Of a stretch of 64,000 nt of DNA, positions 1 to 64,000 are shown one piece after another. Positions within the stretch are counted from its first letter, which is position 1; each line of letters opens with the position of its first letter. The notes beneath the pieces were generated by a model, which had not been told where the DNA came from, did not search any database, and saw only the letters and a program-made list of their open reading frames with translations. Origin of the DNA: Exceevirus Xc38 (lineage: Duplodnaviria > Heunggongvirae > Uroviricota > Caudoviricetes > Schitoviridae); IMG/VR virus record IMGVR_UViG_2974723840_000001, positions 15,329 to 79,328 of that record; one strand, written 5' to 3'. The position numbers were made by a program, and so were the translations under genes.

Positions 1-2
1 TA

Positions 3-1007
3 GAAGATGCTATTGCTAAAGCCAAGAAATCAGGTGGAGACTTCTTACAGTACTTACCTAAAGAAACCCAGAACTATGTACCTTCTATCCTTAACCGTGC
101 AGGGCAAGGTAACGCACAGCAAGCAGTTAATGCTGTAGGTGGTACAGGTCTATCTCAAGCTAGTATGGCTAAGATTACTGGTGGATATAATGATGCAATA
201 GCTAAGCTCAATGCTGACTATAATGCTCAAGGTGCTAAAGATCAGATCAAAGGCTCTGTAGCTACTACAGGTAAGAACGTAGATACTTGGGTTGCTAGTA
301 AGAAGGATAAAGGACTAATCTTCTCTAACAACAATACATTCTTCACTAAAGCTACTGATCTAGCTAAGATGGCTAAAGCAGACCCTGCATTTAATAAGCT
401 TCCTGAGAATGCTCAGATGAACGTATTAGAAGGTGCATACGCTAAGATGAATGATGTAAATGCATTCCAGTATGTACCTGATGGTGACTTGAAGAAGTTC
501 ATTAGTCGTGAATCTCAGAACTATCAGAAGGATCGTGTGAATCAATTTAACCAACAGAAAGAAGCTGCTTTTGAGCAGGCTTATCAATCTGCAGTTAAAG
601 AGTTTCGTGCAGTAGGGCAACAACCCCCTAGTCGTGAAGGCTTTAGACAGTTGGTAGATCCACAAGCTCCTGCTCCTAAGAAGCAACAGAGTAATGCACA
701 GAAGGCAACTGCAGCTGTAACTCCTAGAGCTACACGAGCTGTACAAGCTCCAAGTTATATTACTCAAGGTGCTCGTATTAACTCTCGTAATGAAGCTCTA
801 AGCCAAGCTAGGGAGAGAAGTACTAACGTAGCAAACGCTCCAACACGTAAAGAGTTAGATGCACTGAAGGCTGAAGCCTTGCGTAAAGCTAATACTAAGC
901 GAGAGGAAGAGGCTGCAAAAGCAGCATTTAAGAAACTCCAAGAGGCTAATAAGAACAAGCCTTTGAGTCCTGAAATGCAGAAACTACTCAAACGATATGG
1001 AGGGTGA
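3..1007 (+). CDS. Late virion-associated protein, 5' end outside the window. The open frame runs from nt 3; the track's Met at 165 is internal. It is basic, low-complexity and A/K/Q-rich. By position (immediately upstream of the vRNAP gene) it is likely an N4 gp51/52-like internal virion protein.
   Basis: Stop-free frame from nt 3 to 1007. Shares strand and gene order with the vRNAP. Followed by an intrinsic terminator at 1042-1070. The composition is typical of ejected or internal virion proteins. Confidence 0.45.
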   Translation, partial: EDAIAKAKKSGGDFLQYLPKETQNYVPSILNRAGQGNAQQAVNAVGGTGLSQASMAKITGGYNDAIAKLNADYNAQGAKDQIKGSVATTGKNVDTWVASKKDKGLIFSNNNTFFTKATDLAKMAKADPAFNKLPENAQMNVLEGAYAKMNDVNAFQYVPDGDLKKFISRESQNYQKDRVNQFNQQKEAAFEQAYQSAVKEFRAVGQQPPSREGFRQLVDPQAPAPKKQQSNAQKATAAVTPRATRAVQAPSYITQGARINSRNEALSQARERSTNVANAPTRKELDALKAEALRKANTKREEEAAKAAFKKLQEANKNKPLSPEMQKLLKRYGG

Positions 1008-1041
1008 TTAATCAATTAACCTAAATACTATGATAGGATAG

Positions 1042-1070
1042 GCACGTATTAACATACGTGCTTTTTCTTT
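1042..1070 (+). terminator. Rho-independent terminator: GCACGTAT-TAAC-ATACGTGC followed by TTTTTCTTT.
   Basis: Perfect 8-bp stem, 4-nt loop and a T-run, read directly from the sequence. Confidence 0.7.
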
Positions 1071-1085
1071 ATATAGGATTTAATT

Positions 1086-4000
1086 ATGGCAGGCTATAAA
1101 TCATTACAAGTTGCTGATGCCTTGAACCGAGTAACCCAACAGTTAACACCTCAAGTAACAACAGGTACGTTGGCTAACTCTGTTTATGGCCGCAACACTA
1201 ATGCTCCAGATGCTACTGCTCAAACCATTCAAGACTTAGGCCAAGCACAGAATTACTATAATAGTATCTATAGTAAGACTGGTTCTGATTATGCTCAGGA
1301 CGCAGCTGTAGCATTAGGTAAAGGTATTGTGGCTGTTCCTCAAGCAGCTGCAGGTATCGTTGATCTAGCTGATGCAGGTGTACAAGCGCTTACTGGACAA
1401 GAAGTCCAAGGTGGTCGCTTCACTAAGTTATTGGATGATTCAGGCGTACGCTTCAAAGAGACTCAAGACATTCTATCTGGATTGTATTCAGATGGTACTC
1501 AACGTCAGCTTCAAGGCTTAGCAGCTTTACCTGGAATGAGTACAGAACAGTCATTAGGACAGAACCTTAGCTCTCTTGGTTCAACCTTTGGTTATGTGTT
1601 GGATAACCCATCATTAGCTGTTAACACTATTATCGAATCATTACCTCAGATTGCTGCAGGTGGTGTAGTAGGTCGTGGTGCTGCTGCTCTAGGTGCTAGA
1701 TCTGCATCTGGTGCTATTGGTGAAGGTGTCACTATGGCAGGTAGTGCTCAAGCTAATATGGACAGAAACGCAGAAGGTTATACTACTGGCAACCAAGCAT
1801 TAGGTGCTGCTGCTATTGGTGTACTTGGTGGAGCTGTAGGTTTAGCAGGTGCTCGTTTTGCAGGTCATCAAGGTGCTCAAGATATTAACAACCTTGCTGC
1901 AGGTATCTCTGCTCAGACAGCTAACAAAGGATTCAGATCTCTTGGTGTAGGTACTGCAACAGAAGCTGCAGAAGAAGCTGCTCAGTCATCTCTAGAGAAC
2001 GTAATCACTAACATCTCATCTGGTAAAGATGCTATTCAAGGTTTAAACCAAGATTTAGTATTAGGCACTCTTGCAGGTGCTGGTATGGGTGGTGTTGTTA
2101 ACGCTCGTAGTTCTGTAGCAGGTGCTGCACTAGATGCTGTACAACGTGCTGTAGAGAAGCAAGCTGAACGCATTAAACAAGCTCAACCGGAACGTAGTGA
2201 TACACCTACTGAAGAGTTAGCCAATACTCAATCTACTGCTTATAACCCTACTGCTGCTATCGTACGAGAAGCTAAATCAATTACTTCAGAATCTACCCCT
2301 GAAGAGATTGCTGCTGCTAAGCAACGTACTGATGAAGTATTAAACCAAGCAGAAGAAAGCTTAGCTAACCTACAAGAAATGAAAGTAGAGTTGGAAGCTG
2401 AACCTGTAGTTCTTCAAAACATTCAAGGTGCTCAAGCTGCTATTGAACGCTTTACTGCATCTGGCGAAGTAGAGAAAGCTCAACGTGCTCAAGCTATCCT
2501 TGAACAAGTACTTCAACCCCGTCTTGAAAAGATTCAACAAATTAAAGAAGTAGCATCATTAGATACTATTGATGGTGTGCTTGCTGAACGCCAAGCTAAG
2601 GTAGATGAAGCTCGTGATATGCACTCTAAGTACTCTGGTTTATTAAACCAAGTAACAGAGAATCAGACTCCTTCTGCTCAAGTGTTTGGTGCTCCACAAA
2701 GCTTTACTGCTGCACAGATTGAATCTGTAATTGCTGATCCTAATACTCCTGAATTAGATAAGCCTGTACTTCGTGCATTGGCTGATGCTGTTATTGCACA
2801 GAATGCTGTTAAAGATATTGATGCAGTAAACCAACAAGTAGTAGGTAAGAAGTTTGATCCTAACTATCGTAGTACTCCTCAATATATGGAACAGTTTGCT
2901 AAAGCTATTCAGTCTGGTTCTGTTCCTGCACAGGTGAACTTACTCCGTGAGATTAAGTCATTTGAACAATCACATGTACAGAAAGCTGAGTTGGTTGCTC
3001 AAGCATTAGAAGCTGCACAGACTCAAGGTATTCGTAGTCAGATCATTCGTACTGCTCAAGGCCAATGGACATTCAACCAAGGTGAATTACTTAAAGGTGA
3101 TGAAGCTAAACAGAATGGTGCTATTACAGTACATCCTACTCCTCGTGGTATTGCTGCAATGGTTAAAACCAATGAGTACATGCAAGCAGAAGCTCAAGCT
3201 ATTACAGCTACTCGTAATGCTATGGAGCAAATGCAGAGTGCTACTGGACAGACTCTTCCACAACAGGTACAACCAGAACAACCATTGTCATTTGATGATG
3301 CAATGGATTCTTATAACCTAGATGCGAGAGCCAACTATGACTTCCAACCTGAGCGCAGAATTGAAGATCCACGCACAAATACAGCACCTGTTAGCACTGA
3401 TGGAATTGGATCAACAGAAGCGGCAGTTCCTACAAGAACACAACCTACCGCAAGAACCGAGTCTGGTAGTGATACCACCCAAGTTCAAACCAATAACACT
3501 GGAGCAGCTAATCCGGTAGCGGAGGCTGAACGTGTAGCAAGTCGTAGCGTAAGCGAAGACGCAGCTACGGAAGTTCAGACAAGCGTAGATGAAGCAACCA
3601 AAGCTACTAATGAGGAACAAGTAGATGAAGTGGTACAACCTGAAGTTAAGACAGAAGCTGAACCTGAAGCTGTTAGCTCTGCTGAAAAAGCTGAAAAGAA
3701 TCCTGAGCGTACTGCAGAACGTAAGAAAGAGCCAAAGCAACGGAACCTTGTTATTGATGGTTTCAATAAACGTGATACCGTTCTTAATCGTAATCCTGAC
3801 TTTGCTTCTCGCTTTCTTAGCCGCTCAAGCAATATTGCAGCTGTAGAATCTATCGTAGGTGAAGAGCTTACTGATAAGCAGAAAACTGCTGTAAATGACT
3901 TCTCTAAGTTTGCTGCTTACTTTGATAGTAAGTTAGATGGTTTAATTGGAGATAAGCAACTTGAGTATCGCTTCCAGGACTTTAACCAATTCTTATTAGA

Positions 4001-7000
4001 AGACGGTAAGTTACCTGAGAATGTTAAGACTGCTGTATCTGCTGCCATGTATTCATGGTTAGCGGAGAATGGCTCTAAGACTCTTAACAATGAAAAAGAT
4101 GTTGCAAAGCTGCTACTGCTTAATAACGTAGAAACTGTACCTACCTCTGTGTTTAATGACTTTACTGCTGTAGGTGGTCATCAACAATTAATCATAGCAT
4201 CGTTAGGTCAAAAAGCTATGCAAGCACTTGGCCTAAAAGTAGTATCTGACGTAGACCCTGCACGCAAGACAAAACTTGAATCAGGTCTAGGCGCACTTGC
4301 GATGGTTTCCCTAGTTAACGCGGGTTATCTAGAAAGACATACAATTAAGGTAGTTGACTTTCTAAAAGCGCAGCGAATGTCAAATACTGAACTCAGTGAT
4401 AAAGAGCAGTCTTCTCTAAATAAAGCTATTCTAAAAGCAGGTAATAAAGAAATGTCTTTCTTACGCCCTGCTGTTGTTGACAGTGCAGGTACTCCAGCAA
4501 CTCGTGTCACTAAAGTAATTGACTCTGCTAAAGAAACTAAAGGTATTATCCAGAAGATGTTTGGTGTACAGCGTGACATTAAACTACCTTCACTTGAGCC
4601 TGTAACAACTACTCCTAATACGTTTAACCGTATGGGTAGTCAATTACCTTCTTACACTAAAGAGATGTTAGAAGCTGCTCAGAAGAATGGATACAAGATG
4701 TCAGCTCCTGCTATGCAGTTCATTGACAACGTTAAGCGTGAAGATCTACGTGAGTTATTTGGTTACGTAAATCCTAATGCTGATGGTTCATTTGATGGTA
4801 TGCACAAGAAGTTCTGGGAAGGCCAATTAGCTGCTAACCAAGCAGTAGAACGTGCTATCGATATCATTGCAGAACAACGTGTTAACTTAGGTGATGATTC
4901 TAAAGAGTTCTTCTTTGAACATACTTCATGGACTAACACTCGTTCTGGCTATGATGCTGCATTCAACTTACAAGCTAACAAGATGCACCGTGCTGTAGCA
5001 GGTATGTCAGCTCATGTAGTTGAAGTAGGTTTTGAGCCTGTTATGAGAGACGGACAAACCACTAAGTTTGGTGAGTTCTTAATGGCAGTAGCTATGAGTG
5101 CTGAAGGTGTATCTGATGCTCTAGGTATTCAAACTGTAGATAAGATGTCTGCTGAATCTTTTCTTCCTAAGTTCCAAGAATACCTAGCACGCGACTACGT
5201 ACAAGAAGGTATTGAAGCTATGGCTTCTATCCTTGAAGGTCAAGGCGACAAATCTGATATGGCTAAAGTTAAGTCTTTAGTTAAAGAGTTTGATATGGGC
5301 GCTATGTCTGTACGTGCATTACAAGCATTAGCACAGATGCATATTGCCCAACGTGATGGACAACGTACGTTTACTTCTGACATTGGTTTTGAATCTGATG
5401 GTGTTACTAACGGCCCAGTAATTACTAACGTAGTTTTAAACACAGCTGATGCTGACATGTTAGAAGCTGGTGGTGTATTTACTGACGCTAGTAAAACTAA
5501 CGTACCTACCAACAAAGAGTTAGGCACCAAAGATATCTATGAGCAACTTGGTGAAGTAATTAAGACTGCATGGGTTAAGTATAAAGCTAACGCTAAATCA
5601 TACGCCTTAGCTTCTGCAAAAGGACTAGATAGTATCTACTCTGCCTTTGGTGAACGTAAAGGTGCTAAACCAATCGTAACTACCTCTACCTATGGGGCAG
5701 GGATCTTATCAATCAAACGTGCGAACGCACGCGAGGTTTTAGATGCTTTTTACAGAGGTCTAGAGAAAGCAGGTAAAAACAATGATATGAGTGCAGCACA
5801 AAATCTTATTGATGCTGTAAACCAAACCATTAAGTTCAGTAACTATGAGCAAGGTTTACGTACTCCATTAGCACAAGTTAAAGGTAATTTATTAGAGTTA
5901 ATGCTTACTCCTGAACAAGAATCTGCATTGTTCTATGCTGCTGACAAGCAACATGGTGAAGCTATTAAGAACACTCTTGATACTGCTATGGCAGACTTCA
6001 ACACAGTACGCGATAACTTAACCAAGCAAGCAGTAAGTGGTTTTGCTGTATATGACTTGATTCGTAATGAAGCAATTAATGAAGCGTTGAAAGACACTAC
6101 TGATGTAATTGTTGATAGTAAAGGTAATCGCCAAGAAGGTCTTACTTCTGATCAGATGAAGAAAGTGCTCAAGTCTATTGAACGCTATACCCCTTCTGTT
6201 GTGTCAGGTATGGGTAATATGTCTACCAATAAGAAGCAGTCTTCTATCCCACTGATGAAGCAAAACACAGTTTGGGACGATACAGCTATGGGAGATCAAC
6301 AGCATGTATTTAAAGGTATGTGGCAAGGAGTAAATAAAAGCAAGTTTACTATACGTTCATCCATTAAGCGTGATGCTGTACAAAACCCTGGTGTATCTGG
6401 CCTAGTACTTATCATTCAGTCTATTGATGCAATGATTACTCATACTACTATCGGTAAGATTCCTTCACAGAACTATCACGATGCTGACGCATCTGCTGTA
6501 GGTAAAGGCAAGGAAATGGCACGTATACAGAATGAAGCTTTTGTTGATGGTGTTATGAATACTCATGTAAACCGTGAGTTTGTACGTGCATTGCTTAATC
6601 CATTGTCTATTGCTTTGGATAACCCCGCATTTGCTAAGGCCAATAAAGCTGCTCTACAAGAAGCATCTACTGACTTGGTTAAGTCTGTTAAAGATGCGTA
6701 TGCTCGTGATGACGCTAAGTTAGTTAATATGCTTACCTGGAAGAACGTTAACCAATACGGTACACAAGGTGGTCATTTTGTAATGACTAACGCTAAGCGT
6801 AAGCAGATTGTAGATGCACGTGATCAACTTAAGAAAGACTTGGCTAAGGATTTAGCTCTAGCTACTAAGATTGTTGATGCTGTATCTGATAAAGCTAAGC
6901 CTACAACTATCGAAGGTAAGTTAATCGCTGATGGTACTATGAAGGGTTCTGAGCTTGTTCCTATGCTACAAGCTGAGCTTAAACAGTTCCAAGGTAAGTC

Positions 7001-10000
7001 TGGTGATACAGGTAAGTTCTCTCAGTTCTATGACAGCATGCTTGATCTTATTACTAAGCAATTACCTAGCAACCTAGAAGTGAACTACTTCAATGAAGTA
7101 GATGCTCCATCTAATGTTGTTGGTTTAGAGGAAGCTGTTAAGAACAATAACCCTGCTTGGTACACAACTGGCAAGAATGGTAACCCACAGATTAATATCT
7201 TACGTGGTGATAAGCCTATTCGCGCACAGGTTCTCGTACATGAGCTAGTTCATGCTATTACAGTAGAATCTATTGCCCAAGTACGTAAAGAGCCTATAGC
7301 GCACGCTAAGGCTGCAGAATCGCTATCTAAACTAGATGCTTTGTATGAAGACATAAAAGCTAAGGTTAAAGCTGATCCTAACGCTACTGACTTGATGAAG
7401 TACGCTACTCAGAACGTAGAAGAGTTTATTGCTACTGGTTTCTCATACCCTGAGTTTGTTAACTACTTAGATAGTCAATTAGCTCCTAAAGCTGCTCGTG
7501 GTAAGAATCGTATCGTTACTGCATTACGTGCATTCGTAGACTCTATTATGGGTGTATTAGAAAGCTTTACTGGTCGTAAGTATTCATCTAAAGATGCAAC
7601 TGCACTAGAAGCATTGATTTTGGATACTACTGAATTCTTAGGTCGTGCTCCTGTACAGACTACTGGTACTCAAGCAACTATCTTTGGTGCTCCAGAACAA
7701 GCTCGTAGCAAAGTAGCTACGTTTACTTCTCGTCAAGTATTTGATGCATTGGACTCTAACTTAGATCCTAAGTTTAAGCTTCACTTGCAATCAATGATGA
7801 CTCATGTGTCTGACACTATTTATGGTGGTTTGAATGATCAACTAACAAGTAACCCTGATGGTACATGGTCACCTGAACGTGCATGGGAAGAGTACTTAGA
7901 GAAAGGAAGTTTAGATACTACTGAGTCTTCTACTACTGCAGGTTTCCGTATGACTGAACAAGAGACTTTCGCTGTTGAGTCTTTATATGCTGCTCTTGTA
8001 GCCGGGTTGAAAGATAAGTCTATGTCTCAAGTTTATGCTGAGCTTAACAAGTCATTTAATGCTGCAGCTAAAAAGCTTAAACCAGAAAACTTCTATGAAG
8101 GTGATTGGGCTACTGCTTCTCGTGAAGATAAGCGTGATGCTCAAGACATGTATGACTTCATCTTTAAGTACGGCCCTGAGAACAAAGAACCATTAGCTCG
8201 CTTTACTGCTATGGCTATTGGCTCTGAACAGTTCAATAAGTTACTTGGCTTCTCTGCTAAAGACGAAGCTTCTGGTACTACTGATACTTTTGAAAAGTTA
8301 GTTGAGCATACTAATACTGCTCTTGATTATGTAGGTGGTTTGATGACTAACTCATCCGCTAACCAACAGATTAAGAATCGTGTTGCTTTACTTGCTAAAG
8401 AATTAGCTCGTATTGATGCCAAGACTCGTGAGCAATCTATCAGTAAGGTTGAACAACAGTTAGAGAAGATCACTGATTTTACAGATGGTTTATCTGACAA
8501 GTTACGTGACCAAGTAGTTAAATTAGCTAACCATGACAAGATTGCTAACTCTCGTTTCACTAGTGTTCGTTTAGCTTCTAACGTTACTCGCTTATCTGCT
8601 CGTGGTGATCTATGGACTACTCTTGATGTAGTTAAAGATCTTCATAACTTCCATAGCCCTAATGAGCGCTTAGGCATCATTGGTGAGATTGTGAATGAAG
8701 CAGGTAATAACGATGCTACTAAGAACAGTGTTGAAAAGCTTATGCGTATTACTAAGCTTAATAACCAGATGAAAGAGAACATTCGTGATACCACTACTAA
8801 GAACGTTATGTCTACGTTTGAAGAGAATGGTCAGTACTTAACTAAAGATGATAAGACTGCAATCACTACTATGCTACGTGCTGATGTACAGTCATTGACT
8901 GGTAACTACAGTACTAAAGAGATCGCTGATCTTTACATGAATGAATCATTCTTGAATAAAGAAATTGCTGCTCTTGAGAAGCAAGTAAATGATTGGACTA
9001 TGCTTAACCGTGCTAAGCAGTTAGGTAAGTACATGATTACAGGTTTGGGTTCTCCTGGTCTTGCTAAGAATGCTCAGCTTATTGTCTCTGGTTTCAGTGG
9101 TGAAGTTGTTGATATTCGTGATAAGCGTGTAGATCTTATTGATCGTGTAGCTACTCTCTACGCTATTCGTTATACAGACTCTAAGACTAAAGGCAGACTT
9201 GCAGCTGTAATGAAACGTGAGCTTAAGAACAAGACTAACGGTATTGATACGTCTATCAAGTTCCATAAGGAATTAGCTGACAATGCTAAGAAAGTTTTGT
9301 TTGCTGACAACATTACATCTGTAATGAAAGGCTATGTACCAGAGGTTACTAACCCTAACAAGGACGTACGTATTGCTCATAATGAAGCAGAGACTAAGTT
9401 GCTTAAAGAACAGTTCTATACTGAAGTTAAAACTTTAGGTAAGGATAAGTCAGACCCGACTAAGTCTACTGCTCGTTTGTTCTATACAGAAGAAGCTAAC
9501 TTACAGCGTTTGGTTTCTGGTGCTATTGAGATTGTATCTACTAACCGTAAAGGTACAGCAGTGTCTATGGATTCTAAGGAGTTCAACAGAGCATTGGCAG
9601 CAGCTAAGCAAGTTCCTACTTCACCTAGCTATGACCCAATGGCAGACAAAGAAATCTATATGATTCCTTCGTACGACACCAAGGGTAATGTAACTGGTTT
9701 CAACTATGAAATGTCTGCACATAACCGTGACACTTTACTTGAACGTAATAACGACTTTGCTGAGTTACTAGGTTCTTATGCAGCTACTAACTTTAACAAG
9801 GTTACAGTTCCTAACCAGAATGATGCAGTTATTGAAGCAGCTTATCAGGACTACAAAGATAACTTTGCTGATAACCCACGTGCATACGTAACAGTAGGCC
9901 CTTCATCTAATGATGTAGGTTTACGTGAAGTATGGGCAATGCTTCCTGAGTCTAGCCGTAAGAAAGCTATTGCTACCTTTGGCCCGGATGGAATGGTAGT

Positions 10001-11057
10001 TCGTAACGATGTATTGCTTACTATGTTTGGATACCGTAAGTACTCAGCTAACCAATCTTTTGACAAGATGGAAGATGCTAAGTCTATGTTTGAAAAACTG
10101 TACACAGGTACTATGACTGAGATCTTTGGTTCTAAAGCTAAAGTTCGTGGTGTTCAGATAGAACGTAGTTGGCAAGAGTCTGTACGCTTGATGAAAGATA
10201 TTATTGTTATTCGTAACGTTAAGACTTTGGTTTCTAACTTAATGTCTAACGCTATGTTGTTATCTGCTCACGGTATTAGTCCTTCTGATATTGTTAAAGA
10301 TACAATGATGTCTATTCGTGCAGGTATGCAGTACCGTAAGGATATGGCTCGCTTAATGTCTTTACGTCAAAGACAAAGAGCTGGTGTAGGTGACTTCAAT
10401 GCTCAAGAGCAAGAAGCACTTAAGTTGGAAGATTCATTATCTCGTAACCCATTAGCAGGTTTTATTGAGGAAGGTATGATGCCTACAATCGTAGAAGATG
10501 TAGATCCATCTACTGACCATTACTCATATAAATCTAAGATGCAACAACGTATTGATGATCTTACTGAGAACGTACCTGCGTCTGTTAAGACTGCAGCTAA
10601 GTGGGCATTAGTATCTCCAGATACCCCGCTTTATAAGTTCTTGAACAACGCTACACAGATGTCAGACTTTAGTTCTAAGTATGTGATGTACAAGTACTAC
10701 ACTACTAAGGCTAAGGAAAAGCTAAGCCATGATGAAGCATTACAGATTGCTTCTGATAACTTTGTTAACTATGACGTACCAACAGCTAAAGGCTTACAGT
10801 ACTTAAACGATATGGGTATCGTAATGTTTACGAAGTATAACCTTCGTATTCAGAAAGCTTTATTCCAGTTACTTAAGAAGCGTCCTGCTACTGCATTAGC
10901 TCAAGCTTTACTGGTTCACAGTTTCACTAACCTTGAAGCAGGTATTGATCCTATCGTTTGGAATCAGATTGGTAACCCACTCCGTAGTGGTGCTATGGGA
11001 TTACCTTCTGCTCTAGATGAGCCATTACCTATCAAGATGATGACTAGCGTCTTCTGA
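1086..11057 (+). CDS. Giant virion-encapsidated RNA polymerase (N4 vRNAP family), 3323 aa, with a single-subunit T7-like RNAP core in its central part.
   Basis: Motif B of T7-like RNAPs (RxxxKx7YG) is present as RKGAKPIVTTSTYGAG. A specificity-loop/motif-A-like segment FESDGVTNGPVITNVV is present. A candidate motif C (NYHDADAS) is present. The 3323-aa size is close to N4 gp50 (3500 aa). The gene sits beside the virion protein genes. Confidence 0.88.
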   Translation: MAGYKSLQVADALNRVTQQLTPQVTTGTLANSVYGRNTNAPDATAQTIQDLGQAQNYYNSIYSKTGSDYAQDAAVALGKGIVAVPQAAAGIVDLADAGVQALTGQEVQGGRFTKLLDDSGVRFKETQDILSGLYSDGTQRQLQGLAALPGMSTEQSLGQNLSSLGSTFGYVLDNPSLAVNTIIESLPQIAAGGVVGRGAAALGARSASGAIGEGVTMAGSAQANMDRNAEGYTTGNQALGAAAIGVLGGAVGLAGARFAGHQGAQDINNLAAGISAQTANKGFRSLGVGTATEAAEEAAQSSLENVITNISSGKDAIQGLNQDLVLGTLAGAGMGGVVNARSSVAGAALDAVQRAVEKQAERIKQAQPERSDTPTEELANTQSTAYNPTAAIVREAKSITSESTPEEIAAAKQRTDEVLNQAEESLANLQEMKVELEAEPVVLQNIQGAQAAIERFTASGEVEKAQRAQAILEQVLQPRLEKIQQIKEVASLDTIDGVLAERQAKVDEARDMHSKYSGLLNQVTENQTPSAQVFGAPQSFTAAQIESVIADPNTPELDKPVLRALADAVIAQNAVKDIDAVNQQVVGKKFDPNYRSTPQYMEQFAKAIQSGSVPAQVNLLREIKSFEQSHVQKAELVAQALEAAQTQGIRSQIIRTAQGQWTFNQGELLKGDEAKQNGAITVHPTPRGIAAMVKTNEYMQAEAQAITATRNAMEQMQSATGQTLPQQVQPEQPLSFDDAMDSYNLDARANYDFQPERRIEDPRTNTAPVSTDGIGSTEAAVPTRTQPTARTESGSDTTQVQTNNTGAANPVAEAERVASRSVSEDAATEVQTSVDEATKATNEEQVDEVVQPEVKTEAEPEAVSSAEKAEKNPERTAERKKEPKQRNLVIDGFNKRDTVLNRNPDFASRFLSRSSNIAAVESIVGEELTDKQKTAVNDFSKFAAYFDSKLDGLIGDKQLEYRFQDFNQFLLEDGKLPENVKTAVSAAMYSWLAENGSKTLNNEKDVAKLLLLNNVETVPTSVFNDFTAVGGHQQLIIASLGQKAMQALGLKVVSDVDPARKTKLESGLGALAMVSLVNAGYLERHTIKVVDFLKAQRMSNTELSDKEQSSLNKAILKAGNKEMSFLRPAVVDSAGTPATRVTKVIDSAKETKGIIQKMFGVQRDIKLPSLEPVTTTPNTFNRMGSQLPSYTKEMLEAAQKNGYKMSAPAMQFIDNVKREDLRELFGYVNPNADGSFDGMHKKFWEGQLAANQAVERAIDIIAEQRVNLGDDSKEFFFEHTSWTNTRSGYDAAFNLQANKMHRAVAGMSAHVVEVGFEPVMRDGQTTKFGEFLMAVAMSAEGVSDALGIQTVDKMSAESFLPKFQEYLARDYVQEGIEAMASILEGQGDKSDMAKVKSLVKEFDMGAMSVRALQALAQMHIAQRDGQRTFTSDIGFESDGVTNGPVITNVVLNTADADMLEAGGVFTDASKTNVPTNKELGTKDIYEQLGEVIKTAWVKYKANAKSYALASAKGLDSIYSAFGERKGAKPIVTTSTYGAGILSIKRANAREVLDAFYRGLEKAGKNNDMSAAQNLIDAVNQTIKFSNYEQGLRTPLAQVKGNLLELMLTPEQESALFYAADKQHGEAIKNTLDTAMADFNTVRDNLTKQAVSGFAVYDLIRNEAINEALKDTTDVIVDSKGNRQEGLTSDQMKKVLKSIERYTPSVVSGMGNMSTNKKQSSIPLMKQNTVWDDTAMGDQQHVFKGMWQGVNKSKFTIRSSIKRDAVQNPGVSGLVLIIQSIDAMITHTTIGKIPSQNYHDADASAVGKGKEMARIQNEAFVDGVMNTHVNREFVRALLNPLSIALDNPAFAKANKAALQEASTDLVKSVKDAYARDDAKLVNMLTWKNVNQYGTQGGHFVMTNAKRKQIVDARDQLKKDLAKDLALATKIVDAVSDKAKPTTIEGKLIADGTMKGSELVPMLQAELKQFQGKSGDTGKFSQFYDSMLDLITKQLPSNLEVNYFNEVDAPSNVVGLEEAVKNNNPAWYTTGKNGNPQINILRGDKPIRAQVLVHELVHAITVESIAQVRKEPIAHAKAAESLSKLDALYEDIKAKVKADPNATDLMKYATQNVEEFIATGFSYPEFVNYLDSQLAPKAARGKNRIVTALRAFVDSIMGVLESFTGRKYSSKDATALEALILDTTEFLGRAPVQTTGTQATIFGAPEQARSKVATFTSRQVFDALDSNLDPKFKLHLQSMMTHVSDTIYGGLNDQLTSNPDGTWSPERAWEEYLEKGSLDTTESSTTAGFRMTEQETFAVESLYAALVAGLKDKSMSQVYAELNKSFNAAAKKLKPENFYEGDWATASREDKRDAQDMYDFIFKYGPENKEPLARFTAMAIGSEQFNKLLGFSAKDEASGTTDTFEKLVEHTNTALDYVGGLMTNSSANQQIKNRVALLAKELARIDAKTREQSISKVEQQLEKITDFTDGLSDKLRDQVVKLANHDKIANSRFTSVRLASNVTRLSARGDLWTTLDVVKDLHNFHSPNERLGIIGEIVNEAGNNDATKNSVEKLMRITKLNNQMKENIRDTTTKNVMSTFEENGQYLTKDDKTAITTMLRADVQSLTGNYSTKEIADLYMNESFLNKEIAALEKQVNDWTMLNRAKQLGKYMITGLGSPGLAKNAQLIVSGFSGEVVDIRDKRVDLIDRVATLYAIRYTDSKTKGRLAAVMKRELKNKTNGIDTSIKFHKELADNAKKVLFADNITSVMKGYVPEVTNPNKDVRIAHNEAETKLLKEQFYTEVKTLGKDKSDPTKSTARLFYTEEANLQRLVSGAIEIVSTNRKGTAVSMDSKEFNRALAAAKQVPTSPSYDPMADKEIYMIPSYDTKGNVTGFNYEMSAHNRDTLLERNNDFAELLGSYAATNFNKVTVPNQNDAVIEAAYQDYKDNFADNPRAYVTVGPSSNDVGLREVWAMLPESSRKKAIATFGPDGMVVRNDVLLTMFGYRKYSANQSFDKMEDAKSMFEKLYTGTMTEIFGSKAKVRGVQIERSWQESVRLMKDIIVIRNVKTLVSNLMSNAMLLSAHGISPSDIVKDTMMSIRAGMQYRKDMARLMSLRQRQRAGVGDFNAQEQEALKLEDSLSRNPLAGFIEEGMMPTIVEDVDPSTDHYSYKSKMQQRIDDLTENVPASVKTAAKWALVSPDTPLYKFLNNATQMSDFSSKYVMYKYYTTKAKEKLSHDEALQIASDNFVNYDVPTAKGLQYLNDMGIVMFTKYNLRIQKALFQLLKKRPATALAQALLVHSFTNLEAGIDPIVWNQIGNPLRSGAMGLPSALDEPLPIKMMTSVF

Positions 11058-11061
11058 CATT

Positions 11062-11095
11062 AAAAAGCCCCTCAGTAGAGGGGCTATTCTTTTTG
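11062..11095. terminator. Bidirectional intrinsic terminator: AGCCCCTC-AGTA-GAGGGGCT, flanked by an A-run upstream and a T-run downstream.
   Basis: 8-bp GC-rich stem with a 4-nt loop. It separates the convergent vRNAP gene and the minus-strand block. Confidence 0.8.
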
Positions 11096-11101
11096 TGCTA
11101 C

Positions 11102-11350
11102 CTAAGTAGCGATATCAAGCTGTACATCAACACCAGAGCTAAGCTCACTAATAGTCTTTCCATGTTTACTATTTCCTAAGTGCTTGCGTGGATTACCGCA
11201 CATATCACAGGAACATCGAGTAGGAGTTTCAGCATGAATGCCTATGGCTTTCTCACTTGCTTTCCAATCATTGTCCTTAAACTGTTTTGCAGCTAATTGC
11301 TTCTTGCGTTTAGCTTGACGGATACGATATTCACGACCACGTTGATTCAT
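11102..11350 (-). CDS. Small basic protein with a Cys cluster (CSCDMCGNPRKH); possible Zn-ribbon nucleic-acid binder.
   Basis: ORF lying between two terminators. The cysteine spacing suggests a zinc ribbon. No family recognised. Confidence 0.4.
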   Translation of the reverse strand: MNQRGREYRIRQAKRKKQLAAKQFKDNDWKASEKAIGIHAETPTRCSCDMCGNPRKHLGNSKHGKTISELSSGVDVQLDIAT

Positions 11351-11360
11351 TGGTACATCC

Positions 11361-11747
11361 TTATTTGATACGTTTCATTTTGCGTAAGAAGTTTTCTAAC
11401 GGCTTACACCATACTAAATCATTCTCACCTCTGTATACAACAGTAGGTGGATATTCAGGTCTAGTAGAGTGCTCATTAGCAATAGCCATAATGGTATAGA
11501 TATTACCGTTGATATGTTGGTACAGCTGTCCGTGTTTTGGGTAGTAGTATTGAGCTACCTTACGGACTGCTTCTTTAAGAGACTTGGTTCCATCAATACC
11601 TGATGCACGACCTATAAGATCCTTAATACTGATATTGAAGTTAACACCGTCAAAGTTAATATCAATTAGATTATCTGGTGTTTTAAAAGAAGCTATCTGA
11701 CCCTTATACATTGGTGCGAGTACTGCACGTATTTCATCTGGTGTCAT
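11361..11747 (-). CDS. Hypothetical protein, 128 aa.
   Basis: Compact ORF with coding-like composition. No motif recognised. Confidence 0.45.
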   Translation of the reverse strand: MTPDEIRAVLAPMYKGQIASFKTPDNLIDINFDGVNFNISIKDLIGRASGIDGTKSLKEAVRKVAQYYYPKHGQLYQHINGNIYTIMAIANEHSTRPEYPPTVVYRGENDLVWCKPLENFLRKMKRIK

Positions 11748-11768
11748 GGTTTAATCCTTAACAAAAAA

Positions 11769-11797
11769 TAGCCACCTATTCAGGTGGCTTTTTCTTT
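11769..11797. terminator. Bidirectional intrinsic terminator: GCCACCT-ATTC-AGGTGGC, with an A-run on one side and a T-run on the other.
   Basis: 7-bp stem flanked by AAAAAAT and TTTTTCTTT. It overlaps the 3' end of the 60-aa ORF. Confidence 0.7.
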
Positions 11798-11958
11798 AGT
11801 TTATTAAAGGCTCTTGCTGCATAGACAATTGCCCAACATAAACCAATGAATGCAGCAATGATTGCTACAACTTGGAATACAAGGACTAATGCACTAACTA
11901 CAGTAAAAGCCATACATACTGCAGCTACTATGCCGCAAAGCCAATAAACAATACGCAT
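11776..11958 (-). CDS. Small hydrophobic protein with two predicted TM helices.
   Basis: Strongly hydrophobic 60-aa ORF. Its 3' end overlaps the terminator hairpin, so it could be spurious. Confidence 0.3.
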   Translation of the reverse strand: MRIVYWLCGIVAAVCMAFTVVSALVLVFQVVAIIAAFIGLCWAIVYAARAFNKLKKKPPE

Positions 11959-12392
11959 TAGAACAATGAAGTACGTAACTGTTCAGGAGATGGAACATCA
12001 CTGTTTGCAGCAGGTTCTGCTACCATAGTTTTGATTTCATCAACGCTAGGCATTACATCTTCAACAGTAGAAGGTTCTACTTGACCAGGTTCTTCAGCTT
12101 GTGGCTCTGGCTCAGGTTCTGGCTCCACAGGAGCTGTTACTTGAGGTTCATGAACTTCAGCCTTAACTACATCAGTAGGAGTGCCATTTACAACACTTGC
12201 AGTATCAACAGATTCCTCTGTTACTTTGAGAGTTGCACGGATGCCTGTTTGTGGTGAGTTAATGAACTTAACTTCTTCCAGTTCTGCATCAGAGATTACT
12301 TGACCGTGTTTAGCAAGTAAGTCACGTACAGCTTCTAATAAGTCGCTACGATCTAACTCGATATCGATTTGTTTCTTAAACTTGATTTGCAT
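11958..12392 (-). CDS. Acidic protein with a PEPEPEPEP low-complexity linker.
   Basis: 144-aa ORF with a PE-repeat and an acidic C-terminal half. Confidence 0.45.
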   Translation of the reverse strand: MQIKFKKQIDIELDRSDLLEAVRDLLAKHGQVISDAELEEVKFINSPQTGIRATLKVTEESVDTASVVNGTPTDVVKAEVHEPQVTAPVEPEPEPEPQAEEPGQVEPSTVEDVMPSVDEIKTMVAEPAANSDVPSPEQLRTSLF

Positions 12393-12951
12393 TTTTGTAT
12401 TCCGAAATTAGCTGCTTGAACTCTTTGGTTTGAGCTGCAGCGTAGATTGATACGATGGCATCTGCCATGTGTTCAGCTTTGCTGATATTTACTTTACCTT
12501 GATGCATAGGCCAAGGTGCTTCTGGATGTCTAGCTACACACCATCGTACGACATCCCCTTTGGTGGCTTTAGGGTCACCGATAATCTTCTTCACGGATTG
12601 GGGAGTTACATATACGAAGTGGTCTTCTTTGACTGAACCAAGTACACCCATACAGATGCCTTGGCCTTTTGCTGCAGATGCGTTCTGACTACCATACGGT
12701 ACTTCAACAGTTACAATGTCTGCACCATCGATAGCATTACGCACACCTTCACATAGCAGTTCAGCAGACTCAATATCTAGCTGACTTTTACGTTTGGTAT
12801 GATCCTCTTTGATACCTGTGAGAATCACACGCATGTCAATGATCTTTAGATCACCTGTGGCTAATGAGACATTACCAATGGCAATGCCCCAGTTACGCCA
12901 AGAAGGATCACACCCTACAATTTTAAGTGAGGTCTTCATCTTCCGGTACAC
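12376..12951 (-). CDS. RuvC-like Holliday junction resolvase.
   Basis: N-terminal KIVGCDPSWRNWGIAIG resembles the RuvC catalytic Asp motif (ILGIDPG). Downstream acidic residues (EVPYG, EHMADAIVSIYAA) match the RuvC fold pattern. The track start may be GTG; an internal ATG lies at 12939. Confidence 0.5.
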   Translation of the reverse strand: MYRKMKTSLKIVGCDPSWRNWGIAIGNVSLATGDLKIIDMRVILTGIKEDHTKRKSQLDIESAELLCEGVRNAIDGADIVTVEVPYGSQNASAAKGQGICMGVLGSVKEDHFVYVTPQSVKKIIGDPKATKGDVVRWCVARHPEAPWPMHQGKVNISKAEHMADAIVSIYAAAQTKEFKQLISEYKNANQV

Positions 12952-13345
12952 CCTTAATAGGGAATGTATCTAAACGCTCAAGCGCATAGTTTAAACCTGC
13001 TAAGAAGCCTGCTTTGTGATCTTCGTTACCATCGATAACGATATCTTTACCTTCAGAATCAACTTCACCTGTAGGAATATCAATACCCACATCAGCAGGC
13101 ATTTGAAGCTTGTGATGCAGGTCTTGAACAAGGCCAGCATGCCATGCAGTAACTAAGTTACCCATCTTTTGCACATCATCAAGATAGATAGCATTGGGAC
13201 TTACATCCATTGCTTTCAGATCTTTTTCTGTAGGCATTTTACGTGCAAACGGGATTACTTTGTTTTCAGATTCAGACATCTTGTTTTCCTTGTACCATGA
13301 TTGGACGACCTTCACGCTTAGCAGCATCAAGGAGTTCTGCAGCAC
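12923..13345 (-). CDS. Hypothetical protein; the likely start is the internal Met, giving MSESENK.
   Basis: ORF only. No motif recognised. Confidence 0.4.
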   Translation of the reverse strand: MLQNSLMLLSVKVVQSWYKENKMSESENKVIPFARKMPTEKDLKAMDVSPNAIYLDDVQKMGNLVTAWHAGLVQDLHHKLQMPADVGIDIPTGEVDSEGKDIVIDGNEDHKAGFLAGLNYALERLDTFPIKGVPEDEDLT

Positions 13346-13457
13346 GTAAACGTGCTAATTCAGCTTCGTAGTGATACTTACGAGCCAATGCGTTTGACTT
13401 AGCGTCCAAGTCTTTAGCCGGAACGAAGTCAATAAGTTTAGCTTGTTTATAAGCCAT
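13272..13457 (-). CDS. Hypothetical small protein, 61 aa.
   Basis: ORF only. Confidence 0.35.
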   Translation of the reverse strand: MAYKQAKLIDFVPAKDLDAKSNALARKYHYEAELARLRAAELLDAAKREGRPIMVQGKQDV

Positions 13458-13499
13458 GGTTTAATTCCTTGAATGGTAGGGGCCGAAGCCCCTAGTTAA

Positions 13500-14204
13500 T
13501 TAGAACAAGCCAGATGGAGTTGCAGGAGCTGCACCTACAGACTTCTGATTAGCAGAGGCAGTACCTTTAACTTCTACAGCTTTAAGTTTGCCTTTGTTGC
13601 TCTTTAACCAACCATCAAGAGCAGAAGCTTCAGCACCATCACGTAGTTCAACTACTGATTGACGAGTGTCAGGGTGGTAAGCTTTGTTGATTGAGTTTTT
13701 AACACGAACTTCACCAGTGAACTCACGAGTGTTAGTTTCTTTGTTGTAGTTGGTCTTTTCATATTCTTCTTCAGTAATACCGAGAAGAACACGTTTACCC
13801 ATCATTGGAATGATTGCAGGTACGTCTTGAGGAAGCTCTTTCTTAGCATCCCAGTCATACAGCTTAACTGTACGAGTTTCAACTTCACCTGCTAATTCAA
13901 ACAAGCCTTTGCCTGTAGTTAACAATGCAATGTTGTTTACCAATTGGAAACCTGGAAGGTAATGTTGCTTACCATCTTTTTCGTAGGTGTTACCACCATT
14001 TTTGTTACTGATGTAGATCTGTTCGCTGTAGTCTTTACCGTTGTCCAATTTGAACATTAGTGTAACGAAGCGAGCACCTGAAGCTGCTGCACCTGCAAAT
14101 GCCATAGTTAATACGCCAGGATATGCGTCTGTATCTAATGTGCGTTTGCTATAATCTTGTTCTTGCTCAACTGTACCAGTAGCGCCTGTACCAAATAATG
14201 ACAT
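13500..14204 (-). CDS. Putative single-stranded DNA-binding protein, by position in the replication/recombination module.
   Basis: 234-aa Gly-rich protein next to the Sak4-like ATPase. Phage recombination modules typically pair a Sak4-like ATPase with an SSB. No decisive motif. Confidence 0.35.
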   Translation of the reverse strand: MSLFGTGATGTVEQEQDYSKRTLDTDAYPGVLTMAFAGAAASGARFVTLMFKLDNGKDYSEQIYISNKNGGNTYEKDGKQHYLPGFQLVNNIALLTTGKGLFELAGEVETRTVKLYDWDAKKELPQDVPAIIPMMGKRVLLGITEEEYEKTNYNKETNTREFTGEVRVKNSINKAYHPDTRQSVVELRDGAEASALDGWLKSNKGKLKAVEVKGTASANQKSVGAAPATPSGLF

Positions 14205-14215
14205 GATTGTAATTC

Positions 14216-14746
14216 CTATTTAATACTTCCATGGTTTTCATGGAAGCCTAATTCAAGTGATTTTGCCTTTCGTTCCTCGACTGCTTTGTCAGGATCATCG
14301 AAAGACTTCTGATAAACCTTCTTACCATTTAAGGTAATTTCGGCTACGTATTTACCCGTACGTTCGTTATACCAAATGCCATGCTCACCAACTTTGGTGT
14401 CTGGTCTTCTAGACCTGTTACGCGCATTCTCTGCTTTGGTTACTTCACGTAGGTTTGTCCAACTGTTATTGCTTCGATTCTGGTCTATGTGATCTACTTC
14501 ACCAGTAGGCCATTTGCCTGTTTTAATAAACCAGATTAAGCGATGCTCAGCATAGGACTTTCCAAACAAGGACACCTGACGGTATCCAGTTCGCTTAATT
14601 ACACACCCAGCACGGCTACCCGGAACAACAGACTTACTGTGTTGATTACCAAGCCAAGTAAGATGTCCAGAAAGATCATCATATTTTAATACCTTTGCTA
14701 AAAGCTCTTGAGTAAGTTCGTCTTTACTCTTCTTTGTAAAAATCAT
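14216..14746 (-). CDS. HNH homing endonuclease (HNH_3-type with a C-terminal AP2-like domain).
   Basis: GYRQVSLFGKSYAEHRLIWFIKTGKWPTGEVDHIDQNRSNNSWTNLREVTKAENARN is a canonical HNH_3 motif. Confidence 0.7.
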   Translation of the reverse strand: MIFTKKSKDELTQELLAKVLKYDDLSGHLTWLGNQHSKSVVPGSRAGCVIKRTGYRQVSLFGKSYAEHRLIWFIKTGKWPTGEVDHIDQNRSNNSWTNLREVTKAENARNRSRRPDTKVGEHGIWYNERTGKYVAEITLNGKKVYQKSFDDPDKAVEERKAKSLELGFHENHGSIK

Positions 14747-15479
14747 GAACTATATCCAATAACTGTTGTGCATCGTTATCAATATATGTTTCAGTCTGTG
14801 AGAACATTCCAATAGGGCCACGAATACGTTCACCAGTGGTGTTCTTTGTAATGCGTGTTTGGAATACGTGCTTATAACCAACAAGCTTGTCATCTTCAGT
14901 GATGTTCAAGTATTGGTTTTCGTACTCTGTAAGGTCGCGTAATGGAACCTTCTTCGTGTTCACGTTAAGCGAGAAGAATGATTCAATACCTACAGCTTTT
15001 AGAGCACCTTTAACTTTTGACTGGACTTTACGTAAACCTGTAGTCTCGTCAATCATCTCTTCGATATGAGTTAATATGATGACGTTCTTTGTAGACTTAG
15101 CAACATACTGCTGCATCAAGTTTTTAAAGAACTGTGAGTAGTCCTGCCAACGAGCGCGAGTGTCTGCTGCACCTACAATGTGTACAGACTCAAACATTTC
15201 CATCATGAATGTTGCAGTATCGATAACGATAGTATGCACATGAGGTTGAGACTCAGCCCATACAAAGCCTTCATAGATCTGATAAGGATCTGTGATTACT
15301 TTACGAATGAACTGGTTACGGAATGGTAACTTCTTACCTGCTTCACAGTTTAAGTAAAGCACCCCTTCTGGATTACGGAGATTCATCAAAGATGCAGACT
15401 TACCTGCACCAGACTCTCCTCCAATAAGGATTAAGTTATCATTTGTTTGTTGAACTGCGGCTGTCATGTATAGCTCCAA
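14724..15479 (-). CDS. Sak4-like RecA-fold ATPase (phage AAA_24 family).
   Basis: Walker A GESGAGKS is present. A hydrophobic Walker B strand IVIDTATF is present. The size and context match Sak4-type recombination ATPases. Confidence 0.6.
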   Translation of the reverse strand: MELYMTAAVQQTNDNLILIGGESGAGKSASLMNLRNPEGVLYLNCEAGKKLPFRNQFIRKVITDPYQIYEGFVWAESQPHVHTIVIDTATFMMEMFESVHIVGAADTRARWQDYSQFFKNLMQQYVAKSTKNVIILTHIEEMIDETTGLRKVQSKVKGALKAVGIESFFSLNVNTKKVPLRDLTEYENQYLNITEDDKLVGYKHVFQTRITKNTTGERIRGPIGMFSQTETYIDNDAQQLLDIVHDFYKEE

Positions 15480-15529
15480 AATGGTTAAGAGATTTCTCTC
15501 TTATTTGCGTAAGAGCGCACGGAGTGCGC

Positions 15530-17680
15530 CTACTTACTTTTACTTTGAATTGATTTCAAGATGGTTTGCTGTAACTCGTCTTCCGACAACTTATCAACAA
15601 GTTTGTTATTGAGTGATTTAACACGATCACCAATCTCAACGAAGTTTAGACCACTTTCGTAAAGCACCATTGCATAGTTATACAACTGCTTATTACGGTT
15701 ACCGTCACCAGTGTTGTTAATCATCCAACGTTCAAGATTGTCTAATTGTCCTTGGTCTTTGAAACGAGCTTCACGCTCTTCACTCTTAGACGTACGAGGG
15801 ATGTATGGAAGTACATCAAACAATTGACCATCGTTAATCCATACTTCATCAGACTCAGCAGTAAGCCATTTCTTATTACGTTGATTGCAAGACTCATCCA
15901 TTTCAAATGGTAGGTCTTTCATAACAGCATTCATAAATTGCTTATATTCTTCTTTGTCTAATTTCAGAATGTAATTAGTTGGAATGATTACACGATAGCG
16001 ATCTAAACCATCAGCATCTTGATGACGCTTGGTTGTATAGAATACCGCTTTGTAATCCTTCAATAGTTCTTTGGCTGTGGCTAATGGAAGTGTTCCATCA
16101 ACGTCAAGCACAATCATATTGAATCCAGGGATTGTAGATTCATCACGGCGTAAGCCATTATCGAAATGATGGTTTGCCCAATGAAGATCTTTGACCTTAC
16201 CGAAGTTAGCCAGTTTATCGAACTGGGTCAGCTTAGGCTCGTACCCTTCAGCAAGCTTATTACTTACTGACATGATTAGTTCATCCAAGTTTGTTTGCTT
16301 GAGTGATTCACCACGCAAGAACAAAATGGAGCCATCATAAGACTTCTTGATGATTACGTTGTTACGGTATCCCCAAGCTGTAGCATATTCAATTAACTGA
16401 TCTTTCTGTGGTTTAGAACCACGGAAGCAAGGTAATGCTTGCTCAAGGTCAGGTAATGTAATGCCTGTTTCACAATCCGCTAAATACTTAGCTACCTTTT
16501 CATAATCGTACTCAGGTTTCATTAGACGGGCAAAGTGTTCACCAGAATCTTCTGTTAAACGCATTGCTGCTTCAAGATGAGCAATTGTGATGTTTGGTGA
16601 GTAATCACGGAATGCGTAAGCACCTGCTAATTTAAGTACCTTAAAGAAGCGGTTAACTAATTCTGAATGCAGAATAGTCTCATGCTCTTTGAGTTCCTCA
16701 GCTCGTTTATCACAGCTGATTTTGTACTCCATTAGGTAGATAGCTTCTGCCTGCTCGATACGAATGATCTTGTTCAAGTTAGAGATGTCAGCTAGTTGTT
16801 CTAATGAACAAGACAGCGCATCCAACTGAGCATCGTTACTGCTATTGAACATCTGGTTTACGAGAGTTGCTGCATCATCTGTAACGACCTTACGGACTTT
16901 TGGAATATATCCAAACAGACAGCGGCGAGCATATCCCATCTCCAACATTTCAACTAAGTGCTTCTGAGTTAAACCAGAATCAAGAAGTTTAGATGGAGTA
17001 CCAAACAACAACATGTTTGTAGGCGTGTTGCCTTCAATACGTTCGTATCGTGTAGTCTCCGCAGATGACTTCACCAATTTATCCTTGATCGTACCTGTAT
17101 CGTACAATTCTAAGAATGCGTTAGTTACTTCAGTCTGCCCAACCAGGTTAGCTCCAATTTCATCAATCTGTAGATTGACTCCACCTGCTTTAGCTAAGTT
17201 GAGTTTATGACGTAACTGTTTAACTGCAGGAACAGTAGCAGAGTCAAATGAGAACAGTAGAGCACCAATTGAGTTGAACTCTTTTAATAAGCCTTCGTAC
17301 TCATCAGTAGGTTGTGTTCCTTTTCGGATCGCACGACTGTGTGCAATCTTATTCATGTTCTGTTCTGCAGCTAATGGGAATGTATTTTCCATGAACGAAT
17401 CACGGAAGCGATTAATGACACTATTCTCAATCAGACCAGTAGAGTAGCCCTTACCAGTACCTGAAGGAGATAAGTTCATTGCATAGATATTAATTGGAAG
17501 AGTTGATCCTCCCCAACCTTGAATACCTGCATGCATCTGAGAAGCCAGTACTCCCCAGTAGTAAGAACTAGCTATACGAAAGAACATACGTTCTGAGTTC
17601 TGAGTCTTAGCACACATGATGTCTGTAAGCATCTCAGTAACCGGATCGTAAGCCATGTCTTCAAAATTTTTAAGTTGCAT
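15530..17680 (-). CDS. Large replication protein with a C-terminal AEP primase-polymerase-like domain; putative primase or replication initiator.
   Basis: C-terminal MIVLDVDG (hhhhDhD), TTKRH and RYRVIIP motifs resemble AEP/PrimPol motifs I-III. The 716-aa size and context fit a replication protein. Confidence 0.45.
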   Translation of the reverse strand: MQLKNFEDMAYDPVTEMLTDIMCAKTQNSERMFFRIASSYYWGVLASQMHAGIQGWGGSTLPINIYAMNLSPSGTGKGYSTGLIENSVINRFRDSFMENTFPLAAEQNMNKIAHSRAIRKGTQPTDEYEGLLKEFNSIGALLFSFDSATVPAVKQLRHKLNLAKAGGVNLQIDEIGANLVGQTEVTNAFLELYDTGTIKDKLVKSSAETTRYERIEGNTPTNMLLFGTPSKLLDSGLTQKHLVEMLEMGYARRCLFGYIPKVRKVVTDDAATLVNQMFNSSNDAQLDALSCSLEQLADISNLNKIIRIEQAEAIYLMEYKISCDKRAEELKEHETILHSELVNRFFKVLKLAGAYAFRDYSPNITIAHLEAAMRLTEDSGEHFARLMKPEYDYEKVAKYLADCETGITLPDLEQALPCFRGSKPQKDQLIEYATAWGYRNNVIIKKSYDGSILFLRGESLKQTNLDELIMSVSNKLAEGYEPKLTQFDKLANFGKVKDLHWANHHFDNGLRRDESTIPGFNMIVLDVDGTLPLATAKELLKDYKAVFYTTKRHQDADGLDRYRVIIPTNYILKLDKEEYKQFMNAVMKDLPFEMDESCNQRNKKWLTAESDEVWINDGQLFDVLPYIPRTSKSEEREARFKDQGQLDNLERWMINNTGDGNRNKQLYNYAMVLYESGLNFVEIGDRVKSLNNKLVDKLSEDELQQTILKSIQSKSK

Positions 17681-17681
17681 T

Positions 17682-18296
17682 TTAAGTACCGTGCTTTGGG
17701 TTAAAGTTTAATCGTGCATACTCGGAATCTCTTGCTGCTAATGCGTCAGCAATCTTATCAAAAGTTCCTATATGCTTTTGAGCTACACGTACCACAAATT
17801 TACCTAAAGGCGTTGTGCGTATGCCTGTGTGCCCAGAGCTGTTATCTGTACGTTTAGACATGTTTCTATTGTTCTCAGCTTGAGTAACCTCTGCTAAGTT
17901 ACAAAGTCTGTTATCTAATCCATTATGGTTATCGTGATCAATGATAGTAGGAAGGTAGCCATGTACGTACAACCAAATAATGTGATGCACCTTATAAAGT
18001 ACGTTACCTATACTGACTTGCTTATAACCATTTGATACAGCTCCAACAGAATCGCCTACGTTAGAGTTTCTTGTAGGAAGTCTCCAAGTAAGTTCTCCAG
18101 TTAAAGCATCGTAGTTAAAAAACTTTTTAACCAGTGCTTGATTAACTACTTGATTAGATAAACTAGAGCACAAGTCACATAGATGACTTATCTTGTTTAA
18201 CTTGGATGGTTTATGGTTCACTTTGTAATGGGAATTACATTCATGACACTCACATAATGAATGCGAGCTGCTAAGCTTTTGTATAATCTTAAGCAC
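17682..18296 (-). CDS. HNH homing endonuclease with an N-terminal Cys/His zinc finger.
   Basis: YKQVSIGNVLYKVHHIIWLYVHGYLPTIIDHDNHNGLDNRLCNLAEVTQAENNRN is an HNH_3 motif. The N-terminal CECHECNSH...CDLC forms a zinc finger. Confidence 0.65.
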   Translation of the reverse strand: MLKIIQKLSSSHSLCECHECNSHYKVNHKPSKLNKISHLCDLCSSLSNQVVNQALVKKFFNYDALTGELTWRLPTRNSNVGDSVGAVSNGYKQVSIGNVLYKVHHIIWLYVHGYLPTIIDHDNHNGLDNRLCNLAEVTQAENNRNMSKRTDNSSGHTGIRTTPLGKFVVRVAQKHIGTFDKIADALAARDSEYARLNFNPKHGT

Positions 18297-18306
18297 TGGT
18301 TAGTTC

Positions 18307-19287
18307 CTAAATTTTTAATTCACCCGATTCAAGATATGCATCCTTTTGGGTACATACACTGAATGCGGAACAATAAGCACATGCTGTTACTTGTCCTTTA
18401 ACTACGTCAATACGACCAACACTCCCATCGTTAATGAACTTGATTTGAGCGTCACGAGGGTTGTCAAAGTTTTTGGTACTACGACCAGTAGCTTTAGGAT
18501 CCTTGTAGTACTTCCAAGTGTCAGGCTTACGCCATAACTCATCATCAGTACAGTGTGGTAGATCCTTCTCATCTAAGTTTTGACACTCAATGAGTTTACG
18601 AACCTTGTTAGTAACAAAGCGTTCTACTTCCTCAACTGGAAGTAATTCAAATTCACGTGCAATGATTTGTGCTGGAGGATAATTATCACGATCTGATAGA
18701 TAGCGATTCTTATTCCAGTCTGTAAAGATGAAGATAATGGACATACGTTCATCAGTAATAATGTCGGGATTAAGCCAACGATAGATACTGCCTTGCAAGA
18801 TATAGTCTTGGTCTTTATTTCCAGACGTATACGAGAAGGTTCCTGTAGTCTTAAAGTCAAACACACGACCATCTGCAATGAAGTCAAACTTACCAGAGAT
18901 AGTTACTCCTAGTACTTCGCGTTTCTTACGAAGTTCTAAGTACACTGGTATTGTTGGTTTACCAGAAGGTACGCTTTCAGGGTTTACCATAAAGCGTTTA
19001 ACAACCTTATCTGATACACCAAGACTTGCTAGGATTTCAGGAAGCTTGTCTGATAGCCAAGCTCTTTCAATAGCATCGTGGATAGCTGTACCAATACGAG
19101 ATTTAATCATTCCGCTTACATCAACCTCACCAAGTCCTGGAGGGACTCGTTTAGATAAGATGACTTGGCGTACTGACTTCATGAGACTTGTAGCAGATAA
19201 ACCTGCTTCAGTTCTGTCATACGTATCGTGAGCTAACCAGACTGCTACTGGCAGTGGTAGTTCTGTTCTATTTGAATAGTTAGCCAT
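18307..19287 (-). CDS. PD-(D/E)xK nuclease of Cas4/RecB-like type with a C-terminal Fe-S Cys cluster.
   Basis: DFKTT core motif is present. A C-terminal CAYCSAFSVC cluster accompanies an upstream Cys. The start is reassigned to the ATG at 19287, which has the RBS AAGGAGAAGTA. Confidence 0.55.
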   Translation of the reverse strand: MANYSNRTELPLPVAVWLAHDTYDRTEAGLSATSLMKSVRQVILSKRVPPGLGEVDVSGMIKSRIGTAIHDAIERAWLSDKLPEILASLGVSDKVVKRFMVNPESVPSGKPTIPVYLELRKKREVLGVTISGKFDFIADGRVFDFKTTGTFSYTSGNKDQDYILQGSIYRWLNPDIITDERMSIIFIFTDWNKNRYLSDRDNYPPAQIIAREFELLPVEEVERFVTNKVRKLIECQNLDEKDLPHCTDDELWRKPDTWKYYKDPKATGRSTKNFDNPRDAQIKFINDGSVGRIDVVKGQVTACAYCSAFSVCTQKDAYLESGELKI

Positions 19288-19311
19288 TACTTCTCCTTTG
19301 AGAGCACACGA

Positions 19312-19326
19312 CCACCCGAAGGGTGG
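19312..19326 (-). other. Intergenic stem-loop on the minus-strand transcript: CCACCC-UUCG-GGUGG, a UUCG tetraloop.
   Basis: 6-bp GC stem with a UUCG loop, between the DUF2829 ORF and the nuclease gene. There is no U-tract, so this is likely an RNA processing or stability element. Confidence 0.45.
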
Positions 19327-19334
19327 CCTGTAGA

Positions 19335-19559
19335 TTACTCTGCAACTACAATCCAATCTTCAGATAAAAGATCAGTTTGACTGGCTAACCAAGGCACTCG
19401 ATCACCTTGAGCTGTATACATGTAGATATACGGTAAGGTCATCTTAGAATGTTCGTCTGGTTCCTGTAATGCTAAATGCATACCTTTACCATTCCACCCT
19501 GTCCGTGCAACACGGAAGCCTTGTTTAAGTAATTCAATTGCTTCACCGAACTTAACCAT
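19335..19559 (-). CDS. DUF2829-like small protein; candidate Thoeris anti-defence Tad2-family member.
   Basis: N-terminus MVKFGEAIELLKQGFRVARTGWNGKGMHLAL follows the DUF2829 consensus (FGEAlxxLKxGxxVxRxgWngkgm). Assignment is from recalled family consensus, not a search. Confidence 0.5.
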   Translation of the reverse strand: MVKFGEAIELLKQGFRVARTGWNGKGMHLALQEPDEHSKMTLPYIYMYTAQGDRVPWLASQTDLLSEDWIVVAE

Positions 19560-20598
19560 TGAGGATCTCCTGTTCTAGTTCGTAGTCTGTTTTAAAGTCA
19601 GGATCTGGATAAGCCCATGCACCTGTTAAGCTGCCAATAGAATAGTTTGTACTAGCTGCTTCAAAGAAGTTCACTAGACTAGACTTGGCAAATAGAAGTC
19701 CTACTTGTGGAAGGATTTCATCTGTTACATCAGGGTAGAGTTTATCTACACCAATGTTTAATTGACTGATACGAGCATTAGCTAACTGCTTTAAGAACAC
19801 TTCAATCTGATCAATAGATAGATCACGTAAGCTACCCTTAGCGTAAGCACACTTAGCTAAAGCAATTCCTCGCTTTACTGCATTGTGGAACATACCCATA
19901 ATGGTTTGAATTTCATGATCATCTAATAGCTCATCATGTTCTTCTAGTTCTTGGTTGAATAACCAAGTAAGACCTTCACAGTGTTGGTTTTCATCACGTG
20001 CTGACCATGCAACTACTTCTTGACCTAAACAGGTCATCTTACCGAAACGCTGAGCGTTAATAAGCATTAAGAAGATTCCATAGATACCAATACCTTCACC
20101 ACATAGGTGTTTAACCAGTGTGTAGATACGATCTTGGAATGAGCCAGATTCTGCTTGAGCAATCATGAACTCACGCTGATTAAAGACTTCATCAATCTCT
20201 AACATCTCGGAGTATTTGATTTTCTCAATACCGAACTGGTCAGGCAGCATGTCATAACACTGTACGTGTGTAGCTTCACGCTGAATGGTCTGTGCTAACC
20301 AGAAGCGTTGTTCCGGTTGTGTGTACCACTTAGCTAGGTTCTCAAAGTAAGAACCTGCTACATCTACGTCTGCTTGAGTGAAGTATAGAAGTAAGAACTC
20401 GTAGATAGCTTTTTCATCTTTATCTAGAGTTTTCCAATCCTTAACGTCTTGGCCTAACTTCTTAACTTCTTCTATAGTCCAGTTCATCTTACGATGGGTT
20501 TCAGCTAAGTTATATAGCTCTGGATAACGGAAAGGTTTCCAGTAATCGCGTGAGTCTGTTAGACCCAACGCATCATGTTTTTCTTGGTTAAAGGCCAT
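19552..20598 (-). CDS. nrdB: Ribonucleotide reductase class Ia small subunit (NrdB).
   Basis: 348 aa with a ferritin-like diiron pattern and a C-terminal tail. Adjacent to the NrdA-like gene. Confidence 0.75.
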   Translation of the reverse strand: MAFNQEKHDALGLTDSRDYWKPFRYPELYNLAETHRKMNWTIEEVKKLGQDVKDWKTLDKDEKAIYEFLLLYFTQADVDVAGSYFENLAKWYTQPEQRFWLAQTIQREATHVQCYDMLPDQFGIEKIKYSEMLEIDEVFNQREFMIAQAESGSFQDRIYTLVKHLCGEGIGIYGIFLMLINAQRFGKMTCLGQEVVAWSARDENQHCEGLTWLFNQELEEHDELLDDHEIQTIMGMFHNAVKRGIALAKCAYAKGSLRDLSIDQIEVFLKQLANARISQLNIGVDKLYPDVTDEILPQVGLLFAKSSLVNFFEAASTNYSIGSLTGAWAYPDPDFKTDYELEQEILNG

Positions 20599-20854
20599 TG
20601 ATTAGCTCCAATAATTCAGGGTGGTATTCATAGTGAAAGTCAGATCTACGTTCTAGGATTTTTTCAGCCATGTTTTTAGCTGATGGTGTTCCAAAACGAG
20701 ACTCTACTCCTACGAATAAATGAAAGTAGTTATGCCGTTTAAACACAATCGTACCTTCACTCTTACTGATAGGCAGGTACTTACGTGTACCTGCTATTGT
20801 TTCTATGGCCTTGGTTAACTGCTCTACAGTTAGTTCCATTGGTTTATCCTTCAC
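20588..20854 (-). CDS. Hypothetical protein, 88 aa, between nrdA and nrdB.
   Basis: ORF only. It lacks the CxxC of glutaredoxin or NrdH. Confidence 0.4.
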   Translation of the reverse strand: MKDKPMELTVEQLTKAIETIAGTRKYLPISKSEGTIVFKRHNYFHLFVGVESRFGTPSAKNMAEKILERRSDFHYEYHPELLELINGL

Positions 20855-22838
20855 AACTTACACATGCAGTGAATAAGTCTGCACGGTTATAATCAACCGT
20901 ATCTTCTGATTTGGTTTCCTTAGCAAAGGCATTAGATGATGCCAAAGCTTTCGTACGAATGTAGTAGCGAGACTTACAGCCTTTCTTCCACATTTGGAAA
21001 TGCACAGCATTCACGTATGTACGAGGTACACCCGGTAAGAAGAATAAGTTAGTAGAGATAGCTTGACATACAAACTGTTGGGCACATGCTACATGTTCAA
21101 CAATCCACATCTGATCAATCTCAAATGCTGTACGTAGAACTTTCTTCTCATGAGCTGACAAGAAGTCTAAGTGCTGAACTGAACCATCGTTATCAACGAT
21201 AGATTTAATTACAGCTGCATTATTCTTACCGTACTTCTCAAGACACTTGAGTAGGTATGGTTCGATCATCTGGAATGTTCCAGAAGTAGTTTGCTGAGGG
21301 TAGATGTTTTGGAATCGTGGTTCACGACTTGGAGTTACACCACCACAGATTAAGCTGTTAGTTGCGGTAGGTGCATCAGCAAGTAAGTGACTATTACGAT
21401 GACCAGACTTCTGCATATCAGGAGCAGGGCCACGTTTAGCACCTAGTTCACAAGTAGCTTCAACAGCTACACCTTTTACCCATTTGGTTACGTTGTATGT
21501 GATGTCTAAAGCTTCACGAGATTCGTAAGGTAGGTCACATAGTTTGAAATAAGAATCCCAACCCATAGAACCAAGACCTACAGCTCGTTCTTGCTTAGCA
21601 GAGAATACTGCTTTACGTAAACCCATGAATCGCTCTTCAACAATGTTGAGACAGATTGCTTCTACTTCTGTGTCACTGAGCATAACGCCAGTAGCATCGA
21701 AGTGTGATGTACGTAATGACTTAGCTAACTCTTCCCATGGGAAGTCTTTGGTACAAGACCAGATAGCATTCTGAATGAAGTACTCAAGTACGTTATCCAA
21801 GAACTCAATCATGTCTTTAATGAACTGGCGGTTACCCTTCCACTCATTATAAGTAAGCATGTTGTATGAGCTTAGACAGCATACTGCTGTACGTTCTTCA
21901 TTGTTTGCTAACGTAATTTCTGTACAGATATTCACGTTGTTAAAGCGTAGACCTAGTGCTACTTGCTCTTTTGGTAGAGCACGCTGACATGTATCTTCAA
22001 AGACGATAAATGGACAGCCTGTTTCAAAAGGTAATTCAAGGATTAGTTCCCATAGATAGCGAGCACTAATTACATCCTTGGTTACGCCTTTATGGTCAAC
22101 AAGATGCCACTCTTCATCATTAAGTACTGCATGCATAAACTTGTCAGTAATCTTAATGGCTTGGAAGATGTTACGGCTACGCTTGTTTGGATCACCAGAC
22201 ATCTTACGAGATTCAACGAACTCTACGACTTCTGGATGGTCACAACGGATGTTTCCACCATATACAGCACGGCGGTTAGAACCTTGATGCGCTGCAGTGA
22301 CCATAGAATCCTCTACGTGGTAGAAAGGAACTAAACCTCCTGATACTCCACCTGTAGATGTTTTCGAGCCACTAGGACGCAATGGTGACCAATCAGCTGC
22401 ATATCCACCACCATTAGATGCAATCCATAAAGATTCACTAAGATGGTCTGCAATACCTACACGACTATCAGGTACATAACCTGTGTAGCATGAAATAGGT
22501 AATGGGCCGTATACAGACTCGTATGCATGATGACTAAAGTTCTTAGCCATGTCGTTATAGAACTTAATACGTACTGGTGCGTTGGCTAGAACAGGTGATG
22601 CAGGCCCGGCCCAGTGGCGTTTGAAATAACCGTACATACGGAGGGCATGAGCTTCATTACTAGCAAACGCAGTTGCACAACGCATGTATGCGTCTTGAGG
22701 AGATTTTTCATTTTGTACCAAGTAACGATCTTTTACTGTTTCACGACCTGCTTCAACCATGTGGTTATCAGCAGTGTAATCAATATGTTCAGATAGTAGA
22801 CGTTTAGGGAGTGGTGCATTAATAGAAGGACGAATCAT
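20844..22838 (-). CDS. nrdA: Ribonucleotide reductase class Ia large subunit (NrdA).
   Basis: NVNICTEI (NxCxE active-site loop) is present. A GGG...SNRRA segment and C-terminal Cys pair TACVSCEG match E. coli NrdA CxxxxC. The start is reassigned to the ATG at 22838 with the RBS AGGAAATAAAA; the track start at 22937 overlaps thyX. Confidence 0.8.
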   Translation of the reverse strand: MIRPSINAPLPKRLLSEHIDYTADNHMVEAGRETVKDRYLVQNEKSPQDAYMRCATAFASNEAHALRMYGYFKRHWAGPASPVLANAPVRIKFYNDMAKNFSHHAYESVYGPLPISCYTGYVPDSRVGIADHLSESLWIASNGGGYAADWSPLRPSGSKTSTGGVSGGLVPFYHVEDSMVTAAHQGSNRRAVYGGNIRCDHPEVVEFVESRKMSGDPNKRSRNIFQAIKITDKFMHAVLNDEEWHLVDHKGVTKDVISARYLWELILELPFETGCPFIVFEDTCQRALPKEQVALGLRFNNVNICTEITLANNEERTAVCCLSSYNMLTYNEWKGNRQFIKDMIEFLDNVLEYFIQNAIWSCTKDFPWEELAKSLRTSHFDATGVMLSDTEVEAICLNIVEERFMGLRKAVFSAKQERAVGLGSMGWDSYFKLCDLPYESREALDITYNVTKWVKGVAVEATCELGAKRGPAPDMQKSGHRNSHLLADAPTATNSLICGGVTPSREPRFQNIYPQQTTSGTFQMIEPYLLKCLEKYGKNNAAVIKSIVDNDGSVQHLDFLSAHEKKVLRTAFEIDQMWIVEHVACAQQFVCQAISTNLFFLPGVPRTYVNAVHFQMWKKGCKSRYYIRTKALASSNAFAKETKSEDTVDYNRADLFTACVSCEG

Positions 22839-22869
22839 TTTTATTTCCTGTATTAGAGGGAGCGGGATG

Positions 22870-23499
22870 TTACCAGTTAAGAGCCTTAGCCACAATCGGA
22901 AGATTGTTAACGAAGACTTCTTTAGCAGCTTCCGCAATCATCATGTGTTCCTTCTGTGTACCGTTACCACTACGTAGTTGAATGTAGTGAATCCATTGAC
23001 GTACGTTACCAGACATATAAATTTTAGTACCTGTATTGAGAGGTAACACTTTACGAGCACATTCTTTAGCTACGCCCTTTTCAAGCATAGACTCATAAAT
23101 GCTTTGTGCTTCCTGAAAATGCTGTTCAATTTGGCGTTCAAAGTCTGCCATCCATACTAAGTCTTCTTCAGAAGGCTCAATAGAGTTCTGGCGGTTCTTG
23201 CTATCCTGTAAACGTAATTCAGGTACTTCTGCTACTTCAGTTACTGCAGCGTAACGCTGACTAAACTCTTGGAAATAGAAACTACGGTGACGTAGGATTT
23301 GTGCTCCTATGTCGCGTGTAGTATCAATTTCAAGTGTCATGAAGGCATGTTCAAATACAGACCAATGTGCATGATTAATGCAGTAACGTAGCAGCCCTGC
23401 TACATCTTCATTGTTTTGGTTTGCTGGATTTGAAACACGGGCAATATAGCCCATTAGTTTTTCAGCATTAGTACTAATACTGATAAGTTCTACTGACAT
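22870..23499 (-). CDS. thyX: Flavin-dependent thymidylate synthase (ThyX).
   Basis: The ThyX signature RHRSFYFQEFSQRY (RHRx7S) is present. Confidence 0.8.
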   Translation of the reverse strand: MSVELISISTNAEKLMGYIARVSNPANQNNEDVAGLLRYCINHAHWSVFEHAFMTLEIDTTRDIGAQILRHRSFYFQEFSQRYAAVTEVAEVPELRLQDSKNRQNSIEPSEEDLVWMADFERQIEQHFQEAQSIYESMLEKGVAKECARKVLPLNTGTKIYMSGNVRQWIHYIQLRSGNGTQKEHMMIAEAAKEVFVNNLPIVAKALNW

Positions 23500-23502
23500 A
23501 AT

Positions 23503-23751
23503 TTATTCCTGATCAGGGTTAAATTTAATTTGCTGTGCTACATAGGCTCGATACTCTGTACCGAGGATTAACACCGTACCGTGGGCTGTAGCTTCCACTG
23601 GTGTTTCTGGTTCCCACTCTGCATACAATGAACCATCATCGTATTCTACAGAGCAGTGATCTTCATCGTCATACCACTGTGGGTACAGTAATAAACCAGA
23701 AGGTTCAGATACTAGATAATCACATTGATCGAGTAGCTCTTTTACATTCAT
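23503..23751 (-). CDS. Hypothetical acidic protein, 82 aa; first gene of the minus-strand block.
   Basis: ORF with the RBS AGGAAAAAGC. Transcribed divergently from the fibre gene. Confidence 0.45.
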   Translation of the reverse strand: MNVKELLDQCDYLVSEPSGLLLYPQWYDDEDHCSVEYDDGSLYAEWEPETPVEATAHGTVLILGTEYRAYVAQQIKFNPDQE

Positions 23752-23780
23752 AGCTTTTTCCTAATTATTAAAGTCAAAAG

Positions 23781-26700
23781 ATGGCAGGGACTGCCAAACC
23801 CAAGGACTATGTGTATAATCAGCTGCATGATTATGAGGTAACTATTATGACTAATTTATCCCCACAAGACGTAGATACTCGCTTAACTGAGACTCGTGAA
23901 GAGTTTTCAGCTGAGCATGATCGTCTATGGAATAGTTTGGATGATGAACGCATCTCTCGTATTGCAGGGGATGAGACTAACGCTCAGTCACTACAACAGA
24001 ACGTAGATGCTTTGTTGTCTAACGAATCACGATTGTCTACAGAAGTAGTACAACGTGAAGAAGGTGATTTAAGAAATATTAAATCATTAACTGAATTAGC
24101 GAAAGCTCTTTCGGATTATCGGATTAAAACTGATTTAGAAATTAACAATGAAAAGATTGCTAGAGAACAACTGGGTATTGATTTAAATACCCGTGTAGAT
24201 AACTTCATCTCTACTTTTGATCATAAGTTTCTATTGGTTTATCAAACAATTGAAAATCTTCGTATAGAAACACACTCATCTTTATCTTTGTTTGATGAGC
24301 GCATCAAGAAGTACGAAGAAATGCTTCAGGATATTACTACAGACTCAATTCAGATCACTATGGATAATGGTGAGATCAATATGGGTGCTTGGACAATTCT
24401 GTCTCAGGCTCGTCAATGGGACTTGGAAATCCTAGGCAAGTTTAAGGACTACCAGACTTCTACAAACCAGGATATTGAAGACGCTCTTAAAGATATTCAG
24501 GATAACCTGCCTATTGAACAGGATATTATTGATAAAGCAATTGATGCCTTGTCTAACGCTACTGTTATTCAGGAGTTGGATAATAAGATTACAGGTAACA
24601 TAGGAACTACTAACTTACTGTATGAAGCATTAATTAAAGAAGCCTCTGACCGTCAAAATGAGATGATTCTATACTCACAAACTATCGCTAATGAATTACA
24701 GGCAAATCAAGATGCCTTGTTAGCAGAAGTAAGAAGTGAGTCAGAAGCACGTGTTGATGCTTTACAGCGTGAAGCTTCTATTAGACAGCAAGAGCTGCTT
24801 AATGAAGCACTAGAGCGCTCTGCAGAAATTGATGAGCGTATCAAAGATATCGAAGGTGGTGTAACTACTGACTTAACAGAAGCTTATCGCCGTATCGATG
24901 AAGTAAACGAAAAGGCTGAAAACTATAAAGCAGATTCTGATCGTAAACTTCAAGAATTAAATGATGAAGCAGATCAGATCCACTCTGACATATCTGCTGA
25001 ACAAGATGCTCGTATTGCAGCTATTAAGAAAGTAGAAGATGGTTTAACACAAGAAATTGCCTTCCGTAAGGAAGGTGATAATGCTTCTATGCTTGCCATT
25101 GATAACTATAAGACATCTAACGATTTAGCTCTTGCTAACGTACGAGAAGAGTTGGCTACTAACGTTACAGCTACTACAGCTAACGCTACAGCTATTCAAG
25201 CTTTGGATACTCAATTAGTTATTGTAGGTGATGAAGCTACTGCTGCCAAAAATTTAGCTGCTAGTGCTACTCAGAAAGCAGAAACTGCTCTTAATGAGAC
25301 TTCTTCATTAGCTTCTCAGATGACTACTGTTAATGCTTCTATTGATGGTATTCAGAATGATTTAGCTGATAAAGCGGATGCTGCAGCGTTTAACAATTTA
25401 AAAGCGCAAGTGACAGATCTTGATGGTGTAGTACAAACCACAGCTTCAGATGTTACTGCCCTTAAGACGCAGGTATCAGATATTGATAGTACAGTCACTG
25501 GTCAGGCTTCTGCTATTTCAGAACTTAATAGTACTCAAACTGCACATGGTGAAAATCTAACTCAGCTAAATAACAGCACTACTGCCTTAAGATCTGAACT
25601 TGATATTGTTAAAGAAGACATGTCTCAGAAGGTAGGTGTAACTGCATTTAATGAGCTTAAAACAGAAGTAGATAGGCATGATAATAGCATCACTGTTATA
25701 TCTCAGGATGTTACTAATCTAAGTGCTAGCCTTGATACTGTTACTGCAACTTTAGAGACTAAAGCAGAAGCAGGTGCTGTATCTGCACTACAATCTAAAG
25801 TCGAATCCATTGATGGTAAAGTAGTATCTAACTCAGAGTCTATTCTTAGATTAGATGGGCAAGTAGCTACTATTGAAGAGGGCTTAAATAATAAGCTAGA
25901 CGCTTCTGTTATTCAGTCTTACTACACTAAGGTGGAGACTGATCAAGTAGTAGCAGGGGAGATTTCTGAGTACGATACAAACTTGTATATTGGTGGGCAG
26001 AACCTTTGGTCTGTTGTAGATAATCCGCTAGTTAATGTAAACGGTACATCAACTAAATCGGTAATAAACAGTGCTGAGGAGCACTACCGTACTACGGTAA
26101 ATACTTTTAATGCTTCTAGTGTATGTCAAGCAGTGATACATAATGCACTTGTAGATACTGGTTATATTTTTAAACAAGGTGATGACTTCACTTTATCTTT
26201 TGAAGTAAGAGCTGTACGTAACTCTAAAATAGCTTCTTTGTATTTTTATATGGGTGGTCAAGGAGTTAACCTTGTTAATAACCAAAATGTAACTACTGAT
26301 TGGGTACGCGTAGTATTGCCAGTAAAAGCTAATGGAATACTTACATCTAATGATTCTCAGATGTTTGGTACTAGCCTACGATCCTCTGATGGGTGGGCAG
26401 TTAATGACTGGATTGAGTTTCGTCATGTACAGCTGCAACGTGGTAAAAAGGCTACTGAATATCAGAAGGCTTCAGCTAAAATTCTACAAACAGCTACTGC
26501 TAATGCTACTGCAATTAGCGGTATTAAATCCTCTATTGAAAACCTAGATGGTCGTATTACGTCTAACAGTAATAGCATTACTAGTCTCAGCAATGATGTC
26601 ACTCAGATTAATAATGAACTATCTACTAAAGCTAGTTCTGATGCTTTAAATGATCTTAAATCTACTGTTGAAGTTATGGATGGAAAGGTTACATCTAACG

Positions 26701-29700
26701 CTCAGAATGTAGTTCAGTTAACTAACGATGTTACTCAAATTAAAGGTGATATTCAGAACATGGCTACATCTAGTGCTTTAGAAGCATTGGATAGTCGTGT
26801 AGTAACTGCAGAAGGTAAGCTTGAATCTCAACAGTCTTCTATTACTAAGCTACAAGGTGACTTGGCAACTACTGCTTCTGATGTTAGTAAGAAAGCAGAT
26901 GCTTCAGCATTGAATGCCTTAGATCAACGTGTTGTTCAAACAGAAGCTAAAGTTGTTTCACAAGGTACTTCAATAACAAACCTTCAAAATAATGTCTCTA
27001 CTCTTAATAGTGAACTTGCAAAGAAAGCAGATTCAAGTGCCCTTACTTCTTTAAGCTCCCGTGTATCTGCTAATGAAGATAGTATTACATCCCAAGGAAG
27101 TACCCTTACTAGTTTGCAAAACTCTATAAGCAGTGTTGGGGTAAACTTAGTTGCTCTTGCTGATCAGTTAAAAACTGTATCAATGACTTCAACTGCAGGC
27201 GAAAGCTATATCACTTGGTCTTTAACAGATCCTGCGCTTAAACCAGACACTTTCTACACTTTGTCATTTTGGGCATTACGCACCCCTAACGTAAAGAGCG
27301 TTGAATCCTTCTTAATTGCTAGTAGTGGTGCACATCACAAATCAAGTTATGTGACAGTTGGGACAACGAATCTTGTTCGATATTCAGTAACATTTAAAAC
27401 CAATGCTAATGCTACTGGTGTTACTTATTCACTACGCTTTGATCTTAACGGTTCTAGTGATGGCAATAATGCGACATTAACAGTTCAGAAACCTCAGCTA
27501 GAGGAAGGACAAGTTGTAACGTACTGGAAACCATCTACTTACGATAAAGCAGATGCCAGTGCGCTAAGCACCCTTCAAAACACAGTTACGCAACAAGGTA
27601 ATGCGTTAACTTCAAATAGTAATGCTATTACTACCTTACAAAATAACGTGAGTACCCTTAACGACTCTTTAGCAACTAAAGCTGATGCATCTGCATTAAG
27701 CATATTAGATTCTAAGGTTGTTGCTATTGATGGTAAAGTTACGTCTAATACCGCATCTCTTACTGCGTTAAGTAATGCAGTAACCAACGGTAGTAATAAC
27801 TTATTATTTAATACCTTGTATAACAACTTATCCTATATATTAGCTAATGGTAACCATAGTGTAGCAATAGACAGTGCAACGTATGCGCGATCTAAGGTTT
27901 TAAAGATTACTGCTACAGGCCCTGGGCAAGATGGTGTACATCAGGCTCTAATGACTGCAAGTGTTGCTACTGTTCCTAGTGCTACTGATCCTCTTGTCTT
28001 ATCGTTTTTTGCAAAAGCAGATACCTCAGTATCTGTTAGGATTCAGCTTTTTGGTGGTGTTGGTCTTCAAAGTATTGCATTAACTAATACATGGACAAAG
28101 TACACTATCTCTACTCTAAGAAAGACAGCAGCGCATCTAGATACAACTACTTTGTATTTATCGTTGCTTTCTGCAGGTGTTGCATATTTTACTAATGTTC
28201 AGTTAGAGAGAGGAACAATACCAACTTCATATTCAGCAGCTTCTACTGAAACAGGTAATTTAATTGCTGCAAACTCTACTGCACTTTCTTCTTTAAGCTC
28301 TACTGTTACTCAGCACGGGAACGCATTAACAAGCCAAGGTAATTCTATTACCTCTCTTAATAATAGTCTGGTAATTACAAACAGTAATGTAGAGAAAGCA
28401 CAGAATACTGCTAATAATGCAGCAGCAGCAGCAGCTACAGCTCAAAATACGGCAGATACAAAAGCAGACGCTTCAGCCTTTAATGCCTTGTCTAATGCTG
28501 TGTCAAATCAAGGTGATACTATATCTTCACAGGGTAGTGCTATTACAGCGTTGAATAACACATTGAATAGCTTATCAGTTGGTTCAACTAACTTATTACC
28601 TGGCACTGACTTATCTACTCATACGAGTAAAGATGGTACTTTTAAGAGTGGTAATATGATTTCAGCTACTGCTACAACAGCAGGTAGTGTTGATATGCTT
28701 GCACTTAAATCTACTGTTGAACTGCTTGCTGGAGAATATGTAGTAAGTTTCTGGGCTAAAGCAGAAACTGCAGGTACTCAGTTTGGTGTTTATTTTTATA
28801 ATCCAAATACCACAGTATCTGGAGTAGGGTCAAATGGGGCATCATCAAGCCGTGCTGATGGGCAGATTATATTTACTCTGACTACCGTAATGACTAAGTA
28901 CTTTGTTAAGTATAAGCAGTCAGGTAATACATCTAAAAAAGATGTGTTATTCCGTATTCAGGCTCCAGCATCAGGAACCAATAAAGTATGGTTAGCCTTA
29001 CCTCAGTTGGAGGAAGGCAATGTTGTTACTGACTGGTCTCCTTCAACTAATGATATTGCTTCTTCTGCTGCAGTTAATTCATTGTCTTCTACAGTGAAGC
29101 AACAAGGAGATACTATAGTATCTCAAGGTAATTCAATCACTACCTTAAACAACAACATCACTACTATTAATGGGACATTAAGTACAAAGGCAGACTCTAG
29201 TGCCCTAGCTGCTTTAGATGGTCGTGTAACACAGACAGAAAATGGTTTAACTACCACTAACACAGATATTGTAAGACTACAGTCTGCAATCCAGTCACAG
29301 GGTGATGCTCTAAATTTAGACCCAAATTTTAAAGAGGGTCTGAAATTTATAATTACTGGAGAGCTTGCAACTGGCAACTCTGTAGTTGCTGGTAGTTATG
29401 GTGAAAGTGGTGGTTCAGGTTTACGAGTAACTAAAGCTAACGATGCTGGTACTTCAAACACTAATACGTTAGTAAGAGTACCTACTACCGGAGTATGGTT
29501 AAAAGCGGGACGTACTTATCGAGCTACTGTAAGAGCACGTAAGGTATCTGGAACAGCAGGTTTATTGTTACGTTGGATTAGAGCAAGTGATAATGTCGCA
29601 GTAGCAGTAAGGCAAGTAACGGCCACAGATACGACCAATTTTGTTGATTTCTCTTTAGACTATGCACCAACCTCAGATGTATTCGCATGGTTTGGCGTAT

Positions 29701-31220
29701 GGGTGTACCCAAATGCGTGTGTTATCGATTACTCGTCAATTCGTTTAATAGATAGAACCTCTTCTGTAGAAAACAGTGCAACAGCTTCAGCTTTGTCTTC
29801 ACTAACTACACGTGTTTCAGATGTGGAAGGTGTGAACACAAGTCAAAGCAACAGCATTACTTCTCTTAATAATAGTGTAACGGTTATTAGGAGCGACTTA
29901 GATACTAAAGCTAGTAACAGTGCAGTATCTAGTTTAGAAAGTCGCGTTATTGATGCAGAAAATAGTTTAACTAGTCAGAGTACTCAACTAACAACCTTAA
30001 AGTCAGGTATTGATGCTGCAGCTGTTATAGGTACTAACATGCTAATTAACACTGCAGAACCTTCCTCTGCAAATGCGCCCAAAACTTCAGATGGTGTATC
30101 TTCAGTATCTGGTATGCTTGTTAGCTATGGTGTGGACACAGTGTTTACAATTAACAGTACAAGTGCTGAACGCTACTACAGAATGACATCACCAGTTAAT
30201 GCATCTGCTGTCTTAAAACCAGGAAACACTTACACAATAAGTGCTGATATGAGAGGTAATGTCCTACCTGTGAGATGGCGTATTATTAGTTTTGCTAATA
30301 ACGCATGGGCTGATATAGCCGTTAAAGTTCTCAGTACTATTACTAGTAATCAGTACACCAGACAGTCTTGTACTTTTACAATACCAGCAAATGCTACAAA
30401 CCTTATTATGTCTTTTCAGTCAGAGTCAACTGTTGTTGGTAACACTCTGTCAGTAAGACGATTAAAGCTTGAAGCAGGTAGTAATGCTACTTTGTGGGAA
30501 CAACCTACTAGCGAGATTGCAACTACAAAAGCATTGAACCTACTAGATACTAGAGTAGTTAGTATTGATGGTAAGGTTACTTCTCACAGTAGCTCTATAA
30601 CCAGATTAGAAACAGATGTAAGTGATAGCAGTGCTAAGTTAGATGTTGTTGCTGAATCCGTTAATGGTATGTCAGCATCTTACTTTGTTAAGACTGATGT
30701 TGATGGCCTAGTTTCAGGTTTTGGTTTATATAACGATGGCGTTGGTTCTGCGTTTGGTGTAAATGCGGACTACTTTTACATTGGTAGAGGATCTGGCGGT
30801 AAGAAGCCATTTATTGTGACTACTACCCCACAAACTATTGATGGAGTTACATACCCTGTAGGTACATGGATTAGTGTAGCACTTATTGCTAATGCTACTA
30901 TTGGTTCAGCACATATTGCTGATGCAGCAATTACTACAGCTAAGATCGCAAATGCAGCAATTACCAACGCTAAAATTGCTAGCCTAGATGCAGGCAAGAT
31001 TAATACAGGAACTTTAGACGCTGCACGTATTGGGGCTGATTCTATTACTGCAGATAAGCTTCAGGTAGATGAGCTTAGTGCAATCAGTGCTAACTTAGGT
31101 ACTTTGATTACTTATAAAGATCCAAGTCAGCCCCTTAAAGCCCGTATGGTAATACAAGGCAGCTTGATTACCGTGTATGATGACAACAACAAGTTACGTG
31201 TAAGGATGGGATTATGGTAG
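23781..31220 (+). CDS. Giant tail fibre / receptor-binding protein, 2479 aa.
   Basis: N-terminal coiled-coil is followed by tandem SALxxLxxRVxxxEgkvxSQxxxItxLxN segments. These alternate with at least 5 beta-sandwich-like domains, each ending in a QLE[ER]G..T.W/Y motif. The C-terminus has IADAAITTAKIANAAITNAKIA repeats. A better start may be the ATG at 23847 with the RBS GAGGT. Confidence 0.6.
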   Translation: MAGTAKPKDYVYNQLHDYEVTIMTNLSPQDVDTRLTETREEFSAEHDRLWNSLDDERISRIAGDETNAQSLQQNVDALLSNESRLSTEVVQREEGDLRNIKSLTELAKALSDYRIKTDLEINNEKIAREQLGIDLNTRVDNFISTFDHKFLLVYQTIENLRIETHSSLSLFDERIKKYEEMLQDITTDSIQITMDNGEINMGAWTILSQARQWDLEILGKFKDYQTSTNQDIEDALKDIQDNLPIEQDIIDKAIDALSNATVIQELDNKITGNIGTTNLLYEALIKEASDRQNEMILYSQTIANELQANQDALLAEVRSESEARVDALQREASIRQQELLNEALERSAEIDERIKDIEGGVTTDLTEAYRRIDEVNEKAENYKADSDRKLQELNDEADQIHSDISAEQDARIAAIKKVEDGLTQEIAFRKEGDNASMLAIDNYKTSNDLALANVREELATNVTATTANATAIQALDTQLVIVGDEATAAKNLAASATQKAETALNETSSLASQMTTVNASIDGIQNDLADKADAAAFNNLKAQVTDLDGVVQTTASDVTALKTQVSDIDSTVTGQASAISELNSTQTAHGENLTQLNNSTTALRSELDIVKEDMSQKVGVTAFNELKTEVDRHDNSITVISQDVTNLSASLDTVTATLETKAEAGAVSALQSKVESIDGKVVSNSESILRLDGQVATIEEGLNNKLDASVIQSYYTKVETDQVVAGEISEYDTNLYIGGQNLWSVVDNPLVNVNGTSTKSVINSAEEHYRTTVNTFNASSVCQAVIHNALVDTGYIFKQGDDFTLSFEVRAVRNSKIASLYFYMGGQGVNLVNNQNVTTDWVRVVLPVKANGILTSNDSQMFGTSLRSSDGWAVNDWIEFRHVQLQRGKKATEYQKASAKILQTATANATAISGIKSSIENLDGRITSNSNSITSLSNDVTQINNELSTKASSDALNDLKSTVEVMDGKVTSNAQNVVQLTNDVTQIKGDIQNMATSSALEALDSRVVTAEGKLESQQSSITKLQGDLATTASDVSKKADASALNALDQRVVQTEAKVVSQGTSITNLQNNVSTLNSELAKKADSSALTSLSSRVSANEDSITSQGSTLTSLQNSISSVGVNLVALADQLKTVSMTSTAGESYITWSLTDPALKPDTFYTLSFWALRTPNVKSVESFLIASSGAHHKSSYVTVGTTNLVRYSVTFKTNANATGVTYSLRFDLNGSSDGNNATLTVQKPQLEEGQVVTYWKPSTYDKADASALSTLQNTVTQQGNALTSNSNAITTLQNNVSTLNDSLATKADASALSILDSKVVAIDGKVTSNTASLTALSNAVTNGSNNLLFNTLYNNLSYILANGNHSVAIDSATYARSKVLKITATGPGQDGVHQALMTASVATVPSATDPLVLSFFAKADTSVSVRIQLFGGVGLQSIALTNTWTKYTISTLRKTAAHLDTTTLYLSLLSAGVAYFTNVQLERGTIPTSYSAASTETGNLIAANSTALSSLSSTVTQHGNALTSQGNSITSLNNSLVITNSNVEKAQNTANNAAAAAATAQNTADTKADASAFNALSNAVSNQGDTISSQGSAITALNNTLNSLSVGSTNLLPGTDLSTHTSKDGTFKSGNMISATATTAGSVDMLALKSTVELLAGEYVVSFWAKAETAGTQFGVYFYNPNTTVSGVGSNGASSSRADGQIIFTLTTVMTKYFVKYKQSGNTSKKDVLFRIQAPASGTNKVWLALPQLEEGNVVTDWSPSTNDIASSAAVNSLSSTVKQQGDTIVSQGNSITTLNNNITTINGTLSTKADSSALAALDGRVTQTENGLTTTNTDIVRLQSAIQSQGDALNLDPNFKEGLKFIITGELATGNSVVAGSYGESGGSGLRVTKANDAGTSNTNTLVRVPTTGVWLKAGRTYRATVRARKVSGTAGLLLRWIRASDNVAVAVRQVTATDTTNFVDFSLDYAPTSDVFAWFGVWVYPNACVIDYSSIRLIDRTSSVENSATASALSSLTTRVSDVEGVNTSQSNSITSLNNSVTVIRSDLDTKASNSAVSSLESRVIDAENSLTSQSTQLTTLKSGIDAAAVIGTNMLINTAEPSSANAPKTSDGVSSVSGMLVSYGVDTVFTINSTSAERYYRMTSPVNASAVLKPGNTYTISADMRGNVLPVRWRIISFANNAWADIAVKVLSTITSNQYTRQSCTFTIPANATNLIMSFQSESTVVGNTLSVRRLKLEAGSNATLWEQPTSEIATTKALNLLDTRVVSIDGKVTSHSSSITRLETDVSDSSAKLDVVAESVNGMSASYFVKTDVDGLVSGFGLYNDGVGSAFGVNADYFYIGRGSGGKKPFIVTTTPQTIDGVTYPVGTWISVALIANATIGSAHIADAAITTAKIANAAITNAKIASLDAGKINTGTLDAARIGADSITADKLQVDELSAISANLGTLITYKDPSQPLKARMVIQGSLITVYDDNNKLRVRMGLW

Positions 31221-31618
31221 TAACCATTACCATTGTATTAATTTTTATATATGCTCTGTTGATGCTTCGGCATCACAGAGCTAAGGAGATAGATGTGCCA
31301 CAAGGTTTACAAGCTTGGGATGCTGACGGAAAGAACGTAGTTGACCTGACAGATAGACAATTAACACTATTTAAAAGATATGTTCTGCAAAATACAGATA
31401 CTAACGTGTATACCAGAGATTACACATTAGTTGGTATTTCCCCAGAAATTACTGTTGCTTATATTGAGACTAAGCAAATAGGTACTGAAACACAGCGTTT
31501 AGCACGTAAAGATGGCATTGCCGTAACTATTGTCGGTAAAGATACCTTCAGGCTTACGTCTGTATTGCCTCTTTCTACAGCTAATCCTTATATAATTAAC
31601 TTTTACTACTTTAGGTGA
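31214..31618 (+). CDS. Membrane-anchored protein (N-terminal TM); possible fibre accessory protein or holin candidate.
   Basis: Hydrophobic N-terminus MVVTITIVLIFIYALLML. The start overlaps the end of the fibre gene. Confidence 0.4.
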   Translation: MVVTITIVLIFIYALLMLRHHRAKEIDVPQGLQAWDADGKNVVDLTDRQLTLFKRYVLQNTDTNVYTRDYTLVGISPEITVAYIETKQIGTETQRLARKDGIAVTIVGKDTFRLTSVLPLSTANPYIINFYYFR

Positions 31619-31621
31619 TTT

Positions 31622-32278
31622 ATGGAAGGTTTTAGTGTATTCAATGATCGTGGTGAGCTTATTATTGACTCTACCATTAAAAACATAGGTACTGTATCTA
31701 CACAACCTATTGGTGAAATTATAGGTTGGTATGATAGCTCTGTTACTAATGCGCCATCTTGGGTAGATAAAGATATAGGTGTTACATCTTTACCTGATAT
31801 AGGAGGGCAAGTACCTCTTACACTTCTTCGCCCTAATGATGGGGCTTGTGGCTGTGGTGAGACATACTATTCAAAAAACGCAGGTGATCTTATCCATTTA
31901 CGTAACGACTACTCTATTGATACTGGTTATTTAGATGTATTTGATGCTGATGGTAACCTTATATGGTCTGCTAATAGTGCAGCTAAAGTACCTAGGGTAA
32001 CAAAAGTAATTAATGTTACTGCTCAGCAAATTAAAGACGGTACTTCTCAATTCTATATAGGTAATGGATGTCTTATGATGAATGGATTACCTTGTATTAT
32101 GTATCCAGGGCCTATGGGAACACTGCGTGTTGGTGGATTATTTTGGAGATACACAAAATCTACAGGTATGCTTAACGTTGGGTGGGGTTACTTCGGTAAT
32201 GCAGGAATTGCTGACTATGTACAAATGGCTTATGGGGATGTAGGGTTAAACCTATACATATACGAATTTGGTGTATAA
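31622..32278 (+). CDS. Hypothetical protein, 218 aa; possible fibre-associated protein.
   Basis: ORF only. G/Y-rich beta-like composition. Confidence 0.45.
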   Translation: MEGFSVFNDRGELIIDSTIKNIGTVSTQPIGEIIGWYDSSVTNAPSWVDKDIGVTSLPDIGGQVPLTLLRPNDGACGCGETYYSKNAGDLIHLRNDYSIDTGYLDVFDADGNLIWSANSAAKVPRVTKVINVTAQQIKDGTSQFYIGNGCLMMNGLPCIMYPGPMGTLRVGGLFWRYTKSTGMLNVGWGYFGNAGIADYVQMAYGDVGLNLYIYEFGV

Positions 32279-32450
32279 ACAAGTCTTGTTAAGCCAAGGA
32301 TACAAGTCAGAAGAAGTAGATAAGATTATTGTGGTTATGAATGATCCAGTAGCTTATCAACACGCACTGACTACTGATGCAGTGGATAAGCTTATTGCTA
32401 AGCATGCTTCTAAGCTGCATGGTTTGCTCCATGCTAGAGCTGCTGAATAA
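32268..32450 (+). CDS. Hypothetical small protein, 60 aa.
   Basis: ORF followed by a terminator. Confidence 0.35.
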   Translation: MVYKQVLLSQGYKSEEVDKIIVVMNDPVAYQHALTTDAVDKLIAKHASKLHGLLHARAAE

Positions 32451-32467
32451 GAAGCCTAAAAAGAAAA

Positions 32468-32491
32468 AGACCTCTATTGAGGTCTTTTTTT
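32468..32491. terminator. Intrinsic terminator: AGACCTC-TATT-GAGGTCT followed by TTTTTTT, with an A-run upstream making it bidirectional.
   Basis: 7-bp stem plus T7 run, read directly. Confidence 0.8.
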
Positions 32492-32507
32492 ATACCTAGA
32501 GTATTAC

Positions 32508-32717
32508 TTAGGTAGGCACTACTTCTGGTTGTGTAGATACAAGTGGAGTTTCTGTAAGTTCGATAGTAAAGCCAGCAGTCTCTTCATAAGATAACACTAA
32601 CTTTTTAATTTTAACTTGTTTAGTAAACTCACGAGAAGTAACTACGTTACTAAAGTCGCTAAGCAACTTCATCTCGTCTACGCTTAAACCTTTTACTGTT
32701 TCTGATGTTTCTGCCAT
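32508..32717 (-). CDS. Hypothetical small protein, 69 aa; a lone minus-strand gene between plus-strand units.
   Basis: ORF with a moderate RBS. Confidence 0.35.
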   Translation of the reverse strand: MAETSETVKGLSVDEMKLLSDFSNVVTSREFTKQVKIKKLVLSYEETAGFTIELTETPLVSTQPEVVPT

Positions 32718-32789
32718 AACAATAGCCTTTTTGATTACTTGATAAGAGTCTGTAATAATACAACATCTATATTGGTATAGGAAATTCCT

Positions 32790-33377
32790 ATGGGTAAGTT
32801 TATTACTGATGCAGAGATTGCATCTAAAGCAAAAGAGTATGGCATTGAAGAAGCAGCATTACGTGCTGTTATGGATGTAGAGTGTAAAGGTCGTGGTTTC
32901 AATGATGACGGTACACCTGTAATCCTCTTTGAACGTCATAAGTTCTACAATGGCTTAATAGCTATTAATTGGGTAACCAAAGCTAAAGAGTGGGCTAAAC
33001 AGTATCCTGACATCTGTAATCCTACATGGGGTGGATACGGTAAAGAATCTGCTCAGCATGGTCGCTTACAACGAGCTAGTGCTCTTAATCGAGATGTAGC
33101 GCTTGCTAGTGCGTCTTGGGGATTAGGACAGGTGTTAGGTGAGAACTGGAAGGATCTTGGCTATAAGAGCCTACAGAGCTTCGTTAACGCTATGTATAAA
33201 GATGAAGTCTCACAACTAGATGCAATGTGCCGCTTCATTAAACACAATGGCCTAATAAAGCATATTCAGAATAAAGACTGGGCTAAGTTTGCTCGTGCTT
33301 ATAATGGCCCTAAATATGCTGAAAACAAATACGATACCAAACTAGCTGCTGCCTATAAAAAGAACGGAGGTAAGTAA
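32790..33377 (+). CDS. Endolysin, N-acetylmuramidase of the N4 gp61 type (PF11860-like).
   Basis: EAALRAVMDVECKGRGFNDDGTPVILFERHKFY matches the conserved core of the N4 gp61 muramidase family. It lies immediately upstream of the spanins. Confidence 0.7.
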   Translation: MGKFITDAEIASKAKEYGIEEAALRAVMDVECKGRGFNDDGTPVILFERHKFYNGLIAINWVTKAKEWAKQYPDICNPTWGGYGKESAQHGRLQRASALNRDVALASASWGLGQVLGENWKDLGYKSLQSFVNAMYKDEVSQLDAMCRFIKHNGLIKHIQNKDWAKFARAYNGPKYAENKYDTKLAAAYKKNGGK

Positions 33378-33772
33378 TGGTATTATTAATCTATAGAAAG
33401 ATTGCTCCTTACTTATGTCTGTTCTTGGCACTTACTACTCTTGGCTTCGCCTTGGGTAATGTATGGCAAGGTAAAGTTATTGTTGACTTACAATCGCAAT
33501 TACTTAAGGATCGTGATCAACAAGTCAAGGTTGTAATTGAACAGCAACATGCAGCCAATCAGGTAAGCCAAGAATATGAACAGCGTAAAGCTGATCGTGA
33601 ACAGACTAAGGTAGTAGTAACTCATGAAATTGAAAAAATTGTTAGTGTCCCTATGTACAGCAACCTATGTTTTGATACTGATGGGTTGCACCTCCTCAAT
33701 GACTCAATACGGGCCATTAACGGTTCCAGCCAACTTAAGACAGCCATGTCCGAAGATACAGGAGCTAAGTGA
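33377..33772 (+). CDS. i-spanin (Rz-like).
   Basis: N-terminal TM, then a charged coiled-coil periplasmic domain. The o-spanin gene starts within it in another frame. Confidence 0.65.
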   Translation: MVLLIYRKIAPYLCLFLALTTLGFALGNVWQGKVIVDLQSQLLKDRDQQVKVVIEQQHAANQVSQEYEQRKADREQTKVVVTHEIEKIVSVPMYSNLCFDTDGLHLLNDSIRAINGSSQLKTAMSEDTGAK

Positions 33773-33902
33773 TGGAAAAAATAGCACAGTATTTAGATGG
33801 AGTAATGATCTTGTTTATTCTTATGGTGATTGCAGTGACCGTCACGAGAGCACTATCAGGTTGATAGACGAATACAACAGGAGCTTCACTAATGGCAACT
33901 AA
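33624..33902 (+). CDS. o-spanin (Rz1-like outer-membrane lipoprotein).
   Basis: Signal peptide with lipobox LILMGC. Pro-rich mature part. Overlaps the 3' end of the i-spanin gene in the +1 frame. Confidence 0.6.
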   Translation: MKLKKLLVSLCTATYVLILMGCTSSMTQYGPLTVPANLRQPCPKIQELSDGKNSTVFRWSNDLVYSYGDCSDRHESTIRLIDEYNRSFTNGN

Positions 33903-34467
33903 TCTATCTCAGTGGGAGCGTGAACGCTTTAACTACGGTGAAGCAGCCAATGACAAGAAAGGTGATCCTATACGTGTACATGCTATCAAAGCAGAACATA
34001 CAGATAACCTATTGTTTACTTGGCTTAGTGGTGGCAGGTCTGAAGTGAAGCTACCTGATGCTTTACCTATTGAACGTGGAGGTACAGGTGCTACTTCAGT
34101 AACTTCTGCAATTCGTAATTTAGGTTATTTTGAAGATTGTAATTATTGTCTTAGACGAGGTATCAAAGTTCTGACAACCAATGGTACAGGTATTGTTGAT
34201 CGCTTTAAGAATCTTCCCAATGCATCTATTAGTCATGTAGATACTGGTACTTACGATATTACAGGTATTACACACAGTACTGATATGTGGTCGCATGTGG
34301 TTCCTTTAAATACGTCTCACCAGCCTACACTCAATTTGGAATTTACCACTATAGAGAATGGCGTACAGATGAAGGTAAGTACTATCAACTATGCTAATGG
34401 TGCTCCTGTAATAGGAACACTAATTGACTTACCTTCCACAGTGAAGGTTGATATTGAATGTAAATAA
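33892..34467 (+). CDS. Tail-fibre-like protein.
   Basis: Contains LPIERGGTGATSVTSAIRNLG, a motif common near the N-termini of phage tail fibre proteins. Confidence 0.4.
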   Translation: MATNLSQWERERFNYGEAANDKKGDPIRVHAIKAEHTDNLLFTWLSGGRSEVKLPDALPIERGGTGATSVTSAIRNLGYFEDCNYCLRRGIKVLTTNGTGIVDRFKNLPNASISHVDTGTYDITGITHSTDMWSHVVPLNTSHQPTLNLEFTTIENGVQMKVSTINYANGAPVIGTLIDLPSTVKVDIECK

Positions 34468-34471
34468 AAAT

Positions 34472-34497
34472 AGCCCTCGTAAGAGGGCTTATTTTTT
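34472..34497. terminator. Bidirectional intrinsic terminator: AGCCCTC-GTAA-GAGGGCT followed by TATTTTTTAG.
   Basis: 7-bp stem with flanking A and T runs, between convergent gene blocks. Confidence 0.8.
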
Positions 34498-35164
34498 AGT
34501 AGCTATCTACCAAGATTTGTGACCAAGTTTCAAACTCTAAACCAGAGGTTTTAAGTTCTTCTTTAGTCATCCACTTAAAGTTACAGAACTCTGATGGGTC
34601 AAGCTTCAAGCTTTCTAAGGCCCAACTATCAAGTTGTAATTCCATTGGAATACCAACGTGCACAGATGACGTAGGGTCATTCATAGAACATAATACATGT
34701 TCTACTTGTTCACTGAAGTCTTCACTACCGCCTGCGAACGCTTCAAGGTTACTAAGCTCTACGTTTAGTTCTTCAAGGATTTCACGCTCTGCACCTTGAT
34801 AGATAATCTCCTGAAGCGATGGGTAGTTATCTAAATTCGTAGATGCTAACTCGCACAGGTCTTCACTGCTTACATGACCACCTACACCAATAGACCATTT
34901 ACCGAATAGACCTTTCTCTTTGCCTTTACGTTGATAGGCTAAGATTTTACCTTCAGGATTAACAACCTGGAAGTAACCAAGGATTTGAGGTAATAGAGCG
35001 CCTAATTGAATAGCTGCAGGAGACTTACAGTCTGCATGAGCACGAGGTAGGTATGCATAGTCTTGTGGGTCAATAGCATCAAAGTTGATTGGGTATAAAC
35101 CATGAGTACCAACATGTTGTTTAGCTAGTTGTACACGGTTAATTGCTAATACTAATTCAGACAT
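34496..35164 (-). CDS. NUDIX hydrolase.
   Basis: Nudix box GVGGHVSSEDLCELASTNLDNYPSLQEIIYQGAEREILEELNV (Gx5Ex7REuxEExGu pattern). Confidence 0.7.
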   Translation of the reverse strand: MSELVLAINRVQLAKQHVGTHGLYPINFDAIDPQDYAYLPRAHADCKSPAAIQLGALLPQILGYFQVVNPEGKILAYQRKGKEKGLFGKWSIGVGGHVSSEDLCELASTNLDNYPSLQEIIYQGAEREILEELNVELSNLEAFAGGSEDFSEQVEHVLCSMNDPTSSVHVGIPMELQLDSWALESLKLDPSEFCNFKWMTKEELKTSGLEFETWSQILVDSY

Positions 35165-35504
35165 TACTATTTCCTTTGTTTAGTTTGTGGTATTCGTTCA
35201 GTGTGTCGAAGCACAGGCTATCAAAAGATTCTTTGGCCTTACCTAGCGTAAAGTAGTAGCGGGTATTAGTTACCTTACCTTCATCACCGGATACCTGTAC
35301 TGTTAAGTAGTTTGGTTTGATTTCCATCTTACACGTGTTGTTACCAAGTGCTTCTAAAAACTCTTGAGAGTATTCCATAGTACCTGAGTGCCACTTGTTG
35401 AACTTAACACCAACGTAGTAATCAACTGCTACAGTAGCTGCGATAACCAGTAGAACTATTGATGCTATAAACAGCACAATAATTAAGATATTTTCCATTG
35501 TCAT
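35157..35504 (-). CDS. Membrane-anchored hypothetical protein.
   Basis: N-terminal TM ILIIVLFIASIVLLVIAATVAV. Confidence 0.4.
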   Translation of the reverse strand: MTMENILIIVLFIASIVLLVIAATVAVDYYVGVKFNKWHSGTMEYSQEFLEALGNNTCKMEIKPNYLTVQVSGDEGKVTNTRYYFTLGKAKESFDSLCFDTLNEYHKLNKGNSNV

Positions 35505-35562
35505 TCCTTTAGCACGAACAGCAGCAAGCAGCTTTAGCTGCGATAGCTGCGGTGTGAGTGCG

Positions 35563-35955
35563 TTAAATTGATCGTAATCCGTGTTCTTTACGGATCTTGT
35601 TTAAGTAGCCCTTAATTGTCATAACAGCAGCTGTAGTAAGCGCAATGTTATTTAAATAGTAGGCTGTGGTGAATGTTGATACTGTAGAGATCAACTTGAC
35701 GTAAGCATGTACTGAAACAGGTTCAATAAACACTTCTTGAGGGTCAGCATAAGACTTCCATTTATCTTTATTGGGAATGTCTTTAACCATTTCGTTAACC
35801 ATGTTCATGATTACTTTGGTTTGTTCATTAACCGTCTTCTTATCAGATTCAACTGTTAAACCTAATAAGCTTACTTGATTAATAAGTTCTGAGAACTTAA
35901 TTTGAATTGCTTTCTCCATCTTTTGAATCCTTTGGTTTAGGCCAGGCGAGATCAA
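35563..35955 (-). CDS. Hypothetical protein, 130 aa.
   Basis: ORF only. Confidence 0.4.
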   Translation of the reverse strand: MISPGLNQRIQKMEKAIQIKFSELINQVSLLGLTVESDKKTVNEQTKVIMNMVNEMVKDIPNKDKWKSYADPQEVFIEPVSVHAYVKLISTVSTFTTAYYLNNIALTTAAVMTIKGYLNKIRKEHGLRSI

Positions 35956-36059
35956 CCAATTTTGATATGCCTGTTAGTAATGCAAATGCTACAGCTAAAG
36001 CTAGTAGCACACCTAATGTGAAGAAGAAGCCAACTGATAAGAAGAAGGCATAGAATGCA

Positions 36060-36671
36060 TCAGGCATTGATAAACTCCAATACGTATTTCATACGTTCAG
36101 TTATGTCAGTCATGGTTTCAGGCATAATGCGTCTCTCTACACTCAGTTCAGGTCTTAGGAACATTGAGGTATAAATAGCATTAAGGTCATCAACCATTTC
36201 TATAGGGCCGGACTTATTGTCAGGCACAAAAGGAATACCCGGTTGAATAAGTACAAGCTTTTTAAAGTATATGTTAGTAGTTGCTATACACTCCTTAATG
36301 TAATCAGCTTGCCATTGCTTAGAATCCTGCCAAGGATCATTAACTAAGTTAATCAAAGCATAACCAATCAGATCTATAGGGGTACGATCAGCTATTACCA
36401 AATGATGTTTGTGTTCATCTACACGACCAAGTGAGATTATAGGATCTGCTGCATGTCGTAAGTGACGAGTCATCTGTTTTAATAGGTGAGCTTGAATATG
36501 TCTTCTTTCATGAGGTTTGTAGCTCTGGTTTCCAGAGTGGTAACCTAGATATCGCTGTTCTCTACCAATGCTAAAGTCAAAGCACTTTGCTCCTAGTACT
36601 GTAGTCAGGTGATCGCGTAGATAGGATTTACCTACACGATGTGCACCCACTAAGCCAATAATCTCAGACAC
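36060..36671 (-). CDS. P-loop NTPase / nucleotide kinase-like protein.
   Basis: Walker A GLVGAHRVGKSY is present. A downstream IADRTPID 'DR' motif resembles nucleoside or nucleotide kinases. Confidence 0.45.
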   Translation of the reverse strand: MSEIIGLVGAHRVGKSYLRDHLTTVLGAKCFDFSIGREQRYLGYHSGNQSYKPHERRHIQAHLLKQMTRHLRHAADPIISLGRVDEHKHHLVIADRTPIDLIGYALINLVNDPWQDSKQWQADYIKECIATTNIYFKKLVLIQPGIPFVPDNKSGPIEMVDDLNAIYTSMFLRPELSVERRIMPETMTDITERMKYVLEFINA

Positions 36672-36987
36672 TCTTATCCTCCCTGTTTATTATTCCAAGG
36701 GCTACAGATGTAGGCTGTACTAAGTACTCATCTAACTTAATGTCAGGATACTCTTTCTGAGCACCTTCCCATCCTACTGCTAATATACGACCTAGAAGCA
36801 TAACTAATGTTGCTGTGTCTTCAGTTCTGCCTTGTACAGCAAACTGATTATTAGTGACAGACCCAACAATAACGTTATCTGCCTCTAGGTATGTTTTAAC
36901 AAGCTGTAAAACTTCTTTACGCTTGGCTATAAGTTTTCGGACAAATCCGATATTGTGGGTAATCATATAGATCTCCAATAATGACAA
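36664..36987 (-). CDS. Hypothetical protein, 107 aa.
   Basis: ORF only. Confidence 0.4.
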   Translation of the reverse strand: MSLLEIYMITHNIGFVRKLIAKRKEVLQLVKTYLEADNVIVGSVTNNQFAVQGRTEDTATLVMLLGRILAVGWEGAQKEYPDIKLDEYLVQPTSVALGIINREDKSV

Positions 36988-37002
36988 AGCACCCGAAGGT
37001 GC

Positions 37003-37308
37003 TTATGAGGATGAAAGAGCACGATTAACACGCTCTTCCAGAAACATGACAAGCCTACTACTCATGTGTACGCAAGTTGATGCAAAGATCGCTTTAGTCA
37101 TGAATGCAGGCATTAATGAAGCTAAATGTGGATACAACTCCAGTGCAATCAAAAAGGCTAGTAAACACATCATAACTTCGCTTGACAGCCAGAGCTTAGT
37201 GATCTTACCTCGCTTACGCATAACTTTTCGTACAATAGAGACATACGCTGTAACGCATGACATTAGTATGGCTACCATGAAAGAAATGATTTCTTGATCA
37301 CGGTACAT
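37003..37308 (-). CDS. Small integral membrane protein.
   Basis: Several hydrophobic segments. Confidence 0.35.
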   Translation of the reverse strand: MYRDQEIISFMVAILMSCVTAYVSIVRKVMRKRGKITKLWLSSEVMMCLLAFLIALELYPHLASLMPAFMTKAIFASTCVHMSSRLVMFLEERVNRALSSS

Positions 37309-37339
37309 TAGACACTCCTAGACTAGACCAGGTTGTATT

Positions 37340-37549
37340 CTATGTTGGTTTGTCTTTTAAATCCAATTTTTGAAGCACATCTTTAACGTAGAAGGTTGCT
37401 GCTATCCAATCTCCTCCTACAAGAATCCATCCTGTACCGTCTTCAAGGATACGAATAGGTGTTTGTGGATTATAATGTTTTCTGCTTAATATGCGACCAT
37501 TGTAGGCTATGTATGCTATGTACATAGCTTCTAAGGTTGATTTAATCAT
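37340..37549 (-). CDS. Hypothetical small protein, 69 aa.
   Basis: ORF only. Confidence 0.3.
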   Translation of the reverse strand: MIKSTLEAMYIAYIAYNGRILSRKHYNPQTPIRILEDGTGWILVGGDWIAATFYVKDVLQKLDLKDKPT

Positions 37550-37890
37550 TTTGATTTCTCCAAGACACGAGCTAGTAACACATTCTCTGCAGTAGCAAGA
37601 ACACCATGTACCTTATAGAAAGCTACAGGATGTTCAACGTTCTGTACGTATATAAGTACTTTGTCCTCTCTACTTGTCTCGAACACTTCTGTTTCATCTG
37701 TGAAGTACGTAGCAGTTCCTTGTCTCCTGTCTTCACCAGATTTGTATTCATATACATCTGGTATAGCAGTACTCTTATAAATGATGAAACCATCAGTGTC
37801 TCTGTAGATGGGAACATTACCAAATTGGTCTGGTTTGAATAAGTCTTTAAGTTGCATAGGTATTACCTTTAATAAATTGTGTGGTATCAT
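37546..37890 (-). CDS. Hypothetical protein, 114 aa.
   Basis: ORF only. Confidence 0.4.
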   Translation of the reverse strand: MIPHNLLKVIPMQLKDLFKPDQFGNVPIYRDTDGFIIYKSTAIPDVYEYKSGEDRRQGTATYFTDETEVFETSREDKVLIYVQNVEHPVAFYKVHGVLATAENVLLARVLEKSK

Positions 37891-37926
37891 CTAGGCTCAT
37901 TTAAACCAAACCTATAGGATTGTAAT

Positions 37927-38121
37927 ATGCCACGTGATGCAGAAGGTAATATCACTACTACCCCATCGGTAGAAGTCAAAACCATCTTTGATGTAATGCA
38001 TGAAGAAAAAGTTGATGTTGTTCCACTCTTTAAAGGTGGTATGGCTCGGATTGCTGAAGACAAAGCAGATGGTAAAGGTGTAACTATTTCCACAGCAGCT
38101 GCTGATGCAGCTGGTGCTTAG
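37927..38121 (+). CDS. Plus-strand small protein (64 aa) inside a minus-strand block, followed by its own terminator.
   Basis: ORF with a terminator hairpin AAAGCACC-ATTA-GGTGCTTT at 38141-38168. Confidence 0.35.
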   Translation: MPRDAEGNITTTPSVEVKTIFDVMHEEKVDVVPLFKGGMARIAEDKADGKGVTISTAAADAAGA

Positions 38122-38179
38122 TAACTAAACCAACCAAACTAAAGCACCATTAGGTGCTTTATTTAAATAAGGAATCAAC

Positions 38180-38352
38180 ATGAGTAATCGTAAACCTCGT
38201 TTCACACCAATCACTATTAATGCCACTACTCTGAATGCTTTAGCAGATGAAGTAGCTGCACTAACTGAAGAAGTAGCTAGTCTTAAAAAACAACTTGCTT
38301 CTAAAGGTGGAACACCAAAACCAAAAGAAACACCTCCAGAAGGTGAAGGTTA
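38180..38352 (+). CDS. Plus-strand small protein (57 aa, MSNRKPRFTPITINATTLNALADEVAALTEEVASLKKQLASKGGTPKPKETPPEGEG). Below the 60-aa track cutoff.
   Basis: ATG with the RBS AAGGAATCAAC. Coiled-coil-like. Followed by the terminator at 38358-38384. Confidence 0.35.
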
Positions 38353-38357
38353 ATAAG

Positions 38358-38384
38358 TAGGACTCTTCGGAGTCCTTTTTATTT
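38358..38384 (+). terminator. Intrinsic terminator: GGACTC-TTCG-GAGTCC followed by TTTTTATTT.
   Basis: 6-bp stem, UUCG tetraloop and a T-run. Confidence 0.7.
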
Positions 38385-38883
38385 AGAAAGAACCTTTAGG
38401 TTTAGACCAGGGTTGTAGTGCCTCAAGTGGCACAGTAACTCCAGAATTTCTGAGTTGGTCTGCAGCTCTTGCTGCTCTTGCTTGTTGTTCAAGCATACTA
38501 CTTATGCTGTCTGAGGACTGCTCAAATATTCCAATACCTGCCTGTTCTCGCATGCTTCTTCTTTGGTTACGAATGTTAGTTTGAGTTACCGCGTCACTTA
38601 ACATGTGGTTAGCAGCTTCATCAATGATGTCTTTACGATTTAACGGTGCAACACCAGAAGGTAATAACAGGGTAGATGCTAGTTCTTCCGAGAATTTAAC
38701 AGTAGCTGATAGCACCATAACATCATTAGGTACAGTAAAGTCTTCAGATACACATTCATTTCTTTCACCAGACAATGTGAAGTCATAGACTTGATTCTCT
38801 TTTATATGTCTGATGTTTAATACAGCTCTCCCTCTGAAGTGGGTAACTGTAAATCCTGCTTTTAATGCCATACTTAATTTCAT
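38383..38883 (-). CDS. Hypothetical protein, 166 aa; paralogue of the next gene.
   Basis: Shares N-terminal MKL..A.K.GF and an L..GVAP segment with 38894..39202. Confidence 0.45.
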   Translation of the reverse strand: MKLSMALKAGFTVTHFRGRAVLNIRHIKENQVYDFTLSGERNECVSEDFTVPNDVMVLSATVKFSEELASTLLLPSGVAPLNRKDIIDEAANHMLSDAVTQTNIRNQRRSMREQAGIGIFEQSSDSISSMLEQQARAARAADQLRNSGVTVPLEALQPWSKPKGSF

Positions 38884-38893
38884 GGTTTACTCC

Positions 38894-39202
38894 TTATCTC
38901 TTAAATCGAGTGTTCTTGATGTTGTCTGCAGTAATAGGTGCAACACCTACTAGACTGAGTGAATTGGCAATGTCCTCAGTAAAGCGTACGTACAAGACTA
39001 ATTCCATAATCTCATTATCTATCTCTGTATCGATAGGCAGGAAAAATTCTTCTCTGATAGGCTCTCTAGTACCTTCTTTAAAGCCTGCGTGTACCCTGAC
39101 CTTAATTAATTCGTCATTAGCTGTAGTGAGTCCGCTATATACCGTACAGTCTTTGTATCGGCGTAACACGAAGCCTAGTTTGAATGCATCTATTAGTTTC
39201 AC
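38894..39202 (-). CDS. Hypothetical protein, 102 aa; paralogue of the previous gene.
   Basis: MKLIDAFKLGF and SLVGVAPITADNIK parallel MKLSMALKAGF and LPSGVAPLNRKDII. Confidence 0.45.
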   Translation of the reverse strand: MKLIDAFKLGFVLRRYKDCTVYSGLTTANDELIKVRVHAGFKEGTREPIREEFFLPIDTEIDNEIMELVLYVRFTEDIANSLSLVGVAPITADNIKNTRFKR

Positions 39203-39227
39203 AGATCTCTCCTAAAAGAAAAGCAGC

Positions 39228-41855
39228 CTAAGCTGCTTCCTTGAGTTTTGCGTAGTACTTTGCCATGGCTGTATCAACCACATTACATAGTTCTACTTTG
39301 TTTGCAGTCCTCGGTAATGTAATACCGTGTGACCAGTTAGGGTGGAATAAATCCAAATCACCACCTAATTTAACTTCGTCATGCCAGATCTCAGGAAGAC
39401 CTTGCCACTCCATCTCTTTAGTGAGGTGTTTGTTTGCGAACTCTACTACCTCTAAGTCATCTTCGATAACTAGATAGATAGCATCATGAATTAGAGCTAC
39501 AGGCATAATCCGATACTTGTATGGAGATGCCCAGACTTTCTTCATGAATGCCACAGCAGCACGGTTATTCAATAGGCCGTATGATTGACCCATAGCATTA
39601 CCTGCTGTTCTGGCTTCAGCTTGTGCTTCGTACGTAGTGTAGGAGTTACCTAACACTGTCTTCTTGAGAAGAGGTGTACGTAGTTTCAAACCAAAGGCTA
39701 AGATAACAAAGCCTTGTTCTACAGCTTCCTTCTGAATACGATTGGCAATGAACTTATCTGAGTGTTCATAAAGCTCGTGATATAGAGCTTCAATCTGCTT
39801 AGCAACTTCTTCGCTAAAACCGCAGTTCTTAATTAAGCCGTGGTAAGTACCACCATACGTAAGTAAGAAGGTAGGTGCTTTAGAGTCTTGACGTTCATCT
39901 GGATACTTCTTTTCAATACTGTTAATTGACTCTACAGAAGTAGGATCAATACCAGTCATCTTGTGACCAAAGTATGAGAAAGCACGTAGACAGTGACCAT
40001 CGTAACCATCTGTATAAACCTTTAACTTGTTAGGGTCTTTGGTTAATAGAGCTGAGATACGGTCTTCTAATGATGCAAAGTCTGCACCACAGAAAATCTT
40101 ACCTACAGGCCCGGCAAAGCAAGTCTTAATTAACTTACCTAAAGGCCCAGATGCAGGGATCTGTTGTAGGTTAGGTTCACTACCAGATAAGCGACCTGAC
40201 TTAGTACCACCAATGTTGAACGAACCATGAAGGTAAGCTCTACCATCAGCTTTAAGCCAAGCATCTTCAAATGCAGGTATGAAGGCAGATAGAATCTTAG
40301 CGATCTTAGAATACTTGCGTAATGCATTAAGTACTTCAAGCTTCTCTTCATCACCTGTATGTTTGGTTAGAGATTTAATAATCTTTTCACCAGTGGCTCT
40401 ATCTCCTTCTTTGGTGTATTCCAGTACTGGCATTTCCATTACGTCATACAGAAGGATTGCTAGTTGCTGACCGCTGTTGTAGTTAATAGGATCATTAAAC
40501 TTCTCACGTGGATGCTGCTTAGTTTTGAGCTTAGCATTAGTCTTCATCATCTCACTGAGCTGAATCCGGTTAGTTGCTTCTTTCACGTAAGCATTAGCTT
40601 CCATGATGTCAATAAGCTCTTTACATTCGCTTTCTAGCTGAGCTTTTACTTCCTGAACTCGTTCAGGTATTAAAGGCATACCATGACACTCAATCTGGAT
40701 AATCAGAACTGCAGAAGGAATCATCAAATTAAGATAGATCTCTTCTTGGTTCTCCTCAACCATGATTGGGTAGTAGGTTTGATGTACGTACCACGTAGAT
40801 AGACAATCCACTAAGTTATAGCGTAATAGTCTGTCAGGTGGGATACGTCTAATATCCTTGATATCGTCCTCTGCCCAGTTACCTGCAAACTTGTGAGCTA
40901 GGCTTTTTAAACCATAGCTTTCACGTGCAGTACTGTTAAGACTCAGATACGCAATGATCTTAGTATCATCAAAGCAACGAGTTAATACCTCAATTCCTTT
41001 GAGCATACCTTCGTAATCTAGTGGATGTTTCATCCATAGAGCATGAACCAAACACTTGAAGTCAAAGGTAGCGTTATGTGCAATGAGCTTACCTCGATAA
41101 CCCTCAAAGAACTTACGGAGTAATTCCTTGGTTCTAGGAGCTTCTCCACGTACACCGTGGAATCCGTTCTCTGGTTGAACAGGTGTGTACTCAACAAAGA
41201 ATGCACAGCCTGAATCAATAGAATCAGCAAATGCAATAGTACCTAAACCTGCATCACGTAGGTTCAATGAGAAAGTCTCAATATCTACTACTAGCTGAGG
41301 TTGGTTATGCAAGTAAGCTAACTCTTTCTTGATACCGGATAAACTGTTTGGGTAACGCTCTTCACGAATGATGTCTGCACCTATCTCCACATACGCACCA
41401 TGGTAGTGAGTAGTAACTGCTTCGATAGACAGATCAATCTTTTCTTGTTGGTTTGGGTTATGGATCAATGCACCATAGCCTAACGAGTAGACTACGAACA
41501 TATCTTCATAACCTGGAATACCACAAGGCAGAACATAACCTAAGTTGGTGTCTGCTTTAGGTGTCTTGGCTAATACCTTGAAATAAGCAGAGTCTGCACA
41601 GAATAGGTACTTGACTCCTGCAGCTTTGAACTGCTCAAGCCATGTACCTAAATAGTCCTTAATCAAACTAGCAGGTGCTTTGTTTGACTTAAGATACTCA
41701 AGGCTGAATGCAACAATCTCTTCACGAGGAATACCTGCATCAACCATAGGGTTTACATAGTGTTGTACTAGCTTGCCTTCTCTGAAAGCAGACTCTTTAA
41801 TGAGAATCCCAATCTTAGGATTAGGATCTCCATCAACAAACTTTAGTGTCTTCAC
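39228..41855 (-). CDS. Family A DNA polymerase (Pol I-like, with a 3'-5' exonuclease domain).
   Basis: Exo I VVDIETFSL is present. Exo II YNLVDCLSTWYV is present. Pol motif A GADFASLEDRISA is present. Pol motif C ALIHDAIYLVIEDD is present. 875 aa. Confidence 0.88.
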   Translation of the reverse strand: MKTLKFVDGDPNPKIGILIKESAFREGKLVQHYVNPMVDAGIPREEIVAFSLEYLKSNKAPASLIKDYLGTWLEQFKAAGVKYLFCADSAYFKVLAKTPKADTNLGYVLPCGIPGYEDMFVVYSLGYGALIHNPNQQEKIDLSIEAVTTHYHGAYVEIGADIIREERYPNSLSGIKKELAYLHNQPQLVVDIETFSLNLRDAGLGTIAFADSIDSGCAFFVEYTPVQPENGFHGVRGEAPRTKELLRKFFEGYRGKLIAHNATFDFKCLVHALWMKHPLDYEGMLKGIEVLTRCFDDTKIIAYLSLNSTARESYGLKSLAHKFAGNWAEDDIKDIRRIPPDRLLRYNLVDCLSTWYVHQTYYPIMVEENQEEIYLNLMIPSAVLIIQIECHGMPLIPERVQEVKAQLESECKELIDIMEANAYVKEATNRIQLSEMMKTNAKLKTKQHPREKFNDPINYNSGQQLAILLYDVMEMPVLEYTKEGDRATGEKIIKSLTKHTGDEEKLEVLNALRKYSKIAKILSAFIPAFEDAWLKADGRAYLHGSFNIGGTKSGRLSGSEPNLQQIPASGPLGKLIKTCFAGPVGKIFCGADFASLEDRISALLTKDPNKLKVYTDGYDGHCLRAFSYFGHKMTGIDPTSVESINSIEKKYPDERQDSKAPTFLLTYGGTYHGLIKNCGFSEEVAKQIEALYHELYEHSDKFIANRIQKEAVEQGFVILAFGLKLRTPLLKKTVLGNSYTTYEAQAEARTAGNAMGQSYGLLNNRAAVAFMKKVWASPYKYRIMPVALIHDAIYLVIEDDLEVVEFANKHLTKEMEWQGLPEIWHDEVKLGGDLDLFHPNWSHGITLPRTANKVELCNVVDTAMAKYYAKLKEAA

Positions 41856-41866
41856 ATAGTGGCTCC

Positions 41867-42343
41867 TTAGTTACCATGGTTTACGTGATAACCTAAATCA
41901 TTCTCTGCCTTTTTACGGGCAGCTACTGCTTCTTCTATAGTTTTAAAACTACCAAGTGACTTAGCCTTACCTTTGTGACCAATAATCGCCCTAAACTTAC
42001 CTCTTTCTGCATATACTCCTGTATAACCAGTAGTGTTGGCTTTAGAGGTAGTTTTATTTCTAGCATTTTCAGTACGAGTAACTTCTCTTAAGTTACTCCA
42101 CTTATTATTGCTTCTGTCGTGATCTATGTGATCTACAAATTCAGGCAAGTAACCTTTTTGGTGTAACCATATAAGTCTGTGAACACCTATCTGTTTACCG
42201 CATATATAAACCCTGTAATAACCCTTATCAGAAATAGAACCTACTGTTTTTCCTACCATATTGCTCATACGATGGGTTTTCCAGGTAGCAACTCCTGTAT
42301 TTGGGTCATAGTTAATACGGCTTCTGATGTAATCAGCATCCAT
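41867..42343 (-). CDS. HNH homing endonuclease.
   Basis: YYRVYICGKQIGVHRLIWLHQKGYLPEFVDHIDHDRSNNKWSNLREVTRTENARN. Confidence 0.7.
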   Translation of the reverse strand: MDADYIRSRINYDPNTGVATWKTHRMSNMVGKTVGSISDKGYYRVYICGKQIGVHRLIWLHQKGYLPEFVDHIDHDRSNNKWSNLREVTRTENARNKTTSKANTTGYTGVYAERGKFRAIIGHKGKAKSLGSFKTIEEAVAARKKAENDLGYHVNHGN

Positions 42344-42870
42344 TACATTGCTACTCCAATCATGCGGCGCATATCAAACATTCCAAAGTGTTGTTCGTAT
42401 ATACGATTAAACTCTTCAACATCTGACATAAGCATTTCTGGTTTACTTGGTAATTGGAAGAACTGAGCTTCTTGAATGGAAGGGTGTAACACTTCAGGTA
42501 GAAGCTGTAATAGATCTTCCTGATACTTTGCGATACGGATTGCGTGTGCAACCATATTCTGAAGAATACGCTTCTCTTCAGTAACTTCTTCTACAAACAT
42601 TGCAAAGCTTGGTTGGAACTCAGGTACGAGAGTTTCGTGTAATGGTTTAACACCACCACGTAGAGGAACATCCTCATCCATAAAGTAATGAATACCTTTG
42701 TACTTAAACTGCATTATACCATTGTGGTAGGCTTCAGCTTGACGCTTACAAAACTGAGCTACAATACGCTTCCATGCTCCGTTTGCAGATTCAAATAGAT
42801 CTCTATGCATCTGTCTAAGTAAACGCGCATTAGAGTCCATTACCTGCTTACGGGCTAAATAATCAGACAT
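42343..42870 (-). CDS. Hypothetical protein, 175 aa.
   Basis: ORF only. Confidence 0.45.
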   Translation of the reverse strand: MSDYLARKQVMDSNARLLRQMHRDLFESANGAWKRIVAQFCKRQAEAYHNGIMQFKYKGIHYFMDEDVPLRGGVKPLHETLVPEFQPSFAMFVEEVTEEKRILQNMVAHAIRIAKYQEDLLQLLPEVLHPSIQEAQFFQLPSKPEMLMSDVEEFNRIYEQHFGMFDMRRMIGVAM

Positions 42871-44108
42871 TAGATATCTCCTGTAAATACAACACGGTCA
42901 CGTGCACGACTTGCAGCTACATAAAGTAAGCGATGCTTAAGAGAGGTTTCTCTACAGCGACCAATATTATTAAGGTCAACAAACACAGTATCGTAAGTAC
43001 TGCCTTGTGCTTTATTAACCGTAGCACCGTAAGGATGACGGATGTCAGCGTAGCGCTTCTCAAGTACTTCTACTTTGTTAAAGTCCTTATTTGCATAAGC
43101 TTCTTTGGTAGCTGCATCTACTTCCTCAAATGAGTAAGGCTGAATAAGTACATGGTTGTTCTGGTTAGTTATATTTCTACAAGCAATACCATACCCATCT
43201 TTGTACCAATGGCCTATATCCATTACTGTCATAGTTGCATCAGCAGCATATTTGAAGTTATCTCCTGTTCTGCTTCCGCGTCTGTAAGTCTTAGCTAGGA
43301 TTACAGTGTCACCTTCTTGGATGTCACCAGATCCATTGAGTATCTGGCTTACGTACTGGTTATAGTAATCAGCACGATCATTAGTCCAAGCAAGTACACG
43401 GCAATTGAGAGACTGAGAGAACGTATTACTAATTTCTGCTAAGAAGTCTTCTTGGTTTAAGTGGAGAATATTAACACCATCTACACCTGCCTTCGGCATT
43501 GCCCCACCAGTACGCACCAATTCTCGTAGATTGCGAGATAGGACTTGAATAGGGGAATTATGCCCCTGACGTTTAATCTCCTTCATAACGACTGTTTGAA
43601 AGCCTTTATTGAATAAGGGGGATTCTGTATAGCCTACTGGAGGTAATTGGTAGGGATCACCCATAAGAATAAACTTACAGTTACGAGTCTTAGTTTTGAT
43701 CGCTACCCATAGCTCTTCAGATACAAACGATACTTCATCAATGATGATAATAGAGTCTTCAATAGCTACACCTGGCTCATACTGAATCTGAGACTGCTTA
43801 AAACCAATAGAACGAACTCGAATACCTAACAATGAATTGATGGTAGTAACTTCTCGTCCTGTGGCTTGTGAGAGCGCATCAGCTGCTTTGTTTGTGGTAG
43901 CAGTAAGATAGATAGGTTGATCTTCAAAAGCACCTGCAGTGAGAGCTACAGTAGTCTTCCACTCAATCATGAATGTATTAATCAGAGTGGTCTTGCCTGT
44001 CCCGGCCCCACCTTCAATTACTAGATACTTTTGAGAAGGGTCTGTAATTAGTTTAACAATAGCTGCGTATGCAGCTTCTTGACACTTTGTCAGTGTTATT
44101 GCTGTCAT
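42870..44108 (-). CDS. SF1 DNA helicase of the Dda/RecD/Pif1-like type.
   Basis: Walker A GGAGTGKTTL is present. Motif Ia-like TATTNKAADAL is present. Walker B IIIDEVSFV is present. A C-terminal helicase arm LLYVAASRARD is present. Confidence 0.8.
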   Translation of the reverse strand: MTAITLTKCQEAAYAAIVKLITDPSQKYLVIEGGAGTGKTTLINTFMIEWKTTVALTAGAFEDQPIYLTATTNKAADALSQATGREVTTINSLLGIRVRSIGFKQSQIQYEPGVAIEDSIIIIDEVSFVSEELWVAIKTKTRNCKFILMGDPYQLPPVGYTESPLFNKGFQTVVMKEIKRQGHNSPIQVLSRNLRELVRTGGAMPKAGVDGVNILHLNQEDFLAEISNTFSQSLNCRVLAWTNDRADYYNQYVSQILNGSGDIQEGDTVILAKTYRRGSRTGDNFKYAADATMTVMDIGHWYKDGYGIACRNITNQNNHVLIQPYSFEEVDAATKEAYANKDFNKVEVLEKRYADIRHPYGATVNKAQGSTYDTVFVDLNNIGRCRETSLKHRLLYVAASRARDRVVFTGDI

Positions 44109-44125
44109 GGTTTTTCCTAATAAAA

Positions 44126-44149
44126 ATAGCTAGACCGAAGCCTAGCTAT
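44126..44149 (-). terminator. Stem-loop ATAGCTAG-(9 nt)-CTAGCTAT followed by a U-rich tract on the minus strand.
   Basis: Inverted repeat read from the sequence. Possible partial terminator or attenuator between the vWA and helicase genes. Confidence 0.35.
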
Positions 44150-44161
44150 GCAGACCTAAGC

Positions 44162-45388
44162 CTAGTTGTTGAAGTGGATTGCTGTACCGAATAAAGGTTT
44201 GAATCCAGGGTTGTCGTAGATACACCAGATCACAGGTTTCTTAGGATCTAGTCTAATGTCTTGATGTAAGTAACCATCAGTAAGAATGATTAAAGCTTTA
44301 GACTTTTGGTCATCCTTGAATACTTCAAGTACTGGATCAATATTAGTACCACCACCACCTTTGAACTCTAACTGCATAAAGTCACGTACAGAACAGCATT
44401 GATCGTTACCTTGTAACTGATGGTCAAACTGCATTACGTTAATCTCTTTAGGCTGAAAGTTCTTAAATACATAAGCGATTTCAGACATGAAGCGGTTAAA
44501 GTCAGATACAGATACTGAACCAGAAGTATCAATAGCAAAGCTGATACGTCCAATACCTTCACTGTATAGTGATGGCATTACAATATTCTGACTGATGAAG
44601 CGGCGGTTAGGTTTACGCCATGAGTAATCATTCTTGTTAATACTGAACAAGAACTTAGCAAGGATCTTAGTCCAAGGTAACTTAGGATTAAGTAAGTCCT
44701 CTAGATGACGCTCTAACTCGCCAGGGATTGTACCTGGTTTATCACCACTCATCTGTGAAATCTGAGTAGCTGAAGCAAGTAAATCCTTGTTGTGCTCTTC
44801 TGCTTGTGCAGCGGTAGGTTTAGGGATACCACCGATACCGTTACCACCGTTACCTTGGTTTCCGTCTCCATCACCATCCTGTCCTGGATCTTGTAGATCA
44901 GGCCATGGGTTAGAAGGGCCAGTACCCTTACCTTCATCTTGCTTCTGCATTAGATCTGCGTAGATCTCATCTGCAGACATGTCACGATAGTCTACGTTGT
45001 GTAAACCACCTTTAGGCATCTTGAAGTTACGCTTAATCAACTCATCGTTAATTACATAGTCACCTGCTTTGTTCCACAGTTCATGATCACGGAATCCTTT
45101 ACGAATGCCATGGTCATATACGTTATGCATGATTTCATGTAGCAGCAAGAAAATCTTCTCTTCGTTATCTAGACTCATGAAGAAGTCTGGATTGAAGAAT
45201 AGATTGATACCATCTGTAGCAGCTGTAGGTACTTCATCTGCAGTAACCCAGTGAACAGGAGACTGTAGGATAAGAGTTGAGAAGAACGCACAGTCCTTCT
45301 TCAACATTAATTTCACTTTGGCTTTAGATAAAGATTCAACTGCAGCCTGTGGTGGCGGATTAATTAGTGCCATTTGGTTTAACTCCAA
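44162..45388 (-). CDS. vWA-domain protein with an N-terminal putative metallopeptidase-like domain (HExxH); DUF2201-type partner of the MoxR ATPase.
   Basis: HEIMHNVYDHG (HExxH) is present. The MIDAS motif IDTSGSVS is present. It is paired with the AAA+ ATPase two genes upstream. Confidence 0.6.
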   Translation of the reverse strand: MELNQMALINPPPQAAVESLSKAKVKLMLKKDCAFFSTLILQSPVHWVTADEVPTAATDGINLFFNPDFFMSLDNEEKIFLLLHEIMHNVYDHGIRKGFRDHELWNKAGDYVINDELIKRNFKMPKGGLHNVDYRDMSADEIYADLMQKQDEGKGTGPSNPWPDLQDPGQDGDGDGNQGNGGNGIGGIPKPTAAQAEEHNKDLLASATQISQMSGDKPGTIPGELERHLEDLLNPKLPWTKILAKFLFSINKNDYSWRKPNRRFISQNIVMPSLYSEGIGRISFAIDTSGSVSVSDFNRFMSEIAYVFKNFQPKEINVMQFDHQLQGNDQCCSVRDFMQLEFKGGGGTNIDPVLEVFKDDQKSKALIILTDGYLHQDIRLDPKKPVIWCIYDNPGFKPLFGTAIHFNN

Positions 45389-45782
45389 TAGTGTGTAACA
45401 GCCAGTTGGCTGCAGAGATTTCTTCGAGTTCCTTAACCTTTTTCTTGGTTATTCTTGGAATACCCTTACGCTTTCCATCCTTCTTGTATTGAACAAGTTG
45501 GTTTGGTTTATCAATTGTTGGGAAATTATACGCAAAGTAGGAATAATCCTCTGTGAGTTCATATTCCCAAATAAAAGCTACTCCTATATCAGCAGCTACT
45601 TGTAGAAAGTCCGGGTAGATGTCTGAGTTCCAGATCATGTACTCATTCCAATAGGAGCAATCTTCATCCATGTTGTTGTATCCGATACACAGATAATTAA
45701 GTAGGTTATGATGGGGTGTCCATAAGTGGCCTATATCAGCCTGACATATTGTTTCAAAGTTACTCATATAATTTCCTAACAA
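45360..45782 (-). CDS. Hypothetical protein, 140 aa.
   Basis: ORF only. Confidence 0.4.
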   Translation of the reverse strand: MLGNYMSNFETICQADIGHLWTPHHNLLNYLCIGYNNMDEDCSYWNEYMIWNSDIYPDFLQVAADIGVAFIWEYELTEDYSYFAYNFPTIDKPNQLVQYKKDGKRKGIPRITKKKVKELEEISAANWLLHTIGVKPNGTN

Positions 45783-45806
45783 AAAATAGGGACTCCGTAG
45801 AGTCCC
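45781..45806 (-). terminator. Intrinsic terminator for the minus strand: GGGACUC-UACG-GAGUCCC followed by UAUUUUUUGUU.
   Basis: 7-bp stem with a U-run on the minus strand, just downstream of the MoxR gene. Confidence 0.65.
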
Positions 45807-45814
45807 TTGTTTAC

Positions 45815-46861
45815 TTAATCAGACATTAAGTGTTTTGCGTTCTTAGTTAACCAAGCACGTACATCTGCATTAGTTACTAACATAGGATCACGGCGTGTAA
45901 AGTCAGTGAACGTACGTAACTGGAACTCAGCAGGCATACGAGCAATGAACTTCATTACTTGAGATACAGAATCAAGTTTAGTTTGAGCACCAATAGAGCC
46001 TGACAATGCAAACAATGTAGACATTTCTTTTGGTACATCAATGTTTTCTGGATCTTTAATAATGTCTGCATAAGTAGGCAAGTTAGTAAAGTTCTTACAG
46101 AAGTTCATGAAGTTGGTTGCTACACCATCAGAGATTGCACCAGAAACTAAGTCTTTAAGCATCTTAGAGTTCATGCCTGTAGTCTTAACGATACTATCTA
46201 CCATTCCCCAAGTACGAGGACATGGGAATGTATCAGCATCACTGGTAGCATCAAAGCGATGTAAATCATCTGGTTTGAACTTAATGTATGAAGTGATTTC
46301 ATGACATACACCAGTAGATAATGCCCAGTCTAACCATGCATCAACAGATACTTGAATGTTGATATGTGCCATACGTGATTTCAATGCTGTAGACATCTCA
46401 CCAGTAACAGCAGCACCATCATCAATTAAGTTACCTGCAGATACGATACGTACCTTTTCATGGATTGGGTTCTGACCTACTTGACGATCAAGAACTAACT
46501 GATAAGCAGCTGCTTGTACAGCCATAGGAGCGTTAGTGATTTCGTCTAAGAACAGCAACCAACCTTCATAACCATCAGGTACTTCATCAGTAGATAATGG
46601 GAATGCTTCGTTAGGCATATAGCGACTGCGATTGTCAGAGATGAACGGAATACCAGATAAGTCTGTTGGATCACAAGTAGACAAACGGAAGTCAATAACT
46701 TTAAGTTTTAACTTGTCTGCTACTGTACGAATGATGTCAGATTTACCAATACCTGGAGAACCAAGTAGGTTTACAGGAATATCCGCTTTTACATATTCAA
46801 CAATTAATTGAGCTGCTTTATCGATTGTTACTTTCATTTTGCTTATCCTTTTCCACAACAA
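45815..46861 (-). CDS. MoxR-like AAA+ ATPase.
   Basis: Walker A LLGSPGIGKSD is present. Walker B LLFLDEITN is present. The sensor region is present. A likely start is the internal ATG at 46837 with an AAGGA RBS. Confidence 0.7.
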   Translation of the reverse strand: MLWKRISKMKVTIDKAAQLIVEYVKADIPVNLLGSPGIGKSDIIRTVADKLKLKVIDFRLSTCDPTDLSGIPFISDNRSRYMPNEAFPLSTDEVPDGYEGWLLFLDEITNAPMAVQAAAYQLVLDRQVGQNPIHEKVRIVSAGNLIDDGAAVTGEMSTALKSRMAHINIQVSVDAWLDWALSTGVCHEITSYIKFKPDDLHRFDATSDADTFPCPRTWGMVDSIVKTTGMNSKMLKDLVSGAISDGVATNFMNFCKNFTNLPTYADIIKDPENIDVPKEMSTLFALSGSIGAQTKLDSVSQVMKFIARMPAEFQLRTFTDFTRRDPMLVTNADVRAWLTKNAKHLMSD

Positions 46862-47030
46862 ATGTGTTGTGATAATTCATGATTAGACCTTTAAGGTCGT
46901 TAACGTCTGTGATTGGAAGTTGACTCTTGATTAGTTCCCAAGAGTCATCTAATGAATCTGATACTGTGTATAGAGGTACAAATTCTGGTTTGATCTTACT
47001 TGGCATTACTACCTTTTCTTGCCTTAACAA
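46818..47030 (-). CDS. Hypothetical small protein, 70 aa.
   Basis: ORF only. Confidence 0.3.
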   Translation of the reverse strand: MLRQEKVVMPSKIKPEFVPLYTVSDSLDDSWELIKSQLPITDVNDLKGLIMNYHNTFVVEKDKQNESNNR

Positions 47031-47283
47031 CGAAGTTCTGCAACTTCTTCAAAGTGTTAAGACCTTGAGCTTCCAAGAAGTTGATCATTGATTCGTGAGT
47101 AGGTGACATGTGGCCTTTTAATTTAACTAAGCCTTCGTCTGCCAATGCACGGCGAATTGTGATCTCTGCTACGTTAAAACGTAATGCTAACTCACGTTGA
47201 GTCATACGTTCTTTTTTAGGTAGCTTCCATTCAGCAACAACAAGTTTGATTTCAGCAGGTGTAAGAGATTTTTTAACTTTCAT
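46996..47283 (-). CDS. Helix-turn-helix DNA-binding protein; putative transcriptional regulator.
   Basis: MTQRELALRFNVAEITIRRAL is a classical HTH. Confidence 0.5.
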   Translation of the reverse strand: MKVKKSLTPAEIKLVVAEWKLPKKERMTQRELALRFNVAEITIRRALADEGLVKLKGHMSPTHESMINFLEAQGLNTLKKLQNFVVKARKGSNAK

Positions 47284-47743
47284 GGTTTCATTCCTATGAG
47301 AATTGATTTAGGTAAGTTGCCTTACCTAAAGCAACTTTGTTTATCGCAGTTGGAGAACCCAACCACAAAGGGGCACGTAGTGCCCATTAATCTAAATTAA
47401 TAATAGTACAGTCTGAGATCTTAACTAAGGATCTACTCCATATACCAAGACCCATCTGTTCTGAGTCTCCTAATTCTGGGATAGCCTTCGTATAGTTACC
47501 TAACTCAAATACTTGAAGACCTGCAACACCATCATCATGACTACGTAGAGGTGAGTGCCAGTACAAGTTGTCTTTTTTAGGCTCTGTATAGTAAGCCTAT
47601 ACAGTACCGTCTACATCCATTGCTATGTATCCATTTTCTAAGAACTCTGTAGGTACACTTATAGCTATACCTAAGTAGTTAATTACAGTTACCTTGGCTG
47701 CCCAAGCTACGAATAGTGACATGATTACTCCTAAATAAAAAAA

Positions 47744-47777
47744 GCCCTATATACCAACGGAGAGATATATAGGGCTA
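47744..47777 (-). terminator. Strong intrinsic terminator for the minus strand: AGCCCUAUAUA-(12 nt)-UAUAUAGGGCU followed by UUUUUUUAUUU. A second palindrome GGAGAGCA/UGCUCUCC lies at 47783-47798.
   Basis: 11-bp perfect inverted repeat plus a U7 run on the minus strand. Confidence 0.7.
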
Positions 47778-47799
47778 TAAATGGAGAGCATGCTCTCCG

Positions 47800-48388
47800 G
47801 GGGAAACTGGGTGATCCGTATCGACACAGTGGATCATTCTGCCTTTAAGTACGAGCACTCGTCTGACTTGTTACACGCTCTATTACATGGCCAACGAAAA
47901 TAAACCAGTAAGGAAGATCGTACCCGGAGGTATGACTGTATGGATACAGTCGGGTATATGCCACAAGCTAGGGCCATGAATCACATTCACTAAAGAACGT
48001 GTTACCCCTAGAGCCGGGGTCGGGCTATATTGCTCTCATTGGTGATGTGAATACCAGAGATTGCGAGTCTCTGTAAGTTTTAAGCCGAAGTCTATAACTC
48101 TCGTACTCTATGGGATTAACTGTATTAAAGCCCTTATTCAGTGTGTGTATTTCCAAAGTCTGACAGGCTGTGTCAAAGTCTTCCATACACGGTTCTGGTT
48201 CGCATATTCACATCCCAATGAGAACTTAACACGGATGTACTCTAGCACCAGGCTGAAGCATTGATCCATGTGATTCTCATTGACCTATTTAAACCATAGG
48301 TGGTTGCATGAGCAAGGGAAGTGAGTATCTAGAATCTCTTACCATATCCGCAAACAGCGTACAGGGGCTGCAGACCTCCTGTTACTGA
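47800..48388 (-). ncRNA. ORF-free, GC-elevated, highly structured transcribed region; candidate non-coding RNA or regulatory element.
   Basis: No ORF of 60 aa or longer on the minus strand across about 590 nt. Multiple stems are present (ACCCC-7nt-GGGGU near 48005). A long-range complement pairs TCTCATTGGTGATGTGAATA (about 48034) with TATTCACATCCCAATGAGA (about 48207). It lies just upstream of a strong terminator. Confidence 0.3.
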
Positions 48389-48763
48389 TCATCCTCTTGG
48401 CTTGCTCAATTCTTTAATGCCTTCATTGTAGGCATCCTTAATGATAGCTGCAAGGTATTCCTCACGAGCTTCTTTAGGTACTAATTTGATTGCTTCAAAC
48501 ACATCCTGTGGGATGGTTATAGCACGTTTAAAGTGCATGTTGTTTCTGCTCTCAGCATAGAACTCTACAATAGTTCCATCTGAAAGAGCTAATACAGATA
48601 TCATGGTATATCTAGGAGTGCCTAAGTGATTGTACGTAGTGAAATAGAACTTATCTATATCTATAGACAACTCATTCAATAGGTTTAGCACATTCCTGTT
48701 GTTTTCAACATAACAATATGCATCTATCGATTCATCAGCATGTACTGTTGGTAGGATTGACAT
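48389..48763 (-). CDS. Member of the small early paralogue family (C-terminal LxLxPxEAR..YL motif).
   Basis: C-terminal VFEAIKLVPKEAREEYLAAI. Confidence 0.5.
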   Translation of the reverse strand: MSILPTVHADESIDAYCYVENNRNVLNLLNELSIDIDKFYFTTYNHLGTPRYTMISVLALSDGTIVEFYAESRNNMHFKRAITIPQDVFEAIKLVPKEAREEYLAAIIKDAYNEGIKELSKPRG

Positions 48764-49106
48764 CTGATTCCACTCCTAATAATTCCTGTTCCCAAGCATC
48801 TGTAAGTGCTTCACGAACCCCCTCATTAGGTAGTAAAGACAGTTCAATGACTTGATCTACTGATAGTCTTAGACGCGGTAGTCTGTTTAGTTTGTGAAGA
48901 CTTATAATCCTTCTGGTTTCAAACGAGGCTATGGTAAAAACTCTATCTCCCTTTCTGAGGTCAGTAATTGAGTGATGATAGTAACCATGATTGACTATAA
49001 GCTCAGCAGCGTCATCTGTTTCTATGTAATAACCAGCCATAACCACCTCAATGTGCGAAGCACATCGCTTCATGTAATAACTTTGCGGAGTGCATAACAT
49101 CAGCAA
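48735..49106 (-). CDS. Member of the small early paralogue family.
   Basis: ELIVNHGYY and DQVIELSLLPNEGVREAL match the paralogue at 49048..49380. Confidence 0.5.
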   Translation of the reverse strand: MLMLCTPQSYYMKRCASHIEVVMAGYYIETDDAAELIVNHGYYHHSITDLRKGDRVFTIASFETRRIISLHKLNRLPRLRLSVDQVIELSLLPNEGVREALTDAWEQELLGVESDVNPTNSTC

Positions 49107-49380
49107 ACTGATTCCAGTTACTGTCTATAAGAACATGTCTACTATCTGCTGTTGGTAGAACCATCAGCTCAAGTACTTGGTCTGTGTTTAATTCAATGAA
49201 GGGAACTTCACTAATAATAAAGCTACTGATTCGTTTTCTCTTTATAAACACTTGGAACACAGGAGCTATATACTTCTTATCAATAAAAGCAGGAAACTTT
49301 CTCTCACTGAGGGTGAACTGGAAACCATGGTTACCAATAAGCTCATGAGCTGTTTCTGCTGTTATGTAAAATGATTCCAC
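49048..49380 (-). CDS. Member of the small early paralogue family.
   Basis: HELIGNHGFQ and DQVLELMVLPTADSRHVL. Confidence 0.5.
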   Translation of the reverse strand: MESFYITAETAHELIGNHGFQFTLSERKFPAFIDKKYIAPVFQVFIKRKRISSFIISEVPFIELNTDQVLELMVLPTADSRHVLIDSNWNQFADVMHSAKLLHEAMCFAH

Positions 49381-49425
49381 AATAATCTCCTACAGAAGAA
49401 AGCCTATCCGAAGATAGGCTATTTG

Positions 49426-50322
49426 TTACTTCACTGCACCTAGGGCACTGAACTTCTCTGGTACGATAACCATAGTATTCAATGTTCCTTTCTCTGCAGC
49501 TTTAAGCAACGCTTGTGATTTGATCAACTCAGCTTCTGCACGTTGTAAATCAATGTATTTCTCTGAAGCATTTTCAGCTAATACACGTTTTACTTCTGTT
49601 TCCACCTTAGCTGTCTCTAGCTCATTCTGCTTTGTTTTCAAAGCGTTCTGGCTATTAACGATTGCTAAAGATGAAGCAACAATTGATGCATGCGGTTTAA
49701 CTTCAAGTACGTTAATTTCATTAACAGTAACGAAGCGGTCTTTACCTGCAAGTTTGAGACGCTTATTAAGTTCATCCTTAATAGCAGCTTCAATTGCTGT
49801 ACGGTTATCATTGACCTCTAATGCCTTGTACTTGCTTACAGCAGTTTGTACAGAAGCATCAGTAATATCACTGATGTATTTACCTAACAGCATTACTTCA
49901 CCATCATTTTCTAAGTTCTGAGATTTCTCAGTCTTATAGGCAATGGCAGCATTTGCAGGAACAATACCGTAGTTGATCTTTGTAACGAAAGCAGCCATAG
50001 GCACTTTCTCTACAGTGATCGGATTGGTTTGAACTGTAAGGATTAGGTTACGTTTGGATACCTTGGTTACATCACCAATTACTACTTGGTGAAAGCCTTG
50101 GTCTAATACCTTGTCTTCAATCTCACCAGAGAATGTAGTACGAATACCAACTTCAGCATCAGTAACTTTGGTTACCGGGCTGCAAGCAGATAAAGCAATT
50201 GACATGGCTACCGCGCAGCCTAATGCGATTTTACGAAGCATCGTTATTTCCTTTACGCTTGTTAATGAACTTATCGACAGTTGAGTACAGCAACCAAATA
50301 AGGAATACAATGGTTCCTCCAA
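49426..50322 (-). CDS. SPFH/band-7 (stomatin/prohibitin-like) domain lipoprotein.
   Basis: A likely start at the internal Met gives the signal peptide MLRKIALGCAVAMSIALSAC with lipobox LSAC. The SPFH-like core is EVGIRTTFSGEI...GFHQVV. The C-terminal region is coiled-coil. The gene overlaps an upstream small membrane protein gene. Confidence 0.55.
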   Translation of the reverse strand: MEEPLYSLFGCCTQLSISSLTSVKEITMLRKIALGCAVAMSIALSACSPVTKVTDAEVGIRTTFSGEIEDKVLDQGFHQVVIGDVTKVSKRNLILTVQTNPITVEKVPMAAFVTKINYGIVPANAAIAYKTEKSQNLENDGEVMLLGKYISDITDASVQTAVSKYKALEVNDNRTAIEAAIKDELNKRLKLAGKDRFVTVNEINVLEVKPHASIVASSLAIVNSQNALKTKQNELETAKVETEVKRVLAENASEKYIDLQRAEAELIKSQALLKAAEKGTLNTMVIVPEKFSALGAVK

Positions 50323-50494
50323 TGATTACGATAGGCCACACAAGGCCGCCTACTACTGTCAATACAAAAGCACAGAACCAAATGAACTCAGTTTCACGTG
50401 AGTCACGAAGTGGAGGGTAGTGTTTAATTAACAGAGCACAAGTAGTGCCAATAAGGATCATGAAGATAATGGTTACTAACCAGTATGCGTTCAT
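50231..50494 (-). CDS. Small polytopic membrane protein; possible NfeD-like partner of the SPFH protein.
   Basis: Two to three TM helices. Immediately upstream of and overlapping the SPFH gene, matching the bacterial nfeD-SPFH operon order. Confidence 0.4.
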   Translation of the reverse strand: MNAYWLVTIIFMILIGTTCALLIKHYPPLRDSRETEFIWFCAFVLTVVGGLVWPIVIIGGTIVFLIWLLYSTVDKFINKRKGNNDAS

Positions 50495-50778
50495 TTCATT
50501 TGTTCCTTCCTGAGAGGGAGTAAGTAACTAGGCCAGGCTTTAGGGTCAAGTAGCATCAAGGCATAGACATCATGAGCTTTAATCTCTACCTCATCAGGAG
50601 GGTTATCTCTCTCTGCTACGGTCATGAGATAAGCAGCCCTAGGATACACATGGTAACCAATAAAGGTACTACCTCTAGTGAATCTGTCATCTGTTTCCCA
50701 ACCCTTACGTATGAACTCAGCAGCTTCTGATTTGCTAATGAATAAAGCCATGGGATAGTTCCTTTTAAATTGACTCAT
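50491..50778 (-). CDS. Hypothetical protein, 95 aa.
   Basis: ORF only. Confidence 0.4.
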   Translation of the reverse strand: MSQFKRNYPMALFISKSEAAEFIRKGWETDDRFTRGSTFIGYHVYPRAAYLMTVAERDNPPDEVEIKAHDVYALMLLDPKAWPSYLLPLRKEQMK

Positions 50779-50867
50779 ACATGGTGGCTGCTCTCATGAG
50801 CTGTGATGGGTCTGTAGTTCACACCACCATGTACTTTAGTTAGTTGATTAGTCTAACTTGTCAAAAC

Positions 50868-51071
50868 TTATTTACCCTGATTAATAGTTACACCAGCAGC
50901 TTTAGATTCATGTTCAGCAATCGTAATACGTGCATTACGCTCTGCTTCAATGTCTTTACGCAACTGAGCAACTTGACCTTCAAGAGTAGCAGCCAATTGA
51001 GCATTTGCTTTTGCTGTAGCAGCGGCTTGTTGTTGAAGAGCGCGAACTGAATTATCAATAATTTGTGACAT
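50868..51071 (-). CDS. Small coiled-coil protein, 67 aa.
   Basis: A/Q-rich helical ORF. Confidence 0.35.
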   Translation of the reverse strand: MSQIIDNSVRALQQQAAATAKANAQLAATLEGQVAQLRKDIEAERNARITIAEHESKAAGVTINQGK

Positions 51072-51911
51072 GGGATTATCCTTTTAAAGTTGTCATCGAA
51101 ATTAAGCAGAATTGCTTAGGTGAACTGTCTAAGTAGGCTAGATAATCCTGCAAGATTAGAGCTAATACCTACCACTGAGTAGTTGCAGCTACTAGTAACA
51201 CCTTGTCACTTCCGTCTTCAGGGGAAGGCAAGATAGCCAGATCAGTTCGCCTAAACAATCATGGTGGCAGAGTTCCCCGGAGTCGAACCGGAATAGATAG
51301 TCATTACACAGTACTTTCAAGCGCTATTATTACTACTGTCTTTATATCTACCGTGCCTAGCCTTCAGTACCTTCGCACACTTACATGCATTTCAGTGTGT
51401 TACGCGATACGGCAACGGAACCCCATAATGGTGAGGGGAGACTTAGCAATTGCAAAAGCATAAGTTGTCTACTCCCCTCATAAGGAGCGGGCCTATGGAT
51501 TCACATAGGGATCATCCCGCATAAAGTGGATACTGGCAGGAATCGAACCTGCGAATGTTTTCTGTCCCACGTTTCGATTTCTCTACTAAGCAGCGCCGTG
51601 ACCATCTGTGGCTACAGTATCCATTAGTTGACCACCTATAAGTGATACACAATTAAGACCTCCTTTGAATATCTTAACTGTCATATAGGTGATCAGTGAA
51701 TCATTCCCTTTGCCATTTACTTGACGCAATTGCCTCTGGAATGTGAGGGATAAAGAGTTGCCGTCTCATTGATCTCTTTATCAACCCCTAATGTCCTACA
51801 GTGTAGGCTTCGGCTTTGGGGAGAATCTGGGTGGCAGTTTTTATACAGCTTCTGCCAAACTGTTGTTGTACGTCCTTCGGCCATTGTCGGGTGAGGTGAC
51901 CTTCTCGTACA
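51072..51911 (-). ncRNA. ORF-free, about 840 nt, structured region containing tRNA-like T-arm elements on the minus strand; candidate tRNA-like or other ncRNA locus.
   Basis: Minus-strand GCAGG-UUCGAUU-CCUGC is a perfect T-arm (forward about 51536-51552). A perfect 7-bp acceptor-like pairing GAUACUG/CAGUAUC spans about 51528-51621. A second T-arm UCCGG-UUCGACU-CCGGG is followed by GCCA (forward about 51262-51294). No clean 76-nt cloverleaf could be built by hand. Confidence 0.3.
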
Positions 51912-52115
51912 TTACTTACTAACACCTACAAAAGGAGCTAGATTATCGAGAGCTGTATTAACCTGCTCAGAAGCTGCTTTCAACTTACGTTGATGTTCTT
52001 CTGCTGCTTTGGTTTCAGTTTCGATATCAGCCTTAAGAGCTGTTAATTCTGTGTGAGCCTTTTTAAAGCCAGCCATTGACTTGTTAAAGCGATCACTAAA
52101 GTTACTATTAAACAT
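51912..52115 (-). CDS. Small coiled-coil protein; start reassigned to the ATG at 52115 with the RBS AGGAAATC.
   Basis: The ORF track start is upstream. The internal ATG has a good SD. Confidence 0.4.
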   Translation of the reverse strand: MFNSNFSDRFNKSMAGFKKAHTELTALKADIETETKAAEEHQRKLKAASEQVNTALDNLAPFVGVSK

Positions 52116-52164
52116 CGTGATTTCCTGTTTTGGTTTAAGGGCAAAGCGCAACAGTGACCGAAGG

Positions 52165-52449
52165 TCACTTACGAATGAATGTACTGAGATATGAACAGAT
52201 AGCTTCACTAGGAATTAGAGATAACTCATCCAGGTGACACTTCTTAAAAGAAATGTGTCTACCCATGTTGATTAGACTAGTAGGTAGAATCTCCATTTTC
52301 TGACCATTTTCTGTAAAGCAAAGAGTAAAAAATTTGCTATTAGAAAAGCGATTATAAAAAATGTTTTTACTGTCTCTATTCATGTGATCAAAAAAGAACT
52401 TATTTCTAACATCACTGTCTTTTATTACTATGTATGCAAATGTTTTCAT
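52165..52449 (-). CDS. Member of the small early paralogue family.
   Basis: C-terminal LDELSLIPSEAICSYLSTFI. Confidence 0.45.
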   Translation of the reverse strand: MKTFAYIVIKDSDVRNKFFFDHMNRDSKNIFYNRFSNSKFFTLCFTENGQKMEILPTSLINMGRHISFKKCHLDELSLIPSEAICSYLSTFIRK

Positions 52450-52739
52450 TTAGCGAGTCCTAGTACAAAGTTTAGTTTAGCTTCTGTATTTCTACCTAAG
52501 AGTGCGAAGATACTTCGCAGATCTTCTGGTATAGGTATAGACTTCTTTTCTGTCTTTAACAGGTTAAACACGATTGATTTTTGTTTTGGTTTGACAATCA
52601 GATACTCGTATGTATTCATGTGTCTACCACGAGAACTAAAATTAACATCCCAATCAAGTTCTGAAAAAATATCTAGAACCCAGATCCAGTCTCCTTTTCT
52701 AAGCTCTAACTGTATATAGTTAGGTAGTCCCTGTTCCAT
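52446..52739 (-). CDS. Probable member of the small early paralogue family.
   Basis: C-terminal IPIPEDLRSIFALLGRNTEAKLNFVL. Confidence 0.4.
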   Translation of the reverse strand: MEQGLPNYIQLELRKGDWIWVLDIFSELDWDVNFSSRGRHMNTYEYLIVKPKQKSIVFNLLKTEKKSIPIPEDLRSIFALLGRNTEAKLNFVLGLAK

Positions 52740-53052
52740 CTTTGTATAACTCCTCTAAATAGATAAGAACAGCTTCTTTAGATAAAAGCTCTATCTCCTT
52801 AATTCTGTCTAGGCCTATGTTTGCAAATTTTCTAGACCTAGCTTCTTTAATGGAATAGAAGTCAGCATTAGGATTGTCATCATACAGGGCTACAGATATG
52901 TATGCAGCATTCTGATTAAAGTGAATACAACGAAATCCTTTATCTAATAAAGCACTTCTAAGTTTCATTCTTAGATCTAAGTTACGAAGACAAAACATGT
53001 ACTTCTTAAGCACCTTGGGTTCTCTAATACCATTAATGGCAGATGTAATCAT
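52720..53052 (-). CDS. Member of the small early paralogue family.
   Basis: C-terminal IKEIELLSKEAVLIYLEELY. Confidence 0.45.
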   Translation of the reverse strand: MITSAINGIREPKVLKKYMFCLRNLDLRMKLRSALLDKGFRCIHFNQNAAYISVALYDDNPNADFYSIKEARSRKFANIGLDRIKEIELLSKEAVLIYLEELYKDGTGTT

Positions 53053-53125
53053 AAGTCCTCCTATTGGACGAGAATCATGCCGAATCCTCGTCCTAATAAA
53101 AGGAAAGGGGATTACTCCCCTTTAC

Positions 53126-53779
53126 TTATATCAAAGCAACTAAGCGGATACGTGGCTTTGGTTCATGCTGAGCAGGGCCTTCAGCGCACTCACCAACACA
53201 ATCATCAAAGTTAACTGATTGCTGTGGTGGTGGATTCTGGCGTTCGTATTCAGCACGATAAGCAACTTCTGCTTGTTTACGTTGATATTCAAGTTTAGCT
53301 AGACGATTAGCGTCTTCACGCTGTTTAGTTTCACGCTTAACTTTTTCTACTTTGCGAACCAAGAGATCATCTTGATATGCATGGAACTCAGCAAATAAGC
53401 CTTTCTTCGCATCGAATAAAGATAAGATCTTTTCTTCGTCTGATAAGTCAGATGCGATTACTGCAGCAATTTTGTGAGATAACTCTTCAGCGTTAGAAAG
53501 GATACAGTCTTCAAGAGACATATCACCTACTTTACGAAGAGTACGTGATGCTTGTTCCATTGAGAGATTCTCAACTTCACCTAACACACGGTAATCACCT
53601 TTAGATTCCCAACCTAAAGCACCAAAGATGGGCTTATCTAGGAAGCTAACGAGTACTGATTTACCGTTGGCAGATTGAACAGCAACCCAGTTGTGATGAG
53701 CTGGCAGTTCAACAGTTCCACCCATGTAATCAACTGTACGAACTTCTTCATCTACCATGTTTACTTCAACAAATGACAT
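53126..53779 (-). CDS. Hypothetical protein, 217 aa, with a charged coiled-coil C-terminal half.
   Basis: ORF with KVEKVKRETKQREDANRLAKLEYQRKQAEVAYRAEYER. Confidence 0.45.
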   Translation of the reverse strand: MSFVEVNMVDEEVRTVDYMGGTVELPAHHNWVAVQSANGKSVLVSFLDKPIFGALGWESKGDYRVLGEVENLSMEQASRTLRKVGDMSLEDCILSNAEELSHKIAAVIASDLSDEEKILSLFDAKKGLFAEFHAYQDDLLVRKVEKVKRETKQREDANRLAKLEYQRKQAEVAYRAEYERQNPPPQQSVNFDDCVGECAEGPAQHEPKPRIRLVALI

Positions 53780-53816
53780 ATATTTTTCCTTGGTTTAAAT
53801 TTAAAGAACAAAGCGC

Positions 53817-54092
53817 TCAAGCATCCGAAGGATGCCCAAACATGGATTCAAGCATAATATTAAGAGTTTCAACTGATGGCAGCAACTCAAGTTCAAACAC
53901 TTCCTGTAGGTACAGCACTCTGTGCTCTGGCTTAGGATTGCCTGCAATAGCTCTTCTCTTTTCTGTGTCTAATACTAGACCTAAAAAATCAAAAGAATCC
54001 AAGTCTCTGTATATTACATAGTTGTGCTTTTCTAGCAGTTCTCTAAACCGCTTAATAGGTACAGAGGATCTGCATTGTAAGTAAATAATCAT
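53817..54092 (-). CDS. Member of the small early paralogue family.
   Basis: C-terminal QEVFELELLPSVETLNIMLESMFG. Confidence 0.45.
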   Translation of the reverse strand: MIIYLQCRSSVPIKRFRELLEKHNYVIYRDLDSFDFLGLVLDTEKRRAIAGNPKPEHRVLYLQEVFELELLPSVETLNIMLESMFGHPSDA

Positions 54093-54370
54093 CTTAACAC
54101 CGTATATAAGAGTGGTAGTGTATGAATGTCCTTAAACGTAACTAGCGTAACTGAAGGTACGAAACTATTAATAGCCTTACCTTTACTCCAAGCTGTCTGT
54201 AGAGACTGATCGTCAATCCATAGATATAAGAACCCTTTAGCTGATATAGATGGTGGCATTCCCTCATCAAAGTTAAGGTTCTTAAAAGTACGCATAAGCT
54301 CTTTAATGGCTTTATCGTAGTTATCACTATGTAGAGGTATTAGTACTCGTACTGTCTTTGTTGTCGCCAT
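54089..54370 (-). CDS. Hypothetical small protein, 93 aa.
   Basis: ORF only. Confidence 0.35.
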   Translation of the reverse strand: MATTKTVRVLIPLHSDNYDKAIKELMRTFKNLNFDEGMPPSISAKGFLYLWIDDQSLQTAWSKGKAINSFVPSVTLVTFKDIHTLPLLYTVLR

Positions 54371-54650
54371 TGAATAGTCCTCTTAAGTCAGCACCTAGTC
54401 TATGAGCAAGAATATAGGATGCTAACTCTTCATTAGTGTCTACTAAGTGAATACCTAATATGCTTCGTAGTGATATAAAGTTAGCACTAAGGTTACCTGT
54501 GGTTAGGGAATAGAGCATCAGTTCGTAGTCTGATTTTACATCGTAAGGCATAACATCAGGATAAGGATTATCACCTAAAGCTTTCATAAGCTCTTCCGGT
54601 ACATACTTCTCCATAGGTATACCTATGTATGTGTATTTCATTATGTTCAT
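54327..54650 (-). CDS. Hypothetical small protein, 107 aa; possible divergent family member.
   Basis: ORF with a weak EELASYILAHRLG resemblance. Confidence 0.35.
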   Translation of the reverse strand: MNIMKYTYIGIPMEKYVPEELMKALGDNPYPDVMPYDVKSDYELMLYSLTTGNLSANFISLRSILGIHLVDTNEELASYILAHRLGADLRGLFNGDNKDSTSTNTST

Positions 54651-54653
54651 GGT

Positions 54654-55028
54654 TTATGTATCCTGTCTCTTCTTAACTCCACTCACTAGCTCATCCATAC
54701 ATAGCAGATGCTTATACACGTGTTCAGTTATTAAAAACTCTTCCCATAGATACTCAATACGTGCTTTCGTTGTAGGTAATACAAGCAGGGCAGGTAAGTA
54801 TTTAATACGAATGAATGGATTATCACTACTTACGTAGCTTCTGCCTACTGCAGCATGCGTATTTAGTTGAACACCTATGTATGGAGCAGCTTCAGGAATA
54901 TGCTCTATATAGCTGAAACCAAGTCTACTAAGCTCAGCTATATTTTCAGGATTGTTTGATATAGATACTTCATAGCACATGACTGTCTTTCCTCCCGCTC
55001 TTAGATCGTTAGTTAAAAAATAAAGCAC
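54654..55028 (-). CDS. Member of the small early paralogue family.
   Basis: C-terminal LPALLVLPTTKARIEYLWEEF. Confidence 0.45.
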   Translation of the reverse strand: MLYFLTNDLRAGGKTVMCYEVSISNNPENIAELSRLGFSYIEHIPEAAPYIGVQLNTHAAVGRSYVSSDNPFIRIKYLPALLVLPTTKARIEYLWEEFLITEHVYKHLLCMDELVSGVKKRQDT

Positions 55029-55058
55029 TAAACCCTCCGGAGGAGGGTCAGTGTTTAG

Positions 55059-55409
55059 TTAGTCAAAGTCACAGTGTCCACCTCTAGCTCCATATCGAAT
55101 GGATTTGAGGTATTGGAATCTAGCTTCACGAGTTGGAAGCATAGCTACTTCTAAAGCTATTTCATCCTTGGTTCCCATGTACAACCCTCTTTGAGCAGAC
55201 AGGAAATTAGTCATTGGATAGTAGTAGCAAGTACCACTGAATCCATCCATTGTTGTAAGATACCACAAGCCATCAACATCTAGACCTAAATCAATAAGCT
55301 TTATAGCAGTATCGTATTCAACAGGTATACGTGTGTTATTAATACGAGATAGCTTTATAGAGTCAAGCAACTCTGCAGCTATCTGTTCAGTTACTGGATC
55401 ATAGCTCAT
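55059..55409 (-). CDS. Member of the small early paralogue family.
   Basis: C-terminal DEIALEVAMLPTREARFQYLKSI. Confidence 0.45.
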   Translation of the reverse strand: MSYDPVTEQIAAELLDSIKLSRINNTRIPVEYDTAIKLIDLGLDVDGLWYLTTMDGFSGTCYYYPMTNFLSAQRGLYMGTKDEIALEVAMLPTREARFQYLKSIRYGARGGHCDFD

Positions 55410-55716
55410 TTAGATACACCTCTCTTGCTTCAAGTGTTGGGATGAGTGATACAGCTAACGCCGTATCATCATCAGTATCAGGTATAGCACTAGCACTGGT
55501 GGCTAGTACTACATTTGCTGTGGGTAAGAATATAAAGATGACGTACTCACTCGTATCTCTTAAGAAGATGCGCATCATATGATGCTCTTCCGCTCCTTGT
55601 GTTATTAAGTTGTTTGCACACGCATGGGTTATGTATATACCTCTGAAATTATTCAATAACCAATTAACTGATTGGTTCTTGAGGTTATCTTGTGGTACTT
55701 CTTTAGCAGATTGCAT
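55399..55716 (-). CDS. Member of the small early paralogue family.
   Basis: C-terminal DTALAVSLIPTLEAREVYLNEL. Confidence 0.45.
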   Translation of the reverse strand: MQSAKEVPQDNLKNQSVNWLLNNFRGIYITHACANNLITQGAEEHHMMRIFLRDTSEYVIFIFLPTANVVLATSASAIPDTDDDTALAVSLIPTLEAREVYLNEL

Positions 55717-56296
55717 CTACGTACTCCCATTTAAAACCATAGGCTGATTTATTCTTTCCTTTACACACTAGATGTATGTTAGAGCTTGATTGAGGATCCT
55801 TACCTAATGAACGCATAGCTATTAACACAGATGCGTGTTCAGCTACTATTTCTCCACCCATTGTTAGTTGCCTAACAGGAGTACCATTTGCACCTAGATG
55901 CAACCCTTTTAATTGATCCCTCTTTTGGTTTGAGAGATTCTCTTTAAAGGTTACGAGCTGTAGGTTGTCTAGTGTATATGGTTTAGAACTATCTATACGA
56001 TCACAGCTTGGTTTTAGTTCTTTAAGGTAGGCGCTTGCAACCCAATTGTCATATAGAGTTTGCCAGTTTGGATGTGAGTGTACCCAGTTTCTAAGTTCAT
56101 GCTGTGAGTAGTTAGGCATTGGCCTACCCATGTTACGAGAGGTCATGCGCTGGTTTGAGTACATCATTGTTACTACCCCTTCAGGTGTTTTATTACGCTC
56201 TTGCACTATTAGTGAGCTACATGGTTTACAAGTACCTTTTCCTTTAGAAAAGTTACTTACGTCTTTAGTCAAATTACAACGAGTACATGTTTTCAT
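55703..56296 (-). CDS. HNH endonuclease (HNH_3-like) with an N-terminal Cys4 zinc ribbon.
   Basis: CTRCNLTKDV...CKPC is present. PSCDRIDSSKPYTLDNLQLVTFKENLSNQKR resembles the DRID...N.QLV...N HNH_3 pattern. Confidence 0.5.
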   Translation of the reverse strand: MKTCTRCNLTKDVSNFSKGKGTCKPCSSLIVQERNKTPEGVVTMMYSNQRMTSRNMGRPMPNYSQHELRNWVHSHPNWQTLYDNWVASAYLKELKPSCDRIDSSKPYTLDNLQLVTFKENLSNQKRDQLKGLHLGANGTPVRQLTMGGEIVAEHASVLIAMRSLGKDPQSSSNIHLVCKGKNKSAYGFKWEYVDAIC

Positions 56297-56372
56297 ATCT
56301 ATATCCTAATGAATAAAGGGGATCTTTTAATCCCCTATTATATCTAACTATTTAACAGATGTTAAGTAGTTA

Positions 56373-57196
56373 TCAGCATATCGCATAATTACTATTCCGA
56401 ATAAGATCAGCTAGGTTGTTTGATTTCTTGATGTATTTAACAGGTGACTTAGTGATCTGACCTACGATGAATTGTAGGATGTCAGATTCAGCAAGCTCTG
56501 CCATGATCTCTTTGTACCAGTAACGCACAGTGTCACAATGGTTTGGATGGGCACCAAATGAGTCGTGTACAGTAATTACTGGTGATGAACCAAGTTCTAA
56601 CATCTTACGTAAGGTAGCTTCTAACTTGATTAGTAAGTCAGTAGGAACCTTAGCAGCGTTATCTTTGGTAATAAGATCAATGATAGATACATCAAGCATC
56701 TTAGAAGCGTTGTAGATATTGAGCATGTTCTCAAGCTCTTCATCAACTAATGTAGGTAGGTAAGGTTTTCCGTGCTCACGTAACGTGATCTCGTAAACGA
56801 TACCGCTATATGCTTCAGCTACTTTGTTAGGATCGTAAGCAGCACGGCGAATAACACTACGTAATAGATATCCATCAATAGAGTGAATGGTATTTGCTAC
56901 ATTAGCTAATCCCTTTTCAGTTCCTTGGTTTATATCCACGTATGTAGTGAACGTAGCATGATTTAACTCATCTACTTCTACACGTACTTCTTTCTTCTCA
57001 AGCACTTTAATATTTACATGGAAGTTATCAGGCATCACCCAGTTGTGACTGAGAGCACCTGCTTGCCATGTATCTAGTAATGCACTCATTAGCTCGAATG
57101 CTGCTGGAGCAATAGCGAATGCTGCTTGATAGAATGTAGCTAGTAGTTCACCTTCACCAAATACTTCTTTAGGTACTAAGGTAGAACCATAACCAG
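56373..57196 (-). CDS. N4-like RNA polymerase II large subunit, exon 2 (T7-like RNAP C-terminal palm).
   Basis: T7 motif C VITVHDSFGAHPN is present. The upstream in-frame extension HAGYGSTLVPKEVFGEGEL aligns to T7 AYGSKEFGF (the end of motif B). There is no ATG at its 5' end, consistent with it being a 3' exon. Confidence 0.7.
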
Positions 57197-58023
57197 CATG
57201 GTGTTCTTGTAAGTTCGTTAAGCTTACAACGGAAATCCTATGTCTCTCGACATTGGCTCCTGCTATATATTTCTATATAGATCAGACTATATCTTCATCC
57301 TCATAAGAGGAGTTCTGCGCTTCCGCTCACTTGAGCGTACTCCTAGATAGGATAGTCGTTACACGTTCTGTTCAACTACACGCTGACACATAGATATAAA
57401 TTGATCCATAGTCAGTTCACCTTTAGCTCTATTAATTGCCCAAGCAACCCATTGTACGTTACCTTTCACATAACCAAGTTCAGGTACGATCTTGTCTAGT
57501 GATAGGCACTCTAATGAGCCTACTTCAACTTTTAATACAGTTTTAGCAATAGCACATAAACCATTTTGTGACTTGTACAGTTCATACAAGTAATCCTTGT
57601 CTAAATCACATTCAGGTAAACCTGATTTTTTGGTTCGTGTTTTTGCATCAGTGAGTCTTGCACCAATTGCTGAGTATAGTAATCTATCCTCTTTAGGAAT
57701 CTTAGTTAGCGCACCAGAACCCCTATAATTAGGGTTCTTCTTACGCCACTCTCTAGCTTTTTCAGCTAAACATTCCTTACATTGGTAAACCTTATGTTCT
57801 TTGTAGGCATTCTCATTAGATGATTTGCCAAACTGATCAATAGGTTTCTCAACATTACACTTGGTGCATATTTGTGTGATATTCATAACTTCAAACTCTT
57901 AAGTAGGTTATGAATAGTTTAACAGCTTCGCACGGGATTGTCTTCGTCTTTCACGGTCAGAGGTTCCCCGTTTTCACAGAATTGCATATATCTAGTTACC
58001 TAGATAGTGACCCCTTTAGGTTA
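57197..58023 (-). ncRNA. Group I self-splicing intron (about 827 nt) with an internal HNH homing-endonuclease ORF, interrupting the RNAP II large-subunit gene in motif B.
   Basis: P1 pairs exon UGACCU| with the intron IGS GGGUCA (intron nt 11-16), giving a U.G wobble at the splice site. P/Q-like (P4) elements are present (GAAAACGGGGAAC and AAUCCCGUGCG). P7 is present (GACUAU at about 57351-57361, AUAGUC at about 57283-57293). The S element AAGAUAUAGUC is present. The intron ends in G at 57197. Splicing restores RKDVKRAVMT-SGYGS with the T7-like K(+8)Y spacing. Confidence 0.7.
57359..57886 (-). CDS. Intron-encoded homing endonuclease (HNH / His-Me finger, Endo VII-like).
   Basis: N-terminal CTKCNVEK...CKEC zinc ribbon is present. 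A C-terminal LSLDKIVPELGYVKGNVQWVAWAINRAKG HNH-like beta-beta-alpha finger is present. It lies wholly inside the intron. Confidence 0.55.
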   Translation of the reverse strand: MNITQICTKCNVEKPIDQFGKSSNENAYKEHKVYQCKECLAEKAREWRKKNPNYRGSGALTKIPKEDRLLYSAIGARLTDAKTRTKKSGLPECDLDKDYLYELYKSQNGLCAIAKTVLKVEVGSLECLSLDKIVPELGYVKGNVQWVAWAINRAKGELTMDQFISMCQRVVEQNV

Positions 58024-58447
58024 AGGTCATTACAGCTCGCTTTACATCCTTACGTGGTACTTCAATCTGATTGAAACCCTTAAGCTTAAGGATCTCATTC
58101 ATCTTCTTAGTAACGTCTGTATATGCATCTGCACGTTTCTCTGTTACGAGTCCTGTAGCATCTGCACCTTTCACACAACCTGTAATAGCTGACATGATCT
58201 GAATACCAGAACACGTAGCATCAAGTTGTACGATATGACCTGTTGGTTTGCCTTCAACTACGTTACGTAGCTCATGAACTGCTTTGATGAATAATGGCTT
58301 ATCCTCTGCGGTATCAGCTAACTGCTCTAATTGAGCATAGTTATCTTTAACCCATTGGATTCGTTGCTCGAATAACCACTTATCTTTACCGTAGTGGTTA
58401 GCGATATCGATGCAAAGGTAGTCTAGAGCTGAGTATGGTTTGAACAT
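58024..58447 (-). CDS. N4-like RNA polymerase II large subunit, exon 1.
   Basis: Own RBS GGAGAAACACC. LDATCSGIQIMSAITG matches T7 DGSCSGIQHFSAML. It ends RKDVKRAVMTLT*, i.e. in the middle of motif B (RxxxKx7YG). Confidence 0.7.
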
Positions 58448-58476
58448 GGTGTTTCTCCGTTTAAATGAAATGATTA

Positions 58477-58869
58477 TTACTTGAAATATTTAGGGTAGTT
58501 AGTTCGTACGTAATCTCTCCAAGGCCCACCACTGTTATCTAGTGTTAGTACCATTGGTTTAAATAGTTTAACGAACTGCATGTATGCTTCAGCAGGTAAG
58601 CTTGGTTGTACGAAGATCAATTGAAATACATCAATTAGTTCTTCTGGTTTAACCAAGATACTAGGACTAGGTGAGCCATGTGCTGTACGCTCTGCACACA
58701 GGATGTAACGTTGTCCTACACGGTAGTTATCTACCGGATAGATTGTTAGGTGAAGCCACTCAACATGCAGATGGATAGGTACGATACCTGCATCATGCAT
58801 CTTCTGACGTACATCTGGTGTTGTGTGTTTTTGCATATTAACCTTAAGGGTTATTGTTGAATCCAACAT
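58477..58869 (-). CDS. Hypothetical protein, 130 aa, inserted between the two RNAP II subunit genes.
   Basis: ORF only. Confidence 0.4.
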   Translation of the reverse strand: MLDSTITLKVNMQKHTTPDVRQKMHDAGIVPIHLHVEWLHLTIYPVDNYRVGQRYILCAERTAHGSPSPSILVKPEELIDVFQLIFVQPSLPAEAYMQFVKLFKPMVLTLDNSGGPWRDYVRTNYPKYFK

Positions 58870-59204
58870 TTGTTGTCTACTCCATGTTGTAGAAAGTAAA
58901 GATAGATAGCTTCATTTGAAGCACCAGATTGTTTAAGCAATAAATACTGACAATACTCATCATCACCAAGTATGTAACAAGGTGATTGAGTATATGGTCT
59001 AGTAGCCATGATGTAAGAGTTGGTTAATGAGATGTAATGATAGAAGTGTCCATCAGTACCCTCGAAGTAATCAGAGTGTTTGTGACTAGCCCTAAATAGG
59101 ATAGCTCTACAAGGTGTCTCTTGTTCGAGCTTATCAACAGTAGCTATGATCTTAGCCAAAGTACCCAGATGGGACATCGATAGTCTCCTTGTCATATAGT
59201 TCAA
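58851..59204 (-). CDS. Hypothetical protein, 117 aa, inserted between the two RNAP II subunit genes; Cys/His/Tyr-rich.
   Basis: ORF whose 5' part overlaps the end of the upstream gene. The true start is probably an internal Met. Confidence 0.35.
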   Translation of the reverse strand: MNYMTRRLSMSHLGTLAKIIATVDKLEQETPCRAILFRASHKHSDYFEGTDGHFYHYISLTNSYIMATRPYTQSPCYILGDDEYCQYLLLKQSGASNEAIYLYFLQHGVDNKCWIQQ

Positions 59205-60132
59205 CTATGCTCTTTTTGTAGCTAGTACCTTGTGGAGTAATGTGGTGTCCACAGAAGTAGATACGACCACGCTTATCCACTTTAGTAGTGATGTACATCT
59301 TATTGCCTGACTCAACGATATGTTTATAGAAGGTTTGAGACTGATCCAGATGCTTCTGCCAGTTCTTCTTCTGCTGTGACACAGCCTTCATAAGCTCTAT
59401 CTCTGTAAGCTCATGAGCGTTCTCTACAGTGTCTAAATCGTGAGTAGGTAGTTCAGGTGTGTTTTCTAATTGCCATTCGTTTAACGACAATCTGTAGCGA
59501 TTCATGATGTTTAATACATCTAATGCTATAGGATCGTTATGGTGATTCATTGAACCACCTAGAATGAGAGACTCACCTTTCAGTGTTAAGTAACCAGAAC
59601 TACGATTGTTATGTAGTTTCTTTGGTTTAGTGATTAATGGTGGTAGGTAACACGCACGTTCAACGTATGCTTGTAACTCATCAGTAAGATAGAAATTACT
59701 CTTTACGTAGATAGAACTATTGATGTGATACTTCTCTAAGTTATAGAAGTCAGTCTCACACAAGATAGCAATAATCTCTGCCATTGCTTGTATGCCTACA
59801 CGCGTATCATCAAAGCCCATAGATGGAGCTAATTGGCTTGCTAGGTTATTTAAAGTAGTTTCACTACTAAGACTAGCAATACGAATGAATACATCCTCTA
59901 CAAGCTCTGTGAGATCCATCTGAGAGATGTGATCTTTACGTGTCTGTTTAGATGCATAACTAGATGGTGATTGACACCATGCTTCTATTAGAGCTACACC
60001 ACGTTTGATGCAAGCATCAACCTCTGGGATAGTATCCATATAAGCTTTAACTGCACTCTTGATTCCCTTACGAGAATACATTTGTTCAGTTTGAGTTTGT
60101 AATTCAATAAGTTCTTCGCGTGACATCGGCAT
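59152..60132 (-). CDS. N4-like RNA polymerase II small (N-terminal) subunit.
   Basis: VDKRGRIYFCGHHITPQGTSYKKSIVEL matches T7 RNAP DWRGRVYAVSMFNPQGND. Its C-terminus aligns contiguously with the N-terminus of exon 1 of the large subunit. Confidence 0.7.
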   Translation of the reverse strand: MPMSREELIELQTQTEQMYSRKGIKSAVKAYMDTIPEVDACIKRGVALIEAWCQSPSSYASKQTRKDHISQMDLTELVEDVFIRIASLSSETTLNNLASQLAPSMGFDDTRVGIQAMAEIIAILCETDFYNLEKYHINSSIYVKSNFYLTDELQAYVERACYLPPLITKPKKLHNNRSSGYLTLKGESLILGGSMNHHNDPIALDVLNIMNRYRLSLNEWQLENTPELPTHDLDTVENAHELTEIELMKAVSQQKKNWQKHLDQSQTFYKHIVESGNKMYITTKVDKRGRIYFCGHHITPQGTSYKKSIVELYDKETIDVPSGYFG

Positions 60133-60194
60133 GATTAAGTCTCTTGGTTAATTAAATAATAAAAATGCCTAACCCGAAGGCTAGGCAATTTACA

Positions 60195-60506
60195 TTAAAG
60201 TTCGATAGCGAACTCAATTGGTGCATCTTTATCACGAGCTTGCGTGATTTCAACAATTATTAACTCTTTCAATTTCTCTGGTGTTAAAGCACCTGATTTA
60301 AGAGCTTCAATTAATTTCACATCTAATGCATTTTCAGCATATAAACGTAAAGTTAATTCTGGTGATAGTTTCATACGTGTGCCATCAGCTAATGGTACGT
60401 ATAAGTTTACAAAGCCAATGGTAGTACGTTTATCTTTAACACCTGCAGCAGCAGTATTAGAAGTAGTATTAACACCAGCAGTTTTAGTTGGATCAACAAA
60501 AGCCAT
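60195..60506 (-). CDS. Hypothetical early protein, 103 aa.
   Basis: ORF only. Confidence 0.4.
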   Translation of the reverse strand: MAFVDPTKTAGVNTTSNTAAAGVKDKRTTIGFVNLYVPLADGTRMKLSPELTLRLYAENALDVKLIEALKSGALTPEKLKELIIVEITQARDKDAPIEFAIEL

Positions 60507-60618
60507 GATTGTATTCCTTGAAGAAGATTAACGGCGACAATGCCACTTAAAAGCGTAGCGTTCTTTTAAAGCTACCGTGATGGTGGTGCTACCGCGAAGG
60601 GCTTAAACACGGTATTAA

Positions 60619-61194
60619 CTACCGTGTCACCCCTCTATATTTGTCATTAAGTTTAAATAAGTGTTTAACCTCATCATGTAGATGCAGATTACGCTTACCT
60701 TGTGGTTGTAGTTTAATATCTGTATAACCACAATAACGGAAATATACTTGTGCAACAAAGAGTTGCTTCATTAGAGTATTAATATAAACACTATCATTGG
60801 TACTATGTTGAGGTGTGAATCTCATTAATCCCATGAACACATTTATATTATCGTAGACGATATCTTTATTAACTTTGTCTAGATGATCTATTTTAGCAGC
60901 TAGTCTAATTAGATTATCTGGAGAGATATCAGCATTATAATCAGCTACTCTATTTAGTTTATTTAGCATGTCTTGAAGAGAATAAAAGCCTGTTCCTTTA
61001 GGGAATCCATGAGCAGCCATTCGATTATCTATAACATGGATTAGATTATCTTTAGTAATAGACATAATAACCTCTGTGTATGGGTATTTAGAGAAGAAAG
61101 TATGTTTAGCGAACTTATCAAATAGCTCATGTATATTGGTTTTAGATGTTCCTCTAGGAGCAAATATGTGTGGTCTAGGCATGACAATAGCCAT
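60619..61194 (-). CDS. Hypothetical early protein, 191 aa.
   Basis: ORF only. Confidence 0.4.
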   Translation of the reverse strand: MAIVMPRPHIFAPRGTSKTNIHELFDKFAKHTFFSKYPYTEVIMSITKDNLIHVIDNRMAAHGFPKGTGFYSLQDMLNKLNRVADYNADISPDNLIRLAAKIDHLDKVNKDIVYDNINVFMGLMRFTPQHSTNDSVYINTLMKQLFVAQVYFRYCGYTDIKLQPQGKRNLHLHDEVKHLFKLNDKYRGVTR

Positions 61195-61266
61195 TAAACA
61201 CCTCCAATTTAGAATTAGAAAAGCCCTATAAATAGGGCCTTAGTCTTTAGATGTGATTAGCGAAAA

Positions 61267-61545
61267 TCAGCTATTTTGACTATCGTTAGCTATTAGGTTT
61301 GCTACTTCTTTGCATGCATTGTTTAAGTGGTATTCAAACTCATGTTCAATCACTTTTTCAGGTATCTGAAGGTTGATCATGAATTGAATTGCAGCTCTGA
61401 AGTGCTTTAGTACAAGCTTGGGATGTTGGTAGAAAACAGGGAATTGATCTTGAGATATGAGTGCTGCTTGTTCTGGATATGTACCCATAAATTCAGCAAT
61501 GTACTCAAGATCAGACATGTCTTCAGTCTCTTTAATCTCGAACAT
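61267..61545 (-). CDS. Hypothetical early protein, 92 aa.
   Basis: ORF only. Confidence 0.4.
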   Translation of the reverse strand: MFEIKETEDMSDLEYIAEFMGTYPEQAALISQDQFPVFYQHPKLVLKHFRAAIQFMINLQIPEKVIEHEFEYHLNNACKEVANLIANDSQNS

Positions 61546-61631
61546 TTGATTGTTTTCCTAGTAGATATGCAGTGATTACCATGCCTATAACGATACAAAT
61601 GATTGCAACAATTCCATTGATTGATAGTGTG

Positions 61632-61790
61632 ATCATAGTAGTGTTACTCCGATAATTAACAGACAACAGCAAAGGGATAGAAATATCCAAGGCTTTGCTT
61701 TAGTTGGGTTTTTAGATAGTGATATACCTAAGAAGGCGAAGAACTGAAGTGCTAGTAATACCATTAAAGCTTTGGTTTGGTAATCACTCA
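61632..61790 (-). CDS. Small membrane protein (52 aa, MSDYQTKALMVLLALQFFAFLGISLSKNPTKAKPWIFLSLCCCLLIIGVTLL). Below the track cutoff. A second 34-aa TM ORF follows with an ATGA overlap.
   Basis: Manual translation of the minus strand. Hydrophobic. Coordinates approximate. Confidence 0.3.
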
Positions 61791-61794
61791 TGGG

Positions 61795-62307
61795 TTATTC
61801 CTTGATGGGTAAAGGGAAGTCAGGTTCAGTCATTAGATCAGACTTAATAGTCTTCTCTAATTCTTTAATACGTTCAGTTTGTTTAGGTGTGATAAGAGGT
61901 TTGTCCTTACGAGGTCTACCACGCTTACGCTTATGCGGTTCAGGTTCAAACGTAGGCATCTTTTCAGTTATCTGATAGATGCGTTTATCAGAGTTATATC
62001 CTGTTGAATCAAGGATATATACTTCATCTGGGTTATCACTGAATGTAGCAGCAAAGCGAGCACTATTAGCTATTGGTTTACAGCTTAGTACTTGTACCCA
62101 ACCATTGATAGTTAGTACGCTGCGTCCTGTAAAGTCCATTAGTTCATCACGTGAGAACTTAGATGTATTACATGCTTTCTTTACTGCTTCCATACCACTA
62201 GTGTTATAGATACCAAGTAATAATAAGAACTCTTGTTCATCGTAAGCCATTTGGTCAATAGCGTTTAAGTGTGTTACTACTTCAATTGATGATACGTTGA
62301 TTAACAT
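61795..62307 (-). CDS. Hypothetical early protein with an AT-hook-like motif (KRKRGRPRKDKP).
   Basis: A GRP AT-hook core lies in a basic tract. Confidence 0.4.
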   Translation of the reverse strand: MLINVSSIEVVTHLNAIDQMAYDEQEFLLLLGIYNTSGMEAVKKACNTSKFSRDELMDFTGRSVLTINGWVQVLSCKPIANSARFAATFSDNPDEVYILDSTGYNSDKRIYQITEKMPTFEPEPHKRKRGRPRKDKPLITPKQTERIKELEKTIKSDLMTEPDFPLPIKE

Positions 62308-62495
62308 AGGTAATACTCCAATAGTTGTGCTGAAAGCATTGATATGAATAGGATCAGTAGTGCTGTAATGAATCCGTATGTGAATAGGAGATCATCATTC
62401 TTATTCTTATATGCAGTGTACATACAGTTAATAGAGATGATGATCATGAGTAGTACTAGTGGAGTGAATATCCATAGTCCTAGTAGAGTGTTCAT
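62301..62495 (-). CDS. Small membrane protein, 64 aa.
   Basis: Two hydrophobic helices. Confidence 0.35.
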   Translation of the reverse strand: MNTLLGLWIFTPLVLLMIIISINCMYTAYKNKNDDLLFTYGFITALLILFISMLSAQLLEYYLC

Positions 62496-62619
62496 ATTGA
62501 ATAACTCATGTAAATACGATTAAGTTCAGTGAAGTATGCAATACGCTTTCTATGTGCATAGAAGTACTGCATAACATGAGAGTTATGTAGATTACGTTTC
62601 ATACAGGTATTTAACTCTA

Positions 62620-62970
62620 TTAAGCAAAGATATGATCATATACTTGATGTGGTTGATTACACTGTTCAGGTAGTAAGTGATTGTGATCAACAGCACCATA
62701 CATACATGTAAGTATTGTCTTGTATACAAGTACATGATGATTGTGAATGTTGTTCTGTTCTTGTCCTTCTGGATAGAAATGAGGATTATCGATGAAGTAT
62801 GTGATTACTTCATCAAGTGTACCCTCATCAAGACAACAGTCTAATGCTTTGTTAAGTAGAGGTCTTTCAGACTCACGAATACATTGGATAATTGATTCAC
62901 GAGTGTATGCATTGTTAGCAATAGCATAGTTGATAACAGCATTAAGTTCAGTGTTAGTACGAGTAGTCAT
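62620..62970 (-). CDS. Hypothetical early protein, 116 aa (His/Cys-rich); first gene downstream of the early control region.
   Basis: ORF only. Confidence 0.4.
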   Translation of the reverse strand: MTTRTNTELNAVINYAIANNAYTRESIIQCIRESERPLLNKALDCCLDEGTLDEVITYFIDNPHFYPEGQEQNNIHNHHVLVYKTILTCMYGAVDHNHLLPEQCNQPHQVYDHIFA

Positions 62971-63100
62971 AGTGTTTAGTTCCGTTTAGGTTTATCAAAG
63001 ATAATAGGTAAAGTGTAGGTAAGCAGACTTGTCTGCACTAACAGATGTAAATACTCATGTTTAGTACTTATCTCTCTTACTCCCTATATAAGCGTAGCTA

Positions 63101-63152
63101 TTCATAACCTATGGTTAGATGATTCATAACTAAAAGTTTGATCATTCATAAC
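63101..63152. repeat. Three direct repeats (consensus GAT[GC]ATTCATAACTA) spaced exactly 22 bp apart; iteron-like.
   Basis: TTCATAAC occurs at about 63101, 63123 and 63145 with conserved flanks. A long AT-rich tract at 63226-63265 is adjacent. Confidence 0.5.
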
Positions 63153-63279
63153 TATAAGTAATTAGACAGTTCAGAATATACTGGTACACTGCGCTTAAGG
63201 TGCCAAGCAAAGTGTAAACCTATAATATAAGTAATATATAAGTATTATATATACATACATACTACTCATCATTAAAACT

Positions 63280-63296
63280 GTACGGAGTACAGTGAA
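63280..63296. promoter_or_regulatory. Perfect 7-bp hairpin with a 3-nt purine loop (ACTGTAC-GGA-GTACAGT) on the template (plus) strand, upstream of the early genes; candidate vRNAP hairpin promoter.
   Basis: N4 vRNAP promoters are template-strand hairpins with 5-7 bp stems and 3-nt purine-rich loops. This one sits about 310 nt upstream of the first early ORF. Confidence 0.3.
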
Positions 63297-63455
63297 TTTA
63301 GGTAATTAGTTATAAACTAAATGACCTATGGTTTATTAGTATAAAGTGATATCGCTATTCACAAAATTTACTGTTTTTCCAGATAGTTTGCCACTGTCAA
63401 GCGCGCCTTACTGTCACATGTGTATTGTGTAATGTGTAATATGTGTAAAACAAAA

Positions 63456-63480
63456 TGGATACACGCTAAGAGCGCATATC
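63456..63480. promoter_or_regulatory. Second hairpin with a 3-nt AAG loop (GGATAcACGCU-AAG-AGCGcaUAUCC); candidate hairpin promoter or regulatory element.
   Basis: Inverted repeat read from the sequence. Same early control region. Confidence 0.25.
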
Positions 63481-63594
63481 CATAACGATTAAGATAATGA
63501 GTAGTATAAATACACCAGCCCACATAAGTTCATAGATGTGATTCATCTCACAACTCCTATTGATTAAGAAGAGTGAGATAACTCACTCTATTGA

Positions 63595-63903
63595 TTAGTC
63601 AAATGACATAACACCATCTGCATTAACAGACACACCTAACTCTTTCATCTTATCTGCTAACTCTTTCTTAGCTATCACTAGCTTAAGAGTATCAGCAGTA
63701 TCAGAGATCTCTGCTAGATTAGATGCCTTTGATTCAGCTATGTATGTGATGCGTTCAACAGCACCAATGCCTTGCTCTGCAGCTTGGAAGGTACGATCTA
63801 TCATCTTAAGACCACGCATAGCTGTACCAGTTAATGCACCTACTAATGTTTGAGGTTGTTGTGCTTGAGACATGGAAATACTCCTGATTGGTTGATTGAA
63901 CAT
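63595..63903 (-). CDS. Hypothetical early protein, 102 aa.
   Basis: ORF only. It is preceded, about 20 nt upstream, by the repeated motif TATAAGCGTAGC. Confidence 0.4.
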   Translation of the reverse strand: MFNQPIRSISMSQAQQPQTLVGALTGTAMRGLKMIDRTFQAAEQGIGAVERITYIAESKASNLAEISDTADTLKLVIAKKELADKMKELGVSVNADGVMSFD

Positions 63904-64000
63904 TCCATCTATAAGCGTAGCGATTACCTCTTGAGTAAGAATCCTTTTTCTAACGAGACATAGGGGGGAGGGTACTAAGATAGATCGAAGGGGGAGTAGA

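Follow-up and report, generated by a model that had tools for sequence, protein, structure and literature searches.

A lineage-restricted family of small, strongly diverged paralogous proteins encoded beside the RNAPII genes of Acinetobacter phage vB_ApiP_XC38

Viral multigene families with demonstrated roles in host range and immune evasion include MGF110, MGF360 and MGF505 of ASFV as well as the Bcl-2-like and ankyrin families of the poxviruses. In T-even phages the ip loci counter host restriction; the conserved segment in T4 is an N-terminal peptide that targets the protein to the capsid and is removed by cleavage. Known anti-defence loci are mostly mixtures of unrelated families. Here we describe the LLP-EA-YL family of phage XC38, a previously undescribed family of ~100-residue proteins. 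Like the T-even ip loci it is a cluster of small, highly variable proteins sharing a short conserved segment, although this segment is C-terminal and predicted to lie in the folded core, and the genes stand among non-structural genes. With anti-CRISPR, anti-restriction and anti-CBASS/Thoeris proteins it shares a size of 80–130 residues without conserved domains, a narrow phylogenetic range, a fast turnover and a location among accessory genes of the early or middle class. Unlike the usual anti-defence loci, however, it comprises ten paralogues of one family, for which no sequence or fold match to these proteins was found in the libraries searched.

The window analysed is a stretch of 64,000 nucleotides from vB_ApiP_XC38, an N4-like member of the Schitoviridae whose genome measures 79.3 kb rather than the roughly 70 kb assumed in the original prediction. 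All ten ORFs listed there as a paralogous family were found on the minus strand where it had placed them, and correspond to annotated genes within gp66–gp83 (Table 1). The array occupies 4.1% of the 79-kb genome and is bordered by the RNAPII genes on one side and by a MoxR-like ATPase and replication genes on the other. HNH endonucleases are encoded at gp84 and gp86, an intron interrupts the RNAPII gene, and gp69 is an SPFH lipoprotein; in N4, the equivalent position is taken up by genes of superinfection-exclusion-like, membrane and lipoproteins. A terminator-like hairpin immediately follows the RNAPII large-subunit gene and precedes gp84 and the array, a probable boundary between transcription classes; the annotation deposited with the genome of Acinetobacter phage Presley places a terminator at the equivalent position. 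Judged from consensus hairpin scans and the analogy to N4, this location makes a middle class at least as likely as the early class originally assigned, and the family genes are probably middle-class rather than early.

Table 1 Features of the XC38 array and its surroundings, with full-length leave-one-out HMM results and the number of composition-preserving shuffles scoring at least as high as the real sequence.
Feature	Member	Length (aa)	Position	Strand	C-terminal motif and remarks	Leave-one-out HMM	Shuffles
gp83	J	105	55399..55716	-	ALAVSLIPTLEAREVYL	E=1.4e-4, rank 1	0/1000
gp82	I	116	55059..55409	-	ALEVAMLPTREARFQYL, then invariant tail RYGARGGHCDFD	E=6e-4, rank 1	0/1000
gp81	H	124 (annotated)	54654..55028	-	LPALLVLPTTKARIEYL	rank 1	2/1000
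gp79	G	91	53817..54092	-	VFELELLPSVETLNIML	rank 5	2/1000
gp77	F	110	52720..53052	-	IKEIELLSKEAVLIYL, Ser replacing Pro	E=6e-4, rank 1	0/1000
gp75	D	94	52165..52449	-	LDELSLIPSEAICSYL	rank 1	0/1000
gp71		86	50491..50751	-	VYALMLLDPKAWPSYLL, degenerate, D-P replacing P; not in the earlier list	E=0.004, rank 1	0/1000
gp68	C	110	49048..49380	-	VLELMVLPTADSRHVL; N-terminal block HELIGNHGF	rank 2	
gp67	B	101 (annotated start)	48735..49040	-		E=3e-5, rank 1	
gp66	A	124	48389..48763	-	VFEAIKLVPKEAREEYL	rank 1	0/1000
gp76		97 (extended)	52446..52739	-	earlier-listed ORF; genuine conserved gene, unsupported as member	rank 127 of ~170	662/1000
gp80		107	54327..54650	-	marginal candidate, not accepted		p=0.027
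Terminator-like hairpin			56317..56336	-	8-pair stem, then T-rich tail (consensus scan only)		

Ten XC38 ORFs form one true paralogous family, consisting of nine of the listed ORFs (gp66, gp67, gp68, gp75, gp77, gp79, gp81, gp82 and gp83) and gp71. In leave-one-out searches, in which each candidate competed with the roughly 170 window ORFs outside the family, full-length HMMs placed eight of the 11 tested ORFs first, the exceptions among the accepted members being gp68 and gp79, the latter the most divergent of them. Composition-preserving shuffles reached the real score in 0–2 of 1000 cases per member (p≤0.002 for all ten). A full-length HMM built from the members of phages At2 and nACB1 alone placed exactly these ten ahead of all others among 180 window ORFs, with gp66 as the top match (E=1e-6), gp75 at E=5.8e-5 and gp71 at rank 9. 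The C-terminal signature claimed originally is borne out by a motif HMM, which scored the members at 19–28 bits against 4.4 bits for the best non-member among the 180 ORFs; trained on At2 and nACB1 only, it still ranked nine of the ten above every non-member. Pairwise comparison of orthologue profiles with hhalign linked gp67 to gp68 (B–C, 94% probability), gp82 to gp83 (I–J, 93%), gp67 to gp79 (B–G, 87%, E=3.9e-6) and gp68 to gp81 (C–H, 76%), with weaker links to the remaining members and none of significance for gp71.

The tenth listed ORF, gp76, failed every test and showed no hhalign link, even though its dN/dS against orthologues (0.14–0.18) is that of a constrained gene. Since gp71 takes its place, the original count of at least ten members still holds. 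The additional candidate gp80 was marginal in full-length leave-one-out similarity, gave E=0.06–0.13 in the iterated HMM search and had no hhalign link. We also considered that no family exists and that small AT-rich ORFs resemble each other in the motif by chance or through their composition, or that the motif reflects a DNA element at gene ends. Pairwise similarity is indeed weak, many BLASTP comparisons between members giving E-values above 0.01 and many hhalign pairs being non-significant. The leave-one-out ranks, the shuffles and the At2/nACB1 search speak against this, as do members newly found in genome L010, outside the training set, and the structural cross-match described below. At the DNA level, motif codons vary synonymously, the motif lies at a variable distance of 12–39 codons from the stop, and no DNA repeats between paralogues were found. 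For the ten ORFs this explanation is refuted, its overall probability being negligible, but it is still the best reading of gp76.

The members are separate genes and not frame artefacts, with their own stops, mostly with Shine-Dalgarno sequences and with orthologue dN/dS values mostly of 0.04–0.5. Their limits were largely as first read, with two amendments at the starts. For gp67, listed as 48735–49106, a Shine-Dalgarno sequence (GAGGTG) precedes 49040 and none precedes 49106, and orthologues start at MAGYY; this places the start most likely at 49040, so that the 22 extra N-terminal residues are probably untranslated. For gp81, a Shine-Dalgarno sequence is present before 54980, where translation may start instead (108 aa).

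The consensus of the C-terminal signature is h-x-[EA]-L-x-[LV]-[LIM]-P-x(1,2)-E-A-x3-Y-L, and in the case of gp77 the Pro is retained in orthologue P0025. The ELI(V/G)NHG(Y/F) block attributed to two members was confirmed in gp67 and gp68 (BLASTP E=2.4e-11 between them), and most of the family carries a less strict version, h-E-L-I-x-x-G-[FYW]. Modeling of gp83 with AF2 (pLDDT 75.8, pTM 0.68) predicts two helices, 83–90 and 95–104, flanking 'LIP', the signature thus forming a helix-Pro-helix hairpin within a small α/β domain at moderate model confidence. In the gp67 model, which is less confident (pLDDT 61), the elements follow one another in the same order. In a Foldseek search of BFVD with the gp83 model, the top two matches were XC38 proteins of 110 and 86 aa, with a probability of 1.00 but TM-scores of only 0.46–0.53, the BFVD models having been predicted independently; the 86-aa protein, which has the length of gp71, came second. 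The members may accordingly have a predicted fold in common. Modules of the dsRBD and VOC β-α-β-β-β type recurred as weak Foldseek matches without significant superposition. The GenBank name of gp66, 'HCP-like protein' (Sel1-type repeats), was unsupported, with no Pfam match above threshold, and an antitoxin-like identity (UPF0175, PF03683) was likewise rejected, as this was the only match of gp66 and scored just 12.2 bits (E=0.15) where the Pfam gathering threshold is 27.9, the match being confined to one of 33 members.

No transmembrane-like segments were seen in family members, and by their sequences the proteins appear soluble. The ancestral gene product would have been a soluble single-domain α/β protein of ~90–120 residues, comprising a short strand, a helix with 'ELIxxG[FYW]', a β-hairpin or small sheet and the C-terminal hairpin bearing the signature. 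Conserved alignment columns hold mainly L, I, V, A, Y and P, and these hydrophobic residues would form the core packing both C-terminal helices onto the sheet. With this core role, which is the most likely one, the shared motif would be a determinant of the fold rather than a common active site. The copies differ in the predicted sheet and loops, in net charge and in paralogue-specific C-terminal tails. Alternatively, the hydrophobic hairpin could assemble the members into a hetero-oligomer or let them serve as interchangeable subunits, making one machine and not ten effectors. Such an assembly would fit the second helix, α2, whose hydrophobic residues are not confined to a single face (L/V, L, L/I in consecutive turns), the overlapping runs of genes, which are probably translationally coupled, and the orthologue order, which is kept among close relatives; single members are nevertheless gained and lost between these relatives, which an obligate complex would tolerate poorly, and we regard this alternative as rather improbable.

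The ten genes descend from a single gene through old duplications and have diverged strongly since. Identity between paralogues is 15–25%, and the surfaces are strongly diverged, with pI values from 4.2 to 9.4. Within orthologue groups, identity is 0.68 before the motif and 0.79–0.80 in motif and tail. For gp68, whose central segment is highly variable among orthologues, identity is 0.49 before the motif and 0.87 in the tail. The tail of gp82, which has the orthologues P0005, P0006, P0010, P0018, P0021 and P0022, is conserved to 0.97. Together, the dN/dS values and the synonymous variation of motif codons place the constraint on the protein and not on the DNA, and the former indicate purifying selection rather than an obvious arms race. 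These data bear on the possibility that the genes are in effect neutral or selfish passengers, copies that recombination has spread through a tolerant slot and that have little present function. The abundance of mobile elements in the slot, among them the HNH genes and the RNAPII intron, and the restriction of the family to one small clade would agree with this. Nearly every member is nonetheless under purifying selection, frames are intact in six genomes, and retention of the fold signature at such low paralogue identity argues for long maintenance, leaving the passenger explanation very unlikely.

Copy number, which the original prediction had suggested checking in N4-like genomes, varies among relatives and ranges from 5 to 12. 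Iterative searches retrieved nine members in At2, five in nACB1, 11 in L002, 11–12 in L010 and 7–8 in L008, on the coding strand only and solely inside the interval from RNAPII to the ATPase. Gains, losses and local tandem duplications account for the differences: L010 has a tandem expansion of gp81-like genes, L010 and L002 carry extra copies, and L008 lacks gp71 and gp77. The family was not found in N4, pVa5 or Presley, though RNAPII and the ATPase are common to them. It is confined to one small phage clade, and its genes behave as accessory genes.

This clade restriction, together with the copy-number variation, suggests diversified host-takeover or anti-defence binders. The best explanation, to which we assign a probability of roughly 45%, is that the old duplicates have become a set of small binders or inhibitors built on one scaffold, each copy aimed at a different host factor in takeover or at a different defence factor. 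Copies are gained, lost and locally duplicated in the accessory slot and probably transcribed as middle genes. In the libraries searched, no known homologue was found, nor any sequence similarity or fold match to anti-defence, takeover or regulatory proteins; PADLOC gave one stray Cas6b match (E=0.008), and no PHROG was common to more than two of 33 members. The members could instead act on the phage's own RNAPII, SSB or replication proteins as cofactors or regulators; they would then all dock through the C-terminal hairpin, and their variable part would tune timing or the choice of promoter or template. The array begins directly after the RNAPII genes and stops before the replication module, motif and tails are the parts best conserved among orthologues, and the HTH-like geometry of the two modeled helices could in principle bind nucleic acid. 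Core cofactors are, however, normally single-copy and family-wide, which contrasts with a family of variable copy number that is missing from N4, pVa5 and Presley and ranges in charge from strongly acidic to basic. A helix-turn-helix identity was not supported, as none of the 33 members had an HTH Pfam match, the helix following the Pro is acidic in many cases, whereas a recognition helix would be basic, and pI varies widely. The conserved residues of the family are mainly hydrophobic. We consider an action on the phage's own machinery unlikely.

Presley_22 and Presley_24–29 of Acinetobacter phage Presley are seven validated tandem paralogues of about 95–135 residues; Presley_23 was unsupported as a member (leave-one-out E=1.8). 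Like the XC38 family, they occupy the slot after the RNAPII large-subunit gene and a terminator and before the ATPase, and combine a conserved C-terminal signature with otherwise low identity. Their signature, [WY]-x-[EQ]-h-x-A-[RK]-x-[NK]-L-[LI]-G, differs from that of XC38, hhalign of the two family profiles was not significant (probability 0.2%), the Presley HMM found no ORF of the XC38 clade at E<0.3, and the XC38 HMM no Presley ORF at E<0.1. A common ancestry is thus not supported by these comparisons. A broader and more doubtful reading is that Acinetobacter Schitoviridae possess an 'arsenal slot' after RNAPII, in which one small fold is duplicated time and again and diversified into 5–12 effectors, the apparently unrelated XC38 and Presley folds having expanded independently. 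If so, the XC38 fold would be a new one and a programmable binder scaffold directed against host defence or physiology, and a phage counterpart of the poxvirus and ASFV multigene families. Those families belong to eukaryotic viruses, have other folds and carry demonstrated functions; what they have in common with the XC38 family is lineage-specific tandem expansion of a single fold in a variable part of the genome, copy-number flux between strains and strongly diverged surfaces.

The region was 100% identical to Acinetobacter phage vB_ApiP_XC38 (NC_055823.1; 79,328 bp; Schitoviridae, genus Exceevirus), a window position being the record position minus 15,328. The stretch covered by our finding, gp66 to gp83, lies on the minus strand throughout, and its genes are annotated as hypothetical except for gp66 ('HCP-like protein'), with the HNH endonuclease gp84 as a neighbour. 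The interval is bounded on one side by the genes of the two-subunit phage RNA polymerase II (RNAPII; gp85–gp89) and on the other by a MoxR-like ATPase/helicase/DNA polymerase module (gp61–gp55). Ten of the 97 annotated XC38 genes, corresponding to 4.1% of the genome, belong to the family of small paralogous proteins described here.

Features of the small-protein array and its surroundings (window positions)
Feature	Position	Strand	Remark
gp63	46996–47283	-	95 aa, between array and ATPase gene
gp66	48389–48763	-	member
gp67	48735–49040	-	member
gp68	49048–49380	-	member
gp71	50491–50751	-	member
Low coding density	50800–52100		
tRNA-like gene	51526–51622	-	97 nt, ARAGORN
gp75	52165–52449	-	member
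gp76, annotated	52446–52619	-	58 aa
gp76, extended ORF	52446–52739	-	97 aa
gp77	52720–53052	-	member
gp79	53817–54092	-	member
Unannotated ORF	54089–54370	-	93 aa
gp80	54327–54650	-	
gp81	54654–55028	-	member; start may be at 54980
gp82	55059–55409	-	member
gp83	55399–55716	-	member
Terminator-like hairpin	56317–56336		after RNAPII large-subunit gene
Sigma-70-like match	56337–56365	-	TTAACA-17-TATAAT, 11/12
RNAPII large subunit, residues 142–415	57197–56376	-	
Insert	57198–58024		827 nt
RF00028 match	57263–57455		group I intron
gp86	57359–57886		endonuclease
RNAPII large subunit, residues 1–141	58447–58025	-	
Short repeat, copy 1	60540–60560		
Short repeat, copy 2	63081–63102		
Short repeat, copy 3	63904–63925		

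The ten ORFs that the original prediction had joined by a C-terminal signature were all found in the window as described. BLASTP among them yielded few clear pairs only (gp67 with gp68, E = 2e-11; gp82 with gp83, E = 2e-4), and the family was therefore tested as a whole in five ways. For leave-one-out searches, a profile of the remaining members was run against the complete six-frame set of 180 window ORFs (≥50 aa); eight of the 11 left-out ORFs outranked every non-member, while gp68 and gp79 ranked second and fifth and the extended gp76 ORF 127th. When the left-out sequence was shuffled 1000 times, 0–2 shuffles reached the real score for each of the ten accepted members; the corresponding counts were 662 for the extended gp76 ORF, 396 for the unannotated ORF and 27 for gp80. 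The XC38 profile, applied to the isolate relatives At2 and nACB1, detected members exclusively on the coding strand and within the same interval, and a full-length profile derived from At2 and nACB1 proteins alone returned the ten XC38 members as the top ten of the 180 window ORFs. With a motif-only profile, members scored 19–28 bits vs 4.4 bits for the best non-member. Pairwise hhalign comparison of orthologue-group profiles, on which the original prediction had staked the family, gave probabilities of 94% for gp67–gp68, 93% for gp82–gp83, 87% for gp67–gp79 and 76% for gp68–gp81, and links of lower strength (E of 1e-3 to 1e-2) extend the network to gp66, gp75 and gp77. No significant pairwise link was obtained for gp71, the membership of which is based on the family-level tests, and none for the extended gp76 ORF or gp80. 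Nine of the ten ORFs first listed thus form one family, the extended gp76 ORF falling out by its rank, shuffles and hhalign result, and gp71 is an additional member absent from that list. The view that no real family exists is already refuted for these ten ORFs and we give it next to no weight. Based on shuffles, motif profile and hhalign, the extended gp76 ORF, gp80 and the unannotated ORF were rejected as members or remained marginal.

At the codon level, every Leu, Pro, Ala and Arg synonym is in use within the motif, the distance from motif to stop varies from 12 to 39 codons, and no DNA repeats linking the paralogues were found, leading us to reject the motif as a DNA element. The dN/dS values against orthologues in the metagenomic relatives L002, L008 and L010 were mostly between 0.04 and 0.5, and a Shine-Dalgarno sequence precedes the start codon in most members. 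Together, the synonymous codons, the lack of DNA repeats, the dN/dS values and the Shine-Dalgarno sequences point to constraint on the protein and show that the members are separate genes under purifying selection, neither a nucleotide element nor out-of-frame artefacts of a longer gene, as the original prediction had considered. That the members are near-neutral passengers appears improbable.

The same analysis corrects the annotation in several places, namely the name of gp66, the starts of gp76 and possibly gp81, and one conserved gene missing from the record. A Pfam scan gave no support for calling gp66 'HCP-like'. The Shine-Dalgarno check places the start of gp67 at 49040 instead of 49106, and indicates that gp81 may likewise start further downstream than annotated, at 54980. 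The start of gp76 is probably mis-annotated: gene calls in the relatives give 97 aa, the length of the extended ORF, which shows dN/dS values of 0.14–0.18 and a strong Shine-Dalgarno sequence (GAGGAG) at 52739. The unannotated ORF, with a good Shine-Dalgarno sequence, is called as a gene in relatives and conserved in L002, L008 and L010 (dN/dS 0.05–0.13); it is a real gene absent from the XC38 record, outside the family.

Column conservation, counted over 24 non-redundant members from three genomes, was highest for the proline (21/24), the tyrosine (19/24) and the E and A of 'EA' (17/24 each), followed by the leucines of 'L-x-L-L-P' and 'Y-L' (16–17/24), yielding the signature h-x-[EA]-L-x-[LV]-[LIM]-P-x(1,2)-E-A-x3-Y-L-x2-L. 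The 'ELI(V/G)NHG(Y/F)' block, noted originally in gp67 and gp68, represents the most pronounced form of an N-terminal block common to most members, [YF]-[IV]-x4-A-x-E-L-I-x2-G-[FYW], and a glycine closing the N-terminal helix is present in 14 of 22. AlphaFold2 was run with family alignments for two members, resulting in a low-confidence model for gp67 (pLDDT 61) and a usable one for gp83 (pLDDT 75.8, pTM 0.68). The gp83 model comprises an extra N-terminal helix, a strand (27–29), a helix (31–39), a β-hairpin (58–64 and 69–75) and two helices (83–90 and 95–104) connected by 'IPT', so that the signature runs from the end of one helix through the proline turn into the beginning of the last helix. 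The hydrophobic character and helical spacing of its conserved residues suggest that the signature may serve in core packing.

A Foldseek search with the gp67 model gave E ≥ 0.7 against the PDB. With the gp83 model, the sole confident matches in BFVD were two further XC38 proteins (110 and 86 residues; probability 1.00, TM-scores only ~0.5). Since the BFVD models were predicted independently, this supports a predicted fold common to the members and their relatedness at the fold level. Neither the ten members (no match above threshold) nor 33 members from four genomes (no consistent match) were recognized by Pfam, PHROG, NCBIfam or PADLOC, and a profile search of all PDB sequences returned nothing at E ≤ 10. 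From 1.84 billion cluster representatives, searched exhaustively with HMMER, 11 proteins were retrieved, each an orthologue of an XC38 member. Word-indexed searches of 5.8 billion proteins found only orthologues from the same small clade, and an IMG/VR scan with the single protein gp82 found no relative. The family, restricted to this clade, was absent from N4, Vibrio phage pVa5 and Acinetobacter phage Presley. The available literature on XC38 and nACB1 mentions neither the family nor paralogues or duplications, and a literature search likewise gave no description of it. The family has no detectable relative and is undescribed in the available literature.

Within orthologue groups, identity was lower before the motif (0.68) than in the motif (0.79) or the paralogue-specific tail (0.80), a pattern that is striking in gp68, gp79, gp82 and gp83. 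For the gp68, gp79 and gp82 groups, the tails past the motif are the most conserved parts (0.87–1.0 identity; for example MHSAKLLHEAMCFAH, FGHPSDA and RYGARGGHCDFD), and in gp68 and gp79 almost the whole central strand region is replaced between relatives. The pI of the members ranges from 4.2 to 9.4, and no transmembrane-like segments were found in them. Our leading explanation, to which we assign a probability of about 45%, is that one small α/β scaffold, held by a conserved helix-Pro-helix core, gave rise, by duplication and diversification, to independent binding or inhibitor proteins, which would be aimed at different host or defence factors.

Counting members at E < 1e-3 gave 10 for XC38, 11 for L002 (77.8-kb contig), 11 for L010 (76.6-kb contig; one more at E = 1.2e-3), seven for L008 (78.4-kb contig; one more at E = 6.7e-3), nine for At2 and five for nACB1. 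Copy number, for which the original prediction had proposed a search among N4-like genomes, varies from 5 to 12 in the six genomes (12 when the L010 copy at E = 1.2e-3 is included). Close relatives keep the orthologue gene order, with accessory turnover of single members: gp71 is absent from L010 and L008, gp77 is absent from L008, L002 carries an additional gp83-like copy, and L010 shows a gp81-like local expansion (28–38% identity) together with one copy lacking a BLAST match. Members in At2 and nACB1 were mostly detected by profile alone. The identity of 'orthologues' within one genome pair spans 30% to 100% across neighbouring genes, indicating mosaic exchange or uneven rates of change. 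A single hetero-oligomer with the members as its subunits, for which one could point to the retained gene order, seems doubtful next to this gain and loss of copies.

The same interval in N4 encodes a Hoc-like protein, a superinfection-exclusion-like protein, a membrane protein, a lipoprotein and an endonuclease, and XC38 gp69 is an SPFH/Band 7 lipoprotein (phrog_200) preceded by a gene for a small hydrophobic protein; therefore, the slot is an accessory region. Its flanks would also suit members that regulate or assist the phage's own RNAPII or replication proteins, a role that we regard as unlikely, if somewhat less so than a hetero-oligomer. The terminator-like hairpin following the RNAPII large-subunit gene is at a position equivalent to a terminator annotated by the depositors of Presley, and further hairpins follow gp79, gp78 and gp69. 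The early genes of N4 end with those for RNAPII, which transcribes the genes downstream. By analogy with this order, the array, thought originally to be early, would be at least as likely to belong to the middle class.

Several other elements were observed around the array. The sequence of the region that best matches a sigma-70-like promoter, by consensus only, is placed between the RNAPII gene end and the hairpin, just upstream of gp84. At the genome end, in what is presumably the early region, a short repeat of approximate sequence TATAAGCGTAGC occurs in three copies, representing candidate regulatory sites, e.g. early promoters. Weak helix-turn-helix matches of gp63 (GntR, E = 0.002; Sigma70_r4, E = 0.009; both sub-threshold) suggest that it may be a small DNA-binding regulator. 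The tRNA-like gene has an irregular four-base anticodon, and Rfam gave no tRNA there at E ≤ 0.1; nACB1 and At2 carry four and one tRNA genes, respectively, between RNAPII and the ATPase. The XC38 RNAPII large-subunit gene is split by an insert containing gp86 and a full-length, sub-threshold group I intron match (38.2 bits vs gathering score 50, E = 6e-7), and the intact 415-aa orthologue maps contiguously across the junction. The gene is intact in L002 and L010, and from gene calls only appears split at a different site in L008.

If the members are diversified inhibitors, they provide a compact natural variant series on one scaffold, with which new targets on the host or defence side could be sought in Acinetobacter, a priority genus of pathogens for phage therapy. 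Viruses are generally known to expand small accessory proteins in a lineage-specific manner. Presley (KF669658) carries a different paralogue family at 9772–12679 (plus strand), in the syntenic slot between the RNAPII large-subunit and ATPase genes, comprising Presley_22 and Presley_24–29 with the C-terminal motif [WY]-x-[EQ]-h-x-A-[RK]-x-[NK]-L-[LI]-G. In leave-one-out searches, seven of eight candidates passed, all at rank one and with E from 2e-11 to 2e-6. Profile comparison detected no homology between the XC38-type and Presley-type families, and neither occurs in N4 or Vibrio phage pVa5. The presence of a different family in the same slot suggests a slot-specific tendency of Acinetobacter Schitoviridae to build paralogue arrays, and points to a general rule on the placement of fast-evolving accessory genes in these phages.

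Follow-up and report, generated by a model that had tools for sequence, protein, structure and literature searches.

The mascRNA of MALAT1 is a tRNA-like processing signal, and the phage T4 RNAs RNAC and RNAD are matured along with tRNAs and have tRNA-like termini. The two T4 species are small RNAs of unknown role from the phage tRNA region (PMC3014915). The t-elements of plant mitochondria are tRNA-like and serve as mRNA end-processing signals (PMC1920247), and the phage-encoded GOLLD and ROOL RNAs lie near or within tRNA islands, sometimes hold tRNAs in a variable linker and make kissing contacts through conserved loops (PMC12286853). Here, we describe a gap of ~840 bases (51072–51911) in the N4-like Acinetobacter phage VB_ApiP_XC38 (XC38; Schitoviridae). 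Positions refer to the window, which is the whole 64-kb stretch of DNA analysed, and all module coordinates are given on the minus strand. The gap was compared with ~15 related phage loci (cited below by number or phage name), a small sample from one phage clade in which shared ancestry inflates the apparent covariation. With moderate confidence, we regard the gap as an accessory slot among the early/middle genes that holds a tandem array of structured non-coding RNA modules, arranged in the syntax of a tRNA operon. Its ~840 nt comprise about ten independently exchangeable modules, not a single element, and the 3′ quarter (M6) forms a closed domain of its own ahead of the next gene.

Composition and coding potential of the gap

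The G+C content is 0.45–0.49 in the gap and 0.28–0.42 in the neighbouring genes. The fold of the whole gap has a z score of −3.1 against shuffles and its stems covary, which bears out the description of a structured region in a first-pass annotation of this DNA; the assignment as non-coding and tRNA-related was also supported. The T-loop motif GGTTCRANTCC matches twice in 64 kb, both times in the gap and on the minus strand, where 0.04 matches are expected, and none of 100 shuffles reached two. In relatives, the same strand encodes the large subunit of RNA polymerase II at a distance of ~4 kb upstream. Neither a sigma-70 promoter nor an intrinsic terminator was found on the sense strand within the gap. 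For the flanking small proteins, no relative of the upstream gp74 was found in IMG/VR, and the divergence of the downstream gp72 was too great for tblastn.

The statement that the minus strand lacks ORFs stood only in part: ORFs of up to 55 aa exist there, one of them annotated in GenBank (VBApiPXC38_73, 47 aa, 51586–51729), although none is conserved. A missed protein-coding gene, either VBApiPXC38_73 or an ORF with a non-standard start codon, is very improbable. The GenBank annotation speaks for it, as does a strong Shine-Dalgarno sequence, AAGGAGGU, ahead of a UUG/GUG start inside the module Uf. Against these stand the absence of Pfam or PHROGs matches among the gap ORFs (the sole hit has E = 0.044) and the state of the reading frames in relatives, where L004 has a truncated 47-aa ORF and L009 a copy without the 5′ part, and a 46-aa ORF is shifted out of frame by a 1-nt deletion in L005. 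The antisense plus-strand ORF (51203–51463, 86 aa), suspected earlier of being spurious, is broken by stop codons in four relatives. An AUG ahead of every module was considered as a coding start and dismissed, as it comes with no consistent reading frame, stop codon or Shine-Dalgarno sequence. These results show that the gap modules are not coding; VBApiPXC38_73 is probably not a gene, in which case the annotation record would be corrected.

The tRNA-like units Uc and M5

Both T-arms reported on the minus strand are present. T-arm 1 (GCAGG-UUCGAUU-CCUGC, 51552–51536) belongs to Uc (51526–51622), a 97-nt tRNA-like unit with a 5-bp T stem (51552–51548 paired with 51540–51536) and the T loop UUCGAUU. 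The acceptor-like pairing described around this arm exists, but it comprises 8 bp, not 7, between GGAUACUG (51622–51615) and CAGUAUCC (51535–51528), and the 94 nt given as the enclosed length approximates the total length, since the entire unit measures 97 nt. A hairpin with a 4-bp stem and a 4-nt loop occupies the D-arm position, and the anticodon arm is absent. Homologues are carried by L005 and L014, where the acceptor stem shows a compensatory U7A/A-to-U change, and the unit is missing from L006, L007, L008 and L023. The tRNA-like fold of Uc lies 2.6–5 kcal/mol above the minimum free energy. Two features of the unit count against our main explanation: its T loop is sequestered in the fold predicted to have minimum energy, and its 3′ end reads A-CUU, with no complete encoded CCA.

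T-arm 2 (UCCGG-UUCGACU-CCGGG, 51292–51276) is followed by GAACUCU-G-CCA, confirming the encoded GCCA on its 3′ side (51268–51265). In contrast to the earlier view that the region holds no clean cloverleaf, this arm closes a complete cloverleaf-like fold of four arms, the 160-nt tRNA mimic M5 (51265–51424), as seen in a consensus fold of five homologues. Its 7-bp acceptor stem (G1·U72, G2-C71, G3·U70, G4-C69, U5-A68, U6-A67 and C7-G66) begins at a U(−1)|G1 junction. The T stem pairs 51292–51288 with 51280–51276 around the T loop UUCGACU, and G73-CCA occupies 51268–51265. Arm I (62 nt, loop UGAAAUGCAUGUA) and arm II (62 nt) take the places of the D and anticodon arms, and C8 stands where tRNA has U8. 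In the consensus fold, 93.5% of cells are paired, compared with 35–48% when the partners are slid, and seven pairs have changed on both sides; among four close variants, pairing is kept in 8 of 9 variable pairs. M5 contains nine G·U pairs versus one C·A, with a minimum free energy of −40.7 for the sense and −29.3 for the antisense strand. It is absent from L023, L009 and L004, and the copy in phage nACB1 has lost G3·U70 and the CCA.

The upper halves of both units are those of a tRNA. M5 forms 7 of 7 acceptor and 5 of 5 T-stem pairs, wobbles included, and Uc forms 8 and 5 pairs; each shows the canonical top half with G53-C61 and a UUCRANY loop. The lower halves differ. Neither Uc, folded under constraint, nor M5, in its consensus fold, showed a D arm with U8 and G18G19 or an anticodon arm of 5 bp with a 7-nt loop, U33 and a purine at 37, in agreement with the earlier failure to fold a proper D or anticodon arm. 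In Ug, a 78-nt unit of relatives, the "anticodon" loop has 7 nt in one phage and 5 nt in another, with compensatory changes preserving the T stem.

Covariance-model searches gave the same picture. Canonical tRNA (RF00005) had no match in the window at the gathering threshold of 29 bits; the true tRNAs of related phages score 42–70 bits, and no gap unit reaches 29. Degenerate or unusual tRNAs in the decoding sense, proposed in the first-pass annotation, thus find no support in the lower halves or in these scores, and an Rfam scan suggested there as a check returned nothing at gathering score. A relaxed cmscan of 50700–52300, with E up to 10, yielded only chance-level matches apart from tRNA-Sec, and no covariance model for GOLLD, ROOL, other large RNAs, group I introns or self-cleaving ribozymes matched in the same interval. 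ARAGORN, another of the checks, made a single 97-nt "tRNA-???" call with a 4-nt anticodon, which corresponds to Uc, and called no decoding tRNA; neither ARAGORN nor Rfam reported M5. A tRNA-Sec identity for Uc was rejected. This class calls for an 8/5 register, a 6-bp D stem with a 4-nt loop, a long variable arm and the anticodon UCA; Uc has the register and a D-like 4-bp/4-nt hairpin but no UCA anticodon arm, and RF01852 gives it 22.6 bits (E = 0.14), where the gathering threshold is 47. tmRNA was likewise rejected, since it was called by neither ARAGORN nor Rfam and no tag-like ORF was seen, despite G3·U70 and GCCA in M5. Group I intron and ribozyme readings were also unsupported by either program. 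Neither T-arm therefore belongs to a decoding tRNA, and among the three options first put forward, a tRNA-like structure used for processing or another non-coding RNA fits best.

Searches for further relatives by DNA pattern returned little. A 23-mer of M6 had no match in IMG/VR, the M5 loop pattern matched there only a coding region of unrelated phages, and a 21-mer of M6 had one chance match in GTDB genomes, in a Zixibacteria MAG. The modules are not mentioned in the papers on nACB1 (PMC10057805) and on the LUZ7 transcriptome (PMC9163698). They are new RNA families without Rfam coverage, of a general kind that is already known.

Hairpin modules and their exchange between phages

The hairpin M1a (51867–51911; UGUACG...CGUACA) directly follows the stop codon of the upstream gene and carries the conserved loop motif CCCGACA. 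It is found in every relative, even the distant L021 and At2, with 3 of 6 stem pairs compensatory. M1b (51831–51856) is a GGCAG/CUGCC hairpin with the loop AAGCUGUAUAAAAA, followed by A-C. Its stem covaries (GGCAG, GGUAG, GAUGG and GAUC; 3 of 5 pairs compensatory), and the conserved loop CUGUA..AAAAAC occurs nowhere else in the window. The variable slot starts after M1b.

M2 consists of two hairpins that together (51702–51790) give z = −2.9, with the sense strand folding 6 kcal/mol better than the antisense. Hairpin A (51745–51788; GGGG-UU-GAUAAAGAG...CUCUUUAUC-CCUC) is 88–90% identical to its counterparts in the metagenome contig L004 and in L023, with pair-preserving changes. Apart from this match, L004 is a distant phage. 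Hairpin B (51702–51743; CAUUCC...GGAAUG) contains the palindrome GCAAUUGC at 51733–51726 and is conserved in L004 and L005, with GUAAUUGC in L023; GCAATTGC occurs twice in 64 kb, both times in the gap, with 0.82 occurrences expected per window. Uf (51629–51695) is a 67-nt long hairpin (z = −5.5; minimum free energy −25.9 sense, −14.8 antisense) with AAGGAGGU in its loop region, two bases of which are paired in the predicted fold, followed by a 4-codon mini-ORF. It is also present in L005, L009 and L023, with a compensatory A-U to C-G change in the inner stem in L009. The GCGGG hairpin (51487–51520; GCGGG...CCCGC, inner stem CCUAUG/CAUAGG, z = −2.7) is confined to XC38 and L014.

The long stem noted earlier near 51431–51480 corresponds to Ua (51429–51480), a hairpin of the form (U)GAGGGGAG...CUCCCCUC(A) that pairs 51479–51472 with 51440–51433, bears the apical loop UUUUGCAAUU and ends in CCA. 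Its loop core UUGCAAUU is invariant. Ua occurs in 10 loci, with 6 of 8 outer-stem pairs compensatory, one non-pair in 54 cells and z = −3.7.

M6 (51111–51259) is a closed 149-nt domain. A closing helix of 10 bp (AUUGUUUAGG / CCUAAGCAAU) together with a second helix surrounds three hairpins that bear the loops CCUGAAGAC and CUGCAA. The z score of M6 is −4.2; RNAalifold predicted 62 pairs (59 inside M6), and 11 of the 62 are compensatory, as are 6 of 7 pairs in the second layer. The closing helix is kept in all relatives; L005, L006 and L007 carry another interior in place of that of XC38, and the interior of L009 has diverged. A local hairpin (51103–51118; UAAGCA-AUUC-UGCUUA) is a perfect match, unique in the window and invariant or nearly so in all relatives, and is followed by a conserved leader and the Shine-Dalgarno sequence of the next gene. 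Since its 5′ arm is the 3′ strand of the M6 closing helix, the two are mutually exclusive. An analogy between M6 and integron attC sites was rejected, since its arms run in the inverse order to those of attC. Also rejected was a CRISPR-repeat mimic at the M6 3′ end: the 28-nt segment opens with GUUCAC in XC38, a start that L005 and L007 do not keep, and the hairpin is presumably unlike Acinetobacter I-F repeats.

Comparison of the loci showed that modules are gained and lost singly at short linkers between near-identical phages. L006, L007 and L008 lack 51827–51482 between flanks that are 99% identical; L023 lacks Uc and M5, and L017 lacks everything. A different 78-nt unit is found in L018 and L022, the latter also carrying a larger tRNA-like unit, and a true tRNA-Arg(CCU) sits in the slot in At2 and L021. 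Because close relatives miss individual modules, including both T-arm units (L023), no module is essential, which counts against our main explanation; natural variants such as L023 and L006 show that phages with such deletions are viable. Compensatory substitutions maintain each module as a stem-closed fold, and for M5, Uf, M2 and M6 this fold is specific to the minus (sense) strand. In the units that bear a T-arm (Uc and M5 in XC38; Ud, Ue and Ug in relatives), the tRNA top half of acceptor stem, T stem and T loop is intact; the D and anticodon portions are absent, reduced in size or enlarged to two arms of 62 nt. The slot is a hot spot that swaps RNA cassettes, not protein genes, in a pattern usual for counter-defence genes.

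Proposed processing, alternatives and known systems

Module junctions follow a common syntax of purine-C-C, a spacer of 2–6 nt and U|G, which recurs in the real tRNA arrays of the clade, where CCA is encoded and spacers are 1–7 nt long. Among nine copies of the units with a 7/5 register (M5, Ud, Ue and Ug), acceptor stems are fully paired in seven and T stems in seven; G(+1) and purine 73 are present in all nine, C74C75 in eight and U(−1) in seven. The Ua hairpin has U(−1) in 7 of 8 copies, G(+1) in 8 of 8 and CC in 6 of 8. RNase P action depends on two elements, a 3′ RCCA motif and the residue that lies 5′ to the cleavage site (PMC12710915). At the sequence level, the features of an RNase P substrate (a stacked acceptor/T-like helix, U(−1), G(+1) and 3′ RCC(A)) are found in the gap, and the junction syntax matches known RNase P determinants. 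Complete encoded CCA occurs in XC38 only in M5 and Ua, which counts against our main explanation, and U(−1)-A73 pairing, possible in several modules, could shift or weaken cleavage.

Two tRNA look-alikes without an anticodon arm make it probable that host tRNA-processing enzymes are used without decoding. We propose that the array would be co-transcribed with the upstream and downstream small genes, and that host RNase P would cut at every U(−1)|G(+1) junction ahead of a stem with purine-C-C(A) after it. The same cut would yield the short 3′ trailer of the preceding module, which, as happens in ordinary tRNA operons, would be trimmed or else finished off by the CCA-adding enzyme. The outcome would be a set of stable small RNAs and the separation of the upstream from the downstream mRNA, with the latter retaining M6 as a structured leader. 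If so, ~1% of an N4-like phage genome would consist of exchangeable non-decoding tRNA mimics and ornate hairpins, and the array would be a natural test of how much of a tRNA is needed for RNase P, the CCA-adding enzyme and possibly alanyl-tRNA synthetase (AlaRS). It is doubtful, though conceivable, that the top-half mimics M5 and Ug are active molecules and not processing by-products. Each carries G3·U70, an encoded CCA and a purine at position 73. The CCA-adding enzyme could finish them and AlaRS perhaps charge them, after which they could serve as decoys that divert host defence toxins or enzymes attacking or reading the acceptor end of tRNA. A second option is that, together with the palindromic-loop hairpins (UUGCAAUU/GCAAUUGC, AUGCAU), they could form a multimeric RNA complex. 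Under either form of this idea, the rapid turnover of cassettes would reflect an arms race.

Several other origins of the gap must be weighed against the processing array. Decaying remnants of a former tRNA cluster, functionless pseudogenes whose stems reflect only recent origin, would account for the true tRNAs in the same slot of At2 and L021, the lack of any canonical tRNA gene in XC38, the dispensability of modules in close relatives and the degraded nACB1 copy of M5. We consider this unlikely: decay should strike the acceptor and T arms no less often than other parts, yet these arms are almost perfectly paired in five independent unit types whose lower halves are unrecognisable, and stem substitutions are overwhelmingly pair-preserving, including two compensatory pairs in the Ug T stem between L018 and L022. 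Moreover, the loop motifs UUGCAAUU and AUGCAUGUA are kept across phages whose M5 is only ~52% identical, and Ua, Uf, M2 and M6 were never tRNA-shaped. A similarly low probability attaches to the gap being mainly cis-acting, with a long structured 3′ UTR and 5′ leader that control mRNA stability or translation for the small gene on either side, a switch formed by M6 and the overlapping local hairpin, and no free small RNAs. Such elements would leave the T loops, the canonical 7/5 register, the encoded CCA and the tRNA-operon linkers unexplained, and the wholesale swapping of the M6 interior between near-identical phages is odd for a tuned regulatory leader. Their appeal lies in the fixed position of M1 after the upstream stop codon and of M6 with the local hairpin before the downstream gene, even where protein genes are inserted between, and in the shared strand that prevents the M6 closing helix and the local hairpin from co-forming. 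For M1 and M6, this account is compatible with the processing array.

A role at the DNA level, as N4-type hairpin promoters, protein-binding palindromes, a replication origin or recombination hot spots, is less likely still. N4-like phages do use DNA hairpin promoters, and early transcription in LUZ7 starts at a G 13–14 nt downstream of the hairpin centre (PMC9163698); a G lies 14 nt downstream of the centre of the local hairpin (51118–51103). M1a, M1b, Ua and the GCGGG hairpin have almost no G·U pairs and fold equally on either strand, and conserved loops are palindromic (GCAATTGC and ATGCAT). However, M5, Uf, M2 and M6 are strongly strand-asymmetric, with many G·U pairs that become C·A mismatches on the other strand, and the T-loop sequences indicate RNA. 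No motif recurs elsewhere in 64 kb as expected of a promoter family: the local hairpin, the M1b loop and the linker CACCCAATG are each unique or at chance level, and a repeated promoter family was rejected.

Returning to the processing array, its units share with canonical tRNA and tRNA-Sec (RF00005, RF01852) the acceptor stem, T stem, T loop UUCGAYU and G53-C61; M5 resembles canonical tRNA in its 7/5 register, purine 73 and CCA, and Uc resembles bacterial tRNA-Sec in its 8/5 register. Unlike these, Uc and M5 measure 97 and 160 nt and have no U8, G18G19 loop or 5-bp/7-nt anticodon arm. M5 and Ug recall tmRNA, an alanine-type acceptor without an anticodon, in their G3·U70 within a 7-bp acceptor, T arm and encoded (A/G)CCA, but they lack a tag reading frame and a pseudoknot ring, are of the wrong size and do not keep G3·U70 in nACB1. 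Like GOLLD and ROOL, the gap is large (~840 nt), tRNA-associated and endowed with conserved palindromic loops; unlike them, its modules are lost independently and do not form one conserved fold, and it has no Rfam match to them at E = 10. With plant t-elements it shares non-decoding tRNA-like folds, which there lie within longer transcripts whose mRNA ends are made by tRNA-processing enzymes (PMC1920247). It differs from t-elements and mascRNA in its many tandem units, several of them plain hairpins, so the likeness is one of analogy, not homology, with cleavage in XC38 a prediction. Compared by description, the stable RNAC and RNAD of T4 ("species 1 and 2") are alike in being small RNAs tied to a phage tRNA region (PMC3014915), whereas the XC38 slot, devoid of a true tRNA, is built of modular cassettes and includes a 160-nt four-arm mimic.

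tRNA-like features of the gap

The window corresponds to the final 64 kb of Acinetobacter phage VB_ApiP_XC38 (MN508356; Schitoviridae, Exceevirus) with 100% identity. The minus strand is the coding strand for the genes around the ORF-poor gap (51072–51911), which lies between gp74 upstream (51912–52115, minus, 67 aa) and gp72 downstream (50868–51071, minus, 67 aa). The gap has a higher G+C content than its neighbours and folds more stably than shuffled sequence (z = −3.1). All of the features listed in the first-pass annotation were found in the sequence, including the T-arms at 51552–51536 (−) and 51292–51276 (−), the latter followed by GAACUCU-G-CCA, and the long stem GAGGGGAG/CUCCCCUC at 51479–51433. 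The acceptor-like pairing that flanks the first T-arm exists but comprises 8 bp instead of the 7 bp described, and the whole unit is 97 nt long. The motif GGTTCRANTCC has two matches in 64 kb versus 0.04 expected, both in the gap and both on the minus strand.

ARAGORN, suggested earlier as a check for tRNAs, returned a single odd call at 51526–51622(−), ‘tRNA-???’ with a 4-base anticodon; it called no ordinary tRNA and found no tmRNA. The corresponding Rfam check gave zero matches at gathering score and, at E up to 10, the sole relevant match was tRNA-Sec on the 97-nt unit (22.6 bits vs a threshold of 47). The gap units do not qualify as tRNA, tRNA-Sec or tmRNA and belong to none of the Rfam families tested; no canonical tRNA gene was found anywhere in XC38. 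With the Rfam tRNA model, true tRNAs from related phages were recognised at 42–70 bits, and so were none of the tRNA-like units at the slot, the gap position between the gp74 and gp72 homologues, in any relative.

Modular organization and coding potential

The phage collection held two relatives only, nACB1 and At2. Homologues of gp74 and gp78 in Logan and ENA assemblies, together with a single metagenome contig, supplied further loci (L004–L009, L014–L019 and L021–L026), giving a small, closely related sample. Alignment of these loci revealed that the 840-nt gap is a mosaic of modules, all on the minus strand: two hairpins 3′ of the gp74 stop codon (M1a and M1b, 51911–51831), a hairpin pair (M2, 51788–51702), a long hairpin (Uf, 51695–51629), the 97-nt tRNA-like unit (Uc, 51622–51526), a GCGGG hairpin seen in XC38 and L014 only (51520–51487), a hairpin followed by CCA (Ua, 51480–51429), a 160-nt cloverleaf-like unit (M5, 51424–51265), a closed domain (M6, 51259–51111) and a local hairpin (51118–51103), from which the gp72 leader extends down to 51072.

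Modules are gained and lost one by one among the loci. The segment 51827–51482 is missing from L006, L007 and L008 despite 99% identical flanks; L023 is without Uc and M5 and has M1, M2, Uf, Ua and M6; L009, nACB1 and L004 combine module subsets with inserted protein genes; and L017 has M1 alone. L006 and nACB1 each carry one small extra tRNA-like unit (Ud, 62–66 nt, and Ue, 84–86 nt), Ug (78 nt) is present in L018 and L022, the latter also with a larger unit, and a true tRNA-Arg(CCU) occupies the exact slot position in At2 and the distant L021.

Other insertions and non-coding tracts were observed in relatives. In one close relative, an HNH/NUMOD4 homing-endonuclease gene is inserted 5′ of the gp78 homologue (L024:114–683). 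Immediately 3′ of the true tRNA cluster lies a gene resembling tRNA-Trp(CCA), whose D stem has 4 bp and whose D loop has only 3 nt (L017:6740–6810 and L021:8998–9070); it was missed by both ARAGORN and Rfam. Another 400–850 nt of non-coding sequence lies 3′ of this cluster (L017:6810–7668 and L021:9070–9488) and contains an M1b-like hairpin, GGCAG...CUGCC-ACC (L017:6817–6838 and L021:9331–9352); the tract appears to be a second locus rich in ncRNA.

No ORF of the gap matched Pfam or PHROGs. The plus-strand ORF (86 aa), earlier regarded as spurious, is indeed interrupted in four relatives, and L005 carries a frameshift in a 46-aa ORF that lies behind a strong Shine-Dalgarno sequence. The GenBank CDS VBApiPXC38_73 (51586–51729, minus, 47 aa) runs across M2 and Uf into the 5′ part of Uc; relatives do not conserve it, as in L004 and L009, and its annotation is probably an error. 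Within Uf, 51660–51634 (−) comprises a perfect Shine-Dalgarno sequence in the loop region, AAGGAGGU, and, 8 nt 3′ of it, a 4-codon mini-ORF, GUG-UAU-CAC-UUA-UAG, that is kept in L005, L009 and L023.

Conservation of RNA structure

Comparison within this small set of close relatives provides evidence that the modules are RNA structures under selection. Compensatory pairs account for 6/8 in the outer stem of Ua (non-pairs in 1/54 cells), 3/6 in M1a, 3/5 in M1b and 6/7 in the second helix of M6, and the M6 consensus fold from three phages has 62 predicted pairs, 59 of them inside M6 and 11 compensatory. For the M5 fold, 93.5% of cells in five sequences are paired versus 35–48% in slid controls, with both partners changed in 7 pairs; among four close variants, pairing is maintained at 8 of the 9 pairs that vary. 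M2, Uf, Uc, the GCGGG hairpin, Ua and M6 gave fold z-scores between −2.7 and −5.5, and M1a (−0.9) and M1b (−2.0) gave weaker ones. M5, Uf, M2 and M6 are rich in G·U pairs, and their folds are much more stable on the sense strand than on the antisense strand (M5, −40.7 vs −29.3 kcal/mol; Uf, −25.9 vs −14.8 kcal/mol), which points to sense-strand RNA; M1a, M1b, Ua and the GCGGG hairpin show no strand preference in folding.

M5 has four arms in the canonical tRNA register. Its 5′ end consists of U(−1) and then G1, its acceptor stem of 7 bp including G1·U72 and G3·U70, its T stem of 5 bp including G53-C61 with the T loop UUCGACU, and its 3′ end of G73 and then CCA. The D-arm and anticodon-arm positions are taken by two irregular arms of 62 nt each, and in arm I the apical loop UGAAAUGCAUGUA is kept as far as nACB1. 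Uc has a top half of 8 + 5 bp and lacks an anticodon arm, and a 4-bp/4-nt hairpin occupies its D position; its internal GAAAUCGAA is able to pair with its own T loop in an alternative fold predicted to be 2.6–5 kcal/mol more stable. Among the units in the 7/5 register (M5, Ud, Ue and Ug), pairing in the acceptor and T stems is nearly complete, whereas the lower halves are completely different. Between L018 and L022, the Ug T stem is maintained via two compensatory pairs, while the ‘anticodon’ loop goes from 7 nt to 5 nt. The conserved top half, the divergent lower halves and the shrinkage of the Ug loop therefore indicate that the target of selection is the tRNA top half and not decoding.

The 10-bp closing helix of M6, AUUGYUUAGG/CCUAAGCAAU, is kept in all relatives, as are the local hairpin 3′ of it (UAAGCA-AUUC-UGCUUA) and the leader. 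The helix and the hairpin are mutually exclusive because the 3′ strand of the helix is the 5′ arm of the hairpin. The interior of M6 varies among near-identical phages and always forms a closed domain: one type, with loops CCUGAAGAC and CUGCAA, is common to XC38, nACB1, At2, L004, L018 and L021, a diverged version occurs in L009, and the interior is different in each of L005, L006 and L007. In L022, two M6-like domains lie in tandem before the conserved local hairpin, the second (L022:1930–2140) with an interior unlike the first. M6 could act as a switch in the leader, or it may be one more of the exchangeable RNA cassettes.

Palindromic sequences occupy several loops. The window has just two copies of GCAATTGC, one in the loop of M2 and one in that of Ua; the Ua loop core UUGCAAUU is invariant across 10 loci, and AUGCAU lies within the M5 loop. 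These could be kissing-loop contacts of the kind formed by GOLLD and ROOL (PMC12286853), or protein-binding sites.

Proposed transcription and processing, and known systems

The gap can be placed in the early/middle region because the large subunit of phage RNA polymerase II (PF00940) is encoded ~4 kb upstream of the slot on the same strand in relatives. Neither a sigma-70-type promoter nor an intrinsic terminator was predicted inside the gap on the sense strand. GC-rich hairpins of 6–7 bp with a TTC loop lie 25–40 nt 5′ of the start codons of gp78 (53835–53809, minus) and gp74 (52169–52142, minus; ~40 nt), with (T)TG(A)GCGCTTTG and YYCTT(T)AAA..AAACCAA 3′ of each. They may be candidate N4-type hairpin promoters (compare PMC9163698) or shared leaders; were the gp74 hairpin such a promoter, the gap would be part of the gp74 transcript. 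Three other hairpins with 6–7-bp stems and 3-nt loops lie within ~70 nt at 63320, 63293 and 63251 (−), ~700 nt from the right end of the genome, and have the look expected of virion RNA polymerase early promoters.

Each module starts with a G preceded by a U and ends with a purine and CC, sometimes CCA, with 2–6 nt to the next start. Among the known determinants of bacterial RNase P are U(−1), G(+1) and a 3′ RCCA; dependence on the RCCA motif and on the residue 5′ of the cut is described in PMC12710915. The real tRNA arrays of the clade have encoded CCA and spacers of 1–7 nt. Because the junctions match these arrays and the RNase P determinants, we propose that the modules would be co-transcribed and cut by RNase P at every junction, after which the 3′ ends would be trimmed or their CCA repaired. 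Such processing, analogous to that of tRNA operons and plant mitochondrial t-elements (PMC1920247), could free stable small RNAs and separate the flanking mRNAs.

From this small, closely related sample, we regard the modules as putative new RNA families whose general kind is already known. Their closest analogues are tRNA-like processing elements such as t-elements and, compared by description, RNAC and RNAD of T4, small RNAs from its tRNA region to which no role is assigned (PMC3014915). GOLLD and ROOL, which lie near phage tRNA islands, are looser analogues of the gap.

Follow-up and report, generated by a model that had tools for sequence, protein, structure and literature searches.

Candidate early promoters and associated elements in the terminal repeat of the N4-like Acinetobacter phage VB_ApiP_XC38

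The locus and its genomic setting

The window analyzed here, a continuous stretch of 64 kb, matches Acinetobacter phage VB_ApiP_XC38 (NC_055823.1; Schitoviridae, Exceevirus; 79,328 bp) at 100% identity, which bears out the suggestion, made in an initial annotation from the sequence alone, that the DNA belongs to an N4-like phage. Window coordinates equal NC_055823.1 coordinates minus 15,328, so that the record ends on the right at window position 64000. XC38 has a direct terminal repeat (DTR) of 944 bp, whose inner half takes in most of the early control region studied here; the initial annotation had missed this setting. For the related phage nACB1, a DTR of 973 bp has been reported on the basis of PhageTerm (PMC10057805), and in the alignment its inner boundary coincides with XC38 position 63057. 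From gp97 to the RNAPII genes, every gene is encoded on the minus strand, which makes the plus strand the template for leftward early transcription, as had been proposed. All six of the features listed for the region by the initial annotation are present, although their coordinates were off by 1-5 nt and some of the wording was wrong. Its description of the region as 620 nt of non-coding DNA does not hold throughout, as a conserved 26-aa open reading frame (ORF) with an AGGAG ribosome-binding site lies within it. The features discussed below, listed by window coordinate, are as follows.

60543..60559, plus strand: "P3-like" site CCACTTAAAAGCGTAGC, upstream of gp90 and the RNAPII small-subunit gene gp89
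63023..63036, unstranded: palindrome GCAGACTTGTCTGC, in the predicted gp96 5' UTR, outside the DTR
63057..64000, unstranded: right-hand copy of the DTR, 944 bp, identical to NC_055823.1 positions 1-944
63082..63098, plus (template) strand: candidate early promoter, "P2-like", CC-N8-GCGTAGC, heptamer at 63092-63098, upstream of gp96
63100..63152, unstranded: three ATTCATAAC direct repeats starting at 63100, 63122 and 63144, XC38-specific, directly upstream of the P2-like heptamer
63221..63260, unstranded: AT-rich tract with 4 G/C in 40 nt, including the 11-nt tandem unit ATATAAGTAAT in 2.5 copies
63272..63293, plus strand: template-strand hairpin ACTGTAC-GGA-GTACAGT (63277-63293) with the invariant 5' flank TAAAA
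63380..63448, unstranded: conserved block ATAGTTTGCC..GCGCGCCTTACTGTC (the GCGCGCCTTACTGTC part at 63401-63415) and four TGTGTA(A) heptads (63419-63447)
63446..63483, minus strand: intrinsic terminator t1 of the operon of gp97 and the small ORF, stem at 63455-63483, U-run UUUUGUUUU
63466..63546, minus strand: unannotated membrane-type ORF of 26 aa, MNHIYELMWAGVFILLIILIVMDMRS, with the AGGAG ribosome-binding site
63905..63921, plus strand: "P1-like" site CCATCTATAAGCGTAGC, 82 nt from the genome end, upstream of gp97

General searches of the region yielded little. An Rfam scan of both strands between 62600 and 64000 returned only noise (E values of at least 0.8), a tRNA search of the region found none, and a scan for sigma-70 promoters found none on its minus strand. 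Since this promoter class is also depleted overall (4 in the scan vs. 18.7 expected), host-polymerase promoters for the leftward genes are not supported. The palindrome GCAGACTTGTCTGC does exist, over 63023-63036 rather than the 63023-63038 first given; however, it is unremarkable, as the window holds 49 palindromes of the same 6+2+6 type. It is not significantly stable (z about -0.7 to -0.9), shows no conservation in the relatives, and is probably without significance. A match to the T7 class-II pause motif, ATCTGTT, at 63040-63046 on the minus strand, just past the DTR boundary, was considered and set aside because it is not conserved in nACB1.

GCGTAGC sites as candidate early promoters

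A hallmark of N4-like phages is the hairpin promoter, read by an injected RNA polymerase; to our knowledge, experimental mapping of such promoters has been limited to a few of these phages. Those recognized by the N4 vRNAP need a stem of 5-7 bp and a central purine in the loop. A search of the N4 template strand gives three occurrences of GCGNAGC and no more, one each before gp1, gp2, and gp15, and the N4 promoters P1-P3 (CCATAAGTTGCGAAGC, CCAAAAGAAGCGGAGC, and CCAAAAGCTGCGGAGC) follow the pattern CC-N7-GCGRAGC, the heptamer being either GCGAAGC or GCGGAGC. This GC-rich heptamer is centered at -11, which sets -8G, -9C, -10G, -12A, -13G, and -14C, with a sheared pair between -10G and -12A, and N4 vRNAP contacts -8G, -9C, -10G, and the purine at -11 (PMC4496689). 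The sequence GCGNAGC is a very stable DNA mini-hairpin, with a melting temperature of 70 C when N is T (PMC13037366).

The initial annotation had suggested an alignment with N4 P1-P3 and had placed its two purine-loop hairpins on the strand and at the location that such promoters would need. Upon comparison, these hairpins are not the best counterparts; the best are three CC-N8-GCGTAGC sites that it had overlooked, one of which is fused to what it called the first iteron. Three such sites in the 64-kb window compare with 0.07 expected, and none of 100 shuffles reaches three. All of them lie on the template strand in intergenic DNA, before gp97 (P1-like), gp96 (P2-like), and gp90-gp89 (P3-like). 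For the P2-like site, which lies 125 nt upstream of the gp96 start codon (ATG 62970), the predicted start is the CC at 63082/63083, from which transcription would run leftward into gp96. This puts the start, as predicted, 25 nt away from the DTR boundary.

The pattern extends well beyond XC38. More than 20 further template-strand CC-N8-GCGTAGC sites, all with the same CC offset, are found in 8-9 related genomes (At2, nACB1, and six metagenomic contigs), and the P2-like site is kept in every XC38 relative examined. Across the more than 20 sites of this type the CC, which is the predicted start, is invariant at 12-13 nt from the loop center. Phage Presley carries its own versions of the arrangement, CC-N8-GCGGAGC and CC-N8-GCGTGAGC.

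These sites share with N4 P1-P3 their place on the template strand, the GCGNAGC heptamer, the G-N-A triloop, and the sheared G.A pair. The CC start lies about 11-13 nt from the loop center in N4, as is predicted in XC38, and the three positions also match, namely the genome end before the first gene, the DNA following terminator t1, and the DNA before the RNAPII genes. The P2-like site in particular combines a template-strand, intergenic location upstream of an early gene with the GCGNAGC heptamer. There are also clear differences. The loop center is T in all sites of the XC38 group and not the purine expected at -11; the flanking inverted repeats are cut to stems of 2-3 bp in XC38 and 2-5 bp in the relatives, as against the 5-7 bp of the N4 type; and the spacing is CC-N8 rather than CC-N7. 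Furthermore, XC38 has a separate GGA hairpin whose stem and loop are N4-like, but which has neither the GC heptamer nor a C start. Nearest-neighbor DNA folding, using a model that omits sheared G.A mini-hairpins, assigns no significant stability to the GCGTAGC sites. By BLASTP, gp97 has no significant similarity to N4 gp1, nor gp90 to N4 gp2, and the parallels with N4, including that with P1, are thus positional only. The XC38 vRNAP gene is located at 1086-11057; the promoter-contact residues of N4 vRNAP (W129, R119, D901, and R904) gave no alignment to its product, of which only the C-terminal domain aligned confidently.

A second point of reference is the Pseudomonas phage LUZ7, whose promoters have been mapped by ONT-cappable-seq. 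Its early promoters have a stem of at least 4 bp, a 3-nt loop, and a G start 13-14 nt from the hairpin center, with two of them in tandem 33 nt apart, while its middle promoters are GC-rich hairpins with a stem of at least 6 bp (PMC9163698). The XC38 CC at 12-13 nt from the center fits these G starts. The same two classes of hairpin appear in XC38, where they are predictions, and the sequences are unrelated to those of LUZ7. Taken together, the three CC-N8-GCGTAGC sites are the best candidates for counterparts of N4 P1-P3 and thus for early promoters, with recognition by the polymerase and the starts predicted from the shared pattern, and the P2-like site most likely drives gp96. As candidates, they would belong to the known N4-type class of hairpin promoters with minor variation.

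Elements between the first terminator and the P2-like site

Reading leftward from gp97, the first element is a hairpin with an AAG loop, which the initial annotation placed at about 63456-63480 and took for a promoter hairpin. The hairpin exists, with a span of 63455-63483; its role, however, is that of an intrinsic terminator on the minus strand. As plus-strand DNA it has only 4 inner base pairs followed by two C/A mismatches, which is short of the 5-7 bp of a promoter hairpin. In minus-strand RNA two G.U pairs replace these mismatches and the stem runs on for 13 bp, with a folding energy of -16.9 kcal/mol (z = -4.67; no shuffle folds equally well). This stable stem is followed by the U-run UUUUGUUUU at the end of the operon, as in a rho-independent terminator, and the stop codon of the 26-aa ORF lies within it. 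Terminators at the same position, with unrelated hairpin sequences, are found in At2, nACB1, Kc283, and metagenomic relatives, and N4 also has a terminator after gp1. The AAG hairpin is the intrinsic terminator of the gp97 operon and not a promoter. The 26-aa ORF itself is conserved in six relatives (At2, nACB1, L024, L055, L056, and L057).

The next element, the block containing ATAGTTTGCC and GCGCGCCTTACTGTC, ends in the repeats that had been described as a triple direct repeat. The repeats are real, but they consist of four TGTGTA heptads in which TGTGTAA occurs three times and TGTGTAAT only twice. The block is conserved in the XC38 group, and its distribution extends to one more metagenomic lineage and to phages of the Cbunavirus type, among them Kc283 and phiA41; wherever it occurs, it follows closely on the first terminator and is within the DTR region. 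An element in phage Presley is partly similar to it, and it has no match in Rfam.

Further left lies the GGA hairpin. The initial annotation had correctly described a perfect 7-bp stem, though at 63280-63296 instead of 63277-63293, and had rightly seen that the hairpin is on the template strand with a stem and loop like those of N4. It is present in all nine genomes of the XC38 group. Eight of these nine were retrieved via a separate conserved block, GCGCRCCTTACTGTC, with the hairpin not used as a query, and the search was therefore unbiased toward it; the distance from the hairpin center to that block is 116-117 nt in eight genomes and 150 nt in At2. Across the nine genomes the invariant sequence is TAA.A.TGTACGGAGTACA, with the flank summarized as TAARA. 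Six base pairs of the stem are conserved, the seventh being found only in some genomes, and the sixth changes from C:G to G:C in three of them, so that the covariation amounts to a single compensatory pair. In its stem, its GGA loop, and an A at -8 the hairpin resembles the N4 promoters. Its core, however, is ACGGAGT without a GCGNAGC heptamer, and a C start is lacking, as positions 11-14 from the center are A/T in the nine genomes, with position 12 always T.

Perfect C-GNA-G hairpins with a stem of at least 6 bp number eight on the template (plus) strand and one on the minus strand. The other seven on the template strand are GC-rich and located in short gaps between middle genes, six of them have C at 12 and 14 nt from the loop center, and as a set they look like the middle promoters of hairpin type in LUZ7. 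The GGA hairpin is thus of promoter type by its membership in a class with an 8:1 bias toward the template strand and by its LUZ7-like companions, and it is probably a second, tandem hairpin promoter. In At2, L055, and L056 only 34-49 nt separate it from the P2-like site, which recalls the tandem early promoters of LUZ7.

In the alignment, the interval between the GGA hairpin and the P2-like heptamer behaves as a cassette of about 110-150 nt that is present or absent as a unit. It is present in XC38, nACB1, L022, L054, and L057, while L055, which of all the relatives is closest to XC38, lacks it along with At2 and L056; these are three of the eight genomes that span the interval. In XC38 the cassette includes the three ATTCATAAC repeats, described in the initial annotation as iterons. 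Their number and their exact 22-nt period were given correctly; the starts were 1 nt off, and the consensus GAT(G/C)ATTCATAACTA fits only copies 2 and 3 (63118-63132 and 63140-63154). Copy 1 reads GCTATTCATAACCTA, and its GC is part of the GCGTAGC heptamer, which adjoins the first repeat (...GCGTAGC-T-ATTCATAAC). No other triple 9-mer in phase occurs in the 64 kb, and 20 Markov simulations produced none. The adjacent AT-rich tract is not AT-only, as had been claimed for 63226-63265, an interval that contains 6 G/C and in which the longest pure A/T run is 11 nt; nevertheless, 63221-63260 marks the lowest-GC window of 40, 60, and 100 nt across the 64 kb. None of the XC38 relatives compared has the ATTCATAAC repeats, and in nACB1, L022, L054, and L057 a palindrome, TATCAGTAAAACTGATA (imperfect in nACB1), is found in their place. 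Two minus-strand ORFs across the repeats and the AT-rich tract (15 and 25 aa) were rejected as coding, having no ribosome-binding site and no conservation. The ATTCATAAC repeats are thus lineage-specific and look like protein-binding sites, within a cassette that is dispensable among the relatives. They could possibly serve as a regulator site for the abutting promoter, or as an accessory site.

Alternative readings and the overall picture

If the GGA hairpin were no promoter, it could be a second terminator for leftward RNAs, or a palindromic operator on double-stranded DNA, TGTAC-N3-GTACA, bound by a protein dimer; we consider this rather unlikely. On the minus strand the hairpin is followed by UUUUAAU in XC38 and At2, as a terminator would be, but this U-run is absent from nACB1, L022, L024, and L054, and the hairpin is weak as RNA (-6.8 kcal/mol, z = -1.6), for which reasons we rejected the terminator. 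The operator has in its favor that the core is a perfect palindrome and that a symmetric operator would also predict the compensatory change. However, the invariant GGA spacer and the one-sided TAARA flank are asymmetric and fit a strand-specific element, and neither role sits well with the 8:1 template-strand bias of the hairpin class. A different proposal keeps the hairpin as a functional site of a distinct kind: TAARA and the C-GGA-G hairpin would form an A-initiating promoter or priming site for a phage single-subunit RNA polymerase, present in both copies of the DTR, which together with the P2-like promoter would couple the polymerase to replication or end maturation, with the GCGCRCCTTACTGTC/TGTGTAA block as an associated signal. 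We regard this as improbable; if true, it would provide a hairpin-promoter counterpart of T7 RNA polymerase at origins and concatemer junctions.

The cassette invites comparison with several replication and packaging systems. The T7 primary origin consists of phage RNA-polymerase promoters followed by an AT-rich region, and XC38 resembles it in having a promoter-type element for a T7-like polymerase aimed into the most AT-rich DNA of the region, but differs in that the AT-rich tract and the repeats are dispensable among the relatives. With iteron-type origins and the R sites of lambda cosB, XC38 shares three direct repeats of 9-15 bp in helical phase, next to AT-rich DNA and near the genome end, but no initiator gene was recognized beside them, and they are unconserved and absent from close relatives. 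The initial annotation had seen in the repeats and the AT-rich tract a resemblance to an origin, and in its fullest form this would mean that an initiator binds the ATTCATAAC iterons, the AT-rich tract unwinds, and the GGA hairpin promoter gives activating or priming transcription, as happens at the T7 primary origin. Three phased direct repeats do stand beside an AT-rich element, they are statistically real and two helical turns apart, the GC content of the 64 kb is lowest in the tract, and a conserved promoter-type hairpin is directed into it; mini-hairpins of the GNA type also occur at single-strand priming sites (PMC13037366). Against this, the repeats are not conserved in the relatives, an outcome that the initial annotation had itself named as refuting, and no initiator gene was recognized beside the cassette, in a family search that was uninformative. 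Furthermore, the cassette is missing with its AT-rich tract from three relatives, including the closest, and the repeats are replaced by a palindrome in four others, which makes an essential origin unlikely. The DTR would also supply two identical copies per genome, one of them, judging from the DTR offset, within about 270 bp of a physical end. We therefore hold the origin to be a doubtful proposition, and its probability to be low. A better, though still tentative, explanation of the repeats, possible rather than probable in our judgment, is that they are recognition sites for a DNA-binding protein at the DTR boundary, either the small terminase, gp02, or a regulator of the abutting P2-like promoter. 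The first repeat adjoins the promoter heptamer (63098/63100), the boundary at 63057 is precise and common to nACB1, and in relatives the position is taken by another repeat or a palindrome, a pattern typical of the co-evolution of a site with its protein. For the small terminase in particular, the end that would be packaged first by analogy with N4 is 43-98 bp away from the repeats, an arrangement much like lambda cosB. However, the direction of packaging is drawn from that analogy alone, and three relatives without any such element are at odds with an essential packaging site; a packaging role is weakened by repeats that are lineage-specific and a cassette that is dispensable.

Overall, we favor, with some confidence, an interpretation of the region as the inner half of the DTR together with the gp96 5' leader, comprising terminator t1, the heptad block, the GGA hairpin, the dispensable cassette, and the P2-like early promoter. 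Going leftward, the first early operon, of gp97 and the 26-aa membrane-type ORF, ends at t1, and the TGTGTAA-heptad block, shared across genera, follows next. The C-GGA-G hairpin of 6-7 bp, followed by TAARA, is then most likely extruded to serve as a promoter for one of the single-subunit RNA polymerases of the phage; transcription would begin 12 nt from the loop center, at the invariant T, and the hairpin would stand in tandem with the P2-like promoter. Beyond it comes the dispensable cassette, with the AT-rich tract and the three phased ATTCATAAC repeats of protein-binding type. Finally, the CC-N8-GCGTAGC promoter would drive gp96, with initiation at the CC and with the GCGTAGC mini-hairpin as the presumed counterpart of the N4 P1-P3 GC-rich heptamer centered at -11. 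While sequence, conservation, statistics, strand, and position are direct observations, we infer from them the recognition by polymerase, the start sites, and any binding protein. The initial annotation is in this light partly supported, having correctly recognized an N4-like early control region while giving several of its parts the wrong role.

Two conserved elements, the GGA hairpin and the heptad block, are left for follow-up. As for the promoters, what the Acinetobacter schitoviruses appear to retain is the GCGNAGC mini-hairpin core alone; its loop center is a pyrimidine, and the CC start is fixed. GCGNAGC with CC could thus offer a simple annotation rule for early promoters in Acinetobacter schitoviruses, and the reduced core hints at the minimal determinant for recognition by vRNAP.

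Hairpins between the middle genes

Perfect hairpins with a stem of at least 6 bp and a 3-nt loop number 53 in the whole window, against 20.8 ± 4.5 in simulated sequence. The short intergenic gaps of the leftward middle genes hold seven GC-rich hairpins with a C-GNA-G triloop, all perfect and with stems of 6-7 bp.

Loop centres 15522, 19319, 47378, 49058, 52161, 53828, 55040; template strand; GC-rich C-GNA-G hairpins

In six of the seven, the positions 12 and 14 nt away from the centre of the loop are both C, and AAAGCRC is common to three. They resemble the middle promoters of the Pseudomonas phage LUZ7, and our analysis puts them forward as candidate RNAPII middle promoters of the LUZ7 type.

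The gene for the RNAPII large subunit (56373-58447) is itself split in the annotation into two pieces, gp85 and gp87, with the endonuclease gene gp86 between them and the HNH homing endonuclease gene gp84 coming after. Because of this layout, the sequence suggests that the gene is interrupted by an intron or homing endonuclease. An inverted pair lies across the start codon of gp86, and its 9-mer is that of the iterons, the three direct repeats at 63100, 63122 and 63144.

57879-57916; inverted pair TATTCATAAC...GTTATGAATA

Transcription signals and the gp90 unit

Between 60000 and 64000, sigma-70-like promoter matches are depleted (4 vs 18.7 ± 4.0 in shuffles) and terminator-like sites are enriched (6 vs 1.4). 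One strong terminator separates gp90 from the gene for the RNAPII small subunit.

60166-60187; minus strand; terminator with a UUCG loop

Since this terminator lies downstream of gp90, the gene has a terminator of its own as well as its own promoter-like site. BLASTP found no similarity between gp90 and N4 gp2; the arrangement of own promoter-like site and terminator matches that of both N4 gp2 and LUZ7 Drc.

First early operon and genome end

63466-63546; minus strand; unannotated hydrophobic 26-aa ORF, MNHIYELMWAGVFILLIILIVMDMRS
63572-63591; minus strand; stable RNA hairpin AGAGUGAG-UUAU-CUCACUCU
63380-63448 (in L007, 1685-1735); non-coding block of GCGCRCCTTACTGTC and 3-4 TGTGTAA heptads
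63940-64000, with record 945-960 (L002); early genome end, terminus and cut site

The 26-aa ORF has a strong ribosome-binding site and is kept in the related phages At2 and nACB1 and in the metagenomic relatives L024, L055, L056 and L057, with conserved residues …I/V-I/V-D-M…. Between it and gp97, the RNA hairpin folds at -11.4 kcal/mol (z = -4.2) and is flanked by CTATTGATTA direct repeats; At2 and nACB1 have a similar hairpin.

At the terminus, a G-run is followed by AAGGGG(G)NGTAG, the same early-end architecture as in N4, and a short inverted repeat, AGTAG-A|TAGAC-CTACT, encloses the cut site. At2 and Kc283 both conserve the AAGAATCCTTTTTC motif, and nACB1 has a nearly conserved version of it. 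The heptad block, present also in L051, L018, L019 and L038, is shared by Schitoviridae genera, where it closely follows the first terminator of the early genes.
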